Positions 1-64,000 of a stretch of DNA of 64,000 nt are shown here, piece after piece. Numbering within the stretch: the first letter of the stretch is position 1; each line of letters begins with the position of its first letter. The stretch lies in the NCBI GenBank assembly GCA_964384025.1, contig CAYLJJ010000001.1, positions 103,601 to 167,600 on the forward strand, read 5' to 3'. The position numbers and the translations under genes are program-made. Under the pieces are notes generated by a model that saw nothing but the letters and a program-made list of their open reading frames with translations, was not told the origin of the DNA and made no database searches. The DNA comes from an uncultured Nannocystaceae bacterium. GTDB lineage: Bacteria; Myxococcota_A; Bradymonadia; UBA7976; UBA1532.

Positions 1-1020
1 GATCCTGTGGATGAAGAGGAGCTGCTTCTGGCTGCAGTGAGGGGGATGCTCAGCAGCTTAGATCCCCACTCAGAGCTACTGGATCCAAAAGCGCTCTTAG
101 AATTTAGAGAAGATCGTCGTGGGCGTTACGGGGGCTTGGGCCTTGAACTGCGCTTGGATGGAGAGCAGATCAGAGTGCAACGTGTATTCCCTGAGAGCCC
201 CGCTGCCGCTGCTGGAATATTGAGAGGAGATCGTCTTATCTCCATCGAAGAGCAGGTGCTTGCTCCAGAGAACTTTAGATCCCTCCTTAAAAGCTTGAGA
301 GGTCCGTTAGGCAGCTCTGTTCAGTTGAAGATCCAACGGGGAGAAGCACAGCCGATCTCATCGACTCTGGAGCGCGCGCTGATCCAGATAAAGAGCGTCA
401 GGGCCTTGCAACTCTCTCCCTCACTGGGGCTCTTTCAGCTTCTCGTTCTTCAAGAGGGCAGCACTCTGGAGTTTAGAGACGCCTATGACGCTCTGAGAGA
501 GGAGATGGAGTTGAGCGCCATGATCCTTGACCTCAGGGGTTGTCCGGGAGGCCTCGTCAGTGAAGGAGTAGGTCTGGCTGACCTCTTCTTGGAGGAGGGG
601 CTCATCGTCTCTGTGCGTGGGCGGCAGAGGAAGCGAAGCTGGAGCGCTTCTTCTCCTGGGACCCTCCCTCCCTTACCGATGATCGTCCTGATCGATGCAG
701 AGACGGCCAGCTCAGCAGAGCTGTTGGCAGGGGCCTTACAAGATCATGGACGAGCGCAGCTCTTGGGAGAGCGAAGCTATGGAAAAGCTTCTGTTCAGCT
801 GCTTTTGCCCCTCTCAAAAGGCTACGCCCTCAAGCTGAGCATCGCTCACTACTTTCGACCCTCAGGACGCTCTCTTCATCAGAGAGGACTTCAGCCTGAT
901 TTCCCTATGGAGAGGCTCGACAAAGGTCTCTCTTTTGCGGAGGATGACCCCCGCTCAGACCCCTGGTTGATTCGCGCTGGCGAACTCCTTCAACCCACTC
1001 TTCAGGCTAGGAAACCATGA
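1..1020 (+). CDS. ctpA: C-terminal processing peptidase, S41 family (5' partial, reading frame open to the window edge)
   Basis: PDZ-like block GLGLELRLDGEQIRVQRVFPESPAAAAGILRGDRLISI is followed by the S41 catalytic-region block LIDAETASSAELLAGALQDHGRAQLLGERSYGKAS. There is no in-frame stop upstream of position 7, so the N-terminus lies outside the window. Confidence 0.75.
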   Translation, partial: DPVDEEELLLAAVRGMLSSLDPHSELLDPKALLEFREDRRGRYGGLGLELRLDGEQIRVQRVFPESPAAAAGILRGDRLISIEEQVLAPENFRSLLKSLRGPLGSSVQLKIQRGEAQPISSTLERALIQIKSVRALQLSPSLGLFQLLVLQEGSTLEFRDAYDALREEMELSAMILDLRGCPGGLVSEGVGLADLFLEEGLIVSVRGRQRKRSWSASSPGTLPPLPMIVLIDAETASSAELLAGALQDHGRAQLLGERSYGKASVQLLLPLSKGYALKLSIAHYFRPSGRSLHQRGLQPDFPMERLDKGLSFAEDDPRSDPWLIRAGELLQPTLQARKP

Positions 1021-2042
1021 GGCAGCTCCTCTTCTCCCTCTTCCTGCTCCTCTTTGGCCTGCTCCTGGGGATCTACACAGAGCGGCTCTTCCTCTCTTCG
1101 CCGCTCCCTCAGCAAAAAGAGCAGATCAAGAGCAGCCCTCCGCAACCCATCGATCCAGAAGAGGCCCGCGACCTCGTCATCGAGACCCTGGGGTCTCAGC
1201 TCTCTGAGAATCAGGTGGAACATGGGCTCTACCCCCTGAGGGGTGCAGGGCGGGAGTTGGGAGAGAGCCTCGCTCTGATCAGCTTCCCCTGCTCCAGGGC
1301 GGGCTGTGATGCCTTCCTAAAGCCTCTAGAGGCACAGGCTCGGAGACGTGGGTTTCAGTTGATTCACCCTCAGGGGGGTGACCGTCCTGGGCGACCTCTC
1401 TATCGCGCTCTGCTTCAGAAAGAGAGGCCTGCGCTGGCACTGCGGTTGCTCCCCAGCGGCCCTCTCTTGACCGTGGTGATCACCGGCCTGGAGAGGGAGG
1501 AGCACCTCAAGTTTCTTTTGAGGCTCGACCCTGAGATCACCGTCGCCCTCAGAGCGCAGACAAAGCAGGCCCCTCTCTTGGCTCGTCGTTTGGAGGCGGA
1601 GGGTCGAGAGTTTATCCTCCAGCTTGGAGGGGGCAGCCCCAGCGCCCTTATTCAGCGACTTCAAGCCTCTCTCCAGCGGTTCCCAGGCGCAGCGGGCTTG
1701 GGCCAAGGTCCTCCTCTGAGCGGCTCTAGATCTCATATGAGCGCGCTGCTGAAGGTCCTCAAGGAGGAGGGGCGTCTCTTCCTAGACTATGGAGGACCTG
1801 CCTCTGTCGCCGAGGCTACAGCGATCGCCTTGGGGCTCAGACGAGCCAGTGCCAGTCATCATCTGAGCTCAGATGATTTTGAGCTGCGCTTGAGGGATGT
1901 AGAAGCCGCCCTCATGCTGGAGGGTCGCGCCCTGCTCTTGGTCCCCGCCGAGGCTCGAACCCTGGGCACGCTGCCCTCCTGGTTGGAGAGCCTCAGGACT
2001 CAAGGGATCCAGCTCCTACGCCTCTCTGAGGTCGTGCTTTGA
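1017..2042 (+). CDS. membrane-anchored protein, probably divergent polysaccharide deacetylase (YibQ-like)
   Basis: 4-nt ATGA overlap with the S41 peptidase gene. N-terminal hydrophobic helix LLFSLFLLLFGLLLGIY. C-terminal segment RLFLDYGGPASVAEA...HHLSSDD...LLLVPAEARTLG resembles the YibQ family, and ctpA-yibQ type synteny is common. Confidence 0.45.
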   Translation: MRQLLFSLFLLLFGLLLGIYTERLFLSSPLPQQKEQIKSSPPQPIDPEEARDLVIETLGSQLSENQVEHGLYPLRGAGRELGESLALISFPCSRAGCDAFLKPLEAQARRRGFQLIHPQGGDRPGRPLYRALLQKERPALALRLLPSGPLLTVVITGLEREEHLKFLLRLDPEITVALRAQTKQAPLLARRLEAEGREFILQLGGGSPSALIQRLQASLQRFPGAAGLGQGPPLSGSRSHMSALLKVLKEEGRLFLDYGGPASVAEATAIALGLRRASASHHLSSDDFELRLRDVEAALMLEGRALLLVPAEARTLGTLPSWLESLRTQGIQLLRLSEVVL

Positions 2043-2107
2043 GCTTGGATCGAGCCCCTGGATGTGCTAGGAGAGAGTGCTCGGTCACGGTCAGGCTGGG
2101 GGAATAA

Positions 2108-3835
2108 ATGCTTCGATTGGTGATAGAGGATGATGAAGGCAAGACGACCGTTGTGCCCCTCATTCGTGATGAGATCACCATCGGTCGCAAAGATGGAAAC
2201 ACGATCCGCCTGACGGAACGCAATGTCTCTCGCCGCCACGCTCGACTCTTCCGCACCGGGGATAACGGGAATTTTACTGTTTTCTTAGAGGATTTAGATA
2301 GTTATAACGGCGTTCATCTCAATGGGGATCATGTCCAGGGTAAGTGTACAGTCCAACCAGGCGATCTGATCCAGATAGGGGATTACTCCCTGGCGCTGAG
2401 GGTGGATCAGTCCAACCTCAGGGATGCTCAAACCCAGGTTGAAGCTCAAGCTCCTCCGGGAATCGGAGAGGTTGAGCTGCTCCCCCTTGATGAACAAGCA
2501 CGGCTTGTCGTTGTCTCCAGCAACTTGGCTGGGACAACCTTCTTTGTTGATCGTCCTGAGGTGATCATTGGTCGTATAGATGAGAACGATCTGGTGGTCA
2601 ATCACCGCTCTATCTCCAGAAATCACGCCAAGATCATCGTCCGAGAAGGGGCCTTCACCATTGTAGATCTGGCCTCCTCCAACGGAGTCCAAGTCAACGG
2701 CGACAACTATGGGACCGCCTCTCTGATCAATGGAGATATCGTCGAGTTGGGTCAGGTCAAGATGCGATACTGCGCGCCTGGCGATGACTATACCTTCACT
2801 CGAGCTGATATTGAGGATGTGGAGTTGGATGGAGGACCCAGCACTGCCAAGCTGGTTCTGATCGCTCTGATTCTCGTCGCTGTCGCGGTGGTGGCTTTTC
2901 TGGGCGTACGCAAATGGAACCGCTCCTCCTCACCCGGCCCCAGTCCTCAAATTCAGGTGCCCAAACAGCCCAAAGCCCAAAGCGATTTTGACAGCAAAGT
3001 TCTATTGGATGAGGGACAGGAGCATCTAAAAGCCCTGCGTTGGAGAGAGGCGGAGCGAGCCTTTGAACGTATCATTCAAACTGAGCCTCAACATGAAGAG
3101 GCGCTGCGTCTCGATAAAATCGCTCGTCAAGAGAACAGCAACCAAGAGCGCCTCAGCAAACTCCGAAAAGAGGTGGAGGCGCAGCAATGGAGTGAAGCAT
3201 ACTTCCTCTTTACTGAGTTTGCTCGAGACAGCGTCTACTTCTCTGAGGTCTCGGAGATGCGCTCAGAGATCGAAGAGGGCTTCGCTCAGAGTGAACTGGA
3301 GCGGGGTCGGGATCTGATCACATATCAGGATCTAGAGGGAGCGGGTAATCTTCAGCTCTCTCTGGCTCAAAAACCCTTCGCTCAAAAACAGGCCAAGCTC
3401 CTCAATGAGGAGATCAAGACCGCTGCTCAAGCACAACTCAAAACCAACAAGCTTGTTCGCAGATCTCGATCAATTCCAAAAGCCTCTCGCAGGCGTCCTG
3501 CACCCAAGCCCGATCTAGAGCCAGAGCCTCCCTCTGATCCTGAGCATCCTGCCGTCGATGAAGAAGAGGAGTATGACAAAGTGATGGATCAGGCGATGTC
3601 CCTCTTTATCCAAGGCAAACGCAATCAAGCCGCCGAGTTCTTTGAGCGGGCCCAGCGCCTCAAGCCGGGGGCAAAAGAAGCCCACGCTCGTCTCTGTGCC
3701 ATCTATCCCACCATGGGCCGTCTTAAGCGTGCTCTCTTTCACTGTAAGAGAAATCTCAAGATTGAGAACGATCCCAGTCACCGAAAAAACCTCAAACGGA
3801 TCATTGAGGGTTTGGAGCGTGAGCTGGATCTCTAG
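2108..3835 (+). CDS. FHA domain protein with two FHA domains, one TM helix and a C-terminal TPR-like region
   Basis: Two FHA cores: ITIGRKDGNTIRLTERNVSRRHARLFR..YNGVHLNG and VIIGRIDENDLVVNHRSISRNHAKIIV..SSNGVQVNG. TM helix AKLVLIALILVAVAVVAFLGV. ATG at 2108. Confidence 0.8.
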   Translation: MLRLVIEDDEGKTTVVPLIRDEITIGRKDGNTIRLTERNVSRRHARLFRTGDNGNFTVFLEDLDSYNGVHLNGDHVQGKCTVQPGDLIQIGDYSLALRVDQSNLRDAQTQVEAQAPPGIGEVELLPLDEQARLVVVSSNLAGTTFFVDRPEVIIGRIDENDLVVNHRSISRNHAKIIVREGAFTIVDLASSNGVQVNGDNYGTASLINGDIVELGQVKMRYCAPGDDYTFTRADIEDVELDGGPSTAKLVLIALILVAVAVVAFLGVRKWNRSSSPGPSPQIQVPKQPKAQSDFDSKVLLDEGQEHLKALRWREAERAFERIIQTEPQHEEALRLDKIARQENSNQERLSKLRKEVEAQQWSEAYFLFTEFARDSVYFSEVSEMRSEIEEGFAQSELERGRDLITYQDLEGAGNLQLSLAQKPFAQKQAKLLNEEIKTAAQAQLKTNKLVRRSRSIPKASRRRPAPKPDLEPEPPSDPEHPAVDEEEEYDKVMDQAMSLFIQGKRNQAAEFFERAQRLKPGAKEAHARLCAIYPTMGRLKRALFHCKRNLKIENDPSHRKNLKRIIEGLERELDL

Positions 3836-3849
3836 CTTTACTTTGCGGG

Positions 3850-5913
3850 TTAGAGATCCTCTTCAAGAGGTTTCCAACACAGACCCAAGATCAGACTGAG
3901 AGCAGGGCTCTGAGCGCTGACTCCAAAGAGAGCTCCTGTTGTCAACTCAAACCCAGAGGCCATCCATGCCAAGCTGGGACCCAAGCTGATGAGACGGATC
4001 CTCTCAGTCTGTTCCTCTCCAAAGGCGGTGTCAGCTTCAATCCCAAGAGAGAGCGCTCGCCAGAGATTGAACTCAAGACCGTAGCCTCCTGACCAGAGGG
4101 TGATGCTCTCATCCTCTAGACCCCTGATGTAGCCTTGGCGGAGCCGTAACGCAAAGCGATCTTGGCGTAGAGATCCCTCCAAACTGGGGAGGAAGCGCGC
4201 TCCGCTGTGATCATTGAGGGTCGGTGCCCAAACACTGAGATCAAGCGAGAGGCCCAAACCCCAGAAGGCGCTGCGCAGCAAACGCAGGCCTAAGCTTCCA
4301 AAGAGAGCACCCTCAGGCTCTTTGCTGACGAAGGGCTCTATACTGAAAGCATGAGCCGCTCTCACCATCAGGCGCTCATTAAAGAGGCTGAACCCTACAC
4401 CGAGGCTCGGCAGCGCAGGGCTGAAGTTTCCTGCGCTGTCCTCCGCGAGAGGAGCTTCTGCAACCCAGAGGTGGAGGCCCATACGCTGCTCATCTCTGAG
4501 GCTCAACCTACGCGGAGAGGGGATCGTGGCGAAGGCTGAAGAAAGAGCCCTGAGTGGATCGAGCTGTAGAGGTGTATACTCCTCTGTAAGCTTGGGAACT
4601 GCAGGCTCTTCAAGTTTACTCTCTTGCGGTTGGGAGCTTGGAGCGCTGGAACTCTGTGCAGGGAGCACCTCGATCTTGGGGCGCGCCAGGAGCTGTCTAC
4701 TTTTATCAACACAACTCAGCTTGAATTGGCCTGGCTCTTTGAATTGGAAGCGACGCGCCTTGGAGCCTAAATTTTGGGCACAGCTTACACCCTCGGGGGC
4801 TTCAATCCAGCTTCCCAGCGGCAACGGGCTGTTGCCCTTAATCTTGCTGCCGTCAGGAGCGGAGAACTCAAGACTCAGCAGCTTGATGGTTTTGATCGGG
4901 GAGGGTTTGCTCTCAAAGCCCTGCGCATCCAGAGCAGAGACTCGAGCATAATAGGTCCCCAGCGGCAAGCCACGGATTTCAAAGCGCTGCGTTGGAGCTG
5001 GGACCGTGGTGATCACCAGGATTTGGCTGCCATCGGGGGAACGAGCCAGCTCAACACGATAAGCCGAAGCCTTGGAGACGGGCTCCCAGCGCCCCCAGGC
5101 TTTGGGTTGCTCTCCAGACAGGTTCAAGAGCTGGCTGGGGCTGTCAAGAGACCAACTGGGGCTTGGAGGGAGAAGCTTTGGCTTACTGGGGCGCTGCCCC
5201 TGTTTGACTGAACTGCCCATACCGGCAACGACCTCGACTTTTCCTCTGCCCCGCTTGCCCTCCAGTTGGATCGGTTTTCCCGCATGGTTGGAGAGCCGCG
5301 TGGTGTTGACTTTGTCTACAGAGAGGAGGGCTTGCCCTTCGCCGAGATGAGTCTCAGCACTGGGAGAGGAGATCAGCAGCTTTGGTGTCCCCGCCAACTC
5401 TCCCAAGTGACTGCGCAAACTTCCTCGCGCCAGGGTGGCGCGGCTGCGCGTTCGAATTCGGCTGGTGGTAGGACCGAAGATGATCACGAGGGTGTCATGA
5501 TGCAGATGGATTTGAGCTTGGTTTTGAAAGGTGATCTCTGCAGTGCCGTTCTCTAGGGTGTTGATCCGCCAGCCTCGGTACAGCTCCTGATTGAGCTTCG
5601 CCTCCTGATAGACGGGGGCGTCTGTTGCCCGAGAGTTTACTTGGGGTTCCATCTCGGTGAGCTTGGCGTCTGGCTCAGGAGCAGGGAGCTGGAGACGCGA
5701 GCCCGGCTTGAGCTTGTGGGGCAGCTTAAAGCCAAGCTGGGGATTGTGGATATGTATCTTGTCCCAGGCCTTGGGATCTCCAAAACGCTCCTCTGCGATC
5801 TTGGAGCAGGTGTCTCCCGGTTTGACAATATATTCAAACAGTTTTGGTTTGGATTGGGCCTGTGTAGTGAGCAGGAACAGCAAGCTCAAGCTGAGTATCC
5901 CAGGGTAATTCAT
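3850..5913 (-). CDS. secreted LysM domain protein with FecR-like and Ig/FN3-like regions
   Basis: Signal peptide MNYPGILSLSLLFLLTTQAQS. LysM motif YIVKPGDTCSKIAEERFGDPKAWDKIHIHNPQ. ATGA overlap with the upstream Ser/Thr kinase gene (5910-5913). Confidence 0.7.
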   Translation of the reverse strand: MNYPGILSLSLLFLLTTQAQSKPKLFEYIVKPGDTCSKIAEERFGDPKAWDKIHIHNPQLGFKLPHKLKPGSRLQLPAPEPDAKLTEMEPQVNSRATDAPVYQEAKLNQELYRGWRINTLENGTAEITFQNQAQIHLHHDTLVIIFGPTTSRIRTRSRATLARGSLRSHLGELAGTPKLLISSPSAETHLGEGQALLSVDKVNTTRLSNHAGKPIQLEGKRGRGKVEVVAGMGSSVKQGQRPSKPKLLPPSPSWSLDSPSQLLNLSGEQPKAWGRWEPVSKASAYRVELARSPDGSQILVITTVPAPTQRFEIRGLPLGTYYARVSALDAQGFESKPSPIKTIKLLSLEFSAPDGSKIKGNSPLPLGSWIEAPEGVSCAQNLGSKARRFQFKEPGQFKLSCVDKSRQLLARPKIEVLPAQSSSAPSSQPQESKLEEPAVPKLTEEYTPLQLDPLRALSSAFATIPSPRRLSLRDEQRMGLHLWVAEAPLAEDSAGNFSPALPSLGVGFSLFNERLMVRAAHAFSIEPFVSKEPEGALFGSLGLRLLRSAFWGLGLSLDLSVWAPTLNDHSGARFLPSLEGSLRQDRFALRLRQGYIRGLEDESITLWSGGYGLEFNLWRALSLGIEADTAFGEEQTERIRLISLGPSLAWMASGFELTTGALFGVSAQSPALSLILGLCWKPLEEDL

Positions 5914-7190
5914 GAGCCTCCCCGGCGTTGTGCACGTCGAATGGTGCGTCGGCTGGCGCGAAGTAGATCCTCCAGCTTTAACGGCAGAGGCAGAACCTCG
6001 GCGATCCCAGCCCGGAGCAGCTCTGCGATGAGCTGAACATCCCCAGGCTTGATCGCCGCGATAACAGGGAGTCCGCTCTTCAAGCCTTGCTCTAAGAGCT
6101 CCTCCTGAGCGACCAGCACCGCTTGAGCTTCGCCGATCCCCTCTTCTAAAGGTTCAACGCTGATCCCGTTGCTACGTAACCCTGTAGACAGAGCTGCTTC
6201 CAGCTCACCTAGGAGGGCCAGGCGCAGCTGTCCTGGGGCCGGCTTAGGTTTGAGCAACTTATGAAACCCATGCTTGCTGGCGGTAAGCATCTGGGTTTCA
6301 CGACCAAGCTTCTGACCGCGCTCACACTCTCCCGCCTTCTCTATTTGCAGTTGAACCAACACAGCGCGAACATCGCTGGCGCTGGGACGCTGAGGAGCTG
6401 CTTTACGCAACATCCGCATGACAAGATCCTCCAGCGCGGAGGGCAGCTCTGCGCCTCTTTCGCTGGGAAGGGGGGGGACGAGACCCACATGCTTGCTGGC
6501 GATCTGAAAAATCGAACCTTCAAAGGGAGGAGCACCACAGAGCATCTCATAAAAAACACAGCCTAGAGAATAGAGATCGCTGGCGGTGGAGATCTGCATA
6601 TCTCCATAGAGCTGCTCAGGTGACATATAGGCGGGGGAGCCTATTATGCGCCCCTCGGTGGTCATCCGCCCTAAGACCTGGTGGTCGATGATATGAGCTA
6701 AGCCAAAGTCCAGGATCATCGGCTGCTCTTCACCATTTTGGCTTCGCTCTACGATGATATTCTCAGGTTTAAGATCTCGATGAATGATCCTCTGCTTATG
6801 AGCAGCGACGAGGGCATCTGCAAGTTGCCAACCCAGACGAATCATACGAGGCACATAGAGACCTCTTTCACGCTGGATGACCGATCCCAACTCCTCTCCT
6901 TTGAGGAGCGGCATAGCCATATAACTCAAGCCCCTATCACGACCAAAATCGTAGATCTCCACAGCGTTGGGGTGGCGAAAGAGGGCCGCGACCTGCGCCT
7001 CTCGCATAAAGCGCTCTTCAGCCTTTTTGCTCCCCACCACATGAGGCAAGAGGACCTTGAGGGCGATCTCACGACCGAGGACCTCATGTTGACAGCGGAA
7101 AACCGCGCCCATACCACCGCGACCGATCTCCTCGACCACCAAGTAGCGCTTCGCGATAATCATTCCCGGCTTTAGGAGTACCTCAGTCAC
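5910..7190 (-). CDS. Ser/Thr protein kinase with an uncharacterised C-terminal domain
   Basis: Hanks kinase motifs [31 protein letters not shown] and SPEQ. GTG start at 7190 forms a GTGA overlap with the cyclase stop. Confidence 0.85.
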   Translation of the reverse strand: MTEVLLKPGMIIAKRYLVVEEIGRGGMGAVFRCQHEVLGREIALKVLLPHVVGSKKAEERFMREAQVAALFRHPNAVEIYDFGRDRGLSYMAMPLLKGEELGSVIQRERGLYVPRMIRLGWQLADALVAAHKQRIIHRDLKPENIIVERSQNGEEQPMILDFGLAHIIDHQVLGRMTTEGRIIGSPAYMSPEQLYGDMQISTASDLYSLGCVFYEMLCGAPPFEGSIFQIASKHVGLVPPLPSERGAELPSALEDLVMRMLRKAAPQRPSASDVRAVLVQLQIEKAGECERGQKLGRETQMLTASKHGFHKLLKPKPAPGQLRLALLGELEAALSTGLRSNGISVEPLEEGIGEAQAVLVAQEELLEQGLKSGLPVIAAIKPGDVQLIAELLRAGIAEVLPLPLKLEDLLRASRRTIRRAQRRGGS

Positions 7191-9043
7191 AGCTTGACCT
7201 CATAAAGTCGCAGCTGCTCAGCACGACCGGCCAGTTCTCGCAACCCAAGATCTTGATACTCAAAGTCATCCCCAGCCGCTTGCTTGGTGGTTTCAGAGAT
7301 CAGGATCTGTTGGGGGCGGGCGATCATCTCTAGACGAGAGGCGACGTTGACGACATCACCAATCGCTGTGTATTCCATACGAGCCTCTGAGCCGACATTG
7401 CCAACGATCGCCTCACCGGAGTTGACCCCGACAGCCAACTGTAACTCCACTCCAAAGCGTGCTCGCCAACCTACGTTGCCGATCTCAAGCCAACGCATGA
7501 TATCTTCAGCCGCCTGGAGCGCTCGATAGGCATGATCCGCTTGAGGTTCAGGCGCTCCCCAAATCGCCATCACACAGTCCCCTAAGAACTTATCCACGGT
7601 TCCCCCGTGCCGAAAAATGATCTCGGTCAAAATGGTGAAGAGTTCATTGAGAATACCGACGACCTCTTCAGGCGCCAGACGTTCGGTGAGTGGGGTAAAA
7701 CCAACAACGTCAGCAAAGAGCACAGAGATGGGCATACGACACCCCCCCAGCGCCATGTTCTGTTCTCGTCGCACCACTTTATCTACCAGATCAGCGTTCA
7801 GATAACGGCCCAGATCCTTGCGAATCTCCAGCTCTTCACGGATACGCAGCTCAGAATTTTGCAGATCGGCGGCGGCGGTGCTCATCGCTTCTCCAAGGAT
7901 GGCCAGCTCATCACGAGTGTTGATGGTGACGCGACGCTCAAAGCGACGCTCAGCCAGATCTCGAGCAAAATCAGCCAAGCTTTGGAGCGGCGCGGTGAGC
8001 CGTCGAGAGAAGAAGATCGCCAAGAACAGGGCCAAAAATGTGGCTAAGGTCAAGGCGAAGATCAGAGTAACGCGCATCACTCCAAGGGAGCCATAAGCCA
8101 CCTCTCTAGGCTGCTGCACCACCACCAATAGAGGCAAGCTGGGTAGACCCACCGCCGCCGCTACAAACTCTCCCCTTGGAGAGTCATAGAGCTTAGAGAT
8201 GGTCAGGCCCGCTTCTAGAGCCTCAGTGCTGATCCCCTCCATGAGATCTCCAAGAGGGGCGGGTTCAAGTAACTCTCTCTCAGCTCCAGGTACCTGAGCC
8301 AGCAGGCGCCCTTTGAGATCGACCACCATCAGAGGATCTGGGAGTCCCCGTAGATGAGCCCCACTCAGCTCCGCCAAGCGTACAGCCAGCGGAGCAAGAT
8401 CGACGGTGCTGGCGAGGAAACCGGTGAGCTTCTCCCCCACATACAGGGGTAGAAGAAGCTTGAAGCTGACTCGCGCTCCCTGAGCGATGGGGGGAAGGGT
8501 CAACATTCCCTTTTGAGCCTCCCTTAGCTCCTCAGCGCTGAGCTGCTCGTCAAACTCTCCCGCTCTGGGGGTGGCTTGCTCCTGAGGGAGGATCTGATCG
8601 ATGAGGCCCCCTGTAGCGCTGTAGATCGCGACTCGTTGATCCCCCTGTCCTGAAACTAGGGCAAGGGCGACGCCCAGCCGCAACTCCTCGGGCTGCCCAA
8701 CATCTGTCAACGCAGCGGCGATGCCTTGGAGCGTCGTGCGGCAGCGCTCCACCTCAAACTCAGCTGCTTGAGCCAGATCAGAGGCCAACATGATGTGAAA
8801 CTCCTTGATTCCACTCTCTACGGCCTTAGCATTGATGTCCATAAGGAGCCAGCCCACAGAGAGAAGGGGGATGATGGCGAGGAAGCTTGCCATCAACATC
8901 AGCTTAAGTCGCAGCGGGACGTTTGCGGCTCTCTGTTCTCTGGGATCTTCAGCTTCCACCACGCTCCTCCGGACTGATTTCTCGCGCAAACTAACTCGTA
9001 AGACAGCAAGATGGGAGTGGGTGGGACAGGACAGGGGCAGCAT
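7187..9043 (-). CDS. class III adenylate/guanylate cyclase with an N-terminal two-TM sensor and HAMP-like linker
   Basis: C-terminal cyclase motifs VLFADVVGFTPLTE, GDCVMAIWGAPE and GVNSGEAIVGNVGS. Two hydrophobic helices flank a ~280-aa predicted periplasmic domain. The track start is an ATG at 9043; internal Met codons at 8899 and 8893, immediately before TM1, are alternative starts. Confidence 0.8.
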   Translation of the reverse strand: MLPLSCPTHSHLAVLRVSLREKSVRRSVVEAEDPREQRAANVPLRLKLMLMASFLAIIPLLSVGWLLMDINAKAVESGIKEFHIMLASDLAQAAEFEVERCRTTLQGIAAALTDVGQPEELRLGVALALVSGQGDQRVAIYSATGGLIDQILPQEQATPRAGEFDEQLSAEELREAQKGMLTLPPIAQGARVSFKLLLPLYVGEKLTGFLASTVDLAPLAVRLAELSGAHLRGLPDPLMVVDLKGRLLAQVPGAERELLEPAPLGDLMEGISTEALEAGLTISKLYDSPRGEFVAAAVGLPSLPLLVVVQQPREVAYGSLGVMRVTLIFALTLATFLALFLAIFFSRRLTAPLQSLADFARDLAERRFERRVTINTRDELAILGEAMSTAAADLQNSELRIREELEIRKDLGRYLNADLVDKVVRREQNMALGGCRMPISVLFADVVGFTPLTERLAPEEVVGILNELFTILTEIIFRHGGTVDKFLGDCVMAIWGAPEPQADHAYRALQAAEDIMRWLEIGNVGWRARFGVELQLAVGVNSGEAIVGNVGSEARMEYTAIGDVVNVASRLEMIARPQQILISETTKQAAGDDFEYQDLGLRELAGRAEQLRLYEVKL

Positions 9044-9270
9044 CTGTCCAGATCCTGCTCATCTTTGATGCTCACTTTTGCTTGAAAGAGGGACTAAGTT
9101 GTGCTTGGAGGTGGCGGGTGACTCAGCTTTTAGGGCTTGGAGAATCGTTGTTTTTGCTCGATATTGGAGTCTCATTCTAGGCCCTGAAATGTTCAGAGCC
9201 ATAGCTTGTTTTGAAACAGAGCTTCAAACCAAGTACAAGCAATCTCCTCAATCGACGAAAGGGAGGCATC

Positions 9271-11085
9271 TTGGGACGCCTGTTTGCGATCAGCCTGATC
9301 CTGCTCCAGGGCTGGGCTTGGGCTGAAGAGAGCTACGATATAGATGTCCAGAATTTTCGCCCCGCGATGGACTCCAAGGGCTTTATCAGCCTGGATCGCT
9401 CCAAAGCCTTGGGGACTCTGGAGCCCAGCATCGGCCTCTACCTCAATTATGCGTTCAAACCCCTCCGACAGAAGATCGACGGAGAGCAGCGAGAACTGCT
9501 GGAGTCTTATGGAACGGGTGACTTTGTGCTGGCTCTGGGCTTTTTTAACCTCTTTGAGGTGGGGGCAGCTCTCCCCATCGTCATCATTCGAGGGGATGGA
9601 GATGGTCCTGGTCGGGAGGATCAGATCGCGGGGGATGGTTTTGGAGATATGCGCCTTAACTTAAAGCTTCGCATCTTGGATCGAGAAGCTTATCCGGTGG
9701 GCTTAGCTCTGGTTCCCAGCCTGCTTCTCCCGACAGGTGAGGCGGGGATCTTCGCCTCTCATGGAAAGATGAGCATTCTCCCTAAGTTGGTCATCGACTG
9801 GGATCTGGGCTCCCGCGTGGGGATGGCCCTGAACCTGGGTGCTCGTCTCCGAGAGAAGCGCAGCTTGGAGAGATCGGTCAGCTTTGAAGATGAGAATGGG
9901 CAGCTTCACACTTTGGCACGAGAAGATCCCATCATCTTGGGCAATGAGCTGCTCTTTGGCTTTGGTCTGGGGGTTCAGGTGTTTAAGGAGCGCTTGGAGT
10001 TTATTCTAGAGAGTTTTGGCTCCTCTCCTTTGGAGGGGGGTGCTCAAAGAGCCAACCCCTTGGAGGTCCTGGCAGCCTTTCGTTTCTTCCTCTCTGGAAA
10101 CTCCTACCTCTCTTTGGGCGCCAGCCATGGCCTGATGGCTGCTTATGGAGATCCAGATCTTCGGCTCTTCGCGGGGATCCTCTTTGAGCCCTCCACAGGT
10201 GATCGTGATGGGGATGGCCTACCCGATGACATCGACAGCTGCCCTGATGATCCTGAGGATAAGGATCTCTTTGAAGATCAGGACGGCTGTCCAGATCTCG
10301 ACAACGATAAAGATGGCATTTTAGATATCAATGATCTCTGCCCCAACGATCCTGAAGATTTCAATCGTTTTGAAGATCATGATGGCTGCCCCGATGACAC
10401 CCGAGATCGAGATGGAGATGGGGTGGTCGATTCCAAAGATCTCTGCCCTGACGAGCCTGAAGATCAAGATAACTTCCAGGATGAAGATGGCTGCCCTGAT
10501 CTTGACAACGATGGGGATGGCATCCCGGATCGACATGATGACTGCCCTGATCAAGCTGAAGATCCAGATGGCTTTAAAGATGAGGATGGCTGCCCTGAGC
10601 TTGACAATGATGGGGATGGCATCCTGGATCGCAGGGATCGCTGTCCCAATAAGCCAGAGAACTTCAACGGAATTGAGGATGAGGATGGTTGCCCTGAGGC
10701 TCCTAAGAAGATCGTGATTACGGGGGGTAAGATCCGAGCGTTGGAGAAGATCTACTTTGAGACCAGCAAAGCGGTCATCAAGAGTGAGAGCTATGAAATC
10801 CTCAGCCAAGTGGCTGAGACGCTCCAGGCAAACCCACAGATCAGCAAGGTCGAGATCCAAGGGCATACAGACAGTCGGGGAAAGGCCAGCTACAACCTGA
10901 GGCTCTCAGAACGTAGGGCCGCTGCAGTGCGCACACACCTCATCGAGCAGGGTGTTGAGGGGGCTCGCCTCGTGGCCCGGGGCTATGGAGAGGAGGAGCC
11001 TATCGATCCCAGTGAGAATGTTCAGGCTTACAGCAAAAATCGTCGTGTGGAGTTCGTCATTCTAGAGGAGGGTGGGAGCCCCTGA
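9271..11085 (+). CDS. OmpA family outer-membrane protein with thrombospondin type 3 (Ca-binding) repeats
   Basis: About 8 repeats of the form DxDxDGxxDxxDxCPxxxED (e.g. DRDGDGLPDDIDSCPDDPEDKD). C-terminal OmpA domain with TDSRG..YNLRLSERRA..NRRVEFVI. I start at TTG 9271 because GGGAGG lies 4 nt upstream and gives the signal peptide MGRLFAISLILLQGWAWA. The track ORF begins at TTG 9211. Confidence 0.8.
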   Translation: MGRLFAISLILLQGWAWAEESYDIDVQNFRPAMDSKGFISLDRSKALGTLEPSIGLYLNYAFKPLRQKIDGEQRELLESYGTGDFVLALGFFNLFEVGAALPIVIIRGDGDGPGREDQIAGDGFGDMRLNLKLRILDREAYPVGLALVPSLLLPTGEAGIFASHGKMSILPKLVIDWDLGSRVGMALNLGARLREKRSLERSVSFEDENGQLHTLAREDPIILGNELLFGFGLGVQVFKERLEFILESFGSSPLEGGAQRANPLEVLAAFRFFLSGNSYLSLGASHGLMAAYGDPDLRLFAGILFEPSTGDRDGDGLPDDIDSCPDDPEDKDLFEDQDGCPDLDNDKDGILDINDLCPNDPEDFNRFEDHDGCPDDTRDRDGDGVVDSKDLCPDEPEDQDNFQDEDGCPDLDNDGDGIPDRHDDCPDQAEDPDGFKDEDGCPELDNDGDGILDRRDRCPNKPENFNGIEDEDGCPEAPKKIVITGGKIRALEKIYFETSKAVIKSESYEILSQVAETLQANPQISKVEIQGHTDSRGKASYNLRLSERRAAAVRTHLIEQGVEGARLVARGYGEEEPIDPSENVQAYSKNRRVEFVILEEGGSP

Positions 11086-11154
11086 ATTGACGCTTCTGCG
11101 CTTGCTGCCCCAGAGGAAGCAAGTTAAGCTGCGCCCAACCACAGGAGAGGTTGT

Positions 11155-11583
11155 ATGTCAAAGAAGAAGAAGAAGAAGAAGAATAAGAAGAAGAATAAAA
11201 ACAAGAAGCATCAAAAGAACGCTGGGAATCCCATCCAATCGATGCTCTTAGGTGGAGTGATCGTCGCGCTCCTCTGTGTCTTTTTCTTTGTTAAGATCTC
11301 AGGTGCGACCCCCTTTAATCATCTCCTCGAACTCATCCCAGGAGAGGAGCAGGTTCAAGAAGAGAGGACCCCAGCCAAGGTCAAGCCCAAGATCCCAGCT
11401 CAGGTCAAGCCCAAGCTTCCAATTCAGGTCAAACCCAAAGAGGTCAAGCCTACGCCTAAGGCTGTTGAAGCTGCGCCCAAGGCTGTTGAAGCCGCTCCTA
11501 AGGCTGTTGAGGCTCTCCCCAAGGCTGTCGAAGCCGCTCCTGTAAAAGCTCCTGTAAAAGCTCCAGAGAAGAAAAACCCGTGA
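11155..11583 (+). CDS. small membrane protein with a poly-lysine N-terminus and KPK / AVEAAPK repeats
   Basis: ATG at 11155 with AGGAGAGG 5 nt upstream. N-terminus MSKKKKKKKNKKKNKNKK is encoded by (AAG)7. One TM helix LLGGVIVALLCVFFFV. Repeats VKPKIPAQVKPKLPIQVKPK and (PKAVEAA)x4. Confidence 0.6.
   Translation: MSKKKKKKKNKKKNKNKKHQKNAGNPIQSMLLGGVIVALLCVFFFVKISGATPFNHLLELIPGEEQVQEERTPAKVKPKIPAQVKPKLPIQVKPKEVKPTPKAVEAAPKAVEAAPKAVEALPKAVEAAPVKAPVKAPEKKNP
11161..11181 (+). repeat. (AAG)7 trinucleotide tract encoding the poly-Lys N-terminus
   Basis: aagaagaagaagaagaagaag directly after ATG-TCA at 11155. Further AAG/AAT codons extend to 11220. Confidence 0.9.
11458..11541 (+). repeat. four 21-bp tandem repeats (aaggctgttgaagc.gc.cc.) encoding (PKAVEAA)x4
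   Basis: Read directly from the sequence at the 3' end of the 11155 gene. Confidence 0.8.
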
Positions 11584-11936
11584 AGTTGCTCTTACTGCTC
11601 TCTCTTTTAGGGAGCAGTGTACTCTCACTCTGGGTGCTTCAACAGGAGTATCAAGGGCGGAGTCAACTTGAAGCGATCACCCGGATCAGAAGCGCCCGCT
11701 TTGGAGAGCATGTCAGCAGCCGCATTGAACTCTATCTCAAAAGCCTGGATCCTCAACTCAAGCTGGTTTGGAGCGCTGAGCCTCAGGGGCTCCTGGGGCC
11801 TCCTGTTCGGGTGAGTGGAAAAGGCCCTGGCCATCATTACTACTTCCTGGTCCAGGCTGATGACTCCATCGAAGGCCTAGATCAGAACAGCCAAGCGCTG
11901 ATCCAAGCCACCCGAGAGTGGTCAGAACCTCCCTGA
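11580..11936 (+). CDS. hypothetical secreted protein
   Basis: GTGA overlap with the upstream gene. N-terminal signal-like MKLLLLLSLLGSSVLSLWV. Confidence 0.45.
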   Translation: MKLLLLLSLLGSSVLSLWVLQQEYQGRSQLEAITRIRSARFGEHVSSRIELYLKSLDPQLKLVWSAEPQGLLGPPVRVSGKGPGHHYYFLVQADDSIEGLDQNSQALIQATREWSEPP

Positions 11937-12413
11937 AACTTCAGCCTCTTCACAAAGATCATCATCCACCCAAGGATCTCCCGATTCATCCAATTCCCCC
12001 TCTTGGATCCCCAAGCTTTGGAGGAGGCGATCAGCATCAAAGGCCTCCAGTTCACAGCCCTCATCCTCCTCAAGATTGGCGCCCGTGCTGCGGACGCGAT
12101 ACCAACCAGGCTCTAGGCGCTCCAACAGGAAGGGCATCTCCCAGCGATCCAGGGCAGGATCGCGTCCGCTGCGGTTGGAGAGGTTCTCGCGGATAAACTC
12201 AGTGAAGCCCTCAGGATCCCGAGGAGAGGGAGGATCGCTGCTCTCCTCCAGGGCTCGGCTGATGAGCTGTAGCTCCTGTTGGGTAAAGAGGGCCCGAGCC
12301 CCGTTGACGATGATCCCTAAAGCTCGTTTTCCGATACGGGCGCTCCAAAAGAGACCGATGAGGAGCAGGAGCAGAGGGAGTGCTCGACGAAAGAGAGAGA
12401 ACAGTGCTCTCAC
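11922..12413 (-). CDS. hypothetical membrane-anchored acidic protein
   Basis: The track ORF runs to 12587. A GTG at 12413 (residue V59) forms a GTGA overlap with the stop of the upstream CNBD gene, and the product then begins VRALFSLFRRALPLLLLLIGLFW (a TM helix). The upstream 58 codons overlap the neighbouring gene. Confidence 0.45.
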   Translation of the reverse strand: MRALFSLFRRALPLLLLLIGLFWSARIGKRALGIIVNGARALFTQQELQLISRALEESSDPPSPRDPEGFTEFIRENLSNRSGRDPALDRWEMPFLLERLEPGWYRVRSTGANLEEDEGCELEAFDADRLLQSLGIQEGELDESGDPWVDDDLCEEAEVSGRF

Positions 12414-14428
12414 AGCGCTTCCAGTCGCGCCGCACAGATGCGATCTAGGCGCAGAAGGCTCTCCATATCCTCTACCAAGATCTCTCTCCAGGCTTCTGCA
12501 GGGATCCGGTGCAGGAGCAGCGCCTCTACCGCCCGCACAGTCGCCGTACGACAACCCCCTTTTAGGGCCACCACCTCCCCAAACCAATCACCGGGACCCA
12601 GCTCGGCGACGCTGTAACAGCTCCCTCCCTCTTCCTTCTCTATCCGTAGTCGCCCCACCTCGTTGAGATAGACCCCATCTTCTTCCTCTTCGCCCTGCTC
12701 TATGACCGCGACTCCAGGAGGAACCTCTAGGATAGAGCAGCGCGCCAGGAGCGCGCTGAGGCGCCCAGGTGAAGCAGCGGTGAGCCCAGGCAGGCGCCTC
12801 AGCATCGAGACCGCACGGATGGTATCGACGATCTCTTCTCCAGCCTGGATCCCTGCCTTAAAGTCCTCCTGAGAGATGCTCAAGACCAGCGCCGACTCCA
12901 TGGCGCGTACGGTAGCGTTGCGCTGCCCAGAGGAGACTAGGGCGATCTCTCCAAAGAAGGAGTGTGCTTCTAGCTCAGCGACTCCATGAATCAGGCCGCT
13001 CTCCTCTTCCCATTCTACCCGTGCACGACCTTCGGCAAGGAAGCAGAGGCGATCACCAGGATCCCCCTGTCTGAGGATCAGCTCCCCCTCCTGATAGGGC
13101 TCTCGCTTAAGGATCTCCGCCAGGGCTTGGCCTTGAGCCAAGGGTCTTAGATATTCGATCGCCTCAGCCGCTCGACGAAAAGCCCTCAACTCTTCAACCC
13201 GCGCGATCTGCCGAATCCAACGGGGCTTGGGCTCTAGGAGCTGAACAAGGATGACAAAGATGAGACCCACAAGGGAGGCGCTGAGAACGACCACGAGTAG
13301 AAAGAGGAGGAGACTGATCCCCAGGAGGCTCCAAGGGCGCTCCCCTTGCACCAGGAGCTGGGCCACCATACGAAGCACGGTAGGAAGGTATTGCTCTCCC
13401 AGTAAGCTTAGGAGCAGCAAGCCATGCAGAAGCCAACTGGAGACCAGGATGAGATAACGCCACTCTCCTCGGGTCATTCCTTGGCTCCGCCTTAGGTTGC
13501 GGCCCACTTGGCGGATAAGGAAACGTAGAGTTCTGCGCCTGAGTTTGGGGATACCGGTTAAGATCCCGGCGATATGCCAAGCATCTGTTTTTAGATAGGG
13601 GGCTAGATCCAGCAGAAGGAGCAGCAGCACGACCCCGGTAAAGAGCGGCGCCTCCAAGAACCGACCAAAAGCGAAGAGAAAACAGAGGCTGGCGAGTCCT
13701 CCCAGCGCCAGCTTGAGGCGTTGTTGGGCTGAGGCGGCGCGTCTGCTTGAGAGATCAAAGGCTAGATAGACACCCCAGGGGCGCAAACGTAGAAAGGCCC
13801 GAGGTACTGGCAGCTCAAAGCTTCTGAGCATCCAAGCTTTAAAGAGGCTTCTGAAGCTGAAGAGCATGCTTGGGAAGAGGATAAGGGCGAAGAAGAGAGC
13901 CAGAGGGGAGTTAAGCGCAGGGATCGGGTTCCAACTCTGAGGGCCTCCTAAGAGGCCGTAGAGCAGCGCCAGCAGCGCCAGAAGGAAGCTGAAGCTCCAG
14001 AAGTGCTGGGGGAGGAGTTTTCCAGGTACGGAGAGGATTCTCAAGGCTGGAAGAGGGAGTTGGCCTCGGATGCGGAGGCTGGGGGGCCCAAAGATGGGCG
14101 CATCTACACCCTCCAAGAGGCCTCGCTGATAGAGCCTGCGCAGGAGCCCTAAGATCTTCAAGGGTTGTAACCTGGGTTTGAGTTCCAGGCCCGCTCTGAG
14201 GATCATATCTAGGCTTCTGCCATCCAAAAATGGGAGGATCTGCTCCTCATCTGGGCTGAGGTCGAGAGCTCCCTGGGAACCAATCACTCTCCCCGCCTCT
14301 AAGCGCCCTAGAAATTTAGGTCTCTGGATCTGCACTCCATCTCCTCTTCCAGAGGGCTGACATCCCCTTGGGTTTATGGACTGTGCTTCTTCTGCCATGA
14401 GCTTGAAGAGACAACAGATGGCTGTCAA
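12410..14428 (-). CDS. polytopic membrane protein with two C-terminal cyclic-nucleotide-binding (CAP-type) domains
   Basis: Multiple hydrophobic helices in the central region. Two CNBDs in the C-terminal third: FGEIALVSSGQRNATVRA and FGEVVALKGGCRTATVRAVE. Alternative start at Met11 (14398). Confidence 0.7.
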   Translation of the reverse strand: MTAICCLFKLMAEEAQSINPRGCQPSGRGDGVQIQRPKFLGRLEAGRVIGSQGALDLSPDEEQILPFLDGRSLDMILRAGLELKPRLQPLKILGLLRRLYQRGLLEGVDAPIFGPPSLRIRGQLPLPALRILSVPGKLLPQHFWSFSFLLALLALLYGLLGGPQSWNPIPALNSPLALFFALILFPSMLFSFRSLFKAWMLRSFELPVPRAFLRLRPWGVYLAFDLSSRRAASAQQRLKLALGGLASLCFLFAFGRFLEAPLFTGVVLLLLLLDLAPYLKTDAWHIAGILTGIPKLRRRTLRFLIRQVGRNLRRSQGMTRGEWRYLILVSSWLLHGLLLLSLLGEQYLPTVLRMVAQLLVQGERPWSLLGISLLLFLLVVVLSASLVGLIFVILVQLLEPKPRWIRQIARVEELRAFRRAAEAIEYLRPLAQGQALAEILKREPYQEGELILRQGDPGDRLCFLAEGRARVEWEEESGLIHGVAELEAHSFFGEIALVSSGQRNATVRAMESALVLSISQEDFKAGIQAGEEIVDTIRAVSMLRRLPGLTAASPGRLSALLARCSILEVPPGVAVIEQGEEEEDGVYLNEVGRLRIEKEEGGSCYSVAELGPGDWFGEVVALKGGCRTATVRAVEALLLHRIPAEAWREILVEDMESLLRLDRICAARLEAL

Positions 14429-14575
14429 GTTGAGCGTCTATCAGCTTGATTTTTTGAGAGCAGGGGCTCAGAAAATCAACACTCTGTTCTCTAAAGTCTT
14501 GATTTTACTTAAAAATATGATTGGTTCTATTTTTGCTCGCGGCACGGGCCGCCTTTTGAGTCCCAGGAGTCTCTC
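14429..14575. promoter_or_regulatory. divergent intergenic region between the CNBD membrane protein gene and the beta-propeller lipoprotein gene
   Basis: 147-bp AT-richer spacer (ttttgagagcaggggctcagaaaatcaacactctgttctctaaagtcttgattttacttaaaaatatgattgg) between two divergent starts. No specific promoter boxes assigned. Confidence 0.25.
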
Positions 14576-17500
14576 ATGCCCAAATCCTCTCTCATTTCAC
14601 TGCTCCTCTCCCTCTCTCTGCTTCCTCTCTTGGGGTGTGAGGAGGAGGGAAGCTGCCGATCTTCAGAGCCCGCCGCTCCCGCTGAGCCCGCTGCCCCTCA
14701 GGCTCCTGAGGGCTCCATCAGCCCTGACGGTTTTCTACCCCCAACCGCCCCTGGTGAAGTTCCTGCTTTAGACCCAAGCATCTTTCCCCTTAAGGGAGAG
14801 ATGGAGTTTACGACAGCCAATGAAAATGAGCTGCTCTCCAACGGGATGAATGGCTATATCGGTCAAAATGGTCGGGATGTTTTGGGCGATATGGATGGAG
14901 ACTTTGCAGGTGAAGCTGAGCCAGGCGCTGCGGGTAACCCCAACGCTCCTCCAGCAGAGGAGGCGGTCCCAGATCCCAGCCGAGAGATTGTCGAGGCGGA
15001 TGTCTACAAATTAGAGGGCGATCTTCTCTATGTGCTTAATCGCTTTCGAGGTCTAGCGATCATCGATGTCTCCGATCCCTCTGAGATGCAGGTCATCGGT
15101 CGCCTCCCCTTCCAGGCGATGCCGATCGAGATGTATGTTCGCGAGGGCCGCGCCTATATCGTCATGAGCGATCATTTTGTTTATTGGCAGTATGATCCCG
15201 ACGCTGATCCTCAGGGTTTCCATGGCAGCCAAGTAATGATCGCCGATGTCAGCGATCCTCAGAACCCAAAGCAGATGGGTAGCCTACATGTAGATGGTGA
15301 GGTCACCGATACCCGGATGGTGGGGGATGTGCTCTACGCTGTGAGTAAGCGCCGTGCGGACTATTGGCGCTATAACACCGCCGACTGGGAAGATCGGACC
15401 TGGATTGTCTCTCTTAACATCAGCGATCCCAGCCAGATTCATGAGATCGATCGCATCACCTTCTCCGGTACCAGCACTCTTATCCATGTCGCTCATCACG
15501 CCATTTTTGTTGCTGCTTGGGACCCTAACTACTATCTGACCGATGGCCTCAATGAGCAGGAGACCTTGGTGACCTATGTGGATATCAGTGATCCAGAAGG
15601 AGCGCTTTCGAAGCGTGGGCATGTCTATATCCCAGGTCAGATCGCCGATAAGTTCAAGATGGACTGGTTTGAGGGCAGCCTTCGCGTCATCTCTCAGCGA
15701 TGGAGGAGTGATGGGAATATCGGCTTGCACATCGTACATACAAACCACCCTGATGAGTTGGAGATCGACGCCAATTTGGAGGTAGATGGGGTCACTCGCA
15801 GCGGTCTACGCGCTACCCGCTTCCAAGGAGATCGTGCCTTCGCCATGACCTCCTACTACGAAAACTACAGAAACGGTAGCGGCTACCGAAACCGCATCCG
15901 CGAACTGCACACCTTAGATCTCAGCGACGCTGACCACCCTGAGCATGTCGCTCAGGCCCGCATCGATCTGGACATCAGCCACTTTGAGATCCATGAGGAT
16001 CGCCTGCTGGCCTTGGGCAGCAACCACGAGCGCTGGAACGATCGTCGGGTGGTCCTGGCACTCTATGATATCTCCAACCTGGAGAACCCTGAAGAGCTGG
16101 CTCTAGAACGTTTAGGTGAGGGCAACAGCAGCAGCGGGGCCAACAATGATTATAAGGCTCTCAAGGTTTATCGAGATCTGGAGCTGATCCTGATCCCTCT
16201 GAACTACTGGGTCCGCGACAACAACAACCACAATCGCAGCTTTCAGGGCGTTCAGTTGGTAGACTGGCGTGGTGATCGCATTATTGAGCGGGGTCGTGTC
16301 GCCAACTTTGGAGGGGTCCGCCGCGCTTTCCCGGTCAATGATGAGCAGATCATCGCTGTGGGAGAGCGAGCCATCAGCAGCATCAATATCCAGGACAGAG
16401 ACAATCCCGAGGTAGAAGAGGTCATCAACCTCATCCATCAAGTCCATGACATCTATAATATCCAGGATCTCCAGGTGCAGTTTGTCACCGACATCTATGA
16501 AAACAGCGTAGAGATCCAAGTGCGGGAGTTCGCCAAGGAGGACAATGGCCCTCTGTTGGCGCGCTTGATCTTGCCCTACTACCATACGCCCAGCGTCTAT
16601 CAAGATGGCGATGTTCTACACCTCATCGGTTATGAGCACGGCAATGGTCAGACAGTTCGCAATGTAGATCTCAGCGATCCCCGTGATCCTCAACTCAGAG
16701 GACAGCTCATCTTGGTCAATGAATATGAGCGCATCTATAACCAGGGGCAGAGCTACTACGCCCGCTACTGGAGCCCCTACGCTGGCCTTCCCCTACGCAA
16801 CCAGATCCTCCCCGCGACCTTCCGGCATATCGTTGAAGATGAGACAGGACGCCGTGATTTCCAGAGCGAGCTGCGCTTCTTGGACCTTCGTGACGTCGAT
16901 AACCCCCGTATCGCTGATGGTGTGGTCCCCATGAATGAGTTTCCTTTTGTCAATAAGGTGACCCACGGTCAGATCCTCTACAGCACCCATGTGGAGCAAG
17001 CCACCAGTGAACAGGGAGAGTCCCTCCTCTACCACGTGCGCAGCTATGTAGATCGCATCGACCTCAGTGACCCCGATCACCCCGAGATGCTGCCCAGCAT
17101 CAATGTCCCTGGTTATCTGGTCGATGTCAGCGAGGATGGGCAAGTTTGGTTCACCGTCGATTTTCAGTGGGACAACTTTGGACGGCGTCGCAACAGCCTC
17201 AATGTCCTACGTCAAATCAGCGATCATCAGGTAGAGCTGATCACCATGATCCCTGTCGCTGATCAGATCGACCGAGCGCTCTATCGCCCCAGCGCTGAGG
17301 CTGCCAAGTCCATCTGGCTCGCCGCTCACAAATATCCCTGGTGGGGCGTACGCAGCGACACCGTCGCCAGCCGCCAGCCCTACACCGTGCTACAGAACTT
17401 CAATATCGACGCAGAGGGTCAGCTGGTTGGCCAGACCCGAGCGACCGTGGCGGGCTATCACTTTGATCTCCTGGACATCGAAGCGCAGCGAGCCTATCTG

Positions 17501-17692
17501 GCCAGCACGGGACCCTGGGGCCTCCTGGTCCTGGATGTCTCTGACGCCGCCCAGCCTGTCGTACGCTACGCTGCTCGCAGCATCGGCTATCTAAGCCGCA
17601 TCGTCCTCCATGGTCTCTACGCCTATACCCCTCTGGGTTGGTATGGGATCCATCGCTATCAAGTAGAGCAGGAGAGCAGCGAGGCGCTCTAA
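14576..17692 (+). CDS. large lipoprotein, predicted beta-propeller type
   Basis: Lipobox LLPLLGC. 1038 aa, rich in repeated beta-strand-like blocks (LYVLNRFRGLAIIDVSDPSEMQVIG ...). No recognisable catalytic motif. Confidence 0.5.
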   Translation: MPKSSLISLLLSLSLLPLLGCEEEGSCRSSEPAAPAEPAAPQAPEGSISPDGFLPPTAPGEVPALDPSIFPLKGEMEFTTANENELLSNGMNGYIGQNGRDVLGDMDGDFAGEAEPGAAGNPNAPPAEEAVPDPSREIVEADVYKLEGDLLYVLNRFRGLAIIDVSDPSEMQVIGRLPFQAMPIEMYVREGRAYIVMSDHFVYWQYDPDADPQGFHGSQVMIADVSDPQNPKQMGSLHVDGEVTDTRMVGDVLYAVSKRRADYWRYNTADWEDRTWIVSLNISDPSQIHEIDRITFSGTSTLIHVAHHAIFVAAWDPNYYLTDGLNEQETLVTYVDISDPEGALSKRGHVYIPGQIADKFKMDWFEGSLRVISQRWRSDGNIGLHIVHTNHPDELEIDANLEVDGVTRSGLRATRFQGDRAFAMTSYYENYRNGSGYRNRIRELHTLDLSDADHPEHVAQARIDLDISHFEIHEDRLLALGSNHERWNDRRVVLALYDISNLENPEELALERLGEGNSSSGANNDYKALKVYRDLELILIPLNYWVRDNNNHNRSFQGVQLVDWRGDRIIERGRVANFGGVRRAFPVNDEQIIAVGERAISSINIQDRDNPEVEEVINLIHQVHDIYNIQDLQVQFVTDIYENSVEIQVREFAKEDNGPLLARLILPYYHTPSVYQDGDVLHLIGYEHGNGQTVRNVDLSDPRDPQLRGQLILVNEYERIYNQGQSYYARYWSPYAGLPLRNQILPATFRHIVEDETGRRDFQSELRFLDLRDVDNPRIADGVVPMNEFPFVNKVTHGQILYSTHVEQATSEQGESLLYHVRSYVDRIDLSDPDHPEMLPSINVPGYLVDVSEDGQVWFTVDFQWDNFGRRRNSLNVLRQISDHQVELITMIPVADQIDRALYRPSAEAAKSIWLAAHKYPWWGVRSDTVASRQPYTVLQNFNIDAEGQLVGQTRATVAGYHFDLLDIEAQRAYLASTGPWGLLVLDVSDAAQPVVRYAARSIGYLSRIVLHGLYAYTPLGWYGIHRYQVEQESSEAL

Positions 17693-18456
17693 CACCAAGT
17701 CGCCCGCCAAGGGGGCCTCGGAAGCTCCTGAAAACGCCTCACCAACTCTGAGAGGGTATAGGTCCGCAGCCCTCGACGCTGAATCAACTTCAACAGCTCG
17801 TCTAAAAGCGTGGCGATCCCTCCGGAGCGTCGCAGGGGAGCCAGCTGCTCAGGGCGGAGGCTGGGCAGAGGTCCCAGCGCCTTGGCTGCCTCATAGCTGC
17901 TCAGATCCTGAGCGCCCAGATACCACTGAAGGGGGTGCCAAGCCAGCACCTTAAGCCCTGGTTGTTCTAGAAAAAGAGCTCTGAGATCGATGGGACGACC
18001 CTCAGCGAGGTGTGCTGCGTCAGACCAGACATAGGGAACTCGGATCAAACCAAAGAAGCTCTGAAAAACCTCAAGATTGGGGTGATCAAAGAGCTGGAGG
18101 CTGCTGTCATAGATCAGCCCGTGGGCGCAGAGACGCCGGAGCAGGGGGCTGGATTGGATCAGGCAGTGGCTTCGGCTTCCCTGCGCTCCTGGAAACCACT
18201 CCTTAAGCTGGATCAGCACCTCATCGATGCTCTCTCCCTGACTACTCCCTGGCGCAAAATTGGGATGCCAAGCACGCTCTAGGTTAGGGGACAGCCGTTC
18301 CAGGCTGGGGCAGGGCTGGGTAGCAAAGAGGGTCGCTGAGACCCCATACGCTTGAAGAACGCTGATCAGCTCAGCCAACACAAACTCTGGGGCCCAATCT
18401 AGATCAAAGGTCAGGGCCAAGCTCTGTAGACCTCCTTGGTTGTAGAAACACCTCAC
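17689..18456 (-). CDS. polysaccharide deacetylase-like protein (NodB / CE4 fold)
   Basis: N-terminal LALTFDLDWAPEFVLAELISVLQAYGVSATLFAT matches the CE4 N-terminal pattern (TFDDG...ATFF) with variant Asp spacing. Its stop codon overlaps the stop of the convergent lipoprotein gene on the opposite strand. Confidence 0.5.
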   Translation of the reverse strand: MRCFYNQGGLQSLALTFDLDWAPEFVLAELISVLQAYGVSATLFATQPCPSLERLSPNLERAWHPNFAPGSSQGESIDEVLIQLKEWFPGAQGSRSHCLIQSSPLLRRLCAHGLIYDSSLQLFDHPNLEVFQSFFGLIRVPYVWSDAAHLAEGRPIDLRALFLEQPGLKVLAWHPLQWYLGAQDLSSYEAAKALGPLPSLRPEQLAPLRRSGGIATLLDELLKLIQRRGLRTYTLSELVRRFQELPRPPWRATWC

Positions 18457-18992
18457 TTCCGAGCTTCTCCTTCGCGAAAGAGAGCCATCAAACAGAGATT
18501 GAGATAGCGCCCTTCCAGATAATGATGTTTGCGTAAGCAGCCCTCCTCTTGAAAACCGAGAGAGGTGTAGAGCCTCCGAGCGGGATTGTCTTCTAAGACC
18601 TGGAGGCAGATCTTACGCAGGTTGAGGGCCTCCCAGGCATAGTTGATCAGCAACAGGATTGCTTCACGCCCCAGACCCTGACCTCGATAACTCGAGGCGC
18701 CGATGGCGATCCCAAAAGAGGCGGTGCCGCTGATCCAATCGATCTCGCTCAGCTGGATATAACCCACGAGGCGAGGTGGCTCATCTAAGCTCTCAATCCC
18801 AAAGAGGAGGCGCCGTCGATCCTTGAGGAGCGCTTCATACCAGTTCTGTACTTGCTCTGGACTGACAGGACCGCGATAACCCATCGCGGGATCGCGCACC
18901 AAGGGGTCGTTCTGCCACTCTAAAATTTGAGGGAGATCTGCCGAAGAGATCGGCCTCAGGCGCAGCCTCTCGCCTTGATACTGAATTACCAT
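18453..18992 (-). CDS. GNAT family N-acetyltransferase
   Basis: GNAT core YIQLSEIDWISGTASFGIAIGASSYRGQGLGREAILLLINYAWE...LGFQEEG. I start at the ATG at 18992 (MVIQYQGERLRL). The 58 codons the track adds upstream would overlap the radical SAM gene. Confidence 0.75.
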   Translation of the reverse strand: MVIQYQGERLRLRPISSADLPQILEWQNDPLVRDPAMGYRGPVSPEQVQNWYEALLKDRRRLLFGIESLDEPPRLVGYIQLSEIDWISGTASFGIAIGASSYRGQGLGREAILLLINYAWEALNLRKICLQVLEDNPARRLYTSLGFQEEGCLRKHHYLEGRYLNLCLMALFREGEARK

Positions 18993-20378
18993 CTGGAGAA
19001 GCACTCCTTGAGAACATCTTTGAAGAAGATCGACGCGCTGGAAGCCCAGCTTGAAGAGAGCAGCCTCCTGGCCTGGGGCCTGGGCCGAGATCAGGCCGCT
19101 GCACCACAGATCATCTACCTCTGCCCCACCAACCACTGCAACCACCGCTGCATCACCTGTGCTCACTCGGTCACGATCCGCTCAGGGCGAGGAGAGCGAG
19201 GCTTTATGGAGTTGGAGCTGTTTGAGGAGATCCTCAAACAGCTCCCTCCGGGGCGACGGAGGATCTACCTCCAGAAGACAGGAGAGCCGCTGCTCCACCC
19301 CCAGATTGGGGAGATGTTGCGGCTCCTGCGGGAGGCGCGGCCTGAGTATGAGATCGCGCTACACAGCAACGCCAGCCATCTCAGCGGAGAGAAGATCCCA
19401 CTCCTCCTGAGGTACGCCGATTTTGTCTCCTTTTCGATCTTTGGCTTTGATCCTGAGCGTTACGCTGCGGCGCATGGCCGGGATGATTTTCAACGCTTTC
19501 ACCGCAACTTGGGGGCCTTCTATGAGGCTTGGCGAAAGGTTGATCGTCGCCCCAAGGTTTACTTCGACGTGGTGCGTTGTCCTGAGAACGCTGGGTTGAG
19601 CCCTGAGGAGATTTTTCAAGCGCTACAGTCTCGCTATCCCGCCTTTAACGTGGGCCTTCACTTTCCCTTTAATTTTCAGGGGGTTCTCCCTGGTTACGAT
19701 CTTGATGCCTTCAAACATCTGTCTCAGGAGCAGTTTCCAGTCTGTATCTGGCCCTGGGTGATGGCGGTGATCCACTGGGATGGCAAGCTGGGCTATTGCG
19801 TAGGAGATGCTTATGAGACCGCCTTCTTGGGGGATCTGCGAAAAGATTCCTTGATGGATCTATGGAACGGCCCCGCTTATCGCGCTTTTCGGAGGGGGCA
19901 TCTGGAGCGCGCCTTTGATCGTTTGGCGCAGGAGGAGATCCACTGTGGACGCTGTAACTGGCTCTTTGGTCTCAAGTCTCAGTCAGCCGAGAACCTCTGT
20001 CTAACACAGCGCAAAGAGTCCTCAGATCCTCTGGAGGCTCTCCCAGGAGGTACACCGGTCAGTGGCGCTCAACATCTAGAGTTAGGGCTGCGGCGGCTGC
20101 AGCGGGGAGAGCTGGCTGAGGCGATGCGCGCTTTTGTGCTCGCCGAGCTGCTCAATGAGGACCTCGCTGAACGAGCACAAGCTTGGCAGGTGCGGGTCCG
20201 TAAGATCTGGACACGGCGAGCCGATCTGGAGTCCTGGGAGAGCGCTTTAAACCAAGAGGGGCTCTCTCTGGCGACGGTACATCAGAGCCACTATAGCCTC
20301 TCCAAAGATCCTCTAGCGCAGATCTCAGATGCTCATCAGCGCTTGGGAGAGATCATCCTTAAAGAGGGGGATCTTTAG
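18927..20378 (+). CDS. radical SAM protein with a SPASM-like C-terminal Cys cluster and a TPR-like tail
   Basis: CxxxCxxC motif CPTNHCNHRCITC. C-terminal Cys-rich FPVCIWPW...GYCVGD...HCGRCNW. Start is uncertain: the ATG at 18927 overlaps the divergent GNAT start by 66 nt. In-frame TTGs at 19008 and 19020 precede the Cys motif and avoid the overlap. Confidence 0.65.
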   Translation: MREICRRDRPQAQPLALILNYHLEKHSLRTSLKKIDALEAQLEESSLLAWGLGRDQAAAPQIIYLCPTNHCNHRCITCAHSVTIRSGRGERGFMELELFEEILKQLPPGRRRIYLQKTGEPLLHPQIGEMLRLLREARPEYEIALHSNASHLSGEKIPLLLRYADFVSFSIFGFDPERYAAAHGRDDFQRFHRNLGAFYEAWRKVDRRPKVYFDVVRCPENAGLSPEEIFQALQSRYPAFNVGLHFPFNFQGVLPGYDLDAFKHLSQEQFPVCIWPWVMAVIHWDGKLGYCVGDAYETAFLGDLRKDSLMDLWNGPAYRAFRRGHLERAFDRLAQEEIHCGRCNWLFGLKSQSAENLCLTQRKESSDPLEALPGGTPVSGAQHLELGLRRLQRGELAEAMRAFVLAELLNEDLAERAQAWQVRVRKIWTRRADLESWESALNQEGLSLATVHQSHYSLSKDPLAQISDAHQRLGEIILKEGDL

Positions 20379-21330
20379 GGGCTGGGGGCACAGGGATCGC
20401 TGCTTTGGGGGCTGGGGGATCTTTAGGAGCCGGGGGCACAGGGATCGCTGCTTTGGGGGCAGCCTTTGCTTTAGGAGCTGGGGCGGGCGCATGCTCAGGC
20501 CCCACCGTGCGGATCAGCTCAGCGATAAGGGTTACAGGGGTTCCCCGAGGAGGGGTACGAGCCTTGAACACCTCAAAGCCCAGATCTGCGCCTTGATAGG
20601 GGTTGCCCTGGAAGCTTCCTGACTCTAAGAGAACTGAAGAATCGGGGACCAAGCCGATGAGGCTGCCCTCTTGATCGGCGGAGTATCTCCCATCCTGAAA
20701 ACGGCTGCCCAGGAAGTGCCACTCACCCACCGGTGGGCTGGTGTCTTCTTTGCGGTTATAGAGCCACTCTTCAGCGGGGCATCGCTGTTGCGCTCCCTGC
20801 TGGTCTTGCCAGCGAACGAAAAGCTTTACCGCCCCTCCATCTCTTAAGATCTGTGGAGGCTTGATGTGCTTGGGATCGATCTGAAGCTTGGCCACCTCCA
20901 TCCCGATGAGGAGGAAGGCGAGGTGAAGACGGCGGGGACGGATCATGCATTCCAACACAGACTCGTGAAGCTTCCCCTGAGAGCTGACCGCAAAATACTC
21001 TAGAATTCCCTCCTCCATATTGAGCTTACAGGGGATCTCCAGCTTGCGCTCTAGGCGGTCCACAAAGATTTCATCCACTTTGAGCCGGTAGGCATCTAGG
21101 CGTTTGATTCCCGAGGGGGCTTTAGCTTGAACCTGGGCAGCGGCTGGCTTTTGGGCAGGGCTTTGAACCTTGGGGCTGGCGGCTTGCTTCTGTTGAGGGA
21201 ACGAGAGAGGCTTAGGAGGAATCTCTGGTCCCTGAGCGACCAGGAGCAGATCTGGGGCGGGCTTGACCTGTTGCTGCTCAGCCAAGTCTTGGAAGCAACC
21301 AGGGAGAAGGAAGAGAGAGAGGAACTTCAT
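20359..21330 (-). CDS. lipoprotein with a Pro/Ala/Lys-rich repetitive C-terminus
   Basis: Lipobox FLLPGC. The C-terminus carries two copies of APKAAIPVPPAPKDPP, encoded by a 48-bp tandem duplication. Confidence 0.6.
   Translation of the reverse strand: MKFLSLFLLPGCFQDLAEQQQVKPAPDLLLVAQGPEIPPKPLSFPQQKQAASPKVQSPAQKPAAAQVQAKAPSGIKRLDAYRLKVDEIFVDRLERKLEIPCKLNMEEGILEYFAVSSQGKLHESVLECMIRPRRLHLAFLLIGMEVAKLQIDPKHIKPPQILRDGGAVKLFVRWQDQQGAQQRCPAEEWLYNRKEDTSPPVGEWHFLGSRFQDGRYSADQEGSLIGLVPDSSVLLESGSFQGNPYQGADLGFEVFKARTPPRGTPVTLIAELIRTVGPEHAPAPAPKAKAAPKAAIPVPPAPKDPPAPKAAIPVPPAPKDPPL
20371..20466. repeat. 48-bp tandem duplication (2 copies, 2 mismatches)
   Basis: atctttagg(g/a)gc(t/c)gggggcacagggatcgctgctttggggg x2. 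On the minus strand it encodes the APKAAIPVPPAPKDPP x2 tail of the lipoprotein. It lies at the convergent overlap with the radical SAM gene 3' end. Confidence 0.8.
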
Positions 21331-21333
21331 GGT

Positions 21334-22320
21334 TCAGACGCGCTCCGCTTGAATGATTGTATAGTGGATGGGGGGCGGAAGCTGAATCACCTGCTTGACC
21401 TGAAGCCCCAGCTCCTCTAACCAGCCACGCTGCTCAGCGACAGAGTGACAGCGCCCACCATGTGAAAGGACCCGCATATTAAGGGCAAACATCGTCCCAA
21501 AGAGTGGCCCTGTACGCGCATCATCCAGCATCACATCGCTGAGATAGAGGACTCCTCCTGGCTCCAAAATCTCGACCGCTTGTTTAAGAAGATCACGCAC
21601 CTGCCCGGGCTGCTCTCGATGAAGAACCCCAGAGATGAGCACCGCATCATAGCGCCCCTCCAATCCCCCCTGATAGTAGTCATAGGGGCAGCAAGAGACC
21701 CGCTCTGAGGCCCCCATAGAGGCCACGATCTCCTGAGCGATCTCGACCACCGGGGGAAGATCAAAGAGCGTCGCTCTGAGCTGGGGATATTTTTGGCAGA
21801 GGAGCACGGAGTAAGTCCCTGGGCCGCCGCCGAGATCTGCCAAGTGGCGCCGACCTTGAAGATCCAGGCTACCGAGAACTCCCTGTCCAAGACCCAGGGC
21901 GCGATGGTGCATCCCATAGACAAAGTTTCGGGTTCGTTCCTCATCCTGGCCCAGATAAGCGGTGGGTGCCTTCTGAGCGCTCCCCTGCCGGATCACTTGA
22001 TGGAGATCTGCCCAGAGGGGATAAACATCACCGTTATAGAGGAGCGCAGGGCCCAGATAGCCAGGGCGACCAGAGACCAGGAACTGAGAGGCCAGCTCCC
22101 GGTTATAGAAACATCTCCCCTCTTTGCGGAGCAGATCCAAGCTGACCAAAGCAGCGAGGAGCGCCTCCAAAGCCAGGGGATCACAACCCAACAGCTCCCC
22201 GAGCGCTTCCGGTTCAGAGCCCTCTTCCAGAAAGGAGAAGAGATCAAGGCGGACAGCGGCGATGAGGGTTGCGCTGCCCCAATAGGCGGTCGCGAGTTGG
22301 ATAAGCGGAGCTGGGTTCAT
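21334..22320 (-). CDS. class I SAM-dependent O-methyltransferase
   Basis: Dimerisation N-domain followed by the SAM-binding motif LADLGGGPGTYSVLLCQKYPQLRATLFDLPPVV, typical of small-molecule O-methyltransferases. Confidence 0.8.
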   Translation of the reverse strand: MNPAPLIQLATAYWGSATLIAAVRLDLFSFLEEGSEPEALGELLGCDPLALEALLAALVSLDLLRKEGRCFYNRELASQFLVSGRPGYLGPALLYNGDVYPLWADLHQVIRQGSAQKAPTAYLGQDEERTRNFVYGMHHRALGLGQGVLGSLDLQGRRHLADLGGGPGTYSVLLCQKYPQLRATLFDLPPVVEIAQEIVASMGASERVSCCPYDYYQGGLEGRYDAVLISGVLHREQPGQVRDLLKQAVEILEPGGVLYLSDVMLDDARTGPLFGTMFALNMRVLSHGGRCHSVAEQRGWLEELGLQVKQVIQLPPPIHYTIIQAERV

Positions 22321-22445
22321 GCTCTTCTCCTGGCGAGTGGTGACTTGATGATGCCTGGGATGCTAAGTGAAGCGCTCTTGGGGGTAAAGCACCGTAGAGA
22401 GTCCTACTCTGGCGCAGACCTCAGAGTAAAAATCGCAGGAGATGC

Positions 22446-23378
22446 ATGATCCCGATGATGCCTTTGAGGCCCCGAACATTGCTGGCCCTGATCCCTCCTG
22501 GGAGCCGCTTGCTGCTTTTGCTGATCATCCTCTGCTCTACTCTCTTTAGCCTCGCGGTGAACCTCCCCACCCATCCCCTTTGGGCGATGCCTGAAGTTCA
22601 GCCCTGGGGGATCGTTGATTGGTCCCTGATTCATCAGAACAGCCTTGGGGGCTTACGTCTACCCGCGCTCTTGAGCAACAGCCTGATCGCCGCGCCAGGC
22701 TCTCCTTTCTCACTGATCATCTTCTTAGGGTTGGCCTACTTTCTCTTTCGATCTGCGCTGACCCAGCTCTGGTACAGCAGGAAACGGGAGATCATCATCG
22801 GCATCTTGAGTCTCTTTTTGGGGGTCTTTATCATCGACACTTGGCTCCTCCCCGATATGGGCTGGGGCATTATTGGGGCGATTCTGCCGATCCTCTGGTT
22901 TGCGCCGATGATGGAGCGCCCTTGGGGTGCTCGTCGCCTCCTTGTTTTCTGCTTCTGGGCAGCCCTGCTGATCAACCTGGGAGGCGCGCTCTGTCTAGCG
23001 CTCTTTCCTGACAGCCTCACTCCCCTCTTGGGCGGGGGTCAAGCGGCGGTCAATGGGAGCCAAGCGCTGGGCGTAGCCCTGATCACCTCCTGGGCCCTTA
23101 TGTTGAGTCCTCAGCGTCGCTTAGCCCTGATCAACTTAAGCGGACGGGGGCTGATCTATCTGCTCTTGATCATCGGCGCATTTACCTTCCTTCTGGTTGG
23201 TCGCGCGCGAGGGCTGATGGAGATTTGGGCGGTAGGCGTCGCTTGGCTGCTCTGGACCGGACTCTGGCGACCAGACAGGCTCTTTGATCGCCTTCAACTC
23301 TGGCGCTTGGAGCGGCGCCATGCTCAGCGAACTCCTGGACTTCGGGTGATTCAGGGGGGGCGAGAGAGGCTGCATTGA
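22446..23378 (+). CDS. polytopic integral membrane protein of unknown function
   Basis: At least 7 hydrophobic helices, no recognisable catalytic motif. Confidence 0.5.
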   Translation: MIPMMPLRPRTLLALIPPGSRLLLLLIILCSTLFSLAVNLPTHPLWAMPEVQPWGIVDWSLIHQNSLGGLRLPALLSNSLIAAPGSPFSLIIFLGLAYFLFRSALTQLWYSRKREIIIGILSLFLGVFIIDTWLLPDMGWGIIGAILPILWFAPMMERPWGARRLLVFCFWAALLINLGGALCLALFPDSLTPLLGGGQAAVNGSQALGVALITSWALMLSPQRRLALINLSGRGLIYLLLIIGAFTFLLVGRARGLMEIWAVGVAWLLWTGLWRPDRLFDRLQLWRLERRHAQRTPGLRVIQGGRERLH

Positions 23379-23411
23379 GTTTGGATCTCCTGTTCTCCGT
23401 TCTGTGTTAAT

Positions 23412-24320
23412 ATGCCGCGGCTTTGGATCTTGGAGGCGACTTTGAGGGGACTCCTGCTATCGCTTGGCTTTCTATTGCTGCCCCTCCTGGTGCAGGCCGA
23501 AGGAGAGAAGAGCACCGCTGTTCAAGCCTACAAAGCGGGGAGAGAACACTTTAAGGGGAAGCGTTTTGCTGACGCGATCCTTGAATTCAATAAAGCCTAC
23601 CGCCTCGATCCCAACCCTGTGTTGGTTTTTAATATGGCTCGTAGCTTTGAAGAGCTTAAAGAATACCGCTCCGCCATCGAATATTATCGTAAATATTTAG
23701 AGATGTCGCCAAAGGCGAAAGATCGAATTCAGGTTGAAGAATCCCTACGGACTCTAGAGCTGCTCTCCTCCAGAGAGGTTCATAGAGTACACCTTCAGAT
23801 CACATCTACTCCTGAAGGCGCTCAAGTTTTTGTAGATGGACAGGCCCGAGGACTCACGCCATTTCGTGGTGAAGTGACTCCAGGCAAACACTTTATCATG
23901 GTGGAGATGGAAGGTTATAGCCGACAGGTTGAGGAGCTTCTCTTTAAGAATAATGAACTGAAACATCACGTTCAACTGATCTCTATCGAAGCTGCTCCTG
24001 AGGCAAAAACGAAGGAGTCGAGCCAAGTGGGAGCTTGGACCCTCTTAGGGCTCAGCGCAGCCCTCTTGGTGGGCAGCGCCGTGTCGGGTTTTGCGGCCCT
24101 TGATCGACATCAGAGCCTTAATGATCTAGATGATGATCCCAGCAGAGGCGATGCCGCCGAATATGATTCTCTTAGATCTACTGGTCGCGATTTGAGCTAC
24201 CTGAGCGATGGTCTTCTCTTAGGAGGTGTCGCCAGCGGGATCACCGGAGCGATCTTTCTCTTTGGAGCTGAAGAGGAGACTGCCAGCTTCAGGCAGGGGA
24301 AAGAGCGATGGACGCGATGA
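23412..24320 (+). CDS. secreted TPR plus PEGA domain protein with a C-terminal TM anchor
   Basis: Signal peptide, then TPR-like AYKAGREHFKGKRFADAILEFNKAYRLDPNP. PEGA-like VHLQITSTPEGAQVFVDGQARGLTPFRGEVTPGKHFIMVEMEGY. TM helix WTLLGLSAALLVGSAVSGFAAL. Confidence 0.65.
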   Translation: MPRLWILEATLRGLLLSLGFLLLPLLVQAEGEKSTAVQAYKAGREHFKGKRFADAILEFNKAYRLDPNPVLVFNMARSFEELKEYRSAIEYYRKYLEMSPKAKDRIQVEESLRTLELLSSREVHRVHLQITSTPEGAQVFVDGQARGLTPFRGEVTPGKHFIMVEMEGYSRQVEELLFKNNELKHHVQLISIEAAPEAKTKESSQVGAWTLLGLSAALLVGSAVSGFAALDRHQSLNDLDDDPSRGDAAEYDSLRSTGRDLSYLSDGLLLGGVASGITGAIFLFGAEEETASFRQGKERWTR

Positions 24321-26122
24321 GCGAGAGTTTCAATAACTCCATGACCGAGATGAGCCTTGATGGGGGTCGCTATGAGATCCAGACGCTCATCGGTGAGGGA
24401 GGGATGGGGCGTGTCTATCGCGCTTTACAGACCTCCATGAATCGCCTCGTGGCCATCAAGGTTCTACGAGCCTCGGTCAAAGAGGATGAGAAGCTTTTGC
24501 TCCGTTTTGGGCAGGAGATGAAGAGCCTCTCTCGTCTACAACACCCCAACGTCTTGACCATCCATGACTTTGGACAAGAGGGAAGCTCCCCCTATATTGT
24601 CATGGAGCTGTTGGGAGGGCAGAGCCTCTCCAGCCTCATCGCAAAGACCGGAGCGCTCCCTGAAGCACGCGCGCTGCACATCATAGAGCATGTCTGTGGT
24701 GCTGTCTCTGAGGCCCATAAATTTGGGATCATCCACCGAGATCTCAAGCCAGAGAATATCCAGATCGCGCGGGTGGGTAATGATCCTGACTTCGCGAAGG
24801 TCTTGGACTTTGGTATCGCCAAGATCGTCCAAGGAGATGAAGAGGCTGACGTAAATATCACCATCGCAGGGGCGATATTTGGGACCCCTCACTATATGAG
24901 CCCTGAGCAGGTTCATGGCGAGCGGGTAGATCATCGCACAGATATCTACGCCCTGGGCGTCATCCTCTGTGAGCTGCTCTTAGGGCGTCCCCCCTTTGAT
25001 GGCCCTACTGCAATGTCTGTAATGATGTCTCAGGCCTCCAAGCCGCCCCCTGATCTGCGCAAAGAGGCTCCTCATATCAGCGATTGCATCGTCGAACTGT
25101 TGGAGTCCTGCCTTTCAAAAAAGAGGGAAGAGCGCCCTCAATCTGTAGAGGAGATGATCAAAAAGCTTCGTGAGGCGATGTTTAAGCTGAGCGATTCGAC
25201 TGGAAATCTGATCCGCTTCATTCCCAGCGGGGAGCCGCTCGGTCCTGAGAGCAGCGCGCTCTCTCCCACACTACCTATGGAGGGAGATCAGGCCACAACA
25301 GATGAGCGTACTGCGCCCCCCAGAGCGACCCCTGAGCATGTTGGAGAGTTGGATTCCTCAGAAGATTCGGGTGAAGAGCAGAGAGGGGGCTCAAAACCCT
25401 GGCTCATCTCTCTCGTGCTCCTCTTGCTCCTCGGCGGTGGAGGCTTTTGGAGCTTTCAGAAGCTATACAGTGTGGAGGCTGAGGATCTGCTGATTCATCC
25501 GGTGGTGGAACCGGTTCGGATTCAGATGTCAGAAGCCCGCCACCTCATCGAGAGCACCCCCAGCAGAGCGAAGATCTTTGAGGGTGTTAGGTTCATCGCC
25601 CATACCCCCTATACGCTGATCTGGAACGATGGCAAAGATAGAACTGTGCAGCTCAAGTTGGAGGGACATATGGCTCACTCCATCACCCTCTCAGGCCGCG
25701 AAGAGAAGAAAACACAGCGGATCATCCTGATCCCTTCTGGGGCGTCAGCGTCTTCAGTCCCAGAGAAGGATCTCGGTCTCCCCGAGGCGCCCCTCAACGC
25801 TTGGCTGAAGATCAAGAGTGTTCCTTCGGGGGCTGAGGTTTGGGAGGGAAAGAAAAAGCTGGGGTCGACCCCCTTTGAGTGGAAGCCTTCTGTGGGGGGT
25901 GAGGTGAAGCTCTCCCTCAGCAAATGGGGCTATCAGAAACAGCCTTTGAGCATCCCCAGAGAGCCCGCAGGAGAGGAGCCGCTGGAGCTGAGCTTTAAGC
26001 TAAAGCGCAGAAAGCCAAAGCGGATCAAGAAGCCCACCGAGAAGCCCACCGAGAAGCCCACCGAGAAGAAGCAGGATGAGGTTCCTGAACCAGGGGAAGA
26101 AAACCCCTATATAAAACTCTGA
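24317..26122 (+). CDS. Ser/Thr protein kinase with a TM helix and two C-terminal PEGA domains
   Basis: Kinase motifs [28 protein letters not shown] helix [17 protein letters not shown]. Two PEGA-like blocks. [13 protein letters not shown] tail. The ATG at 24317 forms an ATGA overlap with the upstream stop; the track start is the ATG at 24308. Confidence 0.8.
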
Positions 26123-26123
26123 G

Positions 26124-27124
<1,001 letters not shown>

Positions 27125-27128
<4 letters not shown>

Positions 27129-27628
27129 GATCTCTTATGCTCCTCAGCCTCCTCTTGGTCGCCTGTGGAAGCAAACCTCAATGGGTCCGCTCAGCGCCCG
27201 CTGAAGCTTTGAGCGGCGCGGCGACGCGGCTTCAAGATCGAGGCATCAAGTTAAAGAGACTGCCGCTTCAGCAGCTTCAAAGTGATTGGTACTGCTATCA
27301 GCCCCCCAAGGTTCATGAACAGGGTTGGGATCGTAACTTCAGCCTCCGTCGTGCGCCTCTGCCCTTTTCCCACAGCGGCGCTCTCAAAGAGCAGGAACGG
27401 CTCAAAGTGAGCTGTCCTTACCTTTTCCGTTTTCAGGTGCTGGCGCGACAACAAGAAGGGGGGACAGAGCTGCATGTAGAGAGCGAGTGGTGGCGACTCT
27501 CCAGTGAGGGCTGTGAGACTCAGGGAGATCCCATCTTGGGGATCTATGATTGCCGCTACAATTGGCGGGGCTGCCAAGCCCCTGAGGATCTCCGCTCCTT
27601 TGTCTATGGAATTTTGGCAGGGCTCTGA
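27125..27628 (+). CDS. hypothetical lipoprotein
   Basis: ATGA overlap with the ruvB stop. Lipobox LLLVACGS. Several Cys/Trp-rich segments. Confidence 0.5.
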
Positions 27629-27677
27629 GCCAAAGAATCCATAGAGAGTTTTGAAAACAGCGCTTCAGAGAGAACTT

Positions 27678-29027
27678 ATGTTTAAGAAAGTCCTTGTCGC
27701 CAACCGGGGCGAGATCGCCTGCCGTTTGATGCAGGTCCTCAGAGAGCGTGGAATCGCCAGCGTAGCGGTCTACTCCCAGATAGAAGCTCAGGCTGCTCAT
27801 GTTCAAGCTGCCGATGAGGCGATCCTCCTGGGACCCGCGCCTGTCTCTCAGAGCTATCTTCGGGCAGATGCGATCATCGCTGCTGCCCAGGAGTGCGGCG
27901 CTGAGGCGATTCATCCTGGCTATGGCCTGCTCTCGGAGAACGTCGATTTTGCGCGGAGCTGTGCTGAGGCGGGGATCTGCTTTATCGGTCCCCAGCCTGA
28001 GACCATCGAGGCGATGGGGGATAAAGCTCAGGCGCGAGAAGCTGCTCGTCGAGCGGGGGTTCCTGTTGTTCCTGGCTCCTCGGGATATCTCGAGGAGCTT
28101 GAAGCAGCTGCCCTGGCGGAGGCCCTGGGCTACCCCATCTTGGTGAAAGCCGCTGCTGGGGGTGGAGGCATCGGGATGGCTGTGGTTAAGAAGCCAGGGC
28201 GTTTGGCTCGGGCGATCGCCTCCTGCCGTGATCGGGGCTTAAGCAGCTTTGGCAGCGGAGAGATCTACCTGGAGAAGTATATCCAGCACCCTCGACATAT
28301 CGAGGTGCAGATCCTTTTTGATCGCTTTGGGCGTGGGATCCACCTCTTTGAGCGGGAGTGTAGCCTCCAGCGTCGCCATCAGAAGGTGATCGAAGAGGCC
28401 CCCTCTCCCTTCATCAGCACACGGCCCGCGCTGCGAGAGGAGCTGCTCAAGGCTGCGCTTCGTCTAGGAGAGTCGATTGGCTATGAGGGTGCAGGCACCG
28501 TCGAGTTTATCGTTGATCAGGCGGGGAGCTTCTATTTTATCGAGATCAACACCCGCCTACAGGTGGAGCACCCTGTGAGTGAGGCGATCACAGGAGTGGG
28601 GATCATCGACTGGCAGCTTGAGATCGCGGCGGGGAACCCGCTCACGCTCTCTCAGGAGGAGGTTCAGATCCAAGGAGCAGCCATCGAGACTCGACTCTAT
28701 GCTGAGGATCCTCATCGTAATTTTATCCCACGGCCAGGAAGATTGGAGCGCTTTGAGCTGCCCAAGCTGGAGGGGATCCGTCTAGACAGTGGAGTTCAGG
28801 CACCACAGGAGATCAGCCCATACTATGATCCCATGATCGCTAAGTTGATCGCTCATGGAGCTGATCGAAGCCAAGCCACGGCGCGGGCTTTAGGCGCTCT
28901 AGAGGCGCTTCAGATCGAGGGGCTGACCACAAACCAGGAGTTTCTTAAGCAGATCTTAGGGGAGCCAGCCTTTGTAACCGGGGAGTTTGACACAGGCTGG
29001 CTGGCTCAGCTGGCCAAATCTCTGTAG
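27678..29027 (+). CDS. accC: biotin carboxylase (ATP-grasp subunit of an acetyl/acyl-CoA carboxylase)
   Basis: Canonical N-terminus MFKKVLVANRGEIACR, ATP-grasp motifs, EMNTRLQVEHPV-type block IEINTRLQVEHPVSE. I start at the ATG at 27678; the track begins at an upstream TTG (27651). Confidence 0.9.
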   Translation: MFKKVLVANRGEIACRLMQVLRERGIASVAVYSQIEAQAAHVQAADEAILLGPAPVSQSYLRADAIIAAAQECGAEAIHPGYGLLSENVDFARSCAEAGICFIGPQPETIEAMGDKAQAREAARRAGVPVVPGSSGYLEELEAAALAEALGYPILVKAAAGGGGIGMAVVKKPGRLARAIASCRDRGLSSFGSGEIYLEKYIQHPRHIEVQILFDRFGRGIHLFERECSLQRRHQKVIEEAPSPFISTRPALREELLKAALRLGESIGYEGAGTVEFIVDQAGSFYFIEINTRLQVEHPVSEAITGVGIIDWQLEIAAGNPLTLSQEEVQIQGAAIETRLYAEDPHRNFIPRPGRLERFELPKLEGIRLDSGVQAPQEISPYYDPMIAKLIAHGADRSQATARALGALEALQIEGLTTNQEFLKQILGEPAFVTGEFDTGWLAQLAKSL

Positions 29028-29069
29028 AAGAGAACTCGCGAAAAAGATCAATGCCCTAAGGAGAGCTTT

Positions 29070-29285
29070 ATGGAGATCAAGGCCCAAATCACAGGAACCA
29101 TCTGGAAGATCGAGTGCGCGGTGGGGGATGAAGTAGAAGAGGATGATGTGCTCTTTATCCTGGAGTCGATGAAGATGGAGATGCCTCTAGAGGCCATCGC
29201 CGATGGTCGCATCACCCAGATCTTGGTTAAGGAGGGGGATCCTGTTCAGGAGGATCAGCTCCTCGCCTATATGGAGGAGGACTGA
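29070..29285 (+). CDS. biotinyl (biotin/lipoyl attachment) domain protein, 70 aa
   Basis: Biotinylation motif LESMKMEMPLEA in a single 70-aa hybrid-motif barrel. AAGGAGAG Shine-Dalgarno upstream. Confidence 0.8.
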   Translation: MEIKAQITGTIWKIECAVGDEVEEDDVLFILESMKMEMPLEAIADGRITQILVKEGDPVQEDQLLAYMEED

Positions 29286-29594
29286 GCTTCTCCCTTAGGG
29301 ATGGCCTCGCTGATCACTGCGTTCACTGGAGACGAGATTGGGAGCGGAGAGAGCAGGTCGCTGGACTTGAGCTGATCTATGAACTCAGGGTCTCAGGCTT
29401 CTTCTAAACTTGCTTTAAGCAGATCGCTTGAAGACATCAGCGATTTTTGGACGTACTTGTCTCGGCCCTGGTGATTGATCATCTTGCTGTCGATCTTGGT
29501 CATCTCATTTTGCTCTCTATCCAGATTGGAACCAGCCCAGCCTCTTCCTCAATACTGCTGAGGAGCAATTCAGAAAAATGAAGGATGAAGGACG

Positions 29595-32500
29595 ATGAAA
29601 CTCAGACTCCTCTCTCTCCTGCTGCTCTCACTCTTCGCCTGTGATGAGGAGACCAGCCTCAGCGCAGCGGATGATCAGGGAGAGACCCTACCCCCAGGTC
29701 GTGACGCTGCCTTCAATGACAACACCCCAGACGCTGGAGAGGAGCGAGGAGATACAGGTCTGGAGCCGAGGCTCTTTGGAGAGCCCTGCCAGAGCCCCGG
29801 AGATTGCTTGATGGGCTACTGTGTTCCTGATCCTCAGGGCCTCCGTGTATGTACTCAGACCTGCTATGACGACGAAAGCTGTCCAGAGCAGTGGGAGTGT
29901 CGCCCAGTCAACAACACCTACCCCGACACCGTCTTTATCTGCGTCGCCGAGCGCCATGTTCAGTGTCTGCCCTGTGAGCATGATGGACACTGTGGCAGCG
30001 GTGAGGATCGCTGCGTCTCTATCGGCAACGGCCTCTATTGCGCTCGAAACTGTGTCACTGAAGCCTGCCCCGAGGGTCACAGCTGTACAGAGATGGAGAT
30101 CGATGGTGAGGCTCTCTCTCTTTGCCGCCCAGAGGGAGAGAGCTGTCGCCCCTGTCGAGACCAGGATGGAGATGGCTATGGTGAGGGAGAGGACTGCGCG
30201 GGCTTTGACTGCGATGATGAGGATCCTCTGATCTATGAGGGGGCTCCTGAGGTCTGCGACTCCAAAGACAACAACTGTAATGCTCTCACAGATGATGCGG
30301 TTGCGATTCCAGAGAGCGTAAGCTGCGGCCAGGTAGGAGTCTGTCAAGGCAGCATCCCTCGATGCGTTCAGGGAGCTTGGAGTTGTGATTATGGCAGCCT
30401 CTACAGCGAGGATGATCAGCGCTGCGATGAGTTGGACAATGATTGCGATGGCTCAGTGGATGAGGATGTGGACTTTGAGGGAGACCTAGAAAACTGTGGC
30501 TTCTGTGGAGAGGTCTGCGCCTTTGACAACGGCTTTCCTGATTGTGAGGAGGGAGTCTGCATTTTGGGGAGCTGTGAAGAGGAGTATTACGATCTGGATG
30601 AGGAGCCCGAGAATGGCTGTGAATACCACTGCAATTTAAGCAATGAGGGCGAGGAGCAGTGTGATGGCATCGACAACGACTGTGATGGGGAGATCGACGA
30701 AGAGACAAATCTCTTGGGAGATTCTCTGAACTGCGGAGGTTGTGGTCAGATCTGCGCCTTCGACTTTGCCCAGGCGCACTGTGAAGAGGGACGCTGCCTC
30801 TTGGCGGAGTGTGAACCTGAGCACTGGGACCTGGATCGAGATCCTGAGAATGGCTGTGAGTATATCTGCCTCTTTGATGCAGAGGAGGACCTCTGTGATG
30901 GCGTTGACAACGACTGTGATGGAGAGCTGGAGGAGGATGCTGATCTACACGGAGATCCGATGAACTGTGGGAGCTGTGGTCACGCCTGCGACTTTGAGTT
31001 CGCCAGCGCCTCCTGCATTGAGGGGGTCTGTGTGCTCCTGGAGTGCGATCCAGGGCATTGGGATCTAGACGCCCAAGCGGAGAATGGCTGCGAATATATC
31101 TGCGCTTTCAGCCCTGAAGATCCTGAGCAGTGTGATGGTATTGACAATAACTGTGATGGTCAGGTCGATGAGGAGTTCAACCTCGACAGCGATCTTCTTC
31201 ACTGTGGAGCCTGTAATCAGCTCTGCGCGCCCGCCTTCGCGCTCCCTCTCTGCGAGCAGGGTCGCTGCCTCTTTGAGAGCTGCCAAGCGGGGCACTACGA
31301 TCTCAACGGCATTCAGGAGGATGGTTGTGAGTATGATTGTCTCCCTACCGAGAGCGCTGAGGAGCGCTGTAATCTCAGGGATGATGATTGTGATGGCCTG
31401 ATCGATGAGGGCTTCGACCTCTCTTCAGATGTCAGCCACTGTGGAGTGTGTGAGCAGATCTGTGTTTACCCCAACGCTCGCCCGCTCTGCCTTGAGGGCG
31501 CGTGTCAGATGGGGGCCTGTGATCAGTTCTTCTGGGACATTGACGGCCTCTCAGAGAACGGCTGCGAGTATGCTTGTGTGATCACCCAGGGGGGACAAGA
31601 GGTCTGTGACGAGATCGACAACGACTGTGACGGTCTCATCGATGAGGGCTTCGATCTCAACAGCGATGTGGAGCACTGTGGGCTCTGCGATCAGGGCTGT
31701 GCTTTTCAGCGAGGGATCCCCCGCTGTCTGGGTGGAGAGTGCCTGTTGGAGGCCTGCGCAGAGGGCTACTGGGATCTTGATGAGGACTCAGATAATGGCT
31801 GTGAATATGCCTGCTTGCTTGACGGAGAGGAGATCTGCGATGAGATCGACAATGACTGTGACGGTCTTATCGATGAGGGCTTTGATCTCAACATCGATCT
31901 TGAGCACTGCGGAGCCTGTGAACAGCCCTGTGAGCCTCTACGGGCAGAGGGTCGCTGTATCGAAGGGCAGTGTACCATCGACCGCTGTGATTCAGGGAGT
32001 TGGGATCTGGATGGAGAGGTGGAGAGCGGCTGTGAATATCGCTGTGGTGAGAGTGGGGAGGAGATCTGTGATCAGCAGGACAATGACTGTGATGGCCTCA
32101 TCGATGAGGGCTTCGATCTAGAGGGAGATCCTCGGCACTGTGGGGTCTGCAACCAGCGCTGTGTTGCTGAGCATGCTGAGCCTCTCTGTCTCCAGGGAGA
32201 CTGTCAACCGGGAGAGTGTGAGCCCAACTGGCACGATCTAGATGGAGCCCCTGGTTGTGAGTACCCCTGTGCTCCGACCCTGGACGGAGAAGAGGCCTGT
32301 GATGAGATCGACAATGACTGCGATGGGGTGGTGGATGAGGGCTATGATCTAGAGCGGGATGTCGATCACTGTGGAGCCTGTGGCCAAGCCTGCCGCTACC
32401 CCTTTGGGGTGGGGGAGTGTCAAGCGGGGAGCTGCGTCCTCATCGCTTGCCACCACGGCTATGTTGATCAAAACGAGGATCCCAACGACGGCTGTGAGTA

Positions 32501-34874
32501 TGGCTGTGTACCCACAGGCTCTGAAAGCTGCGATGAGATCGACAACAATTGCAATGGAGAGATTGACGAGACCTTCCAGTTCCTCACTGACCTCCAGAAC
32601 TGTGGCCGCTGCAATAACGTCTGTTCCTTTGAACATGCGCTCCCAGCCTGTGAGTTTGGACACTGTCGCCTTATGGAGTGTGACCTGGGGCATATCAACC
32701 TCAATGGCCTCTCCCAGGATGGCTGTGAATATGCTTGCCTCGTCGATGGAGCGGAGCGCTGTGATCTACAGGACAATGACTGTGATGGCGCTGTTGATGA
32801 AGATTTCGATCTCCAAACAGACACCATGAACTGCGGTCGATGTGGAGAGATCTGCTTCTTTGACAACGCTACCCCAGAGTGTTTTGGGGGAGAGTGCCGT
32901 ATCGAGAGTTGCCAAGCGGGCTTCTGGAATCTGGATGGTGACTCAGAGAACGGCTGCGAATATCCCTGCTTTGTTACGGAAAATGGTGTTGAGGTGTGTG
33001 ACGAGGCCGACAATGATTGTAATGGCTTCGTGGATGAGGGTTTTGATCTCAGCCGGGATCCAGAGCATTGTGGAGACTGCAATGCTGCCTGCGACCTGCC
33101 CCACGCGGTCTCTGGTTGTCGGGCGGGGAGCTGTGTGATCACGGAATGCGCTCCAGGTCGAGTGGATCTGAACTTGGAGCCGGAGGATGGCTGTGAGTAC
33201 GCCTGCACCCCCAGCAACGATGGTGAGGAACGCTGTGATGAGCAGGACAATAATTGTGATGGAGAGATCGATGAAGGCTTCGATCTCAGCAGCGACCCGC
33301 TCAACTGTGGCCTCTGTGGTATTGACTGTCGGCGCCCCAATGCTCTCGTAGAGTGTGCGCTTGGGAGCTGCCAATTTCTGGGCTGTGAGGAGCATTATTG
33401 GGATCTGGACGGCAACGCGGCCAACGGCTGTGAATATGCTTGCCAGCGACAGGGAGCTGAGGATCTCCCTGATCTGATGGGCCTGGACAGCAACTGTGAT
33501 GGCATCGACGGCGACATTCAACATGCCCTCTTTGTTTCTCCCGCTGGAGATGATGAAGGCCCTGGCAGCATGGAGCGGCCCCTCCGCAGCTTAGGCGTCG
33601 CTATTACCCAAGCCTACGCCGATGATGAGATTCAACAGGTCCTTGTCTCTCGGGGTGTTTACCGAGAGGCGCTCCAGCTCAAAAACGCCGTCCATCTCTT
33701 TGGAGGCTATGATCACAGCCAGCGTTGGCTTCGCGATCTTGAACTCTATGAGAGCCGTATCGAGAGCGATTCGATCCCTGTACAAGCGTTCCTCGTCGGT
33801 GAGGAGACCTACTTTCAGGGCTTCACCATTGAAGATATCCATCTGGGCGCAGAGGGGCGCTCCAGCTACGCAGTTCATATCTCCTTTGGGGATGGTTTGA
33901 TCCTGGAGGCTTGTCGCATCATCGCTGGACCTGGTGGTTTTGGAGCTGATGGCATCTCAGGCAGCAATGGAGCCAATGGAGCTCGTGGGGGCGATGGACA
34001 GAGTGGCTATAATGATGGCAGCAGTGGTGGCTATGGTGGTGCTGGAGCGAGCAGCAGCTGTGGGGCAACAGGAGGAAGGGGAGGACGAGGAGGCTACGGA
34101 AATAATAGAGGGAGTGGAGGAGGCTCAGGTGGTGGGATTATGGGGGCTCCGGGTGGACCGGGCGGTGCCCCAGGGACAGACAACTGCTGGTCTGGTTGCA
34201 GTCACTCCGATCCGGGCTGTGGCCCCGGCCAATCGGGCTCGGGCTGCACAGGCAATCTCCTCAGTGGAGGCTCTGGGGGCTCTGGACAACAGGGCGCTGG
34301 AGGAACGGGCGAGGGTCAACTGGATGGGCTCTACTGGGTTGGCTATGTGGGGCAGGATGGCGTTGATGGAGTACATGGCAGCGGCGGAGGTGGTGGGGGC
34401 GGTGGTGCTGGCAATGACTGCTGCTTAGATGATCGAGGCGGCGGCGGTGGGGGCGGCGGCGCGGGTGGCTGTGCTGGCACCCGAGGTCGTGGAGGTCACG
34501 CGGGTGGAGGAAGCTTTGGCGTCTTTATCTACCACGCCAACCCTGAGGTTCGAGACAACCTGATCATCACCGCTGGGGGGGGCTCTGGTGGTGACGGTGG
34601 CGATGGAGGTCTTGGTGGAAATGGTGGTTTAGGAGGCGCTGGCGGCCCTCGTCGAGATGATGGCAACCGTGGAGGTTCTGGGAGCAGTGGAGGTCGCGGT
34701 GGTCGTGGTGGCTGCGGTGGTGGTGGCGCGGGGGGTGTCTCCTACGGCATCTACCGCGTTCAGGATGCCGAGCCGATCCTCAGCGGCAACAGCTTTGAGA
34801 TCGGCCCTGGTGGTCAGGGTGGCAGCAGCTGTCGGCATCCAGGTGAAGAGGGAGACTCTGGAGAGCTGCTCTAG
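29595..34874 (+). CDS. giant secreted/lipoprotein: 13 tandem Cys-rich MopE-like modules, a DUF1565-like beta-helix N-cap and a Gly-rich C-terminal region
   Basis: Signal and lipobox LLSLFAC. 13 copies of a ~70-aa, 8-Cys module ExCDxxDNDCDGxxDEgfDLxxDxxNCGxCGxxCxfxxAxxxCxxGxCxxxxCxxGxwDLDgxxENGCEYxC. Then HALFVSPAGDDEGPGSMERPLRSLGVAITQAYADDEIQQVLVSRGVYRE (beta-helix cap-like). Then a ~330-aa GGxGG-rich region. Confidence 0.85.
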   Translation: MKLRLLSLLLLSLFACDEETSLSAADDQGETLPPGRDAAFNDNTPDAGEERGDTGLEPRLFGEPCQSPGDCLMGYCVPDPQGLRVCTQTCYDDESCPEQWECRPVNNTYPDTVFICVAERHVQCLPCEHDGHCGSGEDRCVSIGNGLYCARNCVTEACPEGHSCTEMEIDGEALSLCRPEGESCRPCRDQDGDGYGEGEDCAGFDCDDEDPLIYEGAPEVCDSKDNNCNALTDDAVAIPESVSCGQVGVCQGSIPRCVQGAWSCDYGSLYSEDDQRCDELDNDCDGSVDEDVDFEGDLENCGFCGEVCAFDNGFPDCEEGVCILGSCEEEYYDLDEEPENGCEYHCNLSNEGEEQCDGIDNDCDGEIDEETNLLGDSLNCGGCGQICAFDFAQAHCEEGRCLLAECEPEHWDLDRDPENGCEYICLFDAEEDLCDGVDNDCDGELEEDADLHGDPMNCGSCGHACDFEFASASCIEGVCVLLECDPGHWDLDAQAENGCEYICAFSPEDPEQCDGIDNNCDGQVDEEFNLDSDLLHCGACNQLCAPAFALPLCEQGRCLFESCQAGHYDLNGIQEDGCEYDCLPTESAEERCNLRDDDCDGLIDEGFDLSSDVSHCGVCEQICVYPNARPLCLEGACQMGACDQFFWDIDGLSENGCEYACVITQGGQEVCDEIDNDCDGLIDEGFDLNSDVEHCGLCDQGCAFQRGIPRCLGGECLLEACAEGYWDLDEDSDNGCEYACLLDGEEICDEIDNDCDGLIDEGFDLNIDLEHCGACEQPCEPLRAEGRCIEGQCTIDRCDSGSWDLDGEVESGCEYRCGESGEEICDQQDNDCDGLIDEGFDLEGDPRHCGVCNQRCVAEHAEPLCLQGDCQPGECEPNWHDLDGAPGCEYPCAPTLDGEEACDEIDNDCDGVVDEGYDLERDVDHCGACGQACRYPFGVGECQAGSCVLIACHHGYVDQNEDPNDGCEYGCVPTGSESCDEIDNNCNGEIDETFQFLTDLQNCGRCNNVCSFEHALPACEFGHCRLMECDLGHINLNGLSQDGCEYACLVDGAERCDLQDNDCDGAVDEDFDLQTDTMNCGRCGEICFFDNATPECFGGECRIESCQAGFWNLDGDSENGCEYPCFVTENGVEVCDEADNDCNGFVDEGFDLSRDPEHCGDCNAACDLPHAVSGCRAGSCVITECAPGRVDLNLEPEDGCEYACTPSNDGEERCDEQDNNCDGEIDEGFDLSSDPLNCGLCGIDCRRPNALVECALGSCQFLGCEEHYWDLDGNAANGCEYACQRQGAEDLPDLMGLDSNCDGIDGDIQHALFVSPAGDDEGPGSMERPLRSLGVAITQAYADDEIQQVLVSRGVYREALQLKNAVHLFGGYDHSQRWLRDLELYESRIESDSIPVQAFLVGEETYFQGFTIEDIHLGAEGRSSYAVHISFGDGLILEACRIIAGPGGFGADGISGSNGANGARGGDGQSGYNDGSSGGYGGAGASSSCGATGGRGGRGGYGNNRGSGGGSGGGIMGAPGGPGGAPGTDNCWSGCSHSDPGCGPGQSGSGCTGNLLSGGSGGSGQQGAGGTGEGQLDGLYWVGYVGQDGVDGVHGSGGGGGGGGAGNDCCLDDRGGGGGGGGAGGCAGTRGRGGHAGGGSFGVFIYHANPEVRDNLIITAGGGSGGDGGDGGLGGNGGLGGAGGPRRDDGNRGGSGSSGGRGGRGGCGGGGAGGVSYGIYRVQDAEPILSGNSFEIGPGGQGGSSCRHPGEEGDSGELL
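30415..33460 (+). repeat. 13 tandem ~210-bp coding repeats (diverged, roughly 60-70% identical by eye) inside the giant gene
   Basis: Recurrent blocks tgtgatgg..gacaatgactgtgatgg...ctgtgg..ggctgtgaatat at ~210-bp spacing. They generate many spurious overlapping ORFs on both strands. Confidence 0.8.
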
Positions 34875-34910
34875 CTTCTCTTTGCTTTGCCTCTCGACAG
34901 GGCTCAATCT

Positions 34911-34938
34911 GCTCAAAGTTTTGAGCAACTTATTTTCC
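34911..34938 (+). terminator. possible intrinsic terminator after the giant gene
   Basis: Hairpin gctcaa-agtt-ttgagc followed by aacttattttcc. A second GC hairpin ggggagaag..cttcccc follows. This lies between the giant gene stop and the likely kinase start at 35006. Confidence 0.3.
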
Positions 34939-35005
34939 AGTGGGGAGAAGAGATTGCTTCCCCTCAAACCTCAAGCTACGGTCTCCCAATCCAAGGGAGA
35001 CTCGA

Positions 35006-36814
35006 ATGCCTACAAAGAGCACAATTTTATCCCGAGTCGGCCAGGACGCTCTGCTCTTCTTGAAGACCATTCAGGATGAGATCGCCGAAAGCCGCACCCC
35101 CTACGCCAGCGATATTCGTCGATTTATCGAGCGAGGCCTAAGCCTTAAATTCCCAGAATACATACAGTTCCTTGAAAAGTATGGTTTCTTGAGCTATCAG
35201 CGCCGAGGAGATGTTCTCTCTCTGACCCGTGCCGGTGAGGAGATCGTGGATGGGAATGAGGGCCGACTGGCAGGTCTCATCGAGGATGCTGATTACCACT
35301 TTGGGGATCGCCTTGAGAAGCTGGAGTTGAAGGAGGTCCCAACTCAGGGGCAGCGTCTGGATGAGCGCTACCTTCAGTTTGAGTCGGTGGGCAGTGGAGG
35401 CTTGGGGAGTGTCTGGCGAGGGGCTCAGCTCAGCATCGATCGTCCAGTGGCGATCAAGACCCTGGATGGGCTCTTTGATCTCTTCCCTGGCGATCAACAC
35501 GAGACCGTCCTTCGTCGATTGGAGATGGTGATACGAGATCACGCGCGTCTGATCAGCCCCTTTATCGTGCAGATCTTGGATCAGAACCCTCGACATGAAC
35601 CGCCCTACTTTGTAATGGAGCTGGCTCAGGGGGGGAATCTCCGACGCCTGCTCAGCAAAGGCCCCCTGGCTGCACCCATCGCCATCCGTTACCTTATTCA
35701 GATCTCCATCGGACTCCAGGCCGCTCACGCTGAGGGTCTCCTTCATCGAGACCTACGACCTGAGAATGTGCTCTTCGATGAAAATGGCAACATCAAGTTG
35801 AGTGACTTTGGCATCACTCGGGTCGCTGAGCGAGACGCCGGGAATATGCGGCAAGCTTATGTGGGCTATGGCTCTGTAGGCTATATGGCTCCTGAAAACT
35901 TCCGTCGAGGAGCTCGTCCCCAGCCCAACGCAGATATCTACTCTCTGGGGATCCTGCTCTATGAAATGCTGGTGGGTGAGCTGCCGGGGAGACGCTCTCC
36001 CATGCCCAGCGAGGTAGCCGCAGGAGTACCCCAAGATCTCGACGAACTCTTTGACGTGATGACCCAGGATTATCCAGATCGTCGTCCTGGCAGCATAGAG
36101 GAGGTCTTGGAGATGATCTGGCGCTCAGACTCCATCGTCGCGCTCCTGGATCCTCGTCAAGCTCCCCTCTTCTCTAGCCCCCCACTGCCCCTCCCGGGCC
36201 TGGAATCCAAGCCCACACACTCAGAGGGTCGGCGCGTGGGTGGAGGACAGAACTCTCGTAGAGAATCTAACCCCCGCCGAGAGTCTGCCCGTCATGAGAC
36301 AGAAGGCTCCAGCGCTCCTCGTCACGAAGCGCGGAGAGCGAGCAGCTCTCATAAGGCGACCCAACCTCCCAGGGTGATCGAGCCTCCGCTCAGCTCTACA
36401 TCTCCGACGAGTTCTGAGGTGGAACCCCAGAATCTTCAAGAACCTGAGGTGCGTGGAAGAGCCCCTAGAGCCAGAGCTGTGCTTAGATCTCGAAACGCAG
36501 AGAGTTCAAGAGCCCCTCGCCCCAGCCGCTCTCGGACCTCCCTTCCGCGCATCCCTGAAATTGAGCCGCATGAGGAGGAGATCCTACCACGGGCTCAGGC
36601 GATCCCTGCGACAGAGCCCATACTCACAGATGATGAACTCTTTCAGGAGACCTTGGCGCGTTTGGGAGAGGATCCTGAAGCAGATTTAGATGAGAGCATC
36701 GAGGTTCTCGATGTAGAGCTGATGGAGGAGGAGGAGTTGCGTAGCTCTTCAGAGCGCCGACGAGAGCAGACTCGTGCTGAGATCAACGCTCGCCTCAACC
36801 GTTTACGCAAGTAG
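35006..36814 (+). CDS. Ser/Thr protein kinase with an N-terminal ~130-aa unknown domain and a basic, disordered C-terminal tail
   Basis: Kinase motifs VGSGGLGSVWRG, HRDLRPENVLFDENGNIKLSDFGI, APE. I start at ATG 35006 (MPTKST) with AAGGGAG 6 nt upstream. The track GTG at 34940 sits inside the putative terminator hairpin. Confidence 0.8.
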   Translation: MPTKSTILSRVGQDALLFLKTIQDEIAESRTPYASDIRRFIERGLSLKFPEYIQFLEKYGFLSYQRRGDVLSLTRAGEEIVDGNEGRLAGLIEDADYHFGDRLEKLELKEVPTQGQRLDERYLQFESVGSGGLGSVWRGAQLSIDRPVAIKTLDGLFDLFPGDQHETVLRRLEMVIRDHARLISPFIVQILDQNPRHEPPYFVMELAQGGNLRRLLSKGPLAAPIAIRYLIQISIGLQAAHAEGLLHRDLRPENVLFDENGNIKLSDFGITRVAERDAGNMRQAYVGYGSVGYMAPENFRRGARPQPNADIYSLGILLYEMLVGELPGRRSPMPSEVAAGVPQDLDELFDVMTQDYPDRRPGSIEEVLEMIWRSDSIVALLDPRQAPLFSSPPLPLPGLESKPTHSEGRRVGGGQNSRRESNPRRESARHETEGSSAPRHEARRASSSHKATQPPRVIEPPLSSTSPTSSEVEPQNLQEPEVRGRAPRARAVLRSRNAESSRAPRPSRSRTSLPRIPEIEPHEEEILPRAQAIPATEPILTDDELFQETLARLGEDPEADLDESIEVLDVELMEEEELRSSSERRREQTRAEINARLNRLRK

Positions 36815-36815
36815 A

Positions 36816-37613
36816 TCAGTGGCCTCCAAAGCGGGGGCTGCGTCCCTCCAGGAGCGCATTGACCGCCTCCTGATGATCCTGGGTATGTTGAGCGAGCGCT
36901 TGATAGCTTGCGGCCAACTCCAGGGCCCGATCCAGATCCATATCCCAGCTTCGATAAGCGCTGCGTTTGCTGAGTTGCATGGCGATAGGAGCACTCTGAG
37001 CCAACTGCTCGCCGTGCCGTCGTGCCTCTGTGCTCAGCTCCTCAGAGGGGACTCGATGATGGATCAAGCCGATCCGCTCCGCTTCTCTGGCTTCGATCAC
37101 CCGTCCGGTGAGCATCAATTCCAACGCTCTGGAGAAGCCCACGGTACGAGAGAGCAGGTAGGCACCTCCATCTCCTGGGACCAAACCCACACGGACAAAA
37201 GTAGAGCCAAAGATCGCCTCCTCCGAGGCGATCCGAATGTCGCACATACAGGCCAGATCTAAGCCAGCGCCGATGGCGGCTCCATTGATGGCGGCGATGA
37301 TCGGTTTGTCAAAGAGGGCCAAGCGCCTTGGAATGCGTTGTAGACCTCGGATGTAGTTCCCCCGCAGCTCCGTTGGATCCCCTGCGAACATCCCCTCTCG
37401 CGCCCTCATCTTCTTGAGATCACCCCCTGCGCAGAAGCTCTCCCCCTCTCCGGTGAGGATCAAACAGCGGATCTCGGGATCCTGCTCAGCTTGCTCCAGA
37501 GCAGCTAAAAGCTCCTCCACCATCTGTGTATTGAGAGCGTTGCGTGCCTCGCTCCGTTTGAGCACAAGCCACAACAAGGGGCCTTCCTGCTGATATCCAA
37601 TCTGCGTGTACAT
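36816..37613 (-). CDS. enoyl-CoA hydratase/isomerase (crotonase family)
   Basis: Crotonase signature LILTGEGESFCAGGDLK. Oxyanion-hole region AAINGAAIGAGLDLACMCDIRIA. Confidence 0.85.
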   Translation of the reverse strand: MYTQIGYQQEGPLLWLVLKRSEARNALNTQMVEELLAALEQAEQDPEIRCLILTGEGESFCAGGDLKKMRAREGMFAGDPTELRGNYIRGLQRIPRRLALFDKPIIAAINGAAIGAGLDLACMCDIRIASEEAIFGSTFVRVGLVPGDGGAYLLSRTVGFSRALELMLTGRVIEAREAERIGLIHHRVPSEELSTEARRHGEQLAQSAPIAMQLSKRSAYRSWDMDLDRALELAASYQALAQHTQDHQEAVNALLEGRSPRFGGH

Positions 37614-37782
37614 ATCCCTCCATGGCTCAGTACAGAGTTTTGGGTCCAGCCTGAGCGCTCAGACATGATAACGGAGGGATCCCTCTAGATAAAACGAGAT
37701 TGAATCTTTCCAGTAGATTTTCAGGACATTTTGATCTCCCTCCAGATCAGGCATGGTGTGACAAACTTCGAGGAGATCTTCA

Positions 37783-38988
37783 GTGAACAAGGGGTGGTTG
37801 TGCCCAGCCGGTGAAATGCAGAGAGGGAAGCTCGCCCACATCTTAAGCAGCTGCTTTGCGGTCAGCGATGAGGAATCCCTGAACTGGTTTAAGAGGCTGG
37901 GAGAGGAGAATGTTCGAGTTGCCTTGCGTTTAGGTGAGGTGCAGGGGGGGATGGTATTGCTCCCGATGTTCCAGTACTTCGGTGGCAGACCCATCCCGAT
38001 GATGGGGGTGGCTGGGGTAGGAGTCTCTCCCTGTTATCGTCGCCAAGGTTTGGCTAAGAAGATGATGAAGCAGGCGTTGCTGGAGGCTCATGAGCGGGGC
38101 TTTGCTCTCTCCAGCCTCTACGCATCCAGCTTGGCCCTCTATCGCCACTCGGGCTATGAGCTGGCGGGGGGACGTTATAAGGTTCAGATCCCCGCTGAGT
38201 TGATCAAGGTCAAGGGTGACACAAGCAGGATCCAGGAGCTGGAAGAGGCGGATTTTGAAGCGGTCAAAGAGGTTCATCAGCGCTTCGCTGAAGCGGGCAA
38301 CGGCCAACTGGGACGCCCTGAGGCGCTCTGGCGTCGAGCACGCTTTGAGCGAGATGGGCGTCCCCTCTTTGGCTATGGCTATAGAACTGCGAAGGGTCTG
38401 GAGGGCTACCTCTATCTGCGAACGGAGCGTCAGCCCGGAGAGATGCACCATCTGCTCAAGCTGACCGACTTTATCGCTCTCAATGAAGCCGCAGCGCGAG
38501 GGCTCTGGGCCTTACTGAGCAACCACGCGACTACAGCATCGAATGTCCACTGTTTCCTCTCTCCCTGGAGCCTACCCCCTATGGTCTTAGAGGAGCGGCA
38601 AGCCCTCAAGACGCGGTTACTGGACACTTGGACTCTGCGGATCCTCAACATCCCTCTGGCCCTAGAATCACGCGGCTACCCCAAAGCGGTCTCTGGACGA
38701 GTCTCTCTTCGGATAAAAGACAAGCAGCTCTTCCAAAACAACCGCGCTTGGGTTTTGGATGTCGATAGGGGAGTTGCCCAGGTAAAGGTGGATGCTGAGC
38801 TTCCGTCACGCCTGAGATCATCCCATCCAGTCTTTTTGGGACCCAGGGGGCTCTCTGCCCTCTTTAGCGGTCATATGAACCCATTTCAGCTTAAAGCCCT
38901 GGGTTTTTTGGATGGAGAAGATCGAGACCTACTGACACTCCAGCTTCTCTTTGGAGGACCTCAACCCTGGATGATCGATATGTTTTGA
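37783..38988 (+). CDS. Eis-like GNAT acetyltransferase (tandem GNAT plus SCP2-like C-terminus)
   Basis: GNAT core GMVLLPMFQYFGGRPIPMMGVAGVGVSPCYRRQGLAKKMMKQALLEAHERGFALSSLYAS. ~400-aa length and C-terminal region are consistent with the Eis/SCP2 architecture. Confidence 0.6.
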   Translation: MNKGWLCPAGEMQRGKLAHILSSCFAVSDEESLNWFKRLGEENVRVALRLGEVQGGMVLLPMFQYFGGRPIPMMGVAGVGVSPCYRRQGLAKKMMKQALLEAHERGFALSSLYASSLALYRHSGYELAGGRYKVQIPAELIKVKGDTSRIQELEEADFEAVKEVHQRFAEAGNGQLGRPEALWRRARFERDGRPLFGYGYRTAKGLEGYLYLRTERQPGEMHHLLKLTDFIALNEAAARGLWALLSNHATTASNVHCFLSPWSLPPMVLEERQALKTRLLDTWTLRILNIPLALESRGYPKAVSGRVSLRIKDKQLFQNNRAWVLDVDRGVAQVKVDAELPSRLRSSHPVFLGPRGLSALFSGHMNPFQLKALGFLDGEDRDLLTLQLLFGGPQPWMIDMF

Positions 38989-39012
38989 ATAAAACTTAGA
39001 AATAACTCAAGA

Positions 39013-41544
39013 TTGCAACAAACAGTCCAAAAAAAGAGTGTTTTCCCATTGATAGAGCCTCGACCACTCAAATGCCCAGTTACAGGGTTGCTTATTCGGC
39101 GCGATCCTGCTTGGCAAGATATCCAGATCAATAAAGATTATTATGTCAGCTTTGAACTCATTGGAGAGTATATACTTCATACACAAATAAAGGGATTTTC
39201 TCCAAATCTAGATGTCGATCTTTTATATCAATACCGAGAAGTTGCGTTAATGGAATATTTAGGGGAGCCCTCTGATTTTATTGAGATAAAGAGATATGAC
39301 GACATCTATGGGCGTTCATCTAATGAGCAGATTAAGAAAAACATCTTTCATTTCATAAAAGACAACAATAGATGTCGTGGTTTTTTTGGATATGGTGCCA
39401 GATTATGGATTCGTAGTGTATTTAACCTGGCTTCTCGTCATTATAAAGTTAGATATCCTATCGAACAATATGGTTCTTACACTGAAGCGATTCAAGTTGC
39501 TCTGACAATTGAGAACAAACTCAGATTCGAAAAAGAATTTCGATCATTTATATTGCCTCATAAAACATATTTGGATGGAAATACTGGGTATGAGTTTTCT
39601 CAAATAAAAGACCATACTCTAATTATAAAACTAATCGGTTTTGTTAGTGATCCAAAGATCACTGAAGAGTTAATTCAGTTGCAGAGATCTGCTTACCAAG
39701 ACGGGCTTCTCAAGAAAGATAATAACTATCGGATTTTAGACTATTCTGAGTTTAGTGGAGCAACATGGAGTAGACGTTGGGCATATATAAATGGTCTCAA
39801 GAAATGTTATGAAGACTATGGCAAACCTAAAGCGATAGTATTTATTAGTACAAACAAATCTATGGAGTCATTTATCCGATCGATTGTTGCGTTTTTAGGC
39901 GCACCGTATTTCTTCGTTGAAAATTTTTCTGATGCGGTCAAAATTATCAGTGAACTTAAGTTTCATGGGTCTAAAAATGCCAAATCTGCACTTAAGCAGC
40001 TTACATATATTAGTCCACGTAGACTTTGGCGTCGTTGGTACAAGCTTCCTAAGCTTAGAGATCTTGAAGAGCTGTTTCTCAATTTAGGCCGAGTAGTTTG
40101 GGAACCTCAACCCTCCGAATTGCCTGATGTCAGCCCTGAACATCCCCTCGCTGATATATACTCTGCCCTACATCTTATCGTTCATGATGTAAAGCAGCTA
40201 TTGGATGAACGTCATAAACGCGAGAAAAAACTATCCCAAGTCCAAGATGAACTGATTCTCAGCAATCAGCGATTAGAAGAAGCTCTACAGCACTCAAAAG
40301 AGCTAACCCAAGAAGCTCAGGAAATGGCACATCAAGCCAAAGCCAGTAGCCAAGCAAAAAGCACATTTTTGGCCAATATGAGTCATGAAATACGCACTCC
40401 TATGAATGGAATCATCGGAATGTGTGCTTTGCTAAACGAATCGGAGCTAAATTCAAAACAACAAGAACAGCTAGGGATAATTCAACAAAGCTCTAAGCAC
40501 TTATTGAATTTAATCAACAGTATTCTGGATATTTCAAAACTTGAAGCGGGAAGGATGGAATTTGAACAACTTGATTTTCAACTTAAAGAGCAAATCAATG
40601 CACTTTTTAATACACTCTCTACCCAAGCAAAGAAGAAAGACATTCAGCTCCTGGCTGAGATCTCTCCTGATATTCCTAAGGCTTTGTTAGGAGATCAATC
40701 ACGTCTCCAACAGATCCTGCTCAATCTCTTGGGTAACGCGATCAAGTTCAGCCAAAATTGCTCGGTTCTGCTGCAAGTGGAGCTTCTCTCAGATCCTCAG
40801 AAAGAGGGGCCTATATCTCTACGCTTTGCGGTGAAAGATCAGGGTATCGGGCTCTCCCCAGAACAGCAGGAGCGCCTGTTCGAACCCTTCGTTCAAGCGG
40901 ACAGCTCCACTACCCGCCGTTATGGAGGGACCGGATTGGGCCTTTCTATCTGTCGCCACTTGGTGAAGCTATGGGGTGGCGAAATGGGAGTAAAGAGCAG
41001 CTTAGGAGAAGGCAGCGAGTTCTGGTTTGTGATCTCACTACAACAAGGCAAGGAGCAAGCGCGTACTCTTCCTGAGAGCAAGCAACTAAGCCAACTCAGA
41101 CAAGGGCCTCCCCTGCGGCTTCTCCTGGCTGAGGATAATCCTGTTAATCAGAGGGTTGCCCTGGGAATTTTGCGGCGCCTGGGCCATCAAGTCCAAGCTG
41201 TAAATGATGGCCTAGAAGCCCTGCAAGCCCTCAAAGAGGGCAGCTATGATCTGGTGCTCATGGACTGCCAGATGCCAAGGCTGGATGGCTATGAGGCCAC
41301 CAAGGCGATCCGCAGCGCTGGAGCCTCTTTAAGTGATCCACAGATCCCTGTGATCGCTATGACTGCCAACGCCATGACTGAGGATCGCCAGCGCTGCTTA
41401 GACGCAGGGATGAACGCCTATCTGAGCAAGCCAGTGAGGCCACAGTTGCTCGCTCAGGTTCTGGACCACTGGGGTAATAGAGCAGAGATCCAGAGGAGTG
41501 ACGGGGAACGACCGGATCCAGATATGGAGGGGTCGCCAAGTTGA
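39013..41544 (+). CDS. hybrid sensor histidine kinase / response regulator with a ~430-aa cytoplasmic N-terminal sensor region
   Basis: HisKA H-box [15 protein letters not shown]. HATPase N, G1 and G2 boxes ([27 protein letters not shown]). Receiver domain with [20 protein letters not shown] and a conserved Lys. No TM segments. Start codon is uncertain (TTG at 39013; no nearby ATG). Confidence 0.85.
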
Positions 41545-41625
41545 ATTTTATATACTCAGAAGCGCAGTTGATTGAATCCAGAGAGGGCAGAGTTTAGCAT
41601 CGGTGATCTTCGCTTCAGAGGGGAT

Positions 41626-42921
41626 ATGAGCGACAAACTACGTTTTGGAGAGATCCTGACTCGAGCGGGGGTCTTAGAGAGAACAGATCTGGAGAGCATC
41701 CTGTCTCTGATCGGAGACAGCGCGGTTGATCTGGGAGAGGTCTTGGTGAGCCGAGGTTTTTTAGATGAAGCCACGATGCTCAAGACCATCAGCAAAGCGC
41801 TCAATCTACCAAGCATAAGCCTAAAACATATCCAGCCAGATAAACGTGGTTTGGAGCTGATCCCCAGAGAGTTTTGTGCAGATCACTTCCTCCTGCCAGT
41901 GGAGGTAGAGCGTAGCCGCACTGGAGAGCATCTCCATGTGGCCATGGCCAACCCCTCTGATGTACGTGCCATCAAGCGCGTCACTCGAAAGGCCCGCCTT
42001 AGAATTCGTCCCCTGGTGGCCTCAGCTCGGGAGATTCGCGAGGCGATCCAACGCTGGTACGGTGGAGAGCTGGTTGAGGACTCCTCTCTGATCTTAGAGG
42101 AGAGCCTTAACTCCAGTATGGGAGGAGAAAACTCCAGTGAGAACCTCTTTGACTTTGGCCTCGGTGACCTTTCTCAATCCCTTCCAACAAAACAAGCCTC
42201 AACCCCTCCAAGAGCAAACTCTTCAAAGAGGAGAGGTGAAGAGGGGAGAATAACGCCCCCTGATCTGCCCAAGCAACGTAAGGCAGATCTGCTCAACGCT
42301 CTTGACTTAGAACCGGGATCCCAAACCTCCGAGGTCCAAGAGCGAGAGGAGCAAGGGTTTGGAACATTACCGAGGAGAGGCTCAAGACACCGTCCGCCTT
42401 CAGAGCGTCCTCCCTTTCGGAATTCAGAGCGTCCTCGCTCAGAGCGTCTGCCTCCTCTTCCGCGCCAGACCTCTCGAGAGCTTCCACCTCTCCCACCCAG
42501 TCTGCGAAGCGGCAATCAGAGGAAAGCCCCACGCAGCTCCTCAATTCCTCCTCAGAACATCAAACATAGCCGCGGCTCCTCAGCTCCTCCTCAGGGTGCT
42601 CAGGGTATCAAATACCACCAAAATTCAGCGCCGACCCTCGTTGAGGAGCGGGGCAGCGTTGAGGAACTCAAGGGGGTTTTGGATCGCTATGTCGCTGAGA
42701 TCAATGAGGAGAGCAGTGGAGATGGGCTGATCTCTCAGGAGTTGAAGCGTTACGGTCTTAAGAGATCATCTCCCGAGTCTGAGCTTTTCGCAGCTTTAGA
42801 GAACACCTTGAGTCGTGCTCAGGGTCCCAACGCTCAGCTTCTCCTCGCGCTGATCCGGCAACTGGCGCGCAGAGGCCTTTTGGATCTTCAGGAGCTGCTC
42901 TCGGATCTGCCCCCTCAGTGA
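41626..42921 (+). CDS. stand-alone MshEN / T2SSE_N domain protein (predicted c-di-GMP receptor) with a long Ser/Pro/Arg-rich disordered tail
   Basis: Tandem MshEN motifs RFGEILTRAGVLERTDLESILSLI, GDSAV, DLGEVLVSRGFLDEATMLKTISKA, then the rest of the GspE N-terminal fold. No ATPase domain. Start at ATG 41626 with GAGGGG upstream; the track begins at an upstream TTG. Confidence 0.7.
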   Translation: MSDKLRFGEILTRAGVLERTDLESILSLIGDSAVDLGEVLVSRGFLDEATMLKTISKALNLPSISLKHIQPDKRGLELIPREFCADHFLLPVEVERSRTGEHLHVAMANPSDVRAIKRVTRKARLRIRPLVASAREIREAIQRWYGGELVEDSSLILEESLNSSMGGENSSENLFDFGLGDLSQSLPTKQASTPPRANSSKRRGEEGRITPPDLPKQRKADLLNALDLEPGSQTSEVQEREEQGFGTLPRRGSRHRPPSERPPFRNSERPRSERLPPLPRQTSRELPPLPPSLRSGNQRKAPRSSSIPPQNIKHSRGSSAPPQGAQGIKYHQNSAPTLVEERGSVEELKGVLDRYVAEINEESSGDGLISQELKRYGLKRSSPESELFAALENTLSRAQGPNAQLLLALIRQLARRGLLDLQELLSDLPPQ

Positions 42922-43886
42922 AGCCTCCCCTCCTCTCTGTTGAAAAGCTCTCTCTGACGCTGGTCGGAGAGGAGAGAGGCCCCCTCTTGCTGCGCGATCT
43001 CAATTTCTCTTTAGAGCTTGGTGAAGCCCTGGCCTTGGTGGGCGAGAGTGGCTGCGGTAAGAGCTTAAGCGCCAAGGCCCTGCTTGACCTGTTACCTCCC
43101 ACCATCCAACGCCGCTCTGGGCATGTCCTGCTGGAGGGGGAGCCTCTTTTTGAAGTGAGCCCTGCTCGCCTCAGAAGCTTACGAGGAACACAGTTGGGCT
43201 TTGTCTCTCAGGATCCTCTCAGCGCCCTCAATCCGCTCTTCTCTGTTGGAGAGCAGATTGCTGAGCGCCTACGACACCACGGGGGCTTAAAAGCTCGGGC
43301 CGCTTGGGCTCGCGGGGTGGAGTTGATGGAGCAGGTGGGGATCTCCGCTCCCCAAGAACGAGCCCGAGCCTACCCCCATCAACTCTCAGGGGGGATGCGA
43401 CAGCGAGCGCTCATGGCCATCGCGCTTGCCTGTGATCCTCTCCTTCTCATCGCCGATGAGCCAACGACGGCTCTGGATGTCAGCGTCCAAGCCCAACTCA
43501 TGGAGCTGCTTAAAGAGGAGCGCAGGCGACGGGGTATGGCGCTGCTGCTGATCACCCATGATCTGGGCTTGGTCGCTCAATATGTTGATCGGGTCTTGGT
43601 GATGTACGCTGGAGAGGTGGTTGAAGCAGCTCCAGTTGAGGCCCTCTTCAGTGAGCCCCGACATCCCTACACCTGGGGTCTCCTCCAAGCGATCCCCAGG
43701 GAGGGCGGAGAACTTCACCCTATTCCGGGTCAAGTCCCCAACCCCAAAGATTATCCAGAGGGATGCCGCTTTGCTCCTCGCTGTAAACGTAGAGTTCCAG
43801 GATGTGCGCAGCCCCAGATCCTCGGAGAGGATCGCCATGCTCATCGCTGCCTGAGGCCCCTAAGCCCAGAGAGAGAGAGCCGCTGA
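42918..43886 (+). CDS. ABC transporter ATP-binding protein, Opp/Dpp D-type, with oligopeptide C-terminal extension
   Basis: Walker A GESGCGKS, signature LSGGMRQR, Walker B LLIADEPTTALD, C-terminal SEPRHPYTWGLLQAIP. 4-nt overlap with the MshEN gene. Confidence 0.85.
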   Translation: MKPPLLSVEKLSLTLVGEERGPLLLRDLNFSLELGEALALVGESGCGKSLSAKALLDLLPPTIQRRSGHVLLEGEPLFEVSPARLRSLRGTQLGFVSQDPLSALNPLFSVGEQIAERLRHHGGLKARAAWARGVELMEQVGISAPQERARAYPHQLSGGMRQRALMAIALACDPLLLIADEPTTALDVSVQAQLMELLKEERRRRGMALLLITHDLGLVAQYVDRVLVMYAGEVVEAAPVEALFSEPRHPYTWGLLQAIPREGGELHPIPGQVPNPKDYPEGCRFAPRCKRRVPGCAQPQILGEDRHAHRCLRPLSPERESR

Positions 43887-44821
43887 TGCTCCTCCAAGCG
43901 CTGAATCTTCAGGTCCACTACCCAGGCTCCAGAGGGAAGATTTTGCGGGCTGTCAACGGCGTCGATCTTGAGATTCGCTCTGGAGAGACTCTGAGCTTGG
44001 TGGGAGAGAGCGGCTGTGGCAAGTCCAGCTTGGGTCGCGCGCTCCTTAGGCTAGAGCCCCTGGCTGGAGGCCGCCTGATCGCCTTTGGAGAGGAGATCAG
44101 TCACCGCCCTGAGCGCCAACTCAAGGAGCTACGCAAGCGCAGCGCTTTGATTTTTCAAGATCCCTACGCCAGTTTAAACCCAAGGATGAGCCTCAACGCT
44201 GCCCTGTTAGAACCTCTTCAGATCCACCGTTGGGGAACGCGCAACCAACGTCGAGCCCGGGTAAAGCATCTCCTTGAGCGCGTGGGCCTCTCCCCTGAAC
44301 AGGGAGATCGTCGCCCTCATAGCTTCAGCGGTGGGCAGCTTCAACGCGCTTGTATCGCTCGAGCCCTGGCGCTGAACCCGGAGCTGTTGGTCGCCGACGA
44401 GGCTCTAAGTGCCCTGGATGTCAGCGTCCAAGCGGGGATCCTCAAGCTGCTTAAGGCTCTTCAGGAGGAGCGGAATCTCGCCTATCTCTTTATCGCCCAT
44501 GATCTCACGGTGGTTCGCCATATCAGCCACCGCGTTGCAGTGATGTATCTGGGGCGCATCGTAGAGGAGGCGCCTTGCGCGCAGCTCTTTTCAGATCCTC
44601 GACATCCCTACACTCAGGCCCTCTTGGCGGCGGTCCCACGCCCAGATCCTCAACACAGCTCAAAGCCTTTAACTCTGGTGGGTGAAGCACCCAGCCCCTT
44701 GGATCTTCCTCCCGGTTGCTCCTTTGCTCCTCGCTGTCCCAGAGCCTTGCCACGCTGCCGAGAAGGTTGCCCCTCTCTAAAGGCGGATGGGAGCCACAAA
44801 ACAGCCTGTTATCTCTGTTGA
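43886..44821 (+). CDS. ABC transporter ATP-binding protein, Opp/Dpp F-type
   Basis: Walker A GESGCGKSS, signature FSGGQLQR, Walker B LLVADEALSALD, C-terminal SDPRHPYTQALLAAVP. Start at ATG 43886 shares 1 nt with the upstream TGA; the track start at 43802 would overlap 85 nt. Confidence 0.85.
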   Translation: MLLQALNLQVHYPGSRGKILRAVNGVDLEIRSGETLSLVGESGCGKSSLGRALLRLEPLAGGRLIAFGEEISHRPERQLKELRKRSALIFQDPYASLNPRMSLNAALLEPLQIHRWGTRNQRRARVKHLLERVGLSPEQGDRRPHSFSGGQLQRACIARALALNPELLVADEALSALDVSVQAGILKLLKALQEERNLAYLFIAHDLTVVRHISHRVAVMYLGRIVEEAPCAQLFSDPRHPYTQALLAAVPRPDPQHSSKPLTLVGEAPSPLDLPPGCSFAPRCPRALPRCREGCPSLKADGSHKTACYLC

Positions 44822-44905
44822 GTGAAGCTTGATGATCAGCCAAACTGCGGTTCTCAGGTCTTCAGATCTTTTTGAGGCCGATGACGTAGCAGGAGCGCGA
44901 AATCG

Positions 44906-45568
44906 ATGCTCAGCATGATCCTCATGGCCTCCCGGCGGCTTTTTCGTGGGGAGAACAGCGACGAGGAGTTAATGGAGAGGTTCCGAGACGGTGACACAAT
45001 GGCTTTTGAGATCCTGCTCAGTCGTCATGAGAGGGCCATCTTTAATTTCATCTACCGCATGATCAGAGATCGAGAGAAGGCTCAGGACCTCCTCCAAGAG
45101 ACCTTCCTCAGAGTGATCAAAAACAAACAACGCTATATCCCCAAGGCCCGCTTTACTACTTGGCTCTACACCATCGCTCGCAATCAGTGCATCGACGCCT
45201 TCCGCAAAGCGAAGCACAGAAGGCACGCCAGCCTGGACCAGCCCTATCGGGGAGAACCAGGAGGCCGTTCATTGATGGATAAGCTCCCCGGAAAAAGTGA
45301 GGATGCTCTCCAACGTAAAGAGGCTCAGGAGATCACTTTGCGCATCGAAGAGGCGCTCACTCATCTCAGCTCCGAGCAGCGTGAGGTCTTTGTGATGCGG
45401 CAGTTTCGCAACCTGCGCTTCAGGGAGATCGCTGAGATCGTGGGGGTCTCTGAGAACACCATCAAGAGCCGGATGCGCTATGCTCTAGAGCACCTTCGCC
45501 TTCAACTTGCTGATTATGCAGCAGAGCTGCCCAAGTCTCAGGTGATCCCCAAGAGGAGCCCAGCCTGA
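44906..45568 (+). CDS. ECF (sigma-70 group 4) RNA polymerase sigma factor
   Basis: Region 2 DLLQETFLRVIKNKQRY..TWLYTIARNQCIDAFRK. Region 4 FVMRQFRNLRFREIAEIVGVSENTIKSRMRYALEHLR. Confidence 0.85.
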   Translation: MLSMILMASRRLFRGENSDEELMERFRDGDTMAFEILLSRHERAIFNFIYRMIRDREKAQDLLQETFLRVIKNKQRYIPKARFTTWLYTIARNQCIDAFRKAKHRRHASLDQPYRGEPGGRSLMDKLPGKSEDALQRKEAQEITLRIEEALTHLSSEQREVFVMRQFRNLRFREIAEIVGVSENTIKSRMRYALEHLRLQLADYAAELPKSQVIPKRSPA

Positions 45569-46821
45569 TGAACTCTTCAATCGATGACAACCGCTTGTTG
45601 GAGCTGCTGTATGGAGAGTTGGAGGGGGAGGAGTTGCAGCATGTTGAAGCTTCTCTCAGTTCAGAGGAGCGTGATCTCCTCCAGAGCTGGGAGCAGATCA
45701 GAGAGGCCTGTATGTTGCTCCCTGAGTTGGAGCCAGATCTTCAGGCCCACTACAGCCTTCTCCGCGCCTCTCGCGCCTCTCCAAAGCCGCGCTTCTCGTT
45801 CTTTTTTTCGTTTTCGCTCAAGCATCTCTCTTTGATCCCTGGCGCAGCGACCTTGGGGCTGCTCATCTTAGCCCTTGGGACCTTCTATCTCCTCAATCAA
45901 GAGGAGAGCGGCAGAGGTGAGCTAAGCTTAGATCATTTTACCGCTCAAAAGCCGCCTCTTCCCCTGCCCACTGAGCCGCCAAAGCTTGCTCTAAAGAGGA
46001 GCCCGAAGGGCTCTGTAAAGAGCGCAGAGTTTAAAGAGAAGTCCCCAGCAAAGCAGATCCCTGAGGCGCCGTTGGAGAGAGTTGATAAGCCTGCGCTTAA
46101 AGCTGAAGCCAGAGAGAAGGAGAACCTCTCGGAAGCCAAAGAGTCAGCCAAGGTGCTCTCTATCGAGATAGAGACCCCCGCTTTAGAGAAGAAGCTCGAA
46201 AGAGCCAGAGAGCCTCGAAAAGCTGGCAAACGGAGACGCGCCAGAAGATCCCCGAGCACCAAGGCAAAGTTCCCAAAGACGCGGCCACAAAAAGCCAGAC
46301 CAAAGCAAGCCCTTCCAGTGAGGGCTCCTGAGCCCTCGCCAAAATTTGAACTTCAGCCCCCTATTCCACCCCCTTCTCCTCCAGAACCTCCTATATTGGA
46401 CTCCCTCCCAGAGTCATCCAGAGTTCGTTTTGCGCTCCCTCCCCCTCCCTCTATAGATGATGGGCTTTCAGGCAAAACCTCCGATTCAGCTCCTCAAGTT
46501 GAAGAGGTACTTCCCCCTCGAAACCTCGATGAAATCGGACCTCAAGCTGTCTCGATCGAGAGCCCCAACTCCTCAAAGCTGCTGCGGCAGGCACAAAGAG
46601 AGCGCTCTCGGGGGGATCATCACTCTGCGGTAAAGAGCTACGAGGCCTTTCTCTCTAGATATCACGAGCACCCAGCTCTCCAGAGGGTCCTTTTTGAGAC
46701 CGCTGAGAGCTATGAAGCTTTAGAGCAGCGGGAGCGAGCCCGACAGCTTTATCGTTTGGTTCAGGAAGCGGGGGGGGTGTTAGGAGATAAGGCCAAGGAG
46801 CGCTTAGAAGCCCTACAATAA
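45568..46821 (+). CDS. anti-sigma factor (single-pass membrane protein with a periplasmic Lys/Pro-rich region and a TPR-like C-terminus)
   Basis: 1-nt ATGA overlap with the sigma gene. N-terminal anti-sigma-like LLELLYGELEGEEL. TM helix GAATLGLLILALGTFYLL. C-terminal TPR-like SYEAFLSRYHEHPALQR. Confidence 0.65.
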   Translation: MNSSIDDNRLLELLYGELEGEELQHVEASLSSEERDLLQSWEQIREACMLLPELEPDLQAHYSLLRASRASPKPRFSFFFSFSLKHLSLIPGAATLGLLILALGTFYLLNQEESGRGELSLDHFTAQKPPLPLPTEPPKLALKRSPKGSVKSAEFKEKSPAKQIPEAPLERVDKPALKAEAREKENLSEAKESAKVLSIEIETPALEKKLERAREPRKAGKRRRARRSPSTKAKFPKTRPQKARPKQALPVRAPEPSPKFELQPPIPPPSPPEPPILDSLPESSRVRFALPPPPSIDDGLSGKTSDSAPQVEEVLPPRNLDEIGPQAVSIESPNSSKLLRQAQRERSRGDHHSAVKSYEAFLSRYHEHPALQRVLFETAESYEALEQRERARQLYRLVQEAGGVLGDKAKERLEALQ

Positions 46822-46828
46822 GCACAAC

Positions 46829-47551
46829 TCAGCGATCTTCAGGGAGGCTCTCCAAGAGCGCTCGGTATTTGATAGTTTTACGACCTGGGTTGGGAAAAGA
46901 GGTCTCTTTTAAGATCTCCAAAACACAGGAAAAGAGACCCTCTGGAGGGGGCTGCTTGGATTGAAAACCGGCTGAGAGGAGGCGCCCTGGCCGGGCGATA
47001 TAGGCGACCATGTGAAAAGGGGCTCGAAACTTATAACTCTGGCGACAGCCTTCTATCTCTCGTCGTTTGCTCCTGAGGGCTCGATAGCCCCAACTCTCTT
47101 CGACTTGTTGAGAGAGCCGAGTTCCTGCCAAGTTTCGATGGATTGGGTAGAGGAAGAGAGCTGCTGCTTGGCCGCTGGGTTTGGGAAACTCCAAGAAGCG
47201 CCCCGCTTGAACTAAGCACTCCTCAATAGCCAAGCTCCCCATGCTGGAGCGTTCTACATGGACCCGCTCCACCTGCCCCTCGACGTTCACCAAAAAACGC
47301 AGATGGCTGACGCCGCTGATATAGGCTGCTCCCGCCCTGAGACAGTTATCAAAGCCTGCACGGTGAGCCTCCATTACCACCTCGACTTGCTCCTGGGAGA
47401 GCTGCCCATAGCTGCTCTTCAGATCCTCCTCTCTTTGAATCTCCCTTAAGCGACTGTCTGGAGGGGGGCGATGCCCCGAGCCGGTAAAATCATCTGAGGG
47501 GAGGGGCCCACAGGCGAGAAGCAGAAGGGCGGTGAGCAAGCTGTATTTCAT
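46829..47551 (-). CDS. hypothetical lipoprotein
   Basis: Lipobox LLLLACGP. Likely the last gene of the long minus-strand operon. Confidence 0.5.
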   Translation of the reverse strand: MKYSLLTALLLLACGPLPSDDFTGSGHRPPPDSRLREIQREEDLKSSYGQLSQEQVEVVMEAHRAGFDNCLRAGAAYISGVSHLRFLVNVEGQVERVHVERSSMGSLAIEECLVQAGRFLEFPKPSGQAAALFLYPIHRNLAGTRLSQQVEESWGYRALRSKRREIEGCRQSYKFRAPFHMVAYIARPGRLLSAGFQSKQPPPEGLFSCVLEILKETSFPNPGRKTIKYRALLESLPEDR

Positions 47552-47593
47552 GGAGAGAGTCTAGCTCAGGCGAGAAGAGGTGACACTCTAAAC

Positions 47594-48124
47594 TCAAAGA
47601 TCCCAAATCCACTTGGAGCGCTGATAGGGCTTGGCTCTCTGGCGTTTCTTTTTACGACGCGCTGCCCGTTTGCGGGCCCTCTCCTTGGCTTTGCGCTTCT
47701 CCTCTTTTGGATCGATCTTGGGGGGAGGCTCTACTGTAGCTTGAACTCGATCTCCTAAGCTGATAGCGAGGGCCTCAGGGCTGCTCCTCTTCTTTCGAGA
47801 CTTTCTCCTGCGTTTTCTCTTTTTAAGACCATCATAGACGATCTCGGCGATGAGAAGCTTGCCTCGAATCTCCTTGATCTTAAGCTGGCCCACGTTGACT
47901 CGATACTGGCTCTCAGCCTCGCCGGGGATGTTTCGCTCTCGCAGCACAGTGAAGCGCCCTCCCAAGAGCAACTTCATCTGCTCCTCGGGTCCCTTTAGGC
48001 GCTTTAAAAAGACCTGTCGAGTTGCGGTCACAAAGCGGCCTTTAAGCTCTACAGGTCGGTGGATGTTGATCACCTCCAGCTCAAAACTGATCAGGCTGAG
48101 GAGGAGAGAGAACAGAGGGCTCAT
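47594..48124 (-). CDS. hypothetical protein with a highly basic Lys/Arg-rich C-terminal tail
   Basis: 4-nt overlap with the cyaA stop. N-terminal hydrophobic segment. C-terminus KKRKRRRKSRKKR...KRKAKERARKRAARRKKKRQRAK. Confidence 0.45.
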   Translation of the reverse strand: MSPLFSLLLSLISFELEVINIHRPVELKGRFVTATRQVFLKRLKGPEEQMKLLLGGRFTVLRERNIPGEAESQYRVNVGQLKIKEIRGKLLIAEIVYDGLKKRKRRRKSRKKRSSPEALAISLGDRVQATVEPPPKIDPKEEKRKAKERARKRAARRKKKRQRAKPYQRSKWIWDL

Positions 48125-51100
48125 GGGCTCTCCCTGAAGGGGCTTCGGCTGGTCACGCTGCGGATCTTCTCTCCACGAAAGACCAAGAGAGCTCGCTTCA
48201 AAGCGTTCTCATAGAGGTCGATGAGGCGCAGGTGCTTGACCACGCCTCGATCAACCCCCTTTTGACGATGCGCCGGTCCAAAGTTGACTACCGAGGCGTC
48301 GATCTCGAAGAAGTCTGCATCGTAAGGGCTGCGTCTCCTCATCAACTCAAGCAGGGTCTCGTAGACAAAGGCGCGACCATGCTCCTGGGCGCTGATGCGT
48401 CGCTGAGCGATCTGAAACCAGAGCCCAGCGCGCCCCTTCTGGAGATCCCCACCCAACCAAAGCTCCTCTCTGGAGCTGCGAGCTTGCATCAAAGCGTCCA
48501 GGACCCTCTGAGTATCATCCAGAGGGCTGGCCTGCTCTCCAGGGCGCTGTGGCCCCCTCAGATGAAAGATACGGAGCTGGCGGCGCAGCTCTCGGGTGTT
48601 ACGCACAGACTCTCGGAGTCGCAAGATGATGCGACGCACCAGGGTCAATAGGATCCCCTCAAGATCTTGAGGGGGGAGTTGACGGTGATAGATGCGTTGG
48701 ATCTCATCACAGATAAAGATTTGACCCCGTTGAGGGGAGAGCCGCCAAGCGATAAGGACCCCTGGCTGAAGCTCATCGAGGCGACGCTTTACCAGAAGCC
48801 GTAGATCTCCCAGGTTCGCTGAGAGGCGATCGATCTTCAACTCCTGGAGGTCATAGCCACAGTTGCCCAGAATACGACAGACCCCTTTGAGAGAGCGGAG
48901 CCCGCAGAGAAGATCACCATCAGCGCTGCGATAGATCACTTGGAAACGCCCCCCCACCTCATAGACAAAACCCCGACTGTGGCGCGGCTTGAGAGGCTCT
49001 ACTAGGACCCAGCTGCTCTCCCGCAGTAGTTCAGTGATGCGGTTGCGCACCGCAGGCAGCATACGGTCTGAGGGCGCCAAAACCACGACCTCTTCTATCG
49101 CCGCCTGAGGTTCAACTTCAGCGAAGAGAGACTTAAGGGCTGAGGGCACCGCCTGAGGCCCTGAGTGGCGATGGCAGAAGACCTCCCCCCAACTATTGAG
49201 GCTGAGGACAGAGACTTCGCTGAGTTGGCAGCGTCGTTTGCGACCATAGTTGAGGATGTCCCAGTTTTCAGGGAGATAAAAGACGCCTGCCTGCTCACTG
49301 GCGTCACTGAGGGTTCTGGGGCGATCAAAGTTCACCAGCACCGCCACCCTCAAGATTGAGCGGCGCTCTAGAAAGCGGCCAGGGGCGATACTGAAGGGAT
49401 CAGGACTCTCAAAGATCCTCTGGAAGCGCTGAAGCATCCCCCGCAACTCATTGGGGCTGACACGCGAGATGGGGCTGATCAGGGCTACCACCGTACCGGA
49501 GTGATAGAGGCCATTAAAGGTGAGCCAACCGGCGATCTCTGCGATGGTTGAGGCGCTCCAGATCGGCTCCCCTCGGCTGAGGATGCGCTCTCTCTTTAAC
49601 TCCCGATGGATCTCCCAGCGTCGCACAGGGAGGGCTTCAGGGACCTCTAAGATGACCAAGCGATCTTCACAGCGGGGTTCCTTGAGGAAGTAGGTAAAAA
49701 GATGACGGATCTTGCCTGGCTCTCGCCCAAAGACCGCGAAGAGACGACGCCCCAGGATGGTGATATCCTTCTCGTTGATATGAACGGTGGCCTCTCTGGC
49801 TCGGCGAATCAGGTGGCGGTAGAGCCCCAACATAAAGCTGCGGATCTGTTGCCCAATCTCGTCCACCTTCTCAGCCGACCAGCTTTCCAAGCTGTCCAGC
49901 TCCTCAAGCAGTTCGCGATCCCACCCCCAACGCTCGATATAGGCGCGCATCACTTGAAAGCGCCGCATAAAGAGCTTGCGCTCAGAGCGCTCCTTGGAGA
50001 GCTTAAGCCCTACCTTGAGATAGAAGCACTTCTGCACCAGACGGAAGGCTTTCCAGTCCCCTCGATCAGCAAAATATCCACTGATAGCGTCAAAGAGGAG
50101 CACATAGGGATCGGTGTACTGAGGACCATCCTCACCCTGAAAGACGCGCTCTTTGAGCTGGTCACAGAGCAGCCTGGGTTTTGGATCATCCAGATAACGC
50201 AGCAGCAAAGCCATCTTGAGCAAGCTCTTAAAAGGACTCCTCAAGCTCTTGTTGATTTGCCAAAGCGCAGCGCCAAAGAACTCTCCACGATCAATCTCAG
50301 CGATAAAGCCCAGATCCACCACTGAGATGCCAGGGGGGAGCTGAGCCCTTTCAAGAGCATGAAGCACACGCTGATAGCCCTGCGCGCTGACCCCTACAGG
50401 TACCAGCCACCAAGCGGGGATATCTCCACTGATCAGCACCGCCGTACGATAAAACTCCTCCTTTAAAAGCTTGCCTTGAGCGCTGCCTGATGAGTCTACA
50501 TCCTCCTCCGCTCCCCCGAAGTCATTGGCTCGGCTGCGCTTTAGATCCACCAGGAAGAAGTGTGCATCGAGGCCTCGCTTCTGAACCCAGGCTTCAATCT
50601 TCTGGATACGCTCTTTAAGAGCTCGCTGCTGTTGCAGAGAGAGGCGGTCAAGCTCAACAACGACCCAGTAATCAACATCACTCTTACCCGATTGACCGAT
50701 GGTGCCCACGCTGCCCATCGCCAAAAGAGAGAGGATATGCGGTCTCTGAGGAGGCTGCTCAGCCAGGGCCCCTCGTCGAGAGAAGAAGCCCTCAGCTGCG
50801 TGGCGAATGCTGAGGTTGAACTCAAAGTTACGGATTCCGTGGGGCGCTCCGGCGACATAGCTTGGCAGGTGGGGGAGATTTTGGTGAAGGAGGTAGGGGA
50901 TCACCGAAAAGAGATTGCGCTCCTTGGGCTTGAGCGCCTGATATAGATAAGCCAGTTTCATCTTGGTGAAGCGCAGATAGGCTTGTAGATGCTTGCCCAG
51001 CTGCTCTATCCCCAGACCTGAGTCCATGCTGCGACTGGACTGAAGCATCTCCTTAAAATAGGGCTTCGCGAATGATAGCCCCTCCTCGGGACCTTCCTCC

Positions 51101-51255
51101 TTCTGCTCCAGGGTGATCGGCCCCGAGTACTCCAGCTTAAGGGGGGTAGCTTCCTCCGCGATCCAAGCCCCAGCAAACTCCTCCTTGCTTAGGCCCTGGA
51201 GCCAGCCGGCTACAGAGTCAGTTGCCTGTGGAGGAGGAAGCTTGGGCAAGATCAC
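48121..51255 (-). CDS. cyaA: class I adenylate cyclase (CyaA family, enterobacterial type)
   Basis: Alignable by eye to E. coli CyaA. [21 protein letters not shown] matches [43 protein letters not shown] matches [20 protein letters not shown] (catalytic Asp pair). FFLVD matches FFLID. [21 protein letters not shown] matches [40 protein letters not shown] matches [42 protein letters not shown] matches CFYLKVCEKLSRER. GTG start forms a GTGA overlap with the fliW stop; the N-terminus is ~75 aa longer than E. coli, and Met68, Met75 and Met108 are possible alternative starts. Confidence 0.85.
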   Translation of the reverse strand: [1044 protein letters not shown]

Positions 51256-51722
51256 CTCAGAGAGATGGAGCGGGCCTCAGAGCTTTGCCCTGGTTGCCCC
51301 TCCTTTAGAACATAATATTTGACCGGGTATCGCTGATCCCTCAGAACAAGCTGCATCCCCAGCCGCTTCTCCAAGTTAAAGATCAAGGGAGCCAAGAGGT
51401 TGGCGCTCATCTCTCTCACCTCAGCAGGGATGGTCATCAACACCGAGACCACCAAGTCCTCTTCCTCTCTCGGCTCGATCACCTGAACCTCTGAGCGTTT
51501 CAGAGAGATATGGTAGTCAGGCTTAAAAAAGAGGGGATCAGTGACTACAAAAGCCAGCTGAGGCTCATCCACAGACTGCAACCATTTGAAGGGTGTACCC
51601 TCGTGATCAACGATCACATAACGACGCTGTTTAGCAAACCCCAGGAGCCCCATAGGGAAATAGTAGAGTTGAGCCTCATCGATCTCCAGGGAGCCAAAGC
51701 GACTGGTCTGAATATTCATCAC
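51252..51722 (-). CDS. fliW: flagellar assembly factor FliW (CsrA antagonist)
   Basis: FliW signature FGSLEIDEAQLYYFPMGLLGF...YVIV..EGTPFKWLQSVDEPQLAFVVTDP. 4-nt overlap with csrA. Confidence 0.85.
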   Translation of the reverse strand: MMNIQTSRFGSLEIDEAQLYYFPMGLLGFAKQRRYVIVDHEGTPFKWLQSVDEPQLAFVVTDPLFFKPDYHISLKRSEVQVIEPREEEDLVVSVLMTIPAEVREMSANLLAPLIFNLEKRLGMQLVLRDQRYPVKYYVLKEGQPGQSSEARSISLR

Positions 51723-51958
51723 CCCTCCTCCTGTGGAGCAAAGAGATCGCTGATCGCCTCTAGGCTGTTGCTGTCTGGTGCCAAGGCTTTGAGATTCTCC
51801 TCTTGGATCTTCTTATACAGCTCTTCTCGGCAGACATAGATATCTCTGGGGGCGATGATCCCCAGGCGGATCTGTCGCCCTCTGATCTCTTTGACGATGA
51901 TTTTGATATCATCTCCAATACAGATCGCCTCCCCGAGCTTGCGGGTCAGTGTCAGCAC
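51719..51958 (-). CDS. csrA: carbon storage regulator CsrA
   Basis: MLTLTRKLGEAICIGDDIKIIVKEIRGRQIRLGIIAPRDIYVCREELY is the classic CsrA fold sequence with the flagellar-type C-terminal extension. Confidence 0.9.
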   Translation of the reverse strand: MLTLTRKLGEAICIGDDIKIIVKEIRGRQIRLGIIAPRDIYVCREELYKKIQEENLKALAPDSNSLEAISDLFAPQEEG

Positions 51959-52006
51959 ACTCCTCCTCCCAAAGATAGTTGGATCTGCCCAGGATACACA
52001 GATTCC

Positions 52007-52894
52007 TCAGCGCAAGTAATTGAGCAGGGAGACCTCAGCCATGATGCGCCCGCTGAGAGCCATCGTTGCCTGAAGCGCATTCTCACTGAGGCTCAACTCC
52101 GAGATGATTCGGCTGAGATCAGCGTCTCGAAGATCGGAGAGTTCCTCAGGAAGGCGCTCACTCAAGGTCTCATGAACCGCCCGAGCTGCCTCCAAGCTTT
52201 GAAGCTGTGTGCCCACCCGAGCGCGGGCCTTAATCTGCTGCTCGATCCCCAACTCCAAATTCTCAAGCCCTGTCTGCATCTCTCCATTATCGCGGTCTGA
52301 GATCGCCTCGGCCAAGCTCTTTAAGTCCTCAAAGAGGTTGCGGGTGTCGGCGGTCCCATCTCCAAAGGCCAGCCCTCCAGGGAGGCTGCTCTCTAGGTGC
52401 AGCCTCTCGCCCACCTCTAGGCGCGGCGCGCGAAGATCTCCCTGGTAGGAGAAGTCATCGGCATAGGGTGGATCGCCGCTGCCTCCACCAAAGATCCACT
52501 GCTCTCCAGAGCGGCTGTTGGCCAAAGCTCTAAGATGCTCTCTCAAGGCCAAGATCTCTCCTGAGATGATCTCTGCATCTTCAGGGAGGAGGCTGGCGTT
52601 GATCCCCTGGATCGCCAGCTCTTTGGCGCGATAGAGGGCCTCGTTGGCCTCCCCCAACTTGGCGTCTGAGAGCCCTAAGGTGGCCGTGGCGCGATCCTGA
52701 GCCCTGCCATGCTGGACCCAACGGCTGCGCTGGCTCTCTAGGGCTCGAACACGCAGCGCCCCCAGAGGATCATCTGAGGGTTTGTGGATCCGATGACCGG
52801 AGAGGATCTGCTCCTGAAGCTTCGCGCTTCGCTCACGATGGCGCTCAATCCGACGACTGGGTTCAAGATAGCGGCTGCGCTCAGTGATCCTCAT
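52007..52894 (-). CDS. flgL: flagellar hook-associated protein 3, FlgL
   Basis: Flagellin-like N-terminal helix (RITERSRY...) and C-terminal ...ALQATMALSGRIMAEVSLLNYLR. Position downstream of flgK. Confidence 0.8.
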   Translation of the reverse strand: MRITERSRYLEPSRRIERHRERSAKLQEQILSGHRIHKPSDDPLGALRVRALESQRSRWVQHGRAQDRATATLGLSDAKLGEANEALYRAKELAIQGINASLLPEDAEIISGEILALREHLRALANSRSGEQWIFGGGSGDPPYADDFSYQGDLRAPRLEVGERLHLESSLPGGLAFGDGTADTRNLFEDLKSLAEAISDRDNGEMQTGLENLELGIEQQIKARARVGTQLQSLEAARAVHETLSERLPEELSDLRDADLSRIISELSLSENALQATMALSGRIMAEVSLLNYLR

Positions 52895-52912
52895 TTTATT
52901 TCCTCAGGGCCT

Positions 52913-54286
52913 CTACTGCACCAAAGCCATCACGGTGTCCAGGAGGCGATCAACAGTGGTGATCACTCGAGAGCTGGCCTCAAAGTGCTTCTGGAAGCGG
53001 CTGAGCTGAACCATCTCCTCATCTGTGCTCACCCCCGTCACTGAGTCTCGCAGAGCTTCAGCCTGCTCTGTACGCACCTCAGCCAACAGCCTTCGATCCC
53101 GATTCTCAGCGGCGGCCCTCCCTAGAATCTCTAGACGCTCTCCAAAGGCGCGCTGAAGGCTTCGGTTGCCAAGGGCTGCGCGTGTGGAGCCTTGTAGATC
53201 CGCGAGGAGCTGAGCCTGCCGCTCATCTCCAGGGAGCCCCGCGACCTCCTCAGCCGCAGCGACCTGATCGGGATCCTCAAGGGCCACCCGAATAAGCCCT
53301 GCGGCTCCCTCAGCAGCGCCCAGGGCCTGAAAGAGATCACGCCCCCCCAATCCATCCAGGCCAAAGCCCCCTTGGTGGGTCTGATTGACCGCGTTGATCA
53401 GCTCAAAGGCGAGGTTATCCAGAGCACCGCGCTCCTCCGCCAACTCCTCATCTCGGATGGAGATCAATCCCCCCAGCTCTCCTGAGCGAAGCTGGGCGGT
53501 GAGATCTCGTCCTCCCACGCTCAAAGTCAGGGTACCTAAGCCATCTACGCTGGCCTCCAGGGGTCGAACCTGATCTCCCTGAACGAGGAGCTGCCCCTCC
53601 AAAATCAGGCTTGTTCCCTCCGCCTCATTCAGCACCGTCACCCCCAGACCCTGAGAGAGGAGCTGGAGTTGCTGATCGCGCTCATCTCGAAGATCGTTGG
53701 CTCGGCTCCCGTCTGCCTCGCTGGCACGAACCTGGGCGTTGAGCTGGGCGACCGCCGCCAAACGCTCATTCAGCTCAGCGACCTGAGCGCGAATCTGATC
53801 ATCTAGACCCTGCTCTAGAGCCTCAAAGTCGCGATCCAAGCTCTGGAAGCCATCAGCGAGGCTGTTGGCTGCGCCCAGGAAGCTGCGACGATGTGCTTCG
53901 CTGCTGGGCGCCTGGGTCAACTCCCGAGCGGCATTGAAGAAGCGATCCATCTGCCCACTTAGATCAGGCTCATTTCCCTCAGAGAAGAGGCGTTCTAGAG
54001 GGTTCAAGCCTGAGGCACGCCCCTCATAGAAGCCCCCCAGCCCTCGCTCTCTCCTGAGCTGGGTCTCTAGGAAAGGGTCTTCACTGCGCTGGATGCCTTG
54101 GCTGAGAGCACCTCGACCCACAGGACCTGCGCGACCCAGCCTAAAGGCAGGCTGGGTTCCCAGGTGCAGGCGTTGGCGGCTGAAGCCTTCAGTGTCAGCG
54201 TTGGCGAGGTTGTGCCCGACTGTAGCAAGGCCCAGGCGAGCTACACGTAATCCAGAGGCAGCTGTTTGAATTGTATTATTGAGCAC
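52913..54286 (-). CDS. flgK: flagellar hook-associated protein 1, FlgK
   Basis: N-terminus MLNNTIQTAASGLRVARLGLATVGHNLANADTEGFSRQRL and C-terminal ...VTGVSTDEEMVQLSRFQKHFEASSRVITTVDRLLDTVMAL. Confidence 0.85.
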   Translation of the reverse strand: MLNNTIQTAASGLRVARLGLATVGHNLANADTEGFSRQRLHLGTQPAFRLGRAGPVGRGALSQGIQRSEDPFLETQLRRERGLGGFYEGRASGLNPLERLFSEGNEPDLSGQMDRFFNAARELTQAPSSEAHRRSFLGAANSLADGFQSLDRDFEALEQGLDDQIRAQVAELNERLAAVAQLNAQVRASEADGSRANDLRDERDQQLQLLSQGLGVTVLNEAEGTSLILEGQLLVQGDQVRPLEASVDGLGTLTLSVGGRDLTAQLRSGELGGLISIRDEELAEERGALDNLAFELINAVNQTHQGGFGLDGLGGRDLFQALGAAEGAAGLIRVALEDPDQVAAAEEVAGLPGDERQAQLLADLQGSTRAALGNRSLQRAFGERLEILGRAAAENRDRRLLAEVRTEQAEALRDSVTGVSTDEEMVQLSRFQKHFEASSRVITTVDRLLDTVMALVQ

Positions 54287-54686
54287 TTGAGCGCCTCCTC
54301 ATTGGACCATAGCTCTCTCTGGGCTTAAGTCGCCTTATGCTGCGCGCCAACAGCTCTTGAGCGGTGGAGGCGAAAGCTTGGTTCTCCTGGCGCAGCTTGA
54401 GGAGATGCTCAGCAAGCCCTCGAAGTCGCTCACGAGCAGCGACGATCTCAGGCCCTTCAAGCTCAGAGAGCTGGCTCGCTCCAGGAGAGAGCGCTTGGAG
54501 AGAGCGAAACCCCTCTTGTCGGATGCGTTTGTGCTCGGCGCTCAGATGTTGGATGTTGTGGAGTTGAATCTCCAGAGCGCTGCTGTCCATTCGACGCAGG
54601 GCCTGAGCCTGAAGCTCAAGGGCGCTGATCAGTCGAACAAGGCAGGCTTCCTCTTTGGAGAGTGATTTGAGCAGCGCGATCAACAT
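54276..54686 (-). CDS. flgN: FlgN-like flagellar export chaperone
   Basis: 136-aa predicted helical protein between flgM and flgK, overlapping flgK by 11 nt. Assigned by position and size only. Confidence 0.5.
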   Translation of the reverse strand: MLIALLKSLSKEEACLVRLISALELQAQALRRMDSSALEIQLHNIQHLSAEHKRIRQEGFRSLQALSPGASQLSELEGPEIVAARERLRGLAEHLLKLRQENQAFASTAQELLARSIRRLKPRESYGPMRRRSSAQ

Positions 54687-54715
54687 AGGCCCTCCAGGGC
54701 TTGGCCGCGCGGATT

Positions 54716-55000
54716 TCAGCCAAAGAGGCTGGCCTCTCTGATCATCTCTTCAGCGACGCGCTGAAAATCGGGGCGATACTCACCTTTGGTGATCGCCTCT
54801 CGCAGCTGGGCGACCCGAGCTTCATCCACCTCGGGGCTTCGCTTCGCCTTGACCGTGGCCACCGCCGCCTCTCGACGGGAGTGATCAACGCTCTCTCCAG
54901 ATTGGGTTGAGCGCTGCTTCTCCGCCTTGAGACCCTCAGCGCGACCCTTGGGCCGTCCTAGGGTTGAAGGGGAGTGGGTCCCTGTGATTCTCACCGCCAT
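54716..55000 (-). CDS. flgM: anti-sigma-28 factor FlgM
   Basis: C-terminal sigma-28-binding region VDEARVAQLREAITKGEYRPDFQRVAEEMIREA. Confidence 0.8.
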   Translation of the reverse strand: MAVRITGTHSPSTLGRPKGRAEGLKAEKQRSTQSGESVDHSRREAAVATVKAKRSPEVDEARVAQLREAITKGEYRPDFQRVAEEMIREASLFG

Positions 55001-55115
55001 GACCGCCTCCTTTCAGGCTGGGCATCGTCAAGACCTTACCCAACTTGAGGAGATAATGAGCTTTCATCCGCGCTTTGGCCAGCCCTCCTTATCTGTGTTC
55101 ATTTTCATTCAATCT

Positions 55116-55883
55116 CTACCAGGGGTTAGAAGAGCTGAAGCCCTCGCTTCTCAAGCTGCGATGCTGGAGCCAAGCTCCTGGTGCTTGTTTCAACTCCAAC
55201 CAAGCTCCAGGATCAAGCGCGCGTCCCTCTTGAGAGACATGAAAGCGCAAGCTGGGCTCGGCGCCTCCGCTGAGGCGCCCCAGGAAAGCTCCCCGTGGAA
55301 TCTGCATACCTGAATTCATCTCCGACTCCAGGCCCTGATAGTGGCTGATGGAGCCATCCTTATGTTTTAAGCTGACCCCTCCCTCCTGAAGGCTCAGCTC
55401 ACCTCCACGAGCCGCATAGACGGGCGCTCCTTGAGGTCCAGCGATCTTTAAGCTCTTTGGGTCGCGCTCTAGAAGCTTACCGCAGAGAGGAAGCTGGCTC
55501 TGAGGTTTTGGGGCGTAGGCCCGCTTCATTCTTCCCGGCCTCGACACCCTAAATCTTCTAAGAGCGCTCCGATCTTCTTCGATCCTTTGAGGTCCTGGTT
55601 GAGCTTCAGAGCTGGCTCCCAGCTGCTTGGCTAAGATCTCTGCCAAGCCAAGCTGACCACTGCGAGCTGAGAGGCCCGCGAACTCCGCGTCTTGCCACTC
55701 ACTAAAGAGCTGCCCCGCGAAGCCCGCGTCCATCATGCCCCCCTTGGGGACCGTGGCCCGCATCGACTTCATCAGTTGTTGGCTGAAGATCGCCTCAAGT
55801 TGGCGGGCCGCCTCGCGGATCCCCTCCTGGCTGTCTTTTTGTGCTAGAGTCCTGAGATTTTGAACTCCTGTGATGGCGCTCAT
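55116..55883 (-). CDS. flgJ: FlgJ rod-binding domain fused to an M23 (LytM) peptidase domain
   Basis: N-terminal rod-binding block AARQLEAIFSQQLMKSMRAT. C-terminal HYQGLESEM...SLRFHVSQEGRALDPGAWL resembles M23 peptidase motifs (HxxxD / HLHFE) in place of a glucosaminidase. Start shares 1 nt with the flgI stop. Confidence 0.65.
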   Translation of the reverse strand: MSAITGVQNLRTLAQKDSQEGIREAARQLEAIFSQQLMKSMRATVPKGGMMDAGFAGQLFSEWQDAEFAGLSARSGQLGLAEILAKQLGASSEAQPGPQRIEEDRSALRRFRVSRPGRMKRAYAPKPQSQLPLCGKLLERDPKSLKIAGPQGAPVYAARGGELSLQEGGVSLKHKDGSISHYQGLESEMNSGMQIPRGAFLGRLSGGAEPSLRFHVSQEGRALDPGAWLELKQAPGAWLQHRSLRSEGFSSSNPW

Positions 55884-56974
55884 CAGATCACCTCAATGGT
55901 GGCTCGCAAGGCCCCCGAGACACGAAGGGCTTCCAAAATGGAGATAAGATCCCGAACTGAAGCGCCCAGATCATTGAGCCCTCGCACCACATCGCTTAGG
56001 CGGGGGGCACCACGAAGCAACAGAACCTGATTTTCCTCCTCCTCATCGACGCTGATCTCCTCATTCTTCTCCAGGGCGGTATCTCCTGGAGTGAGGGGTG
56101 CGGCGGGGACCGCCTTCTCAACCGCTGAGATCTTCACCGTGAGGTTTCCATGCGCCACCGCCGCAGGGCTGAGTTGGACATCTTGCCCCAGGATCAGGGT
56201 CCCGGTGCGCTCGCTGATCACAACCTTAGCGCGTAGATCGGGGGTGATCTCCAGACGCTCGATGAGAGCCAGAAACTCCAGCGAACGCCCTCGATGACTC
56301 TCGGGGAGCTGAACCTCTACGCTCCCTGGATCTATCGCTTTAGCCTGAGGGCGACCCAGGTTCATATTGATCACCTCAGCCATACGCACCGCTGTGGTGA
56401 TATCTGCGTCATGAAGCAGGAAGCGAAAACGCCCATCTCTGAGGAGCTGACGGCTGCGGCCTTGTACCACCTGCCCTCCATCGGGGATCTGTCCTACGGT
56501 GGGGTGGTTCTTGATCTTGCCGCCCCCTCCGCGACCTTGCAGCGCATAGCCTCCCACCAAGACAGCACCCTGAACATGGGCTCGTGTGCGCCCTTGAGCG
56601 TCCAACAGGGTGGTCATCAGCAGCTCTCCTCCTGAGAGGCTCTTGGAATCTCCCATGCTGCTGACTGTGACCATAAAGCGGTGTCCTTTGCGACTGAAGG
56701 GGGGTAAAGAAGCAGTGAGCATCACCCCCGCGATATTCTTAAGCTTTACCTGCTGGTTGCCTGAAGAGAGCTGGAACTTGTTCATCGCAGCTCTCATCGC
56801 CTTGTGATGATAGACAACCTTATCTGAGTCCCCTGTCCCTGCCAGACCAACGACGACGCCGTAGCCGACGAGGCGCTCAACCTCGCTGCCCTCCAGAGCG
56901 CTGAGATCTTTGATGCGCTCTGCCTGAAGCGTTGAGGGGAGGCTGAGGAGCAAACTAAGAGTGAACAGGCGCAT
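55883..56974 (-). CDS. flgI: flagellar P-ring protein FlgI
   Basis: GYGVVVGLAGTGD motif. I start at Met52 (MRLFTLSLLLSLPSTLQA, a good signal peptide), 13 nt after the flgH stop. The track extension to 57127 would overlap flgH. Confidence 0.85.
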   Translation of the reverse strand: MRLFTLSLLLSLPSTLQAERIKDLSALEGSEVERLVGYGVVVGLAGTGDSDKVVYHHKAMRAAMNKFQLSSGNQQVKLKNIAGVMLTASLPPFSRKGHRFMVTVSSMGDSKSLSGGELLMTTLLDAQGRTRAHVQGAVLVGGYALQGRGGGGKIKNHPTVGQIPDGGQVVQGRSRQLLRDGRFRFLLHDADITTAVRMAEVINMNLGRPQAKAIDPGSVEVQLPESHRGRSLEFLALIERLEITPDLRAKVVISERTGTLILGQDVQLSPAAVAHGNLTVKISAVEKAVPAAPLTPGDTALEKNEEISVDEEEENQVLLLRGAPRLSDVVRGLNDLGASVRDLISILEALRVSGALRATIEVI

Positions 56975-56987
56975 GAGTTGCCTCCCT

Positions 56988-57620
56988 TTAGAAGGGCCAG
57001 AAGAGGTCAAAGAGCTGAGCGAACCAGCCCCGGCGCACAGAGTCTCCCGTGATGGTGATGCGGGCATAAGCGAGGCGATCAGAGCGAAGGCTGTTATCCT
57101 CATCGATATCTCGGGGGTTAACCACACCGCTGACAGCTACATAGCTGAGCTGCTCATTGAGCTTGATCTCTTTATCTCCAGCCACAAAGAGCAAGCCGTT
57201 GGGATAGATCTGGTGCACCATACAGGAGATTTCGGTTTGGAGGCTCTCCTCTCGCTGAGTCCCTCCCTTTCCTGCGAAGGCGCTCTTTGAGCCCATACCC
57301 GCTTGCCTCGCTTTGAGATCGAGGATCGCTGCCTGAGCAGAGATCTCCTCGCTGCGTTGAGCATCTGTGCTGTTTTTGCTCTGAGCGGTGGACTTTTCAG
57401 CCACCAAAATCTTAAGGCTGTCTCCCACCCGGTAGCTCTTACGCGAGTTAAAGAGGGTCTCGGCTAGACTCAGGGGCTTAGCCGCGCTGGGGCCGCTGGG
57501 GAGCTGTGGGGCGTTGAGGCTCAGTTGGTTATGATTTTGACGTACACAGCCAAACTGAACCAACAATAGCCAAAGCAGAGTTAAGGCAAAACGCTTCATC
57601 TCACCCCCCCACCCGTACAT
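56988..57620 (-). CDS. flgH: flagellar L-ring lipoprotein FlgH
   Basis: Signal and lipobox LLVQFGC. FlgH-type sequence ...YRVGDSLKILVAEKSTAQSKNST...LNEQLSYVAVSGVVNPRDID. Confidence 0.85.
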   Translation of the reverse strand: MYGWGGEMKRFALTLLWLLLVQFGCVRQNHNQLSLNAPQLPSGPSAAKPLSLAETLFNSRKSYRVGDSLKILVAEKSTAQSKNSTDAQRSEEISAQAAILDLKARQAGMGSKSAFAGKGGTQREESLQTEISCMVHQIYPNGLLFVAGDKEIKLNEQLSYVAVSGVVNPRDIDEDNSLRSDRLAYARITITGDSVRRGWFAQLFDLFWPF

Positions 57621-58530
57621 GCCCAGGCCGAGTTACCCGCCCCATGATCATCTTGCCGCTCTTGAGATTGCGTAGGCGAATACGTTGACCCCGTCGCCCA
57701 TCCTCTTGAGCGATGCCCAGGGCGCTCAGCTCCAAACCCGCTTGACGAAAAAACATCCGTACTCGCTCTTTGCGACGGATCATCAAAGGGGGCCTGATCA
57801 TCTGCTGGGTCAAGGGTTGACCACGACGCAAGCTCCGCGTCGCCTCTCCCCGTTCAAAGGCGACCCCAGCGAGGATCGCGCCTCGGGGGAGGCGGCGGCT
57901 GCGCTGCCGTTTGATCTGAAGGTCGGCCCTTTGAACCGGCTCACCTCGTCGAATATGACGCGCAGGCACCAACAGCTCCACCCAAAGATCTGCGCGTACC
58001 CAGAGACGTCTACTCAGGCTGCGAGCCTCCCCCTCCACCGCCCAAAGCTGCACTGGAAAGACCCCAGGCTCTCCTTCAGCGAGGATCAGCTCCAGCTCTG
58101 CTCCCTCGGGGAGGAGCAGAGGAGAGAGCTGGGGTATCTGTAGCTCAGCCAGCTCCTCTGGGTTGGGCAAGCTGGCCTCGATATGCTCCTGGATCAACGC
58201 TTTAAGCTTTTTGCTGGAGATCTTCTGCCCTGGGCGCAGGAATGTGACCCGCCGAGGCGCCCTGAGTTGTACTCCAGGCAGCGCTCTACGGAGTCGATCC
58301 CTGAGATCTTTACGGCGGATGATCCGACGACCACCTAGGCGAGGCGCGGCTCCCAGATCAACGCGCTCCAAGGCAGCGCGTTGCTTGGGGCTCAGCCCTC
58401 GCGCGCGAGCGACCTCCGCCAGACGAATACGAGCGCCGCCCACCTTGATCTCTTTGGAGAAGCTGAGGCGGGGGCGAGCCTGGAGAGAGGCCAGAGGGAG
58501 GAGTGAAAGGAGAAGGATCAGGCGGCTCAT
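57601..58530 (-). CDS. flgA: flagellar P-ring assembly chaperone FlgA
   Basis: Signal peptide. SAF/FlgA C-terminal domain RGQPLTQQMIRPPLMIRRKERVRMFF...GIAQEDGRRGQRIRLRNLKSGKMIMGRV. Confidence 0.75.
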   Translation of the reverse strand: MSRLILLLSLLPLASLQARPRLSFSKEIKVGGARIRLAEVARARGLSPKQRAALERVDLGAAPRLGGRRIIRRKDLRDRLRRALPGVQLRAPRRVTFLRPGQKISSKKLKALIQEHIEASLPNPEELAELQIPQLSPLLLPEGAELELILAEGEPGVFPVQLWAVEGEARSLSRRLWVRADLWVELLVPARHIRRGEPVQRADLQIKRQRSRRLPRGAILAGVAFERGEATRSLRRGQPLTQQMIRPPLMIRRKERVRMFFRQAGLELSALGIAQEDGRRGQRIRLRNLKSGKMIMGRVTRPGHVRVGG

Positions 58531-59315
58531 CTCAGCCTCCCGATCTCACGCAGCATCTGATCTGAGGCTTGCACTGCCTTGCTGTTGAACTCAAAGGCGC
58601 GTTGAGCGCTGATGAGGTGGATCATCTCTTCTACTACAGTGACATTGGCTCCCTCTAGGAAACCTCCGCTGAGCTTGCCAAAGCCCTCTTCTCCAGGATT
58701 CCCCACTTGTGGGGCTCCGCTGGAGCCGCTCTCTCGGTAGAGGTTGCCTCCCATCGCCACCAGACCGCTGGGGTTGACGAAAGTGGCCAGCTGGAGCTGT
58801 CCCAGCTCAACAGGCTCTGCGTCAGCTCCCCCGACATAGCCCGTCACCGTGCCATCTTCACCAAACTCCAGACGTGACACCTCGGCGGGGATCTGGATAT
58901 TGGGATCGACGGGGTGCCCCTCGGCGTTGACCAGCTGGCCATTCTCATCGCGATCAAAAGCCCCATCGCGGGTGTAGGCCACGGTCCCATCAGGTTGGCG
59001 GATCTGGAAAAAACCCGTGCCCTCAATGGCCACATGTAGGCTGTTACCTGTGGGTTGCAGGCTGCCCTGAGTATACTCTCGTTGTGTCCCAGCCACGCGT
59101 ACACCCAGGCCCACTTGCACTCCAGAGGGAGAATCCACTCCCTCAGCGGTGGCTTGACCTGGAGCCTTCTGAATCTGATACATCAGATCTTGGAACTGAA
59201 CACGGGACTTCTTAAAACCGGTAGTGTTGACGTTGGCTAAGTTGTTAGCAGTTACATCGATATAGGTTTGCTGTCCAACCATCCCTGTCGCGGCTGAGTG
59301 TAGACCTTTTAACAT
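58527..59315 (-). CDS. flgG: flagellar distal rod protein FlgG
   Basis: N-terminus [38 protein letters not shown] and C-terminal ...[33 protein letters not shown]. Confidence 0.85.
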   Translation of the reverse strand: [262 protein letters not shown]

Positions 59316-59328
59316 AGCTGAAGCTCCT

Positions 59329-60096
59329 TTAACTCAGCCGCCCCACATCTCGAGCTGCCTGCTGGTCAAGCTCATTGTGGGTCTGTATTGCGCGGATGTT
59401 GTATTCAAATGTGCGGTTGGCCTTGATCAGATCAACCATCTGAGCCACCAAATTGAGATTGGGGCTCTCCACCATCCCTTGCTGTATGGAGGCAGAGCTC
59501 TCCTGTGGTTCAAGGCCCTCAGGGGCTCGCCAGAGGTTCCCACCCACGCGGATCAGCTTATCGGGATCCTCAAATCGCTTAACCCCGATCTGGCCCAAGA
59601 GAGTATCCTCATCTTCGATAGAGCCGTCGGGGGCGATAAAGAGATCACTGCCCTCACCCAGAGAGACAGGGCGTCCTGAGGTGTCTAAAACCGCCTGGCC
59701 GGAAGCGTTGATCAGGGTCCCTTCGTTGGATCGGCTGAAGCGCCCATCTCGGGTATAGAGCGGACCATCAGGGCCCTGGATGAGGAAGAAGCCCTCCCCC
59801 TCTAGAGCCAGATCGAGGTTGTTATCAGTTTTATGTAGGGGTCCCTGGTTCCAATCTGTGAATTGAGCGTGGACTTGAGCGGGGGTTCGATCGACAGGGA
59901 GGGTACGGGCAGGGTGATGGATCCCCATCGCCTGCCTGGGATCCCCGCGTGTGCTTTGATGGAAGATCTGCCGCCAGCGATTGTGCTGAGCTTTAAAGCC
60001 TGCGGTTTGAGCGTTGGCCATGCTGTTGGAGAGCGTATCGATGCGTTGATCCTGGACACGCGCGCCGCTCAGAGCTGTGTAAATCCCGCTGGCCAT
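59329..60096 (-). CDS. flgF: flagellar proximal rod protein FlgF
   Basis: N-terminus MASGIYTALSGARVQDQRIDTLSNSMANAQTAGFKAQ and C-terminal ...NLVAQMVDLIKANRTFEYNIRAIQTHNELDQ. Position upstream of flgG. Confidence 0.75.
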   Translation of the reverse strand: MASGIYTALSGARVQDQRIDTLSNSMANAQTAGFKAQHNRWRQIFHQSTRGDPRQAMGIHHPARTLPVDRTPAQVHAQFTDWNQGPLHKTDNNLDLALEGEGFFLIQGPDGPLYTRDGRFSRSNEGTLINASGQAVLDTSGRPVSLGEGSDLFIAPDGSIEDEDTLLGQIGVKRFEDPDKLIRVGGNLWRAPEGLEPQESSASIQQGMVESPNLNLVAQMVDLIKANRTFEYNIRAIQTHNELDQQAARDVGRLS

Positions 60097-60203
60097 GAGA
60101 CCTCCTCTGGGGAGGCTTTACGCAAGGGCTACGCCAGCACGGGAGGTTGAAGGATTTGGAATGAAGCGTCAGGAGGGTGACGGCGTTGACAGGAACCAAG
60201 CAG

Positions 60204-61196
60204 CTAAGAGCGCCTTCTCCGCAACCTGGGTACCTTAGCTTGGACCCGCCACCTCCCCCCTGTCGCCTCGTAGAAATTGAGCCGGAAAGGATCTGCATCT
60301 GCGCTGTGGCGAACCCACTCGGCGAGGCTGCGTCGCTGAGCGTCGATCTCCTCTTTAGAAGCAGGCGTGCTGCGTAGCCACACAAGCCCCAGAGTCCAGG
60401 AATCGGGAGCGGTCGAACCCAAGCTTTGGAGGCTTCGCCTTATGTGATGGAGGAGAGGGCTTTGACGAAGCTCCTGCTCCTCGTTGATCAGGATCGCTGC
60501 TCTGAGCCGCCGCCAGCGGGGTAGATGCTCTGCTCGATAGGGGGCTCTTGAGCCGGACTCGCGAGCGAAGAGACAGCTGCCCTCATAGGAGCGACTGGGG
60601 CTGAGCGCGCTGAGGAGGATCAGGAAATCCAGATCATCTTCTAAGAGTCTAGAGAGCCTCCGTGCCACCATCAGCCCTCCATGCGGTCCCTTGACAGGGG
60701 GTGCTCTCCAGAGCAGCAGATCGCCATGTTGGCTGAGGGTCTCATTGAGACGCCGGGGCTGCACAGGCCAGAGCGCCTCTGCGGCGCGAGTTTCAGGGAG
60801 GGCGGCGCACCAAGAGCGCCAAAGGCCATAGCTCTCCCTGCTCCTCTGTCGCTCCTCTTGGGCTAGGCTGATGCCAAAGCGGGCCTGAGCCAGAGGTTGA
60901 GCCCAGGGCTGCGCGCGCAGCGCCAGCAGTTCATGCGCTTCTCGCAGCTCAGCCCAGGCTCGATCAAGGCGAACAGCAGGTTCAGAGAGGCCACCACAGC
61001 TCAAGCTTCCTGGACGAAGACGTACCGCCTCTACGCTCTCCTCCCAACCTCGCCAAGCGGCTCGAAGCTGCCCCGTTTGAGCCAGCACTCTCTGGCGAGC
61101 CTGCTCAAAGAGTTTAGGAGCGAGATCTTGAGAGTTGGGTGGGGATGGTTGAGGAGTACCACAGCTGAGAAATAAGAGGAGAAGCGAGGCTCTCAT
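60204..61196 (-). CDS. hypothetical lipoprotein
   Basis: Start at Met30 (MRASLLLLFLSCGTPQP, lipobox LSCG) gives an ATGA overlap with the upstream gene. The track extension to 61283 would overlap it by 90 nt. Confidence 0.5.
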   Translation of the reverse strand: MRASLLLLFLSCGTPQPSPPNSQDLAPKLFEQARQRVLAQTGQLRAAWRGWEESVEAVRLRPGSLSCGGLSEPAVRLDRAWAELREAHELLALRAQPWAQPLAQARFGISLAQEERQRSRESYGLWRSWCAALPETRAAEALWPVQPRRLNETLSQHGDLLLWRAPPVKGPHGGLMVARRLSRLLEDDLDFLILLSALSPSRSYEGSCLFARESGSRAPYRAEHLPRWRRLRAAILINEEQELRQSPLLHHIRRSLQSLGSTAPDSWTLGLVWLRSTPASKEEIDAQRRSLAEWVRHSADADPFRLNFYEATGGRWRVQAKVPRLRRRRS

Positions 61197-62173
61197 GAGG
61201 AGGAGCGAGGAGGTTGCAGTAGGAGGGGCAGGAAAAGCAGTAAGAGCAACCAGGGGGCGGTGGAGCCCCGCCCCAGTGAACAAAACGCGGCCTCTTGCTC
61301 GCCGCTCGCTGAGAGATCCTCCACTTCAAAAGCAGCAGGCAGGCTCTGCTCGCTGCCGTTGGGGTTGCTCACTGTCAGGCTGCGAAATCCTGGTTGAGCT
61401 CCCTCCTCAACCTCTAAACTCCAACTGAGAATCACTACACCTGCGTCAGAGTCTCCAGGGATGAGCTTGGGTTCATCCAGGGCCAAGATCCCTCCGCCAG
61501 AGATACGTACCGCAGCACCACAGGCGAAGCCCCGACCCAAAATCTCCAGGCGCTGACGCTCTCCGGGCCTGAGCAGAGCTGGTCGCACCTCGCTCAGCTC
61601 AATCAGAGAGGTCTCTAGATCGGGACAGGGGCTCAGAGAAGGGAGGATAAGATCCCCTTCAGGTATCGAGGGTTGATCTTCTGGAATAAAGAGCTCCTCG
61701 ATCTGGAGATCCTGACTGAGGGTGCTATCGGAAGCACCAGCGTCCAGAGAGAGATCGAGAAGAGGACTCAGATCTTGAAGGGGGGCCATGGCGGGGGGCG
61801 CCAACACCTCCTCGACGATCTCCAACTTATTTAAACTGACAAAAGGCTGCTCATCGCTGGGGTTCCTAAGGCTCAGATCACGCGGTCCCAAAGGAGCATC
61901 TATAGCGATGTGAAGATGCACCTCCAAACCATCACCCATACGCTGCCCCTCATCACGATCAGCTTGAAGAACCACTCGGGGGGTTCCGATCACCTCGACT
62001 CCCTCTCCAGAGACCTCGACGCTGATCCCCTCCTGGAAGCCTCGACCCACGATCCAGACAGGGGCATCAGGGACCCCCCTGGGCTGAAGCCGCTCAGAGG
62101 CGCTGGTGACTCCATCTACTGCGGCTGCGGATAGGGGGAGGAGAGCGAGGAGGGAGACGATGAAACGCTGCAT
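61193..62173 (-). CDS. secreted protein with two IPT/TIG-like domains and a C-terminal hydrophobic tail
   Basis: Signal peptide MQRFIVSLLALLPLSAAA. Repeated blocks VWIVGRGFQEGISVEVSGEGVEV and LEILGRGFACGAAVRISGGGILAL. C-terminus ...GRGSTAPWLLLLLFLPLLLQPPRSSS. Confidence 0.5.
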   Translation of the reverse strand: MQRFIVSLLALLPLSAAAVDGVTSASERLQPRGVPDAPVWIVGRGFQEGISVEVSGEGVEVIGTPRVVLQADRDEGQRMGDGLEVHLHIAIDAPLGPRDLSLRNPSDEQPFVSLNKLEIVEEVLAPPAMAPLQDLSPLLDLSLDAGASDSTLSQDLQIEELFIPEDQPSIPEGDLILPSLSPCPDLETSLIELSEVRPALLRPGERQRLEILGRGFACGAAVRISGGGILALDEPKLIPGDSDAGVVILSWSLEVEEGAQPGFRSLTVSNPNGSEQSLPAAFEVEDLSASGEQEAAFCSLGRGSTAPWLLLLLFLPLLLQPPRSSS

Positions 62174-62188
62174 ATTTGAGTTTAGTGT

Positions 62189-62434
62189 TCAGAAGGCCTG
62201 CCCCTCAACGCTCTTAAGGATTCGGGGAAGGAAGCTCTTTTTGAGGCTGATCCGATCAAAGCCCAACTCGGTTCGCTGGAGGATATAGAAAGCTTCAGGG
62301 ACTTGAGGCTTCGCAAAGACTCGCAGCTCCTTGAACTGAACCACGCGATCTTTGGGGTTGGGCTTCTGAGCTTGGGTGATGGCAGGAAGAAGCAGGAGTG
62401 AGATGATCAGTAGGGCGCGCATCATGATCTCCAA
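62189..62434 (-). CDS. small secreted hypothetical protein
   Basis: Signal-like MRALLIISLLLLPAITQAQ. 81 codons. Weak support. Confidence 0.3.
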   Translation of the reverse strand: MEIMMRALLIISLLLLPAITQAQKPNPKDRVVQFKELRVFAKPQVPEAFYILQRTELGFDRISLKKSFLPRILKSVEGQAF

Positions 62435-62528
62435 TCGTGTGAGCCTAAGACTACCTCCTCTTCGACCCGTTCCTCGCGCTCTTTAAATGAGGGGTCTTCT
62501 TTTCTTTGAGCCTCTGTTACAAAGAAAA

Positions 62529-64000
62529 AATGAGTGCCTGGACCCTTGATCTTGGAACCACCCACAGCGCCATCGCTTGTTGGGACGAAGATGCAGAGCG
62601 CCCACATCTATTAGAGCTGCCCGAGATCTGTCGCCACCCAGGGCAGAATGATCCCCTCAAGGCCCCTCGAATGATCCCCTCAGCGGTGCAGGTTCGCGTT
62701 TTGCGAGGATTTTGGGATCGTCTGGGGGCCAACCGACTCTTTCAGCGTTATTTTTTCTGGGGCTGTCAGGGTCTGATCGGTCGTGCAGCCTTAGCGCAGA
62801 ATGAAGGCTGGACTCAACCCAGCTTTGCTCCCGGCTTTAAATCTGCGCTCTCTACCGATCCTCACCGCGTCCTCGCGCGCACACGAGGTAAGAGCTTTAT
62901 CGCTCGGGACATCGCCCGCATCTTTATGAGGGAGCTGCTTGTCCAGGTTCAGAGAAAGCGTGGAGAGCGTATCCGAGAGCTGGTGATCACCACCCCTGTT
63001 GAGTCCTACGACAGCTATCGAGCGGAGTTGATGCGGATCGCCCGGCTCCTGGGTATTCAGAAGCTGCGCTTCATCGATGAGCCGGTCGCCGCAGCCCTGG
63101 GTTATGGCCTGAGCCTCCGCGAAGATCGTCGTGTCTTGGTGGTGGACTTTGGGGGAGGCACCCTGGATCTCGCGGTGGTCTCCCTCTCTGCGCGAGAGAT
63201 GGAGGCGGGGCAAGCTCAGGTCCTGGCCAAGAGTGGACGGCCTCTGGGTGGGGACAGCGTGGATCAGTGGATCCTAGAGGAGATCAACGCTCGCTTAGAG
63301 CTGCCCAAGATGGAAGGAGCTAAGCGGGACCTAGAGCTCTGGCAGGGTTTGATGAAAGAAGAAGCGCGGCGAATTAAAGAGAGGCTACACTTCGAGCCCC
63401 AAGCCACCTTCTCCATCACCCCACCTGAGGAGTTTCGAGGCTTCCAAAACCAGATGGGAGCGCAGGCACGCTTCTTAGACTTTGAGCGTGAGGATCTGCT
63501 CGCTCTGCTCAAGCACCGAGGTCTCTACGATCTCTTGGAGGATTGCTGTCTGGAGATTGAGGGGCAGATAGATGAGAGCCTGGATGAGGTGCTCATGGTG
63601 GGAGGCTCCACCCTGCTGCCTCAAGTCTACAGCTTCTTTGAGAACCGCTATGGTCGCGATCGGGTGAGGGCTTGGCAGCCCTTTGAGGCGGTCACCTTTG
63701 GAGCCTGTGCTTTTGCAGCAGATCGCTTTGTTCAGTCCGATTTTGTGATCCATGACTACGCCATCCTCACCTTTGATCCCAAAAACCATGAGCGCATCTA
63801 CACTCCAGTGATCCGCAAAGGGACCCGTTTTCCAACTCCTATGGACTTTTGGAAGCGGCAGTTCGTCCCCACCTGCTCTTTGGGAGAACCAGAGCGCATC
63901 TTTAAGTTGATCATCTGTGAAATGGCTTCAGGAGCCCAGGAGGGCCTCTCCTTCGCCTGGGACGCCCAGGGTCAGCTCCATCGCTTAGAGGCTGGAGCCA
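62529..64000 (+). CDS. Hsp70-family (actin-like ATPase) protein, 3' partial
   Basis: ATG at 62529. LDLGTTHSAIA (phosphate-1), VLVVDFGGGTLDLAVVS (phosphate-2), LMVGGSTLLPQV (adenosine motif). The frame stays open to the window end and is not in the ORF track because it has no stop. Confidence 0.75.

Follow-up and report, generated by a model that had tools for sequence, protein, structure and literature searches.

Three translationally coupled genes in the window, which is the whole stretch of 64,000 nucleotides analysed here, are interpreted as an envelope-sensing operon, in which a predicted outer-membrane LysM/FecR protein would modulate the periplasmic dCache domain of an adenylate cyclase and a Ser/Thr kinase would dock through its pseudo-receiver domain. 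We assign this reading a probability of about 0.45. The envelope state as input is suggested by the LysM, FecR, barrel and dCache domains, as predicted from sequences and structural models.

Gene layout and junctions

The three ORFs were found in the ORF list exactly where the original prediction had placed them, together with the following flanking features:

7187..9043, minus strand: cyclase ORF of 618 codons from the listed start, receptor-type class IIIb adenylate cyclase
5910..7190, minus strand: kinase ORF, 426 aa, soluble Hanks Ser/Thr kinase with C-terminal pseudo-receiver
3850..5913, minus strand: LysM/FecR protein ORF, 687 aa, predicted to be outer-membrane-anchored
3790..3809, minus strand: terminator-like hairpin and T-run, 41 nt past the last operon stop codon
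9044..9210, no strand assigned: intergenic region between the cyclase and a divergent OmpA-family gene (9211-11085)

The proposed translational coupling was read at both junctions. At the cyclase/kinase junction (AAGCTGTGACTG), the kinase GTG (7190-7188) overlaps the cyclase TGA (7189-7187) as GTGA, with GAGG 7 nt upstream of the GTG; at the kinase/LysM-FecR junction (GGGGAGGCTCATGAAT), the ATG (5913-5911) overlaps the kinase TGA (5912-5910) as ATGA. A Shine-Dalgarno-like motif lies ahead of both 4-nt overlaps. A scan of the region revealed no minus-strand promoter or terminator above chance expectation inside the operon, and the hairpin behind it is a weak call, such sites in the region not exceeding the shuffled expectation. 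The operon promoter probably lies within 9044..9210, whose minus strand gave no sigma-70-like match.

The listed cyclase start (9043) is probably too far upstream, and GTG 8962/8959 or ATG 8899 is the likelier real start. Orthologue N-termini begin approximately 10-20 residues ahead of the conserved PxRxKL-TM1 motif, GGAGGAG precedes the GTG pair, and M49 is the cyclase start in the JGI gene call.

Adenylate cyclase

The following cyclase segments were delineated, the transmembrane (TM) segments by Kyte-Doolittle scan:

8846..8902, minus strand: TM1, residues 48-66
8066..8845, minus strand: dCache_1-type periplasmic sensor domain, residues 67-326
8009..8065, minus strand: TM2, residues 327-345
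7862..8014, minus strand: HAMP domain, residues 344-394 (Pfam HAMP 1e-06, 29.4 bits against a 25-bit cut-off)
7214..7729, minus strand: class III catalytic domain, residues 439-610, aligned to Cya2 and CyaB

The HAMP-type membrane class III cyclase that had been proposed was confirmed by the Pfam HAMP and Guanylate_cyc (6.8e-28) matches and the two TM segments, and its sensor can now be specified as dCache. Searched alone, the window copy of the sensor domain gave no Pfam match; it is 25-40% identical to the orthologous domains, of which 19 of 21 match dCache_1, and the family profile matches the solved dCache sensors 3lic, McpH and PctA/B/C. The product is thus identified from its sequence as an inner-membrane receptor adenylate cyclase, arranged as TM, periplasmic dCache, TM, HAMP and class IIIb catalytic domain.

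Six of six catalytic and specificity residues are invariant (n=47 orthologues): D445 and D489 (metal), K485 and T559 (adenine specificity), and N566 and R570 (transition state). The intact Asp pair argues against a pseudo-cyclase, and the adenine-type Lys/Thr pair seen in the alignment, with the complete catalytic set, makes cAMP the predicted product. The top PDB matches include Cya2 (2w01) and the catalytic domain of Pseudomonas aeruginosa CyaB (3r5g; third-best, 2.5e-30). The membrane domain of CyaB is MASE2, not dCache-HAMP.

Kinase and pseudo-receiver

6369..7142, minus strand: protein kinase domain, residues 17-274 (Pfam Pkinase 4.3e-49)
5919..6227, minus strand: CheY-like pseudo-receiver domain, residues 322-424

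The expected Hanks kinase was recovered with its motifs intact, namely, the G-loop, K45, E64, HRDLKPEN (D139), DFG (D161), activation-loop T177 and SPE, which are invariant in 52-53 of 53 orthologues. PDB matches include StkP and PknB, and no TM segment was detected by Kyte-Doolittle scan; the protein is therefore assigned as a cytoplasmic Hanks Ser/Thr kinase. Its C-terminal domain is modelled as a (beta-alpha)5 fold (AF2 pLDDT 88), and Foldseek places receiver domains, as well as the atypical CpaE2/TadZ receivers, at the top of its matches. The acid-pocket positions are occupied by G328 (Gly in 51/53), A361 (Asp in 3/53) and L402 (Lys absent from the common residues). We classify the domain as a pseudo-receiver, predicted to be incapable of canonical-Asp phosphorylation, because the CheY-like fold lacks the phospho-acceptor pocket.

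LysM/FecR protein with predicted outer-membrane anchor

5854..5913, minus strand: predicted signal peptide, residues 1-20 (...LLTTQAQ|SKP), read from the sequence
5683..5841, minus strand: LysM domain, residues 25-77 (Pfam LysM 4.3e-4, model pLDDT 74-89)
5206..5568, minus strand: FecR-like beta domain, residues about 116-236
4861..5133, minus strand: FN3-like seven-strand domain, residues 261-351 (AF2 pLDDT 85-97)
4663..4809, minus strand: small Ig-like domain, residues 369-417, with the invariant Cys pair C378/C401
4480..4653, minus strand: disordered Pro/Ser/Glu-rich linker, residues 421-478 (pLDDT <50)
3874..4479, minus strand: C-terminal 12-stranded outer-membrane beta-barrel, residues 479-680 (pLDDT mostly 74-91)

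The signal peptide contains no lipobox Cys, and the hydrophobic N-termini of homologues align with it. Domain annotation bore out all five calls made earlier (Guanylate_cyc, HAMP, Pkinase, LysM and FecR), the last two being weak in the window: LysM scores 20.6 bits against a gathering threshold of 20.9, alongside an NCBIfam LysM PRK11198 match (7e-05), and Pfam FecR is sub-threshold (0.088). Both assignments hold at the family level, because LysM is matched in 14/20 homologues and FecR in 19/20 (best 8e-08). The FecR-like domain model, whose first half is poorly modelled (AF2 pLDDT <50 for residues 81-176), matches the C-terminal signalling domain of PupR (6ovk_R; Foldseek, TM 0.51). The FN3-like domain carries a conserved YRVE...G.YY.RVS..D..FES motif and a Foldseek match to contactin FN3, and most homologues have an extra Ig-like domain at the linker position (alignment gap, columns 500-620). 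The barrel matches KdgM 4fqe (TM 0.79, rmsd 2.9), followed by FapF, OmpG and the intimin barrel, and some homologues match Pfam OMP_b-brl.

The protein is accordingly predicted to be exported and to comprise a LysM and FecR head on an FN3/Ig stalk, then a flexible linker and an outer-membrane barrel. It had been described as a secreted LysM protein with a FecR-like segment; export, LysM and FecR stand, and secretion gives way to a modelled outer-membrane anchor with a periplasmic stalk, since the C-terminal part is a predicted beta-barrel. The LysM domain at the far N-terminus makes the head the part farthest from the barrel, a doubtful geometry with respect to peptidoglycan; this counts against the main reading, as do the poor model and the sub-threshold Pfam score of the FecR-like region.

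With a passenger at the N-terminus, a linker and a 12-strand barrel at the C-terminus, the protein resembles type Va autotransporters in layout, and the intimin barrel is among the Foldseek matches. The barrel might then export a LysM-FecR-FN3-Ig passenger to the cell surface as a sensor or adhesin that binds foreign peptidoglycan or polysaccharide upon prey or kin contact, with the cyclase and kinase responding indirectly. Myxobacteria are predators, and a surface LysM could recognise the prey wall. However, the closest barrel matches (KdgM, FapF and OmpG) are not autotransporter translocators, and the segment before strand 1 is disordered instead of forming a predicted alpha-helical pore-spanning linker. 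In Gram-negative bacteria, LysM and FecR-type domains normally lie in the periplasm, and a periplasmic partner accounts more simply for the close coupling with an inner-membrane protein whose dCache domain is periplasmic. We regard surface display as quite unlikely.

Conservation of the triad

The gene order cyclase, kinase and FecR on one strand was found in 58 of the 67 genome loci with an upstream flank of at least 3.6 kb, and four further loci keep all three genes in rearranged form (62/67 in total). This linkage in relatives upholds the earlier view of the three genes as one functional unit. All lineage-naming records belong to Myxococcota or the older 'Deltaproteobacteria' label; further copies of the triad, most of them with 4-nt overlaps, occur in Archangium lansingense, Enhygromyxa salina, Paraliomyxa miuraensis and metagenome contigs. 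Within Myxococcia, the LysM/FecR protein has homologues in Archangiaceae and Anaeromyxobacter, and no named Myxococcus match was present among the homologue matches. Sequence comparison identifies the triad as an operon vertically inherited in Myxococcota.

The LysM-FecR head (mean distance 0.72) is conserved as much as the kinase catalytic domain (0.73); the dCache domain (1.19) and the barrel (2.01) are less conserved. The pairwise distances of the domains intercorrelate, mostly at r = 0.8-0.94 (kinase pseudo-receiver, 0.55-0.69), which fits inheritance of the triad as one unit, although shared phylogeny alone would give the same correlations.

Kinase and FecR genes without an adjacent cyclase occur at L004/L005, L067, L068 and L070, so the cyclase may not be an obligatory partner. 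These loci, the 4-nt overlap at the kinase/FecR junction in most inspected loci and the strongest distance correlation (kinase against LysM-FecR head, r = 0.94) favour a module centred on the kinase. The kinase and LysM/FecR protein would then form the conserved functional pair, the kinase controlling, for example, how an envelope structural protein is made, exported or turned over, and the cyclase would be a frequent but dispensable neighbour adding cAMP-dependent modulation. However, 62/67 loci contain the cyclase, and no component is better conserved (55-71% identity across HAMP and catalytic domain, at loci where homology can be recognised in the periplasmic domain too). A soluble kinase cannot directly contact a periplasmic or outer-membrane protein, and the genomes with only the kinase/FecR pair may carry a cyclase copy elsewhere. 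We consider such a module rather unlikely. No means by which the kinase alone could sense the periplasm is recognisable, a point that also counts against the main reading.

Neighbouring genes

The window contains a class I cyclase (48121-51255), which belongs to a flagellar operon, and a multi-pass membrane protein (12410-14428) that carries two CNB domains. Both had been cited as parts of an unusually dense cNMP circuit; their co-location in the window is correct, but neither recurs beside the triad in other loci. Two further Hanks kinases lie at 24308-26122 and 34940-36814. An FHA-FHA-TPR gene directly adjoins the triad in the window, and FHA-type sigma-54 activators adjoin it in about 7 loci, a minority. 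Across the locus flanks, only the cyclase, kinase and FecR genes recur.

Myxococcota encode very many kinases and cyclases, a commonness illustrated by the additional kinases and second cyclase of the window, and the triad could merely share a promoter without a common pathway. Nothing specific favours such co-regulation. The triad keeps its order, strand and overlaps in Polyangia, Myxococcia and Bradymonadia-labelled genomes, where protein identity is only 30-45% and every flanking gene is different; we hold this explanation to be very improbable.

Anti-phage defence by a Pycsar-like cyclase and a PD-T4-6-like kinase has next to no likelihood. The PADLOC models PycC (2.6e-25, cyclase) and PD-T4-6 (1.6e-77, kinase) do match, but the matches extend over no more than the folds common to class III cyclases and Hanks kinases. 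The Lys/Thr residues of the cyclase are of the adenine type and its input is a periplasmic dCache-HAMP, a Pycsar effector (TM or TIR) is absent, the LysM/FecR protein has no PADLOC match, and inheritance is vertical and phylum-wide instead of patchy.

Comparison with known systems

No paper on the cyclase-kinase-FecR triad was found in the literature. Pairings of a FecR/LysM envelope protein with a periplasm-sensing transducer have already been described, the transducers being CHASE2 kinases in the case of Burkholderia and CHASE2 cyclases in that of Campylobacterota. COG4254 LysM and FecR periplasmic proteins, functionally uncharacterised, have their genes next to those of CHASE2 histidine kinases, as in the Burkholderia 'BiofilmReg' operon and for P. 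aeruginosa PA4035-like proteins (PMC5192318). As in the triad, a protein carrying LysM and FecR towards its N-terminus is exported, and its operon also encodes a membrane transducer bearing a large periplasmic sensor. In the triad, however, the partner is a dCache-HAMP adenylate cyclase, a Hanks kinase with pseudo-receiver is added, the LysM/FecR protein gains FN3, Ig and a predicted C-terminal outer-membrane barrel, and a response regulator or DUF4136 gene is absent.

The Campylobacterota cluster combines a CHASE2 adenylate cyclase, a cAMP phosphodiesterase, a FecR-domain protein of the outer membrane and a TPR protein (PMC9239204). It likewise couples a receptor-type class III adenylate cyclase genomically to a FecR-domain protein described as outer-membrane, the FecR proteins being likened by domain only. 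Its sensor is CHASE2 instead of dCache, its companions are the phosphodiesterase and TPR protein instead of a Ser/Thr kinase, and it belongs to a different phylum with reported horizontal spread (PMC9239204).

In Sinorhizobium meliloti, outer-membrane-associated NsrA is required for signalling to the CHASE2 cyclases (PMC7529298). The CyaD1/CyaD2/CyaK-NsrA-Clr system resembles the triad in that periplasm-sensing class III cyclases need an outer-membrane-associated protein and that the regulon includes SMc02177, an envelope protein with a FecR domain (PMC7529298, PMC5498481). NsrA is unlinked and not a FecR protein, SMc02177 is a target and not shown as an input, no kinase takes part and the signal is plant-derived. 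In P. aeruginosa FimV-FimL-CyaB, the peptidoglycan-binding LysM protein FimV activates CyaB, so that class IIIb cyclase activity depends on a LysM protein (bioRxiv 10.1101/116954). As presented there, FimV is an inner-membrane hub acting via its cytoplasmic region, unlike the LysM/FecR protein, and the genes are not in one operon and include neither FecR domain nor barrel.

FecA-FecR-FecI and PupB-PupR likewise use a FecR-type periplasmic domain as an information relay connecting the outer membrane with a signalling protein in the inner membrane. By contrast, the FecR-like protein of the triad has no anti-sigma N-domain or TM helix, and the output would be cAMP and phosphorylation instead of sigma-factor release; the triad neighbours that were inspected included neither an ECF sigma factor nor a TonB-dependent transducer. 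Myxobacterial membrane class III cyclases reported in 2002 and 2005 were implicated in the osmotic/envelope stress response, as cited in PMC7643160, and are alike in their N-terminal sensor regions, by description only.

Proposed mechanism and implications

In the envelope-sensing operon that we favour, the barrel would anchor the LysM/FecR protein in the outer membrane and the stalk would hold the head out in the periplasm, where LysM may bind peptidoglycan. The FecR-like domain would touch the cyclase dCache domain, as FecR-type domains contact partners in cell-surface signalling. Altered geometry or integrity of the outer membrane or peptidoglycan, or alternatively a ligand that binds to the barrel or enters through it, may be the trigger that changes HAMP signalling and thereby cAMP synthesis. 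The pseudo-receiver domain would hold the kinase at the cyclase, and the kinase might either phosphorylate the cyclase or, once activated, act on downstream targets as a second output; candidates are FHA-domain proteins, including the FHA-type sigma-54 activators beside the triad in some genomes. Because the three genes have been kept together across Myxococcota, the triad is probably a hitherto uncharacterised system that informs the cytoplasm about the condition of the cell envelope.

Organisation of the operon

Three consecutive open reading frames on the minus strand, encoding a cyclase, a kinase and a LysM/FecR protein (hereafter the third protein), are linked by GTGA and ATGA overlaps, as the original prediction had described.

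Open reading frames of the operon
7187-9043, minus strand, cyclase, 618 codons
5910-7190, minus strand, kinase, 426 codons
3850-5913, minus strand, third gene (LysM/FecR protein), 687 codons

The TGA of the cyclase (7189-7187) is overlapped by the GTG of the kinase (7190-7188), with GAGG located 7 nt upstream, and the TGA of the kinase (5912-5910) is overlapped by the ATG of the third gene (5913-5911), which is preceded by GGGGAGG. A simple scan of the minus strand revealed no promoter- or terminator-like sites within the triad above shuffled expectation, and detected a hairpin with a T-run at 3790-3809, 41 nt past the third-gene stop. The annotated cyclase start at 9043 is probably too far upstream, because orthologues begin approximately 10-20 residues ahead of a PxRxKL motif conserved upstream of the first transmembrane (TM) helix, a GTG pair at 8962/8959 behind GGAGGAG provides an alternative start, and the JGI gene call starts the protein at Met49.

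Adenylate cyclase

Pfam searches identified Guanylate_cyc (PF00211) at residues 439-610 of the cyclase (E 6.8e-28; 97.9 bits against a cut-off of 21.9 bits) and HAMP at residues 344-394 (1e-06). The catalytic domain matches 57 class III cyclases in the PDB, with Synechocystis Cya2 and P. aeruginosa CyaB as the closest relatives. The original prediction was to be abandoned if the metal-binding Asp pair were missing; the pair is present as D445 (FADVVGFT) and D489 (LGDCVM), and aligns with that of Cya2 and CyaB. K485 is the adenine-type Lys, at a position occupied by Glu in the guanylyl cyclase Cya2, T559 is the class IIIb Thr, aligned as in CyaB, and N566 and R570 are the transition-state Asn and Arg. 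Given that all six catalytic and specificity residues are present and invariant in 47/47 orthologues, the protein is predicted to be a class IIIb enzyme that is active and specific for ATP, and a pseudo-cyclase was ruled out on the same residues.

An anti-phage defence role for the operon, suggested by PADLOC matches, is poorly supported: these matches are at fold level only, as is the likeness to PycC of the Pycsar system, the specificity residues are the purine-type Lys/Thr, and a gene for a cNMP-activated TM or TIR effector is absent.

TM helices were located by hydropathy at residues 48-66 and 327-345, flanking a periplasmic domain of approximately 260 residues that is 25-40% identical to its orthologous domains. 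The domain of the window cyclase alone has no Pfam match. Among aligned orthologous sensor domains, 19 of 21 match dCache_1 (PF02743; best 6.8e-14), and the family profile matches the solved dCache sensors 3lic, McpH and PctA/B/C. Its position between two TM helices and the family-level match to PF02743 identify the sensor as a dCache_1-type domain. The N-terminal tail is short and unconserved. A conserved cytoplasmic Ser/Thr phospho-site was sought and dropped: every invariant Ser/Thr (450, 470, 473, 482, 552 and 559) lies within the catalytic domain, so that none could be singled out as regulatory.

Ser/Thr kinase

The kinase matches Pkinase at 4.3e-49 (Pfam), its nearest structures being StkP, PknB, PknE and PknA. 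The G-loop, K45 (VAIK Lys), E64 (alphaC Glu), HRD, DFG, activation-loop T177 and SPE are present, and these motifs are invariant in 52-53 of 53 orthologues, which rules out a pseudo-kinase. No TM segment was found in a hydropathy scan. The C-terminal 105 residues were modelled by AF2 from a 30-sequence alignment as a (beta-alpha)5 CheY-like fold (pLDDT 88), and the top 50 Foldseek matches are receiver domains (TM 0.5-0.65, query-normalised), headed by the atypical receiver of CpaE2/TadZ. The receiver phosphorylation pocket, comprising the phospho-acceptor Asp, the acidic pair and the Lys after beta5, is missing across the 53 sequences: the acidic-pair position after beta1 (G328) is Gly in 51/53, the Asp57-equivalent position (A361) is mostly Ala/Gly and Asp in 3/53, and the position after beta5 (L402) is variable, with Lys absent among its common residues. 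Because the pocket residues are absent, the modelled domain is classed as a pseudo-receiver. The protein is thus a soluble Hanks Ser/Thr kinase, and its pseudo-receiver most plausibly serves docking or dimerisation. Two further Hanks kinases at 24308-26122 (plus strand) and 34940-36814 (plus strand), one of them bearing a PEGA domain, illustrate the abundance of such kinases in this genome.

LysM/FecR protein

In the window copy of the third protein, LysM falls just below the Pfam threshold (E 4.3e-4; 20.6 against 20.9 bits) and FecR scores weakly (E 0.088); at family level, FecR was detected in 19 and LysM in 14 of 20 homologues. An AF2 model built from a 20-sequence alignment (mean pLDDT 73.6) gave the following layout.

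Predicted layout of the third protein (residues)
1-20, signal peptide
25-77, LysM
~116-236, FecR-like beta domain (model poor over the first half)
261-351, FN3-like domain
369-417, small Ig-like domain whose Cys pair is invariant
421-478, linker of Pro/Ser/Glu, disordered
479-680, 12-stranded beta-barrel

The order of signal peptide, LysM and FecR is that of COG4254-type proteins, judged from domains. Foldseek matched the FecR-like part to the C-terminal cell-surface signalling domain of PupR and the barrel to KdgM (TM 0.79, rmsd 2.9), FapF and OmpG. Homologues terminate in ...R(V/L)xF(E/N), and the window copy has a 7-residue tail past the last strand. The even number of antiparallel strands and the aromatic-rich last strand of the model agree with an outer-membrane beta-barrel. 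The original description of a secreted LysM/FecR protein holds for the signal peptide, LysM and FecR-like domain, but not for free secretion: from the domain layout and the barrel matches, the third protein is predicted to be an outer-membrane-anchored envelope protein.

In an even-stranded barrel both ends lie on the periplasmic side, and the N-terminal domains would therefore be periplasmic by default. An autotransporter-like surface sensor, with the N-terminal part exported to the cell surface, is a less likely alternative. A hydropathy scan found no TM helix beyond the signal peptide. A FecR anti-sigma system was rejected, as the third protein lacks such a TM helix and an anti-sigma domain, and genes for an ECF sigma factor or a TonB-dependent transducer were absent among the neighbours in the window and in the loci inspected.

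Distribution and linkage

Only 25 homologues of the third protein were retrieved through a word index. When 1.84 billion cluster representatives (50% identity clusters) were searched with the family profile, 946 matched at E <= 1e-30, which makes the family a large one, and at least 150 gave near-full-length matches at E < 1e-126. A pattern scan covering a single genome for each GTDB species yielded 96 relatives, and 80 of the 96 loci were examined. Record titles that name a lineage all give Myxococcota or the older 'Deltaproteobacteria', a few reading only 'proteobacterium' or 'bacterium'; the Myxococcota labels are Polyangiales, Nannocystales, Haliangiales, Sandaracinaceae, Kofleriaceae, Labilithrix and Bradymonadia.

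Linkage was surveyed by tblastn with the window domains against the loci, 67 of which have at least 3.6 kb upstream. The original prediction would have failed had the three genes been unlinked in relatives; the order cyclase, kinase, FecR gene on one strand was found in 58 of these 67 loci, and the 80-locus survey rules out chance adjacency. Elsewhere in the survey, the cyclase and kinase are divergent from the FecR gene (locus L043) or the order is kinase, cyclase, FecR gene (L060, L075 and L083). A second kinase is present in L057, L058, L072 and L085. The adjacent cyclase is missing in 5/67 loci, as might be expected if the functional unit were a kinase-centred pair with an optional cyclase, a reading that we consider fairly unlikely.

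On independent contigs, called-gene tables showed the triad again, one or both junctions overlapping by 4 nt, in Paraliomyxa miuraensis, Enhygromyxa salina and Archangium lansingense (class Myxococcia) among others. A search with the Archangium third protein gave matches in Archangium, Vitiosangium, Cystobacter, Melittangium and Anaeromyxobacter(aceae), and no named Myxococcus match. On a marine contig (L091:1-7272) carrying P0029, which ranks among the nearest kinase relatives (44% identity), the order is FecR-domain protein (at least 519 aa), an unannotated 1171-aa protein, cyclase and kinase, which is a permuted, perhaps split, version of the triad.

Domain-wise distance matrices are mutually correlated, mostly at r = 0.8-0.94 (0.55-0.69 for the kinase pseudo-receiver), as expected if the triad was inherited as one unit. 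A mirror-tree test for a specific interaction between the LysM-FecR head and dCache was uninformative beyond co-inheritance, as all domain matrices correlate.

Mean distance by domain
Cyclase HAMP + catalytic, 0.44
LysM-FecR head, 0.72
Kinase catalytic, 0.73
dCache, 1.19
FN3-Ig, 1.33
Pseudo-receiver, 1.46
Barrel, 2.01

On these genomic grounds, translational coupling and phylum-wide co-inheritance of the triad in Myxococcota are established. Mere co-regulation of three genes, with a shared promoter but no common pathway, is poorly supported.

Gene neighbourhood

All-versus-all clustering of flanking ORFs revealed no conserved fourth gene, and only the triad genes recur; the OmpA/TSP3, FHA-TPR and CNBD neighbours in the window are not conserved beside the triad in other loci. 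Divergent sigma-54 activators (enhancer-binding proteins) with an N-terminal REC or FHA domain lie upstream of the triad in 22 loci; FHA-type activators precede the cyclase in approximately seven (L003, L045, L046, L053, L062, L065 and L071), and REC-type activators do so in L008, L020, L022, L027, L044, L049, L069 and L081. A PAS-HisKA histidine kinase adjoins the triad in approximately 10 loci.

In the window, a convergent gene at 2108-3835 (plus strand) ends 14 bp from the stop of the third gene, an adjacency specific to the window. Its 575-aa product combines two FHA domains with TPR repeats and is plausibly a phospho-Thr reader for the kinase. The divergent gene at 9211-11085 (plus strand), which shares a 167-bp intergenic region with the triad, encodes an OmpA-family protein of 624 aa (OmpA 4.8e-22) that contains thrombospondin type 3 repeats. 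Further away, the gene at 29595-34874 (plus strand) lies in a stretch of strongly positive GC skew (0.14-0.19); its product, 1759 aa long, carries repeats of a putative metal-binding motif of the MopE type (2.8e-49). A low-GC patch at 38000-42000 (0.46-0.49 against ~0.56-0.59 in the rest) holds an Eis-like GNAT/SCP2 acetyltransferase (37783-38988), a hybrid histidine kinase (39013-41544) and an MshEN-domain protein (41572-42921).

The original prediction placed the triad in a dense cNMP circuit together with two other genes, both of which exist. The class I cyclase (48121-51255, minus strand; 1044 aa) matches Adenyl_cycl_N at 4.5e-49 and Adenylate_cycl at 4.5e-81. The CNB protein (12410-14428, minus strand; 672 aa) has approximately 6-8 TM segments, followed at the C-terminus by two cNMP_binding domains (2.9e-34), and may be a cAMP receptor. 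Flank clustering showed that neither recurs beside the triad elsewhere, and the class I cyclase gene overlaps fliW by 4 nt (51252-51255), being translationally coupled to it at the end of a flagellar cluster. The density of cNMP genes is therefore a matter of co-location.

Flagellar late-gene cluster (48121-62173, minus strand)
59329-60096, minus strand, FlgF
58527-59315, minus strand, FlgG
57601-58530, minus strand, FlgA
55883-57127, minus strand, FlgI
55116-55883, minus strand, FlgJ-like rod-binding+M23
52913-54286, minus strand, FlgK
52007-52894, minus strand, FlgL-like
51252-51722, minus strand, FliW

The coupling of a class I cyclase to fliW inside a flagellar operon is unusual, as is the presence of flagellar genes together with signalling genes closest to those of normally non-flagellate Myxococcota.

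Discussion

The observation of three coupled genes was confirmed, and its interpretation as an envelope-state to cAMP/phospho-signalling module is supported in part; we regard the domain, structural and genomic findings as secure and put the signalling mechanism forward as testable. Our literature searches found no report joining FecR, LysM and adenylate cyclase, or Myxococcus, adenylyl cyclase and FecR. The triad is undescribed in the literature found, and its theme has precedents. LysM+FecR (COG4254) proteins adjoin CHASE2 histidine kinases in Burkholderiales and P. aeruginosa (PMC5192318), whereas the transducer of the triad senses through dCache_1 rather than CHASE2. In S. meliloti, the CHASE2 cyclases CyaD1, CyaD2 and CyaK are reported to act downstream of NsrA, which is outer-membrane-associated, and the FecR-domain protein SMc02177 to belong to the regulon (PMC7529298, PMC5498481). 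The LysM protein FimV is reported to activate CyaB (bioRxiv 10.1101/116954). The triad differs from these precedents in three respects: the sensor is a dCache domain, a Hanks kinase bearing a pseudo-receiver is an obligatory member, and LysM/FecR is fused to FN3/Ig and to a 12-strand barrel.

In the mechanism that we infer, the barrel would anchor the third protein in the outer membrane, and the FN3/Ig stalk and linker would place the LysM/FecR head in the periplasm, where LysM would bind peptidoglycan. The FecR-like domain would touch the dCache domain of the cyclase, and HAMP would relay the dCache change to the catalytic dimer. The kinase, docked via its pseudo-receiver, would either modify the cyclase or be activated and phosphorylate other targets. 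We assign this mechanism as a whole a probability of roughly 0.45. FHA-domain proteins are plausible kinase targets, a hint drawn from the FHA-FHA-TPR gene abutting the triad in the window and from the FHA-type sigma-54 activators. The broader proposal, of a new form of trans-envelope signalling in which the head physically couples outer-membrane/peptidoglycan state, or a ligand captured by the barrel, to dCache while the kinase is docked on the cyclase by its pseudo-receiver, is held tentatively and is rather unlikely.

To our knowledge, LysM+FecR accessory proteins occur beside periplasm-sensing transducers in many phyla, none with a demonstrated mechanism, and crosstalk between Ser/Thr kinases and cAMP in myxobacteria is essentially unexplored. 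The Myxococcota triad is an unusually informative test case for such accessory proteins, because a single, tightly coupled operon holds all of its parts. Together, the barrel, stalk, head, dCache cyclase and pseudo-receiver kinase suggest a concrete route linking the outer membrane and the cell wall with second-messenger and phosphorylation outputs. The operon is present in named, sequenced species (Archangium, Cystobacter, Melittangium, Paraliomyxa and Enhygromyxa), so experiments look possible. If the broader proposal is true, a single input from the envelope would give rise to two outputs in the cytoplasm, cAMP and Ser/Thr phosphorylation, in place of ECF sigma-factor release. It would also provide the first function for the widespread LysM+FecR accessory proteins and, given the occurrence of the operon across Myxococcota, would represent a core envelope-surveillance pathway of the phylum.

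What the first reader, a model, noticed from the sequence alone, without database searches (positions are those of the whole stretch)
12410..14428. Polytopic membrane protein ending in two tandem cNMP-binding domains
A ~200-aa soluble N-region, then a multi-helix membrane core, then two CAP-type CNBDs (FGEIALVSSGQRNATVRA and FGEVVALKGGCRTATVRAVE). Tandem CNBDs on a non-channel-like membrane core is not a standard architecture (CNG/HCN-type and bCNG/MscS-type proteins carry one CNBD). It is the likely effector of the cyclases found 3 kb and 34 kb away. A small acidic membrane protein is coupled downstream (GTGA at 12413).
Basis: partly seen in the sequence, partly recalled or inferred. Interest (0 to 1): 0.55.

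Follow-up and report, generated by a model that had tools for sequence, protein, structure and literature searches.

The report
cAMP-sensing dead membrane protease with pilin-like partner
The gene encodes a membrane protein descended from site-2 (M50) intramembrane proteases that has lost its zinc-binding catalytic motif, carries two intact cyclic-nucleotide sensor domains, and is always followed by a small pseudopilin-like protein; this two-gene module is uncharacterised.

Summary
A 672-codon ORF lies at 12410..14428 (-). Its likely start is GTG 14335, giving 641 aa. It has six TM helices and two C-terminal CNBDs (Pfam E 2.9e-34), both with the Gly-Glu and Arg of the phosphate-binding cassette. 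A small acidic gene overlaps its stop (GTGA).

The membrane core is not an orphan. A profile of the N-terminal 400 aa finds 263 cluster representatives. Profile-profile comparison (99.9 %, E 7e-34) aligns it end to end with RRE/PqqD-fused M50 (site-2-type) intramembrane metalloproteases, the kind that removes daptide leader peptides.

In this subfamily HExxH is replaced by RxxxR/K (R-S-L-F-K here; Arg in 60/62 members). The Pro and Asp of NxxPxxxxDG are kept. It is therefore a conserved pseudoprotease.

Tandem CNBDs recur in this clade (67 of 88 non-His and 18 of 53 HExxH representatives).

The downstream protein is a GspG-like domain (PDB 2kep, E 7.6e-5) without a prepilin motif. It follows the gene in all 9 distinct loci examined, all of the named ones being Myxococcota or Deltaproteobacteria MAGs. 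No cyclase linkage is conserved.

Best reading: a cNMP-regulated, non-cleaving S2P-like binder of its pilin-like partner. The architecture is shown; the mechanism is inferred. It is a new variant of a known kind.

The parts
12410..14335 (-). Main gene: 641-aa RRE-like / pseudo-M50 / 2xCNBD protein, with likely GTG start at 14335. The longest ORF extends to TTG 14428.
   Evidence: ORF list. GAGGAG lies 5 nt upstream of GTG 14335. The same start is called in ENA P0001. AF2 full-length model: pLDDT 91.1, pTM 0.85.
14111..14320 (-). N-terminal winged-helix, RRE/PqqD-like domain (residues ~6-75 of the 641-aa protein).
   Evidence: AF2 shows three strands followed by helices. It aligns with the RRE region of the HExxH relatives, whose profile hits PqqD, TbiB1 and PaaA (E 4e-4 to 6e-4). 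The subfamily profile gives only sub-significant PqqD and TbiB1 hits (E 0.13-0.19). There is no direct PF05402 hit.
13235..14005 (-). Six-helix M50/S2P-like membrane core (residues ~111-367).
   Evidence: Hydropathy. AF2 helices 111-129, 144-172, 203-226, 230-243, 289-330 and 335-367. hhalign to HExxH M50 relatives: E 7e-34. Foldseek's highest-probability match is mjS2P 3b4r, but it is not significant.
13838..13852 (-). R-S-L-F-K (residues 162-166), occupying the position of the zinc-binding HExxH motif.
   Evidence: Column-for-column alignment with the HExxH of relatives. In the family, Arg occupies the first His position in 60/62 and Arg/Lys the second in 55/62.
13583..13609 (-). D-L-A-P-Y-L-K-T-D (residues 243-251), the counterpart of the M50 NxxPxxxxDG motif. 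The Pro and the third-ligand Asp are retained.
   Evidence: Alignment. Pro in 62/62 and Asp in 56/62.
12806..13147 (-). CNBD-A (residues ~397-510). Its phosphate-binding cassette FGEIALVSSGQRNATVRA lies at 12902..12955.
   Evidence: Pfam PF00027. Local HMM. Gly-Glu and Arg are present; in the family G 62/62, E 48/62, R 44/62.
12434..12778 (-). CNBD-B (residues ~520-634). Its phosphate-binding cassette FGEVVALKGGCRTATVRA lies at 12530..12583.
   Evidence: Pfam PF00027. Local HMM. In the family G 59/62, E 54/62, R 55/62. The tandem pair matches PKG and PKA-R CNB-A/B structures (Foldseek E 4e-15).
11922..12413 (-). Partner gene, translationally coupled by a GTGA overlap. It encodes a 163-aa acidic protein with an N-terminal hydrophobic segment (conserved Pro) and a GspG-like (pseudopilin-fold) domain.
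   Evidence: Sequence. pI 4.4. A homologue lies directly downstream in all 9 distinct loci. A 10-sequence profile hits PDB 2kep GspG at E 7.6e-5. Pfam T2SSG matches 2 of 10 members, best E 4.5e-5.

Best explanation
SHOWN.
- The gene encodes an inner-membrane protein of four parts: an N-terminal winged-helix (RiPP-recognition-element/PqqD-like) domain, a six-helix core homologous to M50/site-2-type intramembrane metalloproteases, and two C-terminal cyclic-nucleotide-binding domains arranged like the CNB-A/B pair of PKA-R and PKG.
- The zinc-binding HExxH is replaced by R-S-x-x-K. The subfamily consensus is LSxRGLxRG.
- The neighbouring conserved Ser, the Asp after the beta-hairpin, and the Pro and Asp of the second M50 motif stay among the most conserved residues.
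- It is therefore a conserved, catalytically dead 'pseudo-S2P', not a decaying gene.
- It forms a two-gene module with a small acidic protein whose soluble part is GspG-like.

INFERRED.
- Topology is N-in, C-in. The basic loops 173-202 and 251-288, the pseudo-active site, the RRE-like domain and the CNBDs are all cytoplasmic.
- The Arg/Lys pair salt-bridges the retained Asp residues and stands in for zinc as a structural element.
- The partner is N-in, C-out. Its GspG-like domain, with a conserved Cys pair, is periplasmic. Its short N-terminal hydrophobic segment, with Pro and Gly-Gly helix breakers, resembles an S2P substrate.

PROPOSED MECHANISM.
- The pseudoprotease binds the partner's N-terminal segment in the former substrate groove without cutting it.
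- cAMP or cGMP binding to the tandem CNBDs changes that grip.
- The cytoplasmic second messenger thereby controls retention, release or conformation of a periplasmic pilin-like protein.
For: - Two CNBDs with intact cassettes. The tandem fold matches PKG and PKA-R.
- The exhaustive search finds 263 relatives. The closest ~60 share the same length and architecture.
- HExxH aligns with RSxxK, and NLxPLLELDG with DLAPYLKTDA. hhalign of subfamily against HExxH relatives gives 99.9 %, E 7e-34, over 365 columns including the N-domain.
- Those relatives are real RRE-M50 proteins. They hit PF02163 and PF05402, NF041824 daptide protease at E 1e-39 to 1e-54 and YydH/LiaK, and PDB mjS2P at E 3.8e-7 and PqqD at E 4e-4.
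- Conservation of the replaced site: R162 in 60/62, R/K166 in 55/62, S160 in 53, D194 in 49, P246 in 62, D251 in 56.
- High-confidence AF2 models.
- The partner lies directly downstream in 9 of 9 distinct loci, at gaps from -4 to about 28 nt. Nothing else recurs.
- The partner is GspG-like. Its Pro13 is nearly invariant, and a Cys pair is present in most members.
- The two HExxH relatives whose contexts were read lack the partner. One sits next to an NHLP-type leader peptide gene.
Against: - No experiment and no complex model links the two proteins physically. Co-occurrence is the only evidence of partnership.
- Foldseek of the N-terminal model against the PDB gives no significant match (mjS2P E 0.69, prob 0.72, TM 0.39). 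The S2P fold therefore rests on sequence profiles.
- The window protein itself matches neither PF02163, PF05402 nor NF041824.
- The partner's hydrophobic segment is short (~15 residues) and could be a cleaved Sec signal peptide. It would then not remain in the membrane.
- The window protein departs from the family consensus at several conserved positions (K166, E174, W187, Q276).
- Ligand identity (cAMP or cGMP) cannot be read from the sequence.
Confidence: 0.6

Rival explanations
1. It is still an active, cNMP-regulated RiPP leader peptidase like its HExxH relatives, using non-canonical catalytic residues.
For: It is homologous along its whole length to RRE-M50 peptidases. The third-ligand Asp and the Pro of the second motif are kept. 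Radical SAM genes lie nearby in the window (18927..20378), directly upstream in L001, and 6 kb away in L002.
Against: Both His and the catalytic Glu are replaced in 60/62 members by Arg, Gly and Arg/Lys, which cannot bind zinc or activate water. No precursor-like small ORF or modifying enzyme recurs across loci. Radical SAM genes are absent from the L007, L009 and L012 flanks.
Confidence: 0.05
2. The M50-like helices have been re-used as a cNMP-gated pore or transporter, for example for anions, with the membrane-embedded Arg/Lys lining the path. The partner is only an operon neighbour.
For: Conserved basic residues sit inside TM2. CNBDs are classically attached to channels. S2P cores contain a water-accessible cavity (established knowledge of mjS2P, PDB 3b4r).
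Against: There is no homology to any channel or transporter family. The TRPV2 Foldseek rows have probability at most 0.14. The conserved Asp residues next to the Arg/Lys suggest internal salt bridges rather than a free anion site. The strict pairing with the partner (9 of 9) is left unexplained.
Confidence: 0.1
3. It is a cNMP-regulated pseudoprotease that acts on something other than its neighbour, for example by titrating substrates of, or regulating, a catalytic S2P. This would parallel iRhoms for rhomboids or plant EGY3. The RRE-like domain would bind a cytoplasmic peptide or protein tail, and the GspG-like protein would be a separate downstream output.
For: Pseudoproteases of intramembrane families generally keep client binding (EGY3: PMC9355673). 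The RRE-like domain is retained. The partner may lose its N-terminal segment if that segment is a signal peptide.
Against: No other conserved neighbour exists. Start/stop overlaps of 1-4 nt in several loci point to stoichiometric co-production with the partner.
Confidence: 0.2

Closest known systems
RRE-fused M50 intramembrane peptidases of RiPP pathways (daptide MpaP, NCBIfam NF041824; YydH/LiaK, NF058609)
   Same: Same order of N-terminal RRE/PqqD-like domain and multi-helix M50 core, alignable over 365 columns. Some HExxH members of this clade also carry two CNBDs, at the N- or C-terminus. MpaP is described as an RRE-dependent intramembrane leader peptidase (PMC10036551).
   Different: HExxH is replaced by RxxxR/K. 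The protein matches neither NF041824 nor PF02163. It has no adjacent precursor peptide or modifying enzymes. It has an obligate GspG-like partner, which the two HExxH relatives checked lack.
Canonical site-2 proteases with cytoplasmic ligand-sensing domains (mjS2P and SpoIVFB with CBS domains; RseP with PDZ)
   Same: A membrane-embedded M50 core joined to a regulatory domain. In SpoIVFB a nucleotide-binding CBS domain controls activity (own knowledge, not tested here). The relatives' profile hits 3b4r, 8vjl and 7w6x.
   Different: The regulatory module here is a PKA-R-like CNBD pair. The core is catalytically dead. Structural similarity to 3b4r is weak.
Plant EGY3, an S2P-family pseudoprotease
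   Same: An S2P homologue that lacks the zinc-binding motif yet is conserved (PMC9355673).
   Different: EGY3 is reported only from plants (PMC9355673). It has no CNBDs, no RRE-like domain and no pilin-like partner. No direct sequence comparison was made here.
PKA regulatory subunit / PKG tandem CNB-A/B
   Same: Two consecutive CNBDs with Gly-Glu and Arg cassettes. These structures are the top Foldseek hits (E 4e-15; 3of1 TM 0.55).
   Different: The pair is tethered to a membrane pseudoenzyme instead of inhibiting a kinase.
GspG / XcpT major pseudopilin of type II secretion (for the partner protein)
   Same: The soluble domain is alignable over nearly the whole of 2kep (E 7.6e-5), including the DxWGxPY and SxGxN/D motifs. 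The N-terminal hydrophobic segment is followed by a long helix.
   Different: There is no prepilin-peptidase motif (G/FTLIE, Glu5). It is not in a T2SS or T4P operon. It has an extra acidic tail with a conserved Cys pair. The window member itself does not reach Pfam T2SSG.

Membership tests
Peptidase M50 / site-2 protease | HExxH zinc-binding and catalytic motif in a TM helix | tested here: not met
   R-S-L-F-K aligns with HExxH. In the subfamily this is RxxxR/K in about 55-60 of 62 members.
Peptidase M50 / site-2 protease | Second motif NxxPxxxxDG, with the Asp as third zinc ligand | tested here: met
   DLAPYLKTDA is at the aligned position. Pro is in 62/62 and Asp in 56/62. Asn is mostly Asp, and Gly is Ala in the window protein.
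Peptidase M50 / site-2 protease | Match to the family model (PF02163, PF13398) above threshold | tested here: not met
   There is no hit even at E<=10 for the N-terminal 398 aa. Only 1 of 62 subfamily members hits, at E 0.0036.
Peptidase M50 / site-2 protease | Homology to bona fide members by profile comparison | tested here: met
   hhalign A2 against A5: 99.9 %, E 7e-34. A5 hits mjS2P 3b4r at E 3.8e-7, and its members hit PF02163.
Peptidase M50 / site-2 protease | S2P core fold | tested here: inconclusive
   Foldseek of the N-terminal model: 3b4r has the highest probability (0.72), but E is 0.69 and TM 0.39.
RRE-dependent RiPP intramembrane peptidase (MpaP/daptide, YydH/LiaK) | N-terminal RRE (PqqD-like) domain | tested here: inconclusive
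   It aligns with the RRE region of relatives. AF2 shows strands followed by helices. The subfamily profile's PDB hits include PqqD, TbiB1 and PaaA, but only at E 0.13-0.77. PF05402 hits 0 of 62 members.
RRE-dependent RiPP intramembrane peptidase (MpaP/daptide, YydH/LiaK) | Match to NF041824 or NF058609 | tested here: not met
   There is no hit for the window protein (E<=0.1) or for P0004 (E<=0.001).
RRE-dependent RiPP intramembrane peptidase (MpaP/daptide, YydH/LiaK) | Adjacent precursor peptide and tailoring enzymes | tested here: not met
   Only the GspG-like gene recurs across 9 loci.
Cyclic-nucleotide-binding domain (PF00027), PKA-R-like tandem | Two PF00027 domains | tested here: met
   E 2.9e-34, two stretches. 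All 62 of 62 family members hit.
Cyclic-nucleotide-binding domain (PF00027), PKA-R-like tandem | Phosphate-binding cassette with Gly-Glu and Arg at canonical spacing | tested here: met
   FGEIALVSSGQR and FGEVVALKGGCR have Arg nine residues after Glu, as in PKA RI-alpha GELALIYGTPR (own knowledge).
Cyclic-nucleotide-binding domain (PF00027), PKA-R-like tandem | Actual binding of cAMP or cGMP, and selectivity | not testable with these tools
   This needs ITC or a fluorescence assay on the purified domain pair.
CNBD-gated channels (CNG/HCN/MloK1; bCNG/MscS-type) | Ion_trans pore domain or MscS domain | tested here: not met
   No such Pfam hit. The core is homologous to M50.
TIGR03896 bacteriocin-type transport-associated CNBD protein | Score above the family cut-off | tested here: not met
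   45.1 bits against a cut-off of 161.
GspG-type pseudopilin (partner protein) | T2SSG globular domain | tested here: met
   The 10-sequence profile hits 2kep_A at E 7.6e-5 over residues 5-107 of 110. Pfam T2SSG matches 2 of 10 members. The window member alone does not hit.
GspG-type pseudopilin (partner protein) | Class III signal peptide (Gly-Phe-Thr-Leu-Ile-Glu, Glu5) for prepilin peptidase | tested here: not met
   The N-termini read MRALFSLFRRALPLLLLL... and similar in all 10 members. None has a G/FTLIE motif.
GspG-type pseudopilin (partner protein) | Location in a T2SS or type IV pilus gene cluster | tested here: not met
   No secretion or pilus genes flank it in the window or in the other loci.

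The most novel reading that the evidence does not exclude
This is the first bacterial site-2-protease pseudoenzyme family. In this reading it is a new type of cyclic-nucleotide effector. cAMP or cGMP binding on the cytoplasmic side makes a dead intramembrane protease grip or release the membrane segment of a dedicated pilin-like protein. That would transmit a second-messenger signal across the inner membrane to a periplasmic or surface structure without proteolysis, phosphorylation or transcription.
Probability: 0.25. Interest if true: 0.75.

Novelty: new variant of a known kind. Interest (0 to 1): 0.55.

Why it matters
Bacterial cNMP effectors beyond CRP-type regulators and a few channels are poorly known. 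Intramembrane pseudoproteases have been studied mainly for rhomboids (iRhoms, Derlins), and the S2P pseudoprotease EGY3 is reported only from plants (PMC9355673).

This family gives a compact two-gene bacterial system. The zinc site has been replaced by conserved Arg/Lys, a substrate-recognition (RRE-like) domain and a PKA-R-like sensor are retained, and the candidate client is encoded next door. That makes 'what does a dead S2P do?' directly testable.

Current databases label these proteins only as 'cNMP-binding' or 'hypothetical'. The M50 relationship and the pairing are not visible in existing annotation.

Tried and rejected
1. The word-indexed protein search was nearly blind to this family. 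It gave 2 hits with the single sequence, 3 with a 17-sequence profile, and only the query members plus one more for the partner. Low-complexity TM words probably swamp the index. The exhaustive HMMER search was what opened the family.
The 2-sequence alignment gave 3 loci.
3. Pfam and NCBIfam on the N-terminal region gave nothing even at E<=10.
4. A 3-sequence profile of the partner found nothing in the PDB. Only the 10-sequence profile reached GspG.
The second job went to the N-terminal region instead.
6. Foldseek of the full model returned only CNBD proteins. Foldseek of the N-terminal model gave no significant hit; the TRPV2 rows, with probability at most 0.14, were disregarded.
7. Cyclase linkage was tested and rejected. 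RiPP-cluster linkage was considered and rejected as not conserved.
8. The promoter and terminator scan was uninformative.
9. Literature searches for S2P or M50 combined with cNMP or PqqD found nothing relevant.
Full report
**1. Observation**

The window holds an ORF at 12410..14428 on the minus strand, 672 codons from a TTG. Pfam finds only cNMP_binding, in two stretches (E 2.9e-34). A local CNBD HMM places them at residues 428-541 and 551-665 of the 672-aa ORF, and finds no other CNBD ORF in the 64 kb.

Kyte-Doolittle hydropathy gives about six hydrophobic segments.

The likely start is GTG 14335. GAGGAG lies 5 nt upstream of it, whereas TTG 14428 and ATG 14398 have no such site. A near-identical ENA contig calls the same start (P0001, 641 aa). 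With this start the soluble N-region is about 110 aa, not about 200.

The stop TGA (12412..12410) overlaps a GTG at 12413. That GTG opens a 163-aa ORF whose product has pI 4.4.

A HAMP plus class III cyclase lies at 7187..9043, and a class I cyclase at 48121..51255.

**2. What the membrane part is**

The N-terminal 398 aa match no Pfam or NCBIfam model, even at E<=10. The word-indexed search of 5.8 billion proteins returned only the protein itself and one 29 %-identical relative, P0002, which also has two CNBDs.

An exhaustive HMMER search with a profile of these two N-terminal regions found 263 cluster representatives at E<=1e-3, of which 37 had E<=1e-30. The best ~60 are 650-720 aa long. More distant hits carry HExxH, and about 90 residues later NLxPLLELDG. 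These are the two motifs of M50/site-2 proteases.

Those distant hits match several models:
- Pfam Peptidase_M50, often PqqD at the N-terminus, and in many cases two CNBDs at either end.
- NCBIfam NF041824, 'daptide biosynthesis intramembrane metalloprotease', at E 1e-39 to 1e-54 over the whole model, though below its cut-off.
- NCBIfam NF058609, YydH/LiaK.

A profile of 20 of them hits mjS2P (3b4r, E 3.8e-7), PqqD (3g2b, 4e-4), the lasso RRE TbiB1 (4.8e-4), SpoIVFB and RseP. The daptide enzyme MpaP is described as an RRE-dependent intramembrane leader peptidase (PMC10036551).

Profile-profile comparison of 17 subfamily N-regions against those 20 HExxH proteins gives 99.9 % probability and E 7e-34 over 365 columns. 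The alignment runs from the N-terminal domain through the helices. The homology is therefore established at the sequence-profile level.

**3. The catalytic site is gone but conserved in its new form**

In the model-anchored alignment the window's S-F-R-S-L-F-K-A lies column for column on x-x-H-E-x-x-H-A, and D-L-A-P-Y-L-K-T-D-A lies on N-L-x-P-L-L-E-L-D-G.

Among the 151 sequences analysed (the listed representatives plus the window protein), 88 lack the histidines and 53 have HExxH. The commonest non-His form is RGxxR (44), and about 75 are R-x-x-x-R/K.

In a 62-member full-length alignment the most conserved residues of the N-terminal 400 aa include S160 (53/62), R162 (60), R/K166 (55), D194 (49, plus 6 Glu), P246 (62) and D251 (56). 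This pattern indicates purifying selection on a remodelled site, not decay.

Arg and Lys cannot bind zinc, and the catalytic Glu is Gly or Ser. I therefore call the protein a pseudoprotease. That the basic residues pair with the retained Asp residues is my inference. I could not read the model coordinates to check it.

**4. Structure**

AF2 with the 62-sequence alignment gives pLDDT 91.1 and pTM 0.85. The elements are:
- strands 11-13, 16-18 and 23-25 followed by helices (a winged-helix, RRE-like pattern);
- TM helices 111-129, 144-172, 203-226, 230-243, 289-330 and 335-367;
- a beta-hairpin at 180-193;
- a basic amphipathic helix at 265-283;
- two beta-roll domains.

Foldseek against the PDB returns tandem CNB-A/B structures of PKG and PKA-R (E 4e-15; Bcy1 TM 0.55).

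A separate model of residues 1-383 (pLDDT 89.4) has no significant PDB match. The row with the highest probability is mjS2P (3b4r: prob 0.72, E 0.69, TM 0.39). A winged-helix domain comes next (8hkr, prob 0.47). The fold evidence is therefore consistent but inconclusive.

The subfamily profile's best PDB sequence hits are a winged-helix repressor (E 0.0085), then PqqD (0.13) and TbiB1 (0.19). No subfamily member reaches PF05402.

From the positive-inside rule I infer N-in, C-in. This puts the basic loops 173-202 and 251-288, the former active site, the N-domain and the CNBDs all on the cytoplasmic side.

**5. CNBDs**

Both cassettes have Gly-Glu, with Arg nine residues after the Glu: FGEIALVSSGQR and FGEVVALKGGCR. 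This is the spacing of PKA RI-alpha (own knowledge).

| Residue | CNBD-A | CNBD-B |
|---|---|---|
| Gly | 62/62 | 59/62 |
| Glu | 48/62 | 54/62 |
| Arg | 44/62 | 55/62 |

The sequence does not tell cAMP from cGMP.

Tandem CNBDs are common in this clade:
- 67 of 88 non-His representatives have two at the C-terminus;
- 10 HExxH representatives have two at the C-terminus;
- 8 HExxH representatives have two at the N-terminus.

**6. The partner**

A homologue of the downstream 163-aa protein follows the main gene in every locus whose DNA extends past it. These are the window/L003, L001/L005, L002, L004, L006, L007, L009/L010, L011 and L012, that is 9 distinct loci. Spacing ranges from a 4-nt overlap to about 28 nt.

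An all-against-all BLAST of locus ORFs shows that nothing else recurs.

The loci that carry organism names are Myxococcota or Deltaproteobacteria MAGs. NCBI calls both proteins 'hypothetical'.

The partner alignment shows these features:
- a short hydrophobic N-segment with a nearly invariant Pro, often followed by Gly-Gly;
- then a helix;
- the motif R-D-x-x-x-D-x-W-G-x-P-Y ... S-x-G-P-N;
- an acidic tail ending in D-D-x-C, with a second conserved Cys upstream.

A 10-sequence profile hits the pseudopilin GspG/XcpT (2kep, E 7.6e-5) over almost the whole soluble domain. Pfam T2SSG matches 2 of 10 members, best E 4.5e-5.

There is no prepilin-peptidase motif and no secretion or pilus operon around the gene.

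Two HExxH relatives whose contigs could be read lack this partner. One sits next to an NHLP-like leader peptide gene (L014).

**7. Cyclases**

phmmer with both window cyclases finds no homologue in the flanks of any other locus. Genomic linkage therefore gives no support for a dedicated cyclase-effector pair.

The protein remains a plausible cAMP/cGMP target simply because it is the only CNBD ORF in the window.

**8. Mechanism**

Shown:
- the domain architecture;
- the loss of HExxH, with conservation of the replaced site;
- intact cNMP cassettes;
- the obligate two-gene unit;
- the GspG-like partner.

Inferred:
- the topology;
- the salt-bridged pseudo-site;
- periplasmic location of the partner's domain (Cys pair; Arg before the hydrophobic segment);
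- the resemblance of its Pro/Gly-containing, probably N-in/C-out segment to S2P substrates. S2P substrates are type II membrane segments with helix-breaking residues (established knowledge of SREBP and RseA).

Proposal: the dead protease holds the partner's N-terminal segment without cutting it, and cNMP binding to the CNBDs changes this hold.

Rivals:
- residual peptidase activity (0.05);
- a cNMP-gated pore (0.1);
- a pseudoprotease acting on other clients or on a catalytic S2P (0.2).

**9. Comparison and novelty**

The closest known proteins are the RRE-M50 RiPP peptidases (MpaP, YydH/LiaK). The protein works most like a ligand-regulated S2P, such as CBS-bearing SpoIVFB, but without catalysis. 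In that respect it parallels EGY3, which is reported only in plants (PMC9355673).

It fails the defining catalytic feature of M50 and matches no family model. I therefore do not file it as an M50 peptidase, but as an M50-derived pseudoprotease subfamily.

Full-text searches for S2P or M50 together with cNMP found nothing.

Verdict: a real, conserved, unannotated two-gene module, a new variant of a known kind, of moderate interest.

Noticed in passing
window 48121..51255 (-): A 1044-aa class I (enterobacterial CyaA-type) adenylate cyclase (PF01295 E 4.5e-81, PF12633 E 4.5e-49). The surrounding genome otherwise looks myxobacterial or deltaproteobacterial, with many Ser/Thr kinases and FHA, PEGA and MopE repeats. 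From my own knowledge, class I cyclases are mostly gammaproteobacterial.
   Followed up: no
window 3850..9043 (-): The HAMP/class III cyclase (7187..9043), a Ser/Thr kinase (5910..7190) and a 687-aa LysM protein (3850..5913) have 4-nt start/stop overlaps. They look like one operon.
   Followed up: no
window 11155..11936 (+): Two small overlapping genes converge on the partner gene. The first encodes 142 aa, with a poly-Lys/Asn N-terminus (MSKKKKKKKNKKKNKNKK), a TM segment and PKAVEAA-type tandem repeats. The second encodes 118 aa with a signal-like N-terminus. Neither has a Pfam hit. The second gene's end overlaps the partner gene's end by 15 nt.
   Followed up: no
window 29595..34874 (+): A 1759-aa ORF full of MopE-type putative metal-binding motifs (PF11617 E 2.8e-49). 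It lies in a stretch with unusually strong positive GC skew (0.14-0.19 at 30-36 kb).
   Followed up: no
window 38001..42000: GC drops to 0.46-0.49 against about 0.56-0.59 elsewhere. The dip covers a GNAT/SCP2 protein, a hybrid histidine kinase and an MshEN-domain protein. It may be a horizontally acquired patch.
   Followed up: no
window 52007..52894 (-): A flagellin-like gene (Flagellin_N E 3.4e-12). The named relatives of the target gene come from Myxococcota MAGs, a group not known for flagella (own knowledge). The window's organism was not identified.
   Followed up: no
window 17689..20378: A radical SAM/SPASM gene (18927..20378 +) lies next to a GNAT and a WbmS-like deacetylase. Radical SAM genes also lie directly upstream of the homologue in L001 and 6 kb upstream in L002, but not in L007, L009 or L012. 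I judged the linkage not conserved.
   Followed up: partly
L014 1121..1321 (+), upstream of P0078: A 66-aa ORF (MLSENAEKLIDKWMNDTTFRDALRRDPQAAVAAAGVTLSEDERAALG...) that looks like an NHLP/Nif11-type RiPP leader peptide (recognised from memory, not tested). It sits next to an HExxH M50 relative with two N-terminal CNBDs. This suggests cNMP-regulated RiPP leader peptidases exist.
   Followed up: partly
P0152 (558 aa) and window 2108..3835 (+): An M50 relative of the same clade carries an N-terminal FHA/YscD domain instead of CNBDs. This clade therefore swaps cytoplasmic sensor domains. The window also encodes a double-FHA TPR protein.
   Followed up: no

Follow-up and report, generated by a model that had tools for sequence, protein, structure and literature searches.

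How a single open reading frame (ORF) came to carry two base compositions is the question raised by this locus. In the stretch of DNA analysed (64 kb, hereafter the window), a gene for a predicted hybrid histidine kinase begins in AT-rich DNA and continues, without interruption of the frame, in DNA of host composition. According to our analysis, the gene is probably a natural mosaic, formed when part of a low-GC homolog, as yet unsampled, was acquired by lateral transfer. The features on which the argument draws are the following:

37783 to 38988, + strand: Eis-like GNAT acetyltransferase (Acetyltransf_9/17 and SCP2_2), upstream of the kinase
38970 to 40700, + strand: AT-rich segment (GC 0.37, GC3 0.32), presumed foreign from maximum-likelihood change points and from codon and amino-acid usage
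39013 to 41544, + strand: hybrid histidine kinase ORF of 843 aa with a TTG start; 843 open codons, motifs intact
39064 to 39543, + strand: predicted STAS/SpoIIAA-like domain 1 (aa ~18–177; AlphaFold2 pLDDT ~90, Foldseek)
39562 to 39993, + strand: predicted STAS/SpoIIAA-like domain 2 (aa ~184–327), internal duplicate of domain 1 (hhalign, AlphaFold2)
39994 to 40353, + strand: low-confidence loop, conserved helices, and a signalling helix or coiled coil, rich in Q/E/K/L, that runs on to the DHp (aa ~328–447)
40354 to 40551, + strand: HisKA (DHp) domain with H-box SHEIRTP, still AT-rich (aa 448–513; PF00512, E = 1.4e-21)
40690 to 41043, + strand: HATPase_c (CA) domain (aa 560–677; PF02518, E = 1.2e-27)
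41122 to 41463, + strand: receiver (REC) of host-like composition, GC3 0.59 (aa 704–817; PF00072, E = 6.5e-27)
41572 to 42921, + strand: MshEN-domain protein, downstream of the kinase

Two records exist for the kinase: P0127, whose call begins at an internal TTG, and P0281, whose call begins at the TTG at 39049. We consider the latter start (831 aa) likelier than the TTG at 39013, because it is the one used by a public gene call and fits the point at which conservation within the family begins. Pfam models recognized the HisKA, HATPase_c and Response_reg domains at the residues listed above, and residues 1–430 gave no Pfam match. The H-box SHEIRTP lies at residue 457, with H458 as the phospho-accepting histidine; the CA domain has its N (572), G1 (609), F (623) and G2 (638) boxes; and the receiver has AEDNP at 706, LMDCQMP (D751), MTANA at 783–787 (T784) and LSKP at 804–807 (K806). 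The H-box, the complete HATPase_c domain and the C-terminal receiver place the predicted protein in the class of hybrid histidine kinases. No transmembrane helix was detected in the kinase (the maximum 19-residue Kyte–Doolittle hydropathy is 1.32), and the polypeptide has no HPt domain. The canonical H-box and a soluble sensor region had both been anticipated in the original prediction, and the HisKA match and the hydropathy maximum agree with it.

The same prediction had placed an AT-rich tract of about 1.7 kb, without equal in the window, at 38990–40700, and had proposed a sliding-window analysis of GC content. In 300-bp windows GC falls from 0.56–0.60 to 0.33–0.44 between ~38900 and ~40750, and the 60-mer that was quoted as an example of the AT-rich sequence is found at 39121–39180. 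In 500-bp windows over the whole 64 kb the mean GC is 0.562 (SD = 0.042), and the deepest value in the kinase trough is 0.342, about 5 SD below that mean. The tract is indeed the only such trough in the window, the sole further 500-bp window below 0.48 being a mild one (0.466 at 23501–24000). A two-change-point maximum-likelihood fit set the borders at 38970 (support 38858–38988) and 40700 (support 40613–40806), with GC of 0.374 inside and 0.556 outside (LLR 82.5). Within the segment so delimited lie the two sensor domains with a short leader on their 5′ side, the helical linker with the coiled coil, the HisKA/DHp domain and the DHp–CA linker.

The right border falls within the kinase ORF itself (39013–41544). 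Third codon positions place the change at codon 564 (support 533–569), with GC3 of 0.32 upstream and 0.59 downstream (LLR 28.9); by comparison, no LLR exceeded 7.6 among 40 other window genes, or 9.7 in 1000 permutations of the codon order. The predicted step inside one intact ORF is thus confirmed over 843 open codons. Codon by codon, the switch starts at the CA N-box (a stretch of 16 residues; codon ~565, nt ~40705), that is, within the first CA helix, and the support interval extends over the DHp–CA linker as well; the junction, predicted to lie between DHp and CA, is therefore at or adjoining that boundary. The right border of the trough is sharp and lies in mid-domain. The left one may be less sharp than modelled, given that the last 60–100 codons of the Eis-like gene have an intermediate GC3 of 0.43–0.50.

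Codon usage was scored by a CAI-like measure with the other 46 ORFs of the window as the reference. The 5′ 564 codons of the kinase scored 0.532, as against 0.706 ± 0.032 for the other genes, and below the lowest value of any 280-codon chunk (0.611), whereas the 3′ 279 codons (0.659) fall inside the host range. The codon-adaptation analysis that had been suggested along with the GC plot thus finds the 5′ part foreign and the 3′ part host-like. Amino-acid usage follows the same division: FYMINK residues make up 31% of the 5′ part, 17% of the 3′ part and 17% of host proteins, and GARP residues 19, 29 and 31%, respectively. This shift points to a long stay of the 5′ part in a low-GC genome. Both its synonymous sites and its amino-acid usage are at values typical of a genome of ~35–40% GC, and the base composition and codon usage of the segment deviate past within-genome variation. 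It is the composition, by itself, that marks the 5′ part as foreign; the route of transfer, and which part replaced which, we infer.

An abrupt step of this kind in a metagenome-derived contig could be produced by the assembler, if reads from the homologous kinase of an AT-rich organism had been merged into a GC-rich contig, and the conserved motif that holds the right junction is a place where misjoins can happen. The left junction, however, lies in unique intergenic DNA, and both junctions recur elsewhere. Contig Ga0105013_1002007 of JGI sample 3300007510, an independent assembly, matches window positions 29088–51544 (22,457 bp) with 99.991% identity, its only two differences being at 34482 and 34490, 4.5 kb upstream of the kinase; scaffold_123 of ENA assembly ERZ23498660 (SAMN10231913) is 100% identical, both junctions included; and the cluster records list additional contigs of 165 and 235 kb. 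Two in-frame misjoins recurring identically in separate datasets are implausible, and we regard an assembly chimera as improbable in the extreme. Misassembly, which the original prediction had named as the point to be excluded, can be set aside because both junctions are identical in the JGI and ENA data.

The two ~150-aa halves of the sensor region had been described as impossible to place in a known family, and this did not hold. Aligned to each other with hhalign, the halves matched with a probability of 98.6% (E = 7e-16, 132 columns). An AlphaFold2 model built from a 19-sequence alignment (mean pLDDT 82.7) has two β3-α-β-α-β-α-β-α units followed by helices. Foldseek searches of the PDB with the model returned 2q3l (DUF3478, “SpoIIAA-like fold”), SpoIIAA (1h4z, 1th8, 1tid) and the STAS anti-sigma-factor antagonists 4hyl, 4xs5 and 4qtp, these STAS/SpoIIAA matches having a probability of 1.0 and target-normalized TM scores of 0.6–0.76. 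Based on these models, the sensor is predicted to be a tandem pair of STAS/SpoIIAA-like domains that arose by internal duplication. Against the curated STAS models (PF01740, PF13466 and PF11964) the sensor of the window kinase had no match at E ≤ 1, and PF11964 gave a sub-threshold match (E = 1.4e-3) in one of 19 relatives.

A word-index protein search with the sensor returned six relatives of 24–27% identity. An exhaustive profile (HMMER) search returned 1008 cluster representatives at E ≤ 1e-3, 322 of them at E ≤ 1e-30, with the module mostly at the N-terminus of proteins of 500–1800 aa. The input family is sizeable (~1000 cluster representatives) and lacks a Pfam model. No paper on a tandem STAS-like input module was found in the literature searched. 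A conserved G-x-P-S/T motif was also observed at a position comparable to that of the phosphorylatable Ser/Thr of partner-switching systems, which we note as a lead only; no SpoIIAB/RsbW-type partner-switching kinase gene adjoins the kinase gene.

At least 53 family representatives, among the best 150, align with the kinase over all of its parts, from sensor and DHp to CA and REC. Closest among the relatives is P0189, which is collinear with it over 862 aa (34% identity in the sensor, 36% in the DHp and 41% in CA plus REC), and its gene sits in an unrelated gene context. The sensor–HisKA–CA–REC layout is common to these representatives. It follows that this arrangement is ancestral to the family and that the event made no new domain order. 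The homologous genes of four other genomes are even in composition from end to end, with 5′ and 3′ GC3 of 0.79 and 0.85 (L084/P0189), 0.62 and 0.59 (L001/P0006), 0.34 and 0.33 (L087/P0212), and 0.32 and 0.32 (L088/P0198); the step is therefore not intrinsic to the domains. The two low-GC carriers, L087/P0212 and L088/P0198, have gene GC of 0.35–0.37, which matches the foreign segment. Ranking the family by similarity in the sensor, in the DHp and in CA plus REC gives orders that do not correlate with one another (rho = 0.09, 0.06 and −0.23), all relatives being just 25–50% identical, and in this range of identity P0189 ranks first by its sensor, 37th by its DHp and 15th by its CA plus REC.

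The original prediction had read the locus as the graft of an input module. Of this, the foreign composition of the 5′ part stands, and the new architecture does not, the layout being present in at least 53 representatives and in the collinear P0189. A true domain graft would mean that the AT-rich sensor and DHp of an unrelated protein were fused, in a new combination, to the CA and REC of a resident hybrid kinase whose own input had been a different one. The composition step is what such a fusion would leave, the shuffling of N-terminal kinase inputs is common (PMC1630713), and the tandem STAS-like module is paired elsewhere with other kinase cores: P0001–P0006 carry it with a HEINNP-type DHp and without a receiver, and the family spans proteins of 540–1800 aa. 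Yet the resulting layout is the commonest in the family (53 among the best 150 representatives), and the piece that moved includes the DHp and ends in or adjoining the CA domain, not at the usual sensor–DHp boundary of exchange, so that we consider a graft in this sense unlikely. A better description is that part of the gene was replaced or converted by a homologous one; at the least, a graft is unproven.

A native gene whose 5′ 1.7 kb turned AT-rich in place, for example under selection for AT-rich DNA or mRNA (expression control) or through reduced local GC-biased gene conversion, would account for the outcome of our searches, which gave no donor, mobile-element scars or sister locus, and the last codons of the Eis-like gene, being intermediate in GC3, can be read as a gradient. 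It would not account for the sharp right border in mid-domain, nor for synonymous sites and amino-acid usage both being shifted to ~35–40% GC values; nothing comparable occurs in the 40 other genes or the rest of the 64 kb, and the homologs in other genomes are uniform. Moreover, we know of no mechanism that makes a 1.7-kb AT-rich tract with such borders. In-situ divergence thus seems to us very improbable.

The searches for a donor covered several collections. Word-index protein and exhaustive HMMER searches with the 5′ part gave no relative closer than 34%, and scans of plasmid DNA and protein, phage protein, IMG/VR and JGI metagenomes gave none either; the nearest sensor relative, at 34% identity, is from a genome of 64% GC. 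No close relative of either kinase half was present in any collection searched, and the kinase has no plasmid or phage similarity other than the H-box. A search for synteny through the Eis-like neighbour found nothing in GTDB species genomes or JGI metagenome contigs: the best non-self homologs of the Eis-like protein are at most 37% identical and not syntenic, and two loci with Eis-like homologs (L085 and L086) have no kinase nearby. For the DppD-like ABC ATPase, the species-representative genomes yielded no better than 40–51% matches, spread over many phyla. Judging from these comparisons, the host lineage appears isolated among the genomes searched. At the borders of the segment, direct and inverted repeats are just at chance level and no Rfam family, integrase or mobile-element genes were found; there is no tRNA in the 64 kb. 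No copy that could serve as a silent cassette for gene conversion occurs elsewhere in the window (blastn, E ≤ 1).

In the lateral transfer that we favour, about 1.73 kb would derive from the homologous hybrid histidine kinase of an AT-richer lineage, of roughly 35–41% GC. The imported stretch would run from the leader through the tandem STAS-like sensor and the signalling helix to the DHp, phospho-accepting histidine included, and the DHp–CA linker. Its in-frame fusion to 0.84 kb encoding a CA domain and receiver of host composition would fall at the N-box or immediately ahead of it. Two routes may be envisaged. A resident hybrid kinase could have had its 5′ part replaced; or a complete foreign gene could have entered between the Eis-like and MshEN genes, after which a resident paralog would have converted its 3′ end. 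That the crossover lies at the N-box may be due to microhomology, this being the part of the CA domain that is conserved best, or to selection for a join that leaves the structure undisturbed. The catalytic motifs are all kept and HATPase_c is complete across the junction (profile positions 1–110 of 111).

Tentatively, and as a possibility on which we would not yet insist, the gene can be read as a recent functional chimera, in which the DHp and input of a ~35–40% GC lineage work with the CA domain and receiver of a ~56% GC host. This reading would also make the gene an almost unameliorated snapshot of an exchange upstream of the CA domain, and its sensor a member of an undescribed, widespread class of tandem STAS-like cytoplasmic input. 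From what is known of the family, the product would be a soluble cytoplasmic hybrid kinase, in which the tandem STAS-like module may bind or sense a ligand or partner protein. The signal would pass through the conserved helical linker (W363, the EHPL motif and D392) and the Q/E/K-rich signalling helix to the DHp, where H458 would be phosphorylated with ATP held by the resident CA domain. The phosphoryl group would then move to D751 of the tethered receiver, and from there to an HPt protein and a response regulator, both separate from the kinase. The combination of an imported DHp with a native receiver could be tolerable because covalent tethering relaxes kinase–receiver specificity; relaxed specificity in tethered hybrid kinases is treated as established in the passage of PMC8175716 that cites Capra 2012.

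Fragmentary lateral gene transfer with breakpoints inside ORFs is common in prokaryotes (Chan, Beiko, Darling & Ragan 2009, PMC2817436), and the turnover of kinase input domains is likewise well documented (Alm, Huang & Arkin 2006, PMC1630713), so the mosaic falls within already-known phenomena. As in the mosaic genes of Chan et al., a breakpoint within an ORF joins differing histories and leaves the product intact. Unlike them, the present case combines a nearly unameliorated GC3 step (0.32 versus 0.59) with very divergent partners, and comes without phylogenetic breakpoints among orthologs or identified parents. Alm et al. took the kinase domain as the starting point for tracing histories and considered no domains other than those upstream of it. 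The kinase in the window resembles their cases in that the N-terminal input differs in origin from the kinase core, but here the DHp is exchanged too, the exchange goes no further than the CA N-box, and the domain order is kept. As regards BarA, GacS and TorS (HisKA–HATPase_c–REC), the transmitter–receiver core and its motifs are alike, whereas the kinase described here is predicted to be soluble, with a tandem STAS-like input and without HAMP, PAS or an HPt of its own. The mosaic is unusually clean, being almost unameliorated, with a DHp that moves with the sensor and a crossover at the N-box.

If the kinase is functional, it would amount to an experiment of nature in kinase modularity. It would show that the DHp, where partner specificity is determined, can move along with the sensor from one lineage to a very distant one while the CA domain and receiver stay resident, and that the crossover can lie at the N-box, in contrast to the sensor–DHp boundary of engineered chimeras. 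With the foreign part almost unameliorated, parent and product are in principle still comparable, once the donor lineage is sampled.

The two halves of the sensor share the β-α fold of the STAS/SpoIIAA-like superfamily (1h4z/1th8, 2q3l, 4hyl, 4xs5), but differ from it in standing in tandem ahead of a kinase in one polypeptide, in the presence of an extra N-terminal β-hairpin and of a CPVTGL motif, which is conserved and precedes domain 1, and in being missed by the Pfam STAS models. This family of tandem STAS-like cytoplasmic sensors, to which curated models do not extend, merits a domain model of its own.

Within the AT-rich DNA, promoter-like sites are at the expected level (five versus 4.5 expected), giving no indication of internal promoters. 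The stop codon of the Eis-like gene is separated from the kinase start by 24 nt (TTG at 39013) or 60 nt (TTG at 39049), and the kinase stop from the start of the MshEN gene by 27 nt. These short gaps suggest that the three genes form one operon: the Eis-like gene and the kinase are likely co-transcribed, and the MshEN gene is probably part of the same unit.

The tandem STAS/SpoIIAA-like input module at the N-terminus of the hybrid histidine kinase (39013-41544, plus strand) carries a CPVTGLP motif, located about 8 residues from the N-terminus (39049-39090), which is almost invariant in the two alignments of the sensor family, A1 and A2. According to the same alignments, the invariant residues of the family are W34, G51, I54, Y156, G209, W363 and D392. 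The beta-strand "EI+DY" is followed by a conserved G-x-P-S/T-x-x-x-R, whose position corresponds roughly to that of the phospho-serine in SpoIIAA.

All three candidate starts of the kinase (39013, 39049 and 39088) are TTG codons, and the public records of the protein differ in this respect, P0281 beginning at 39049 and P0127 at 39088; with the latter start, the conserved CPVTG is lost from the protein. No clear Shine-Dalgarno sequence was found upstream of 39013, and an AAGAG lies about 12 nt upstream of 39049.

The left border of the AT-rich tract was considered at the 3' end of the Eis-like acetyltransferase gene (37783-38988, plus strand). The final 60-100 codons of this gene (38690-38988) had an intermediate GC3 of 0.43-0.50, compared with 0.63 over its full length, and the change-point LLR within the gene was 5.2, a value that is not exceptional when set against other genes. 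The 3' end of the Eis-like gene may belong to the foreign tract or to a gradient.

Elsewhere in the window, the following two genes were noted:
23412-24320, plus strand, TPR and PEGA domain protein
29595-34874, plus strand, 1759-aa protein with MopE-type metal-binding repeats
The second-lowest GC of the window (0.466 at 23501-24000) falls within the former gene, and this dip is mild, not on the scale of the kinase trough. The latter contains the sole two differences between two independent assemblies over 22.5 kb (34482 C/G and 34490 T/G).

The gene context of the sensor family varies between loci, because the neighbors differ between the two loci of relatives in other genomes: at L001 (8583-12870) the family member adjoins a sigma-54 activator response regulator and a GGDEF protein, and at L084 (8645-9946) it adjoins a FIST-domain protein.

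The host lineage is sparsely sampled. The top non-self homolog of the Eis-like protein was 37% identical, and that of the DppD-like ABC ATPase, whose homologs are spread across many phyla, was 51% identical. The window contains flagellar genes and numerous Ser/Thr kinases, besides FHA, MopE repeats, an MXAN_5808-like peptidase and a TraB-like OmpA protein, a content that tentatively points to a Myxococcota- or Bdellovibrionota-like bacterium. Three further genes were noted:
12410-14428, minus strand, protein with two cNMP-binding domains, distant from the other two
48121-51255, minus strand, class-I (enterobacterial-type) adenylate cyclase, beside the flagellar gene cluster
51252-51722, minus strand, FliW, overlapping the adenylate cyclase gene by 4 nt
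The overlap of the cyclase and FliW genes by the flagellar cluster, taken with the two-domain cNMP-binding protein, hints at a link between motility control and cAMP.
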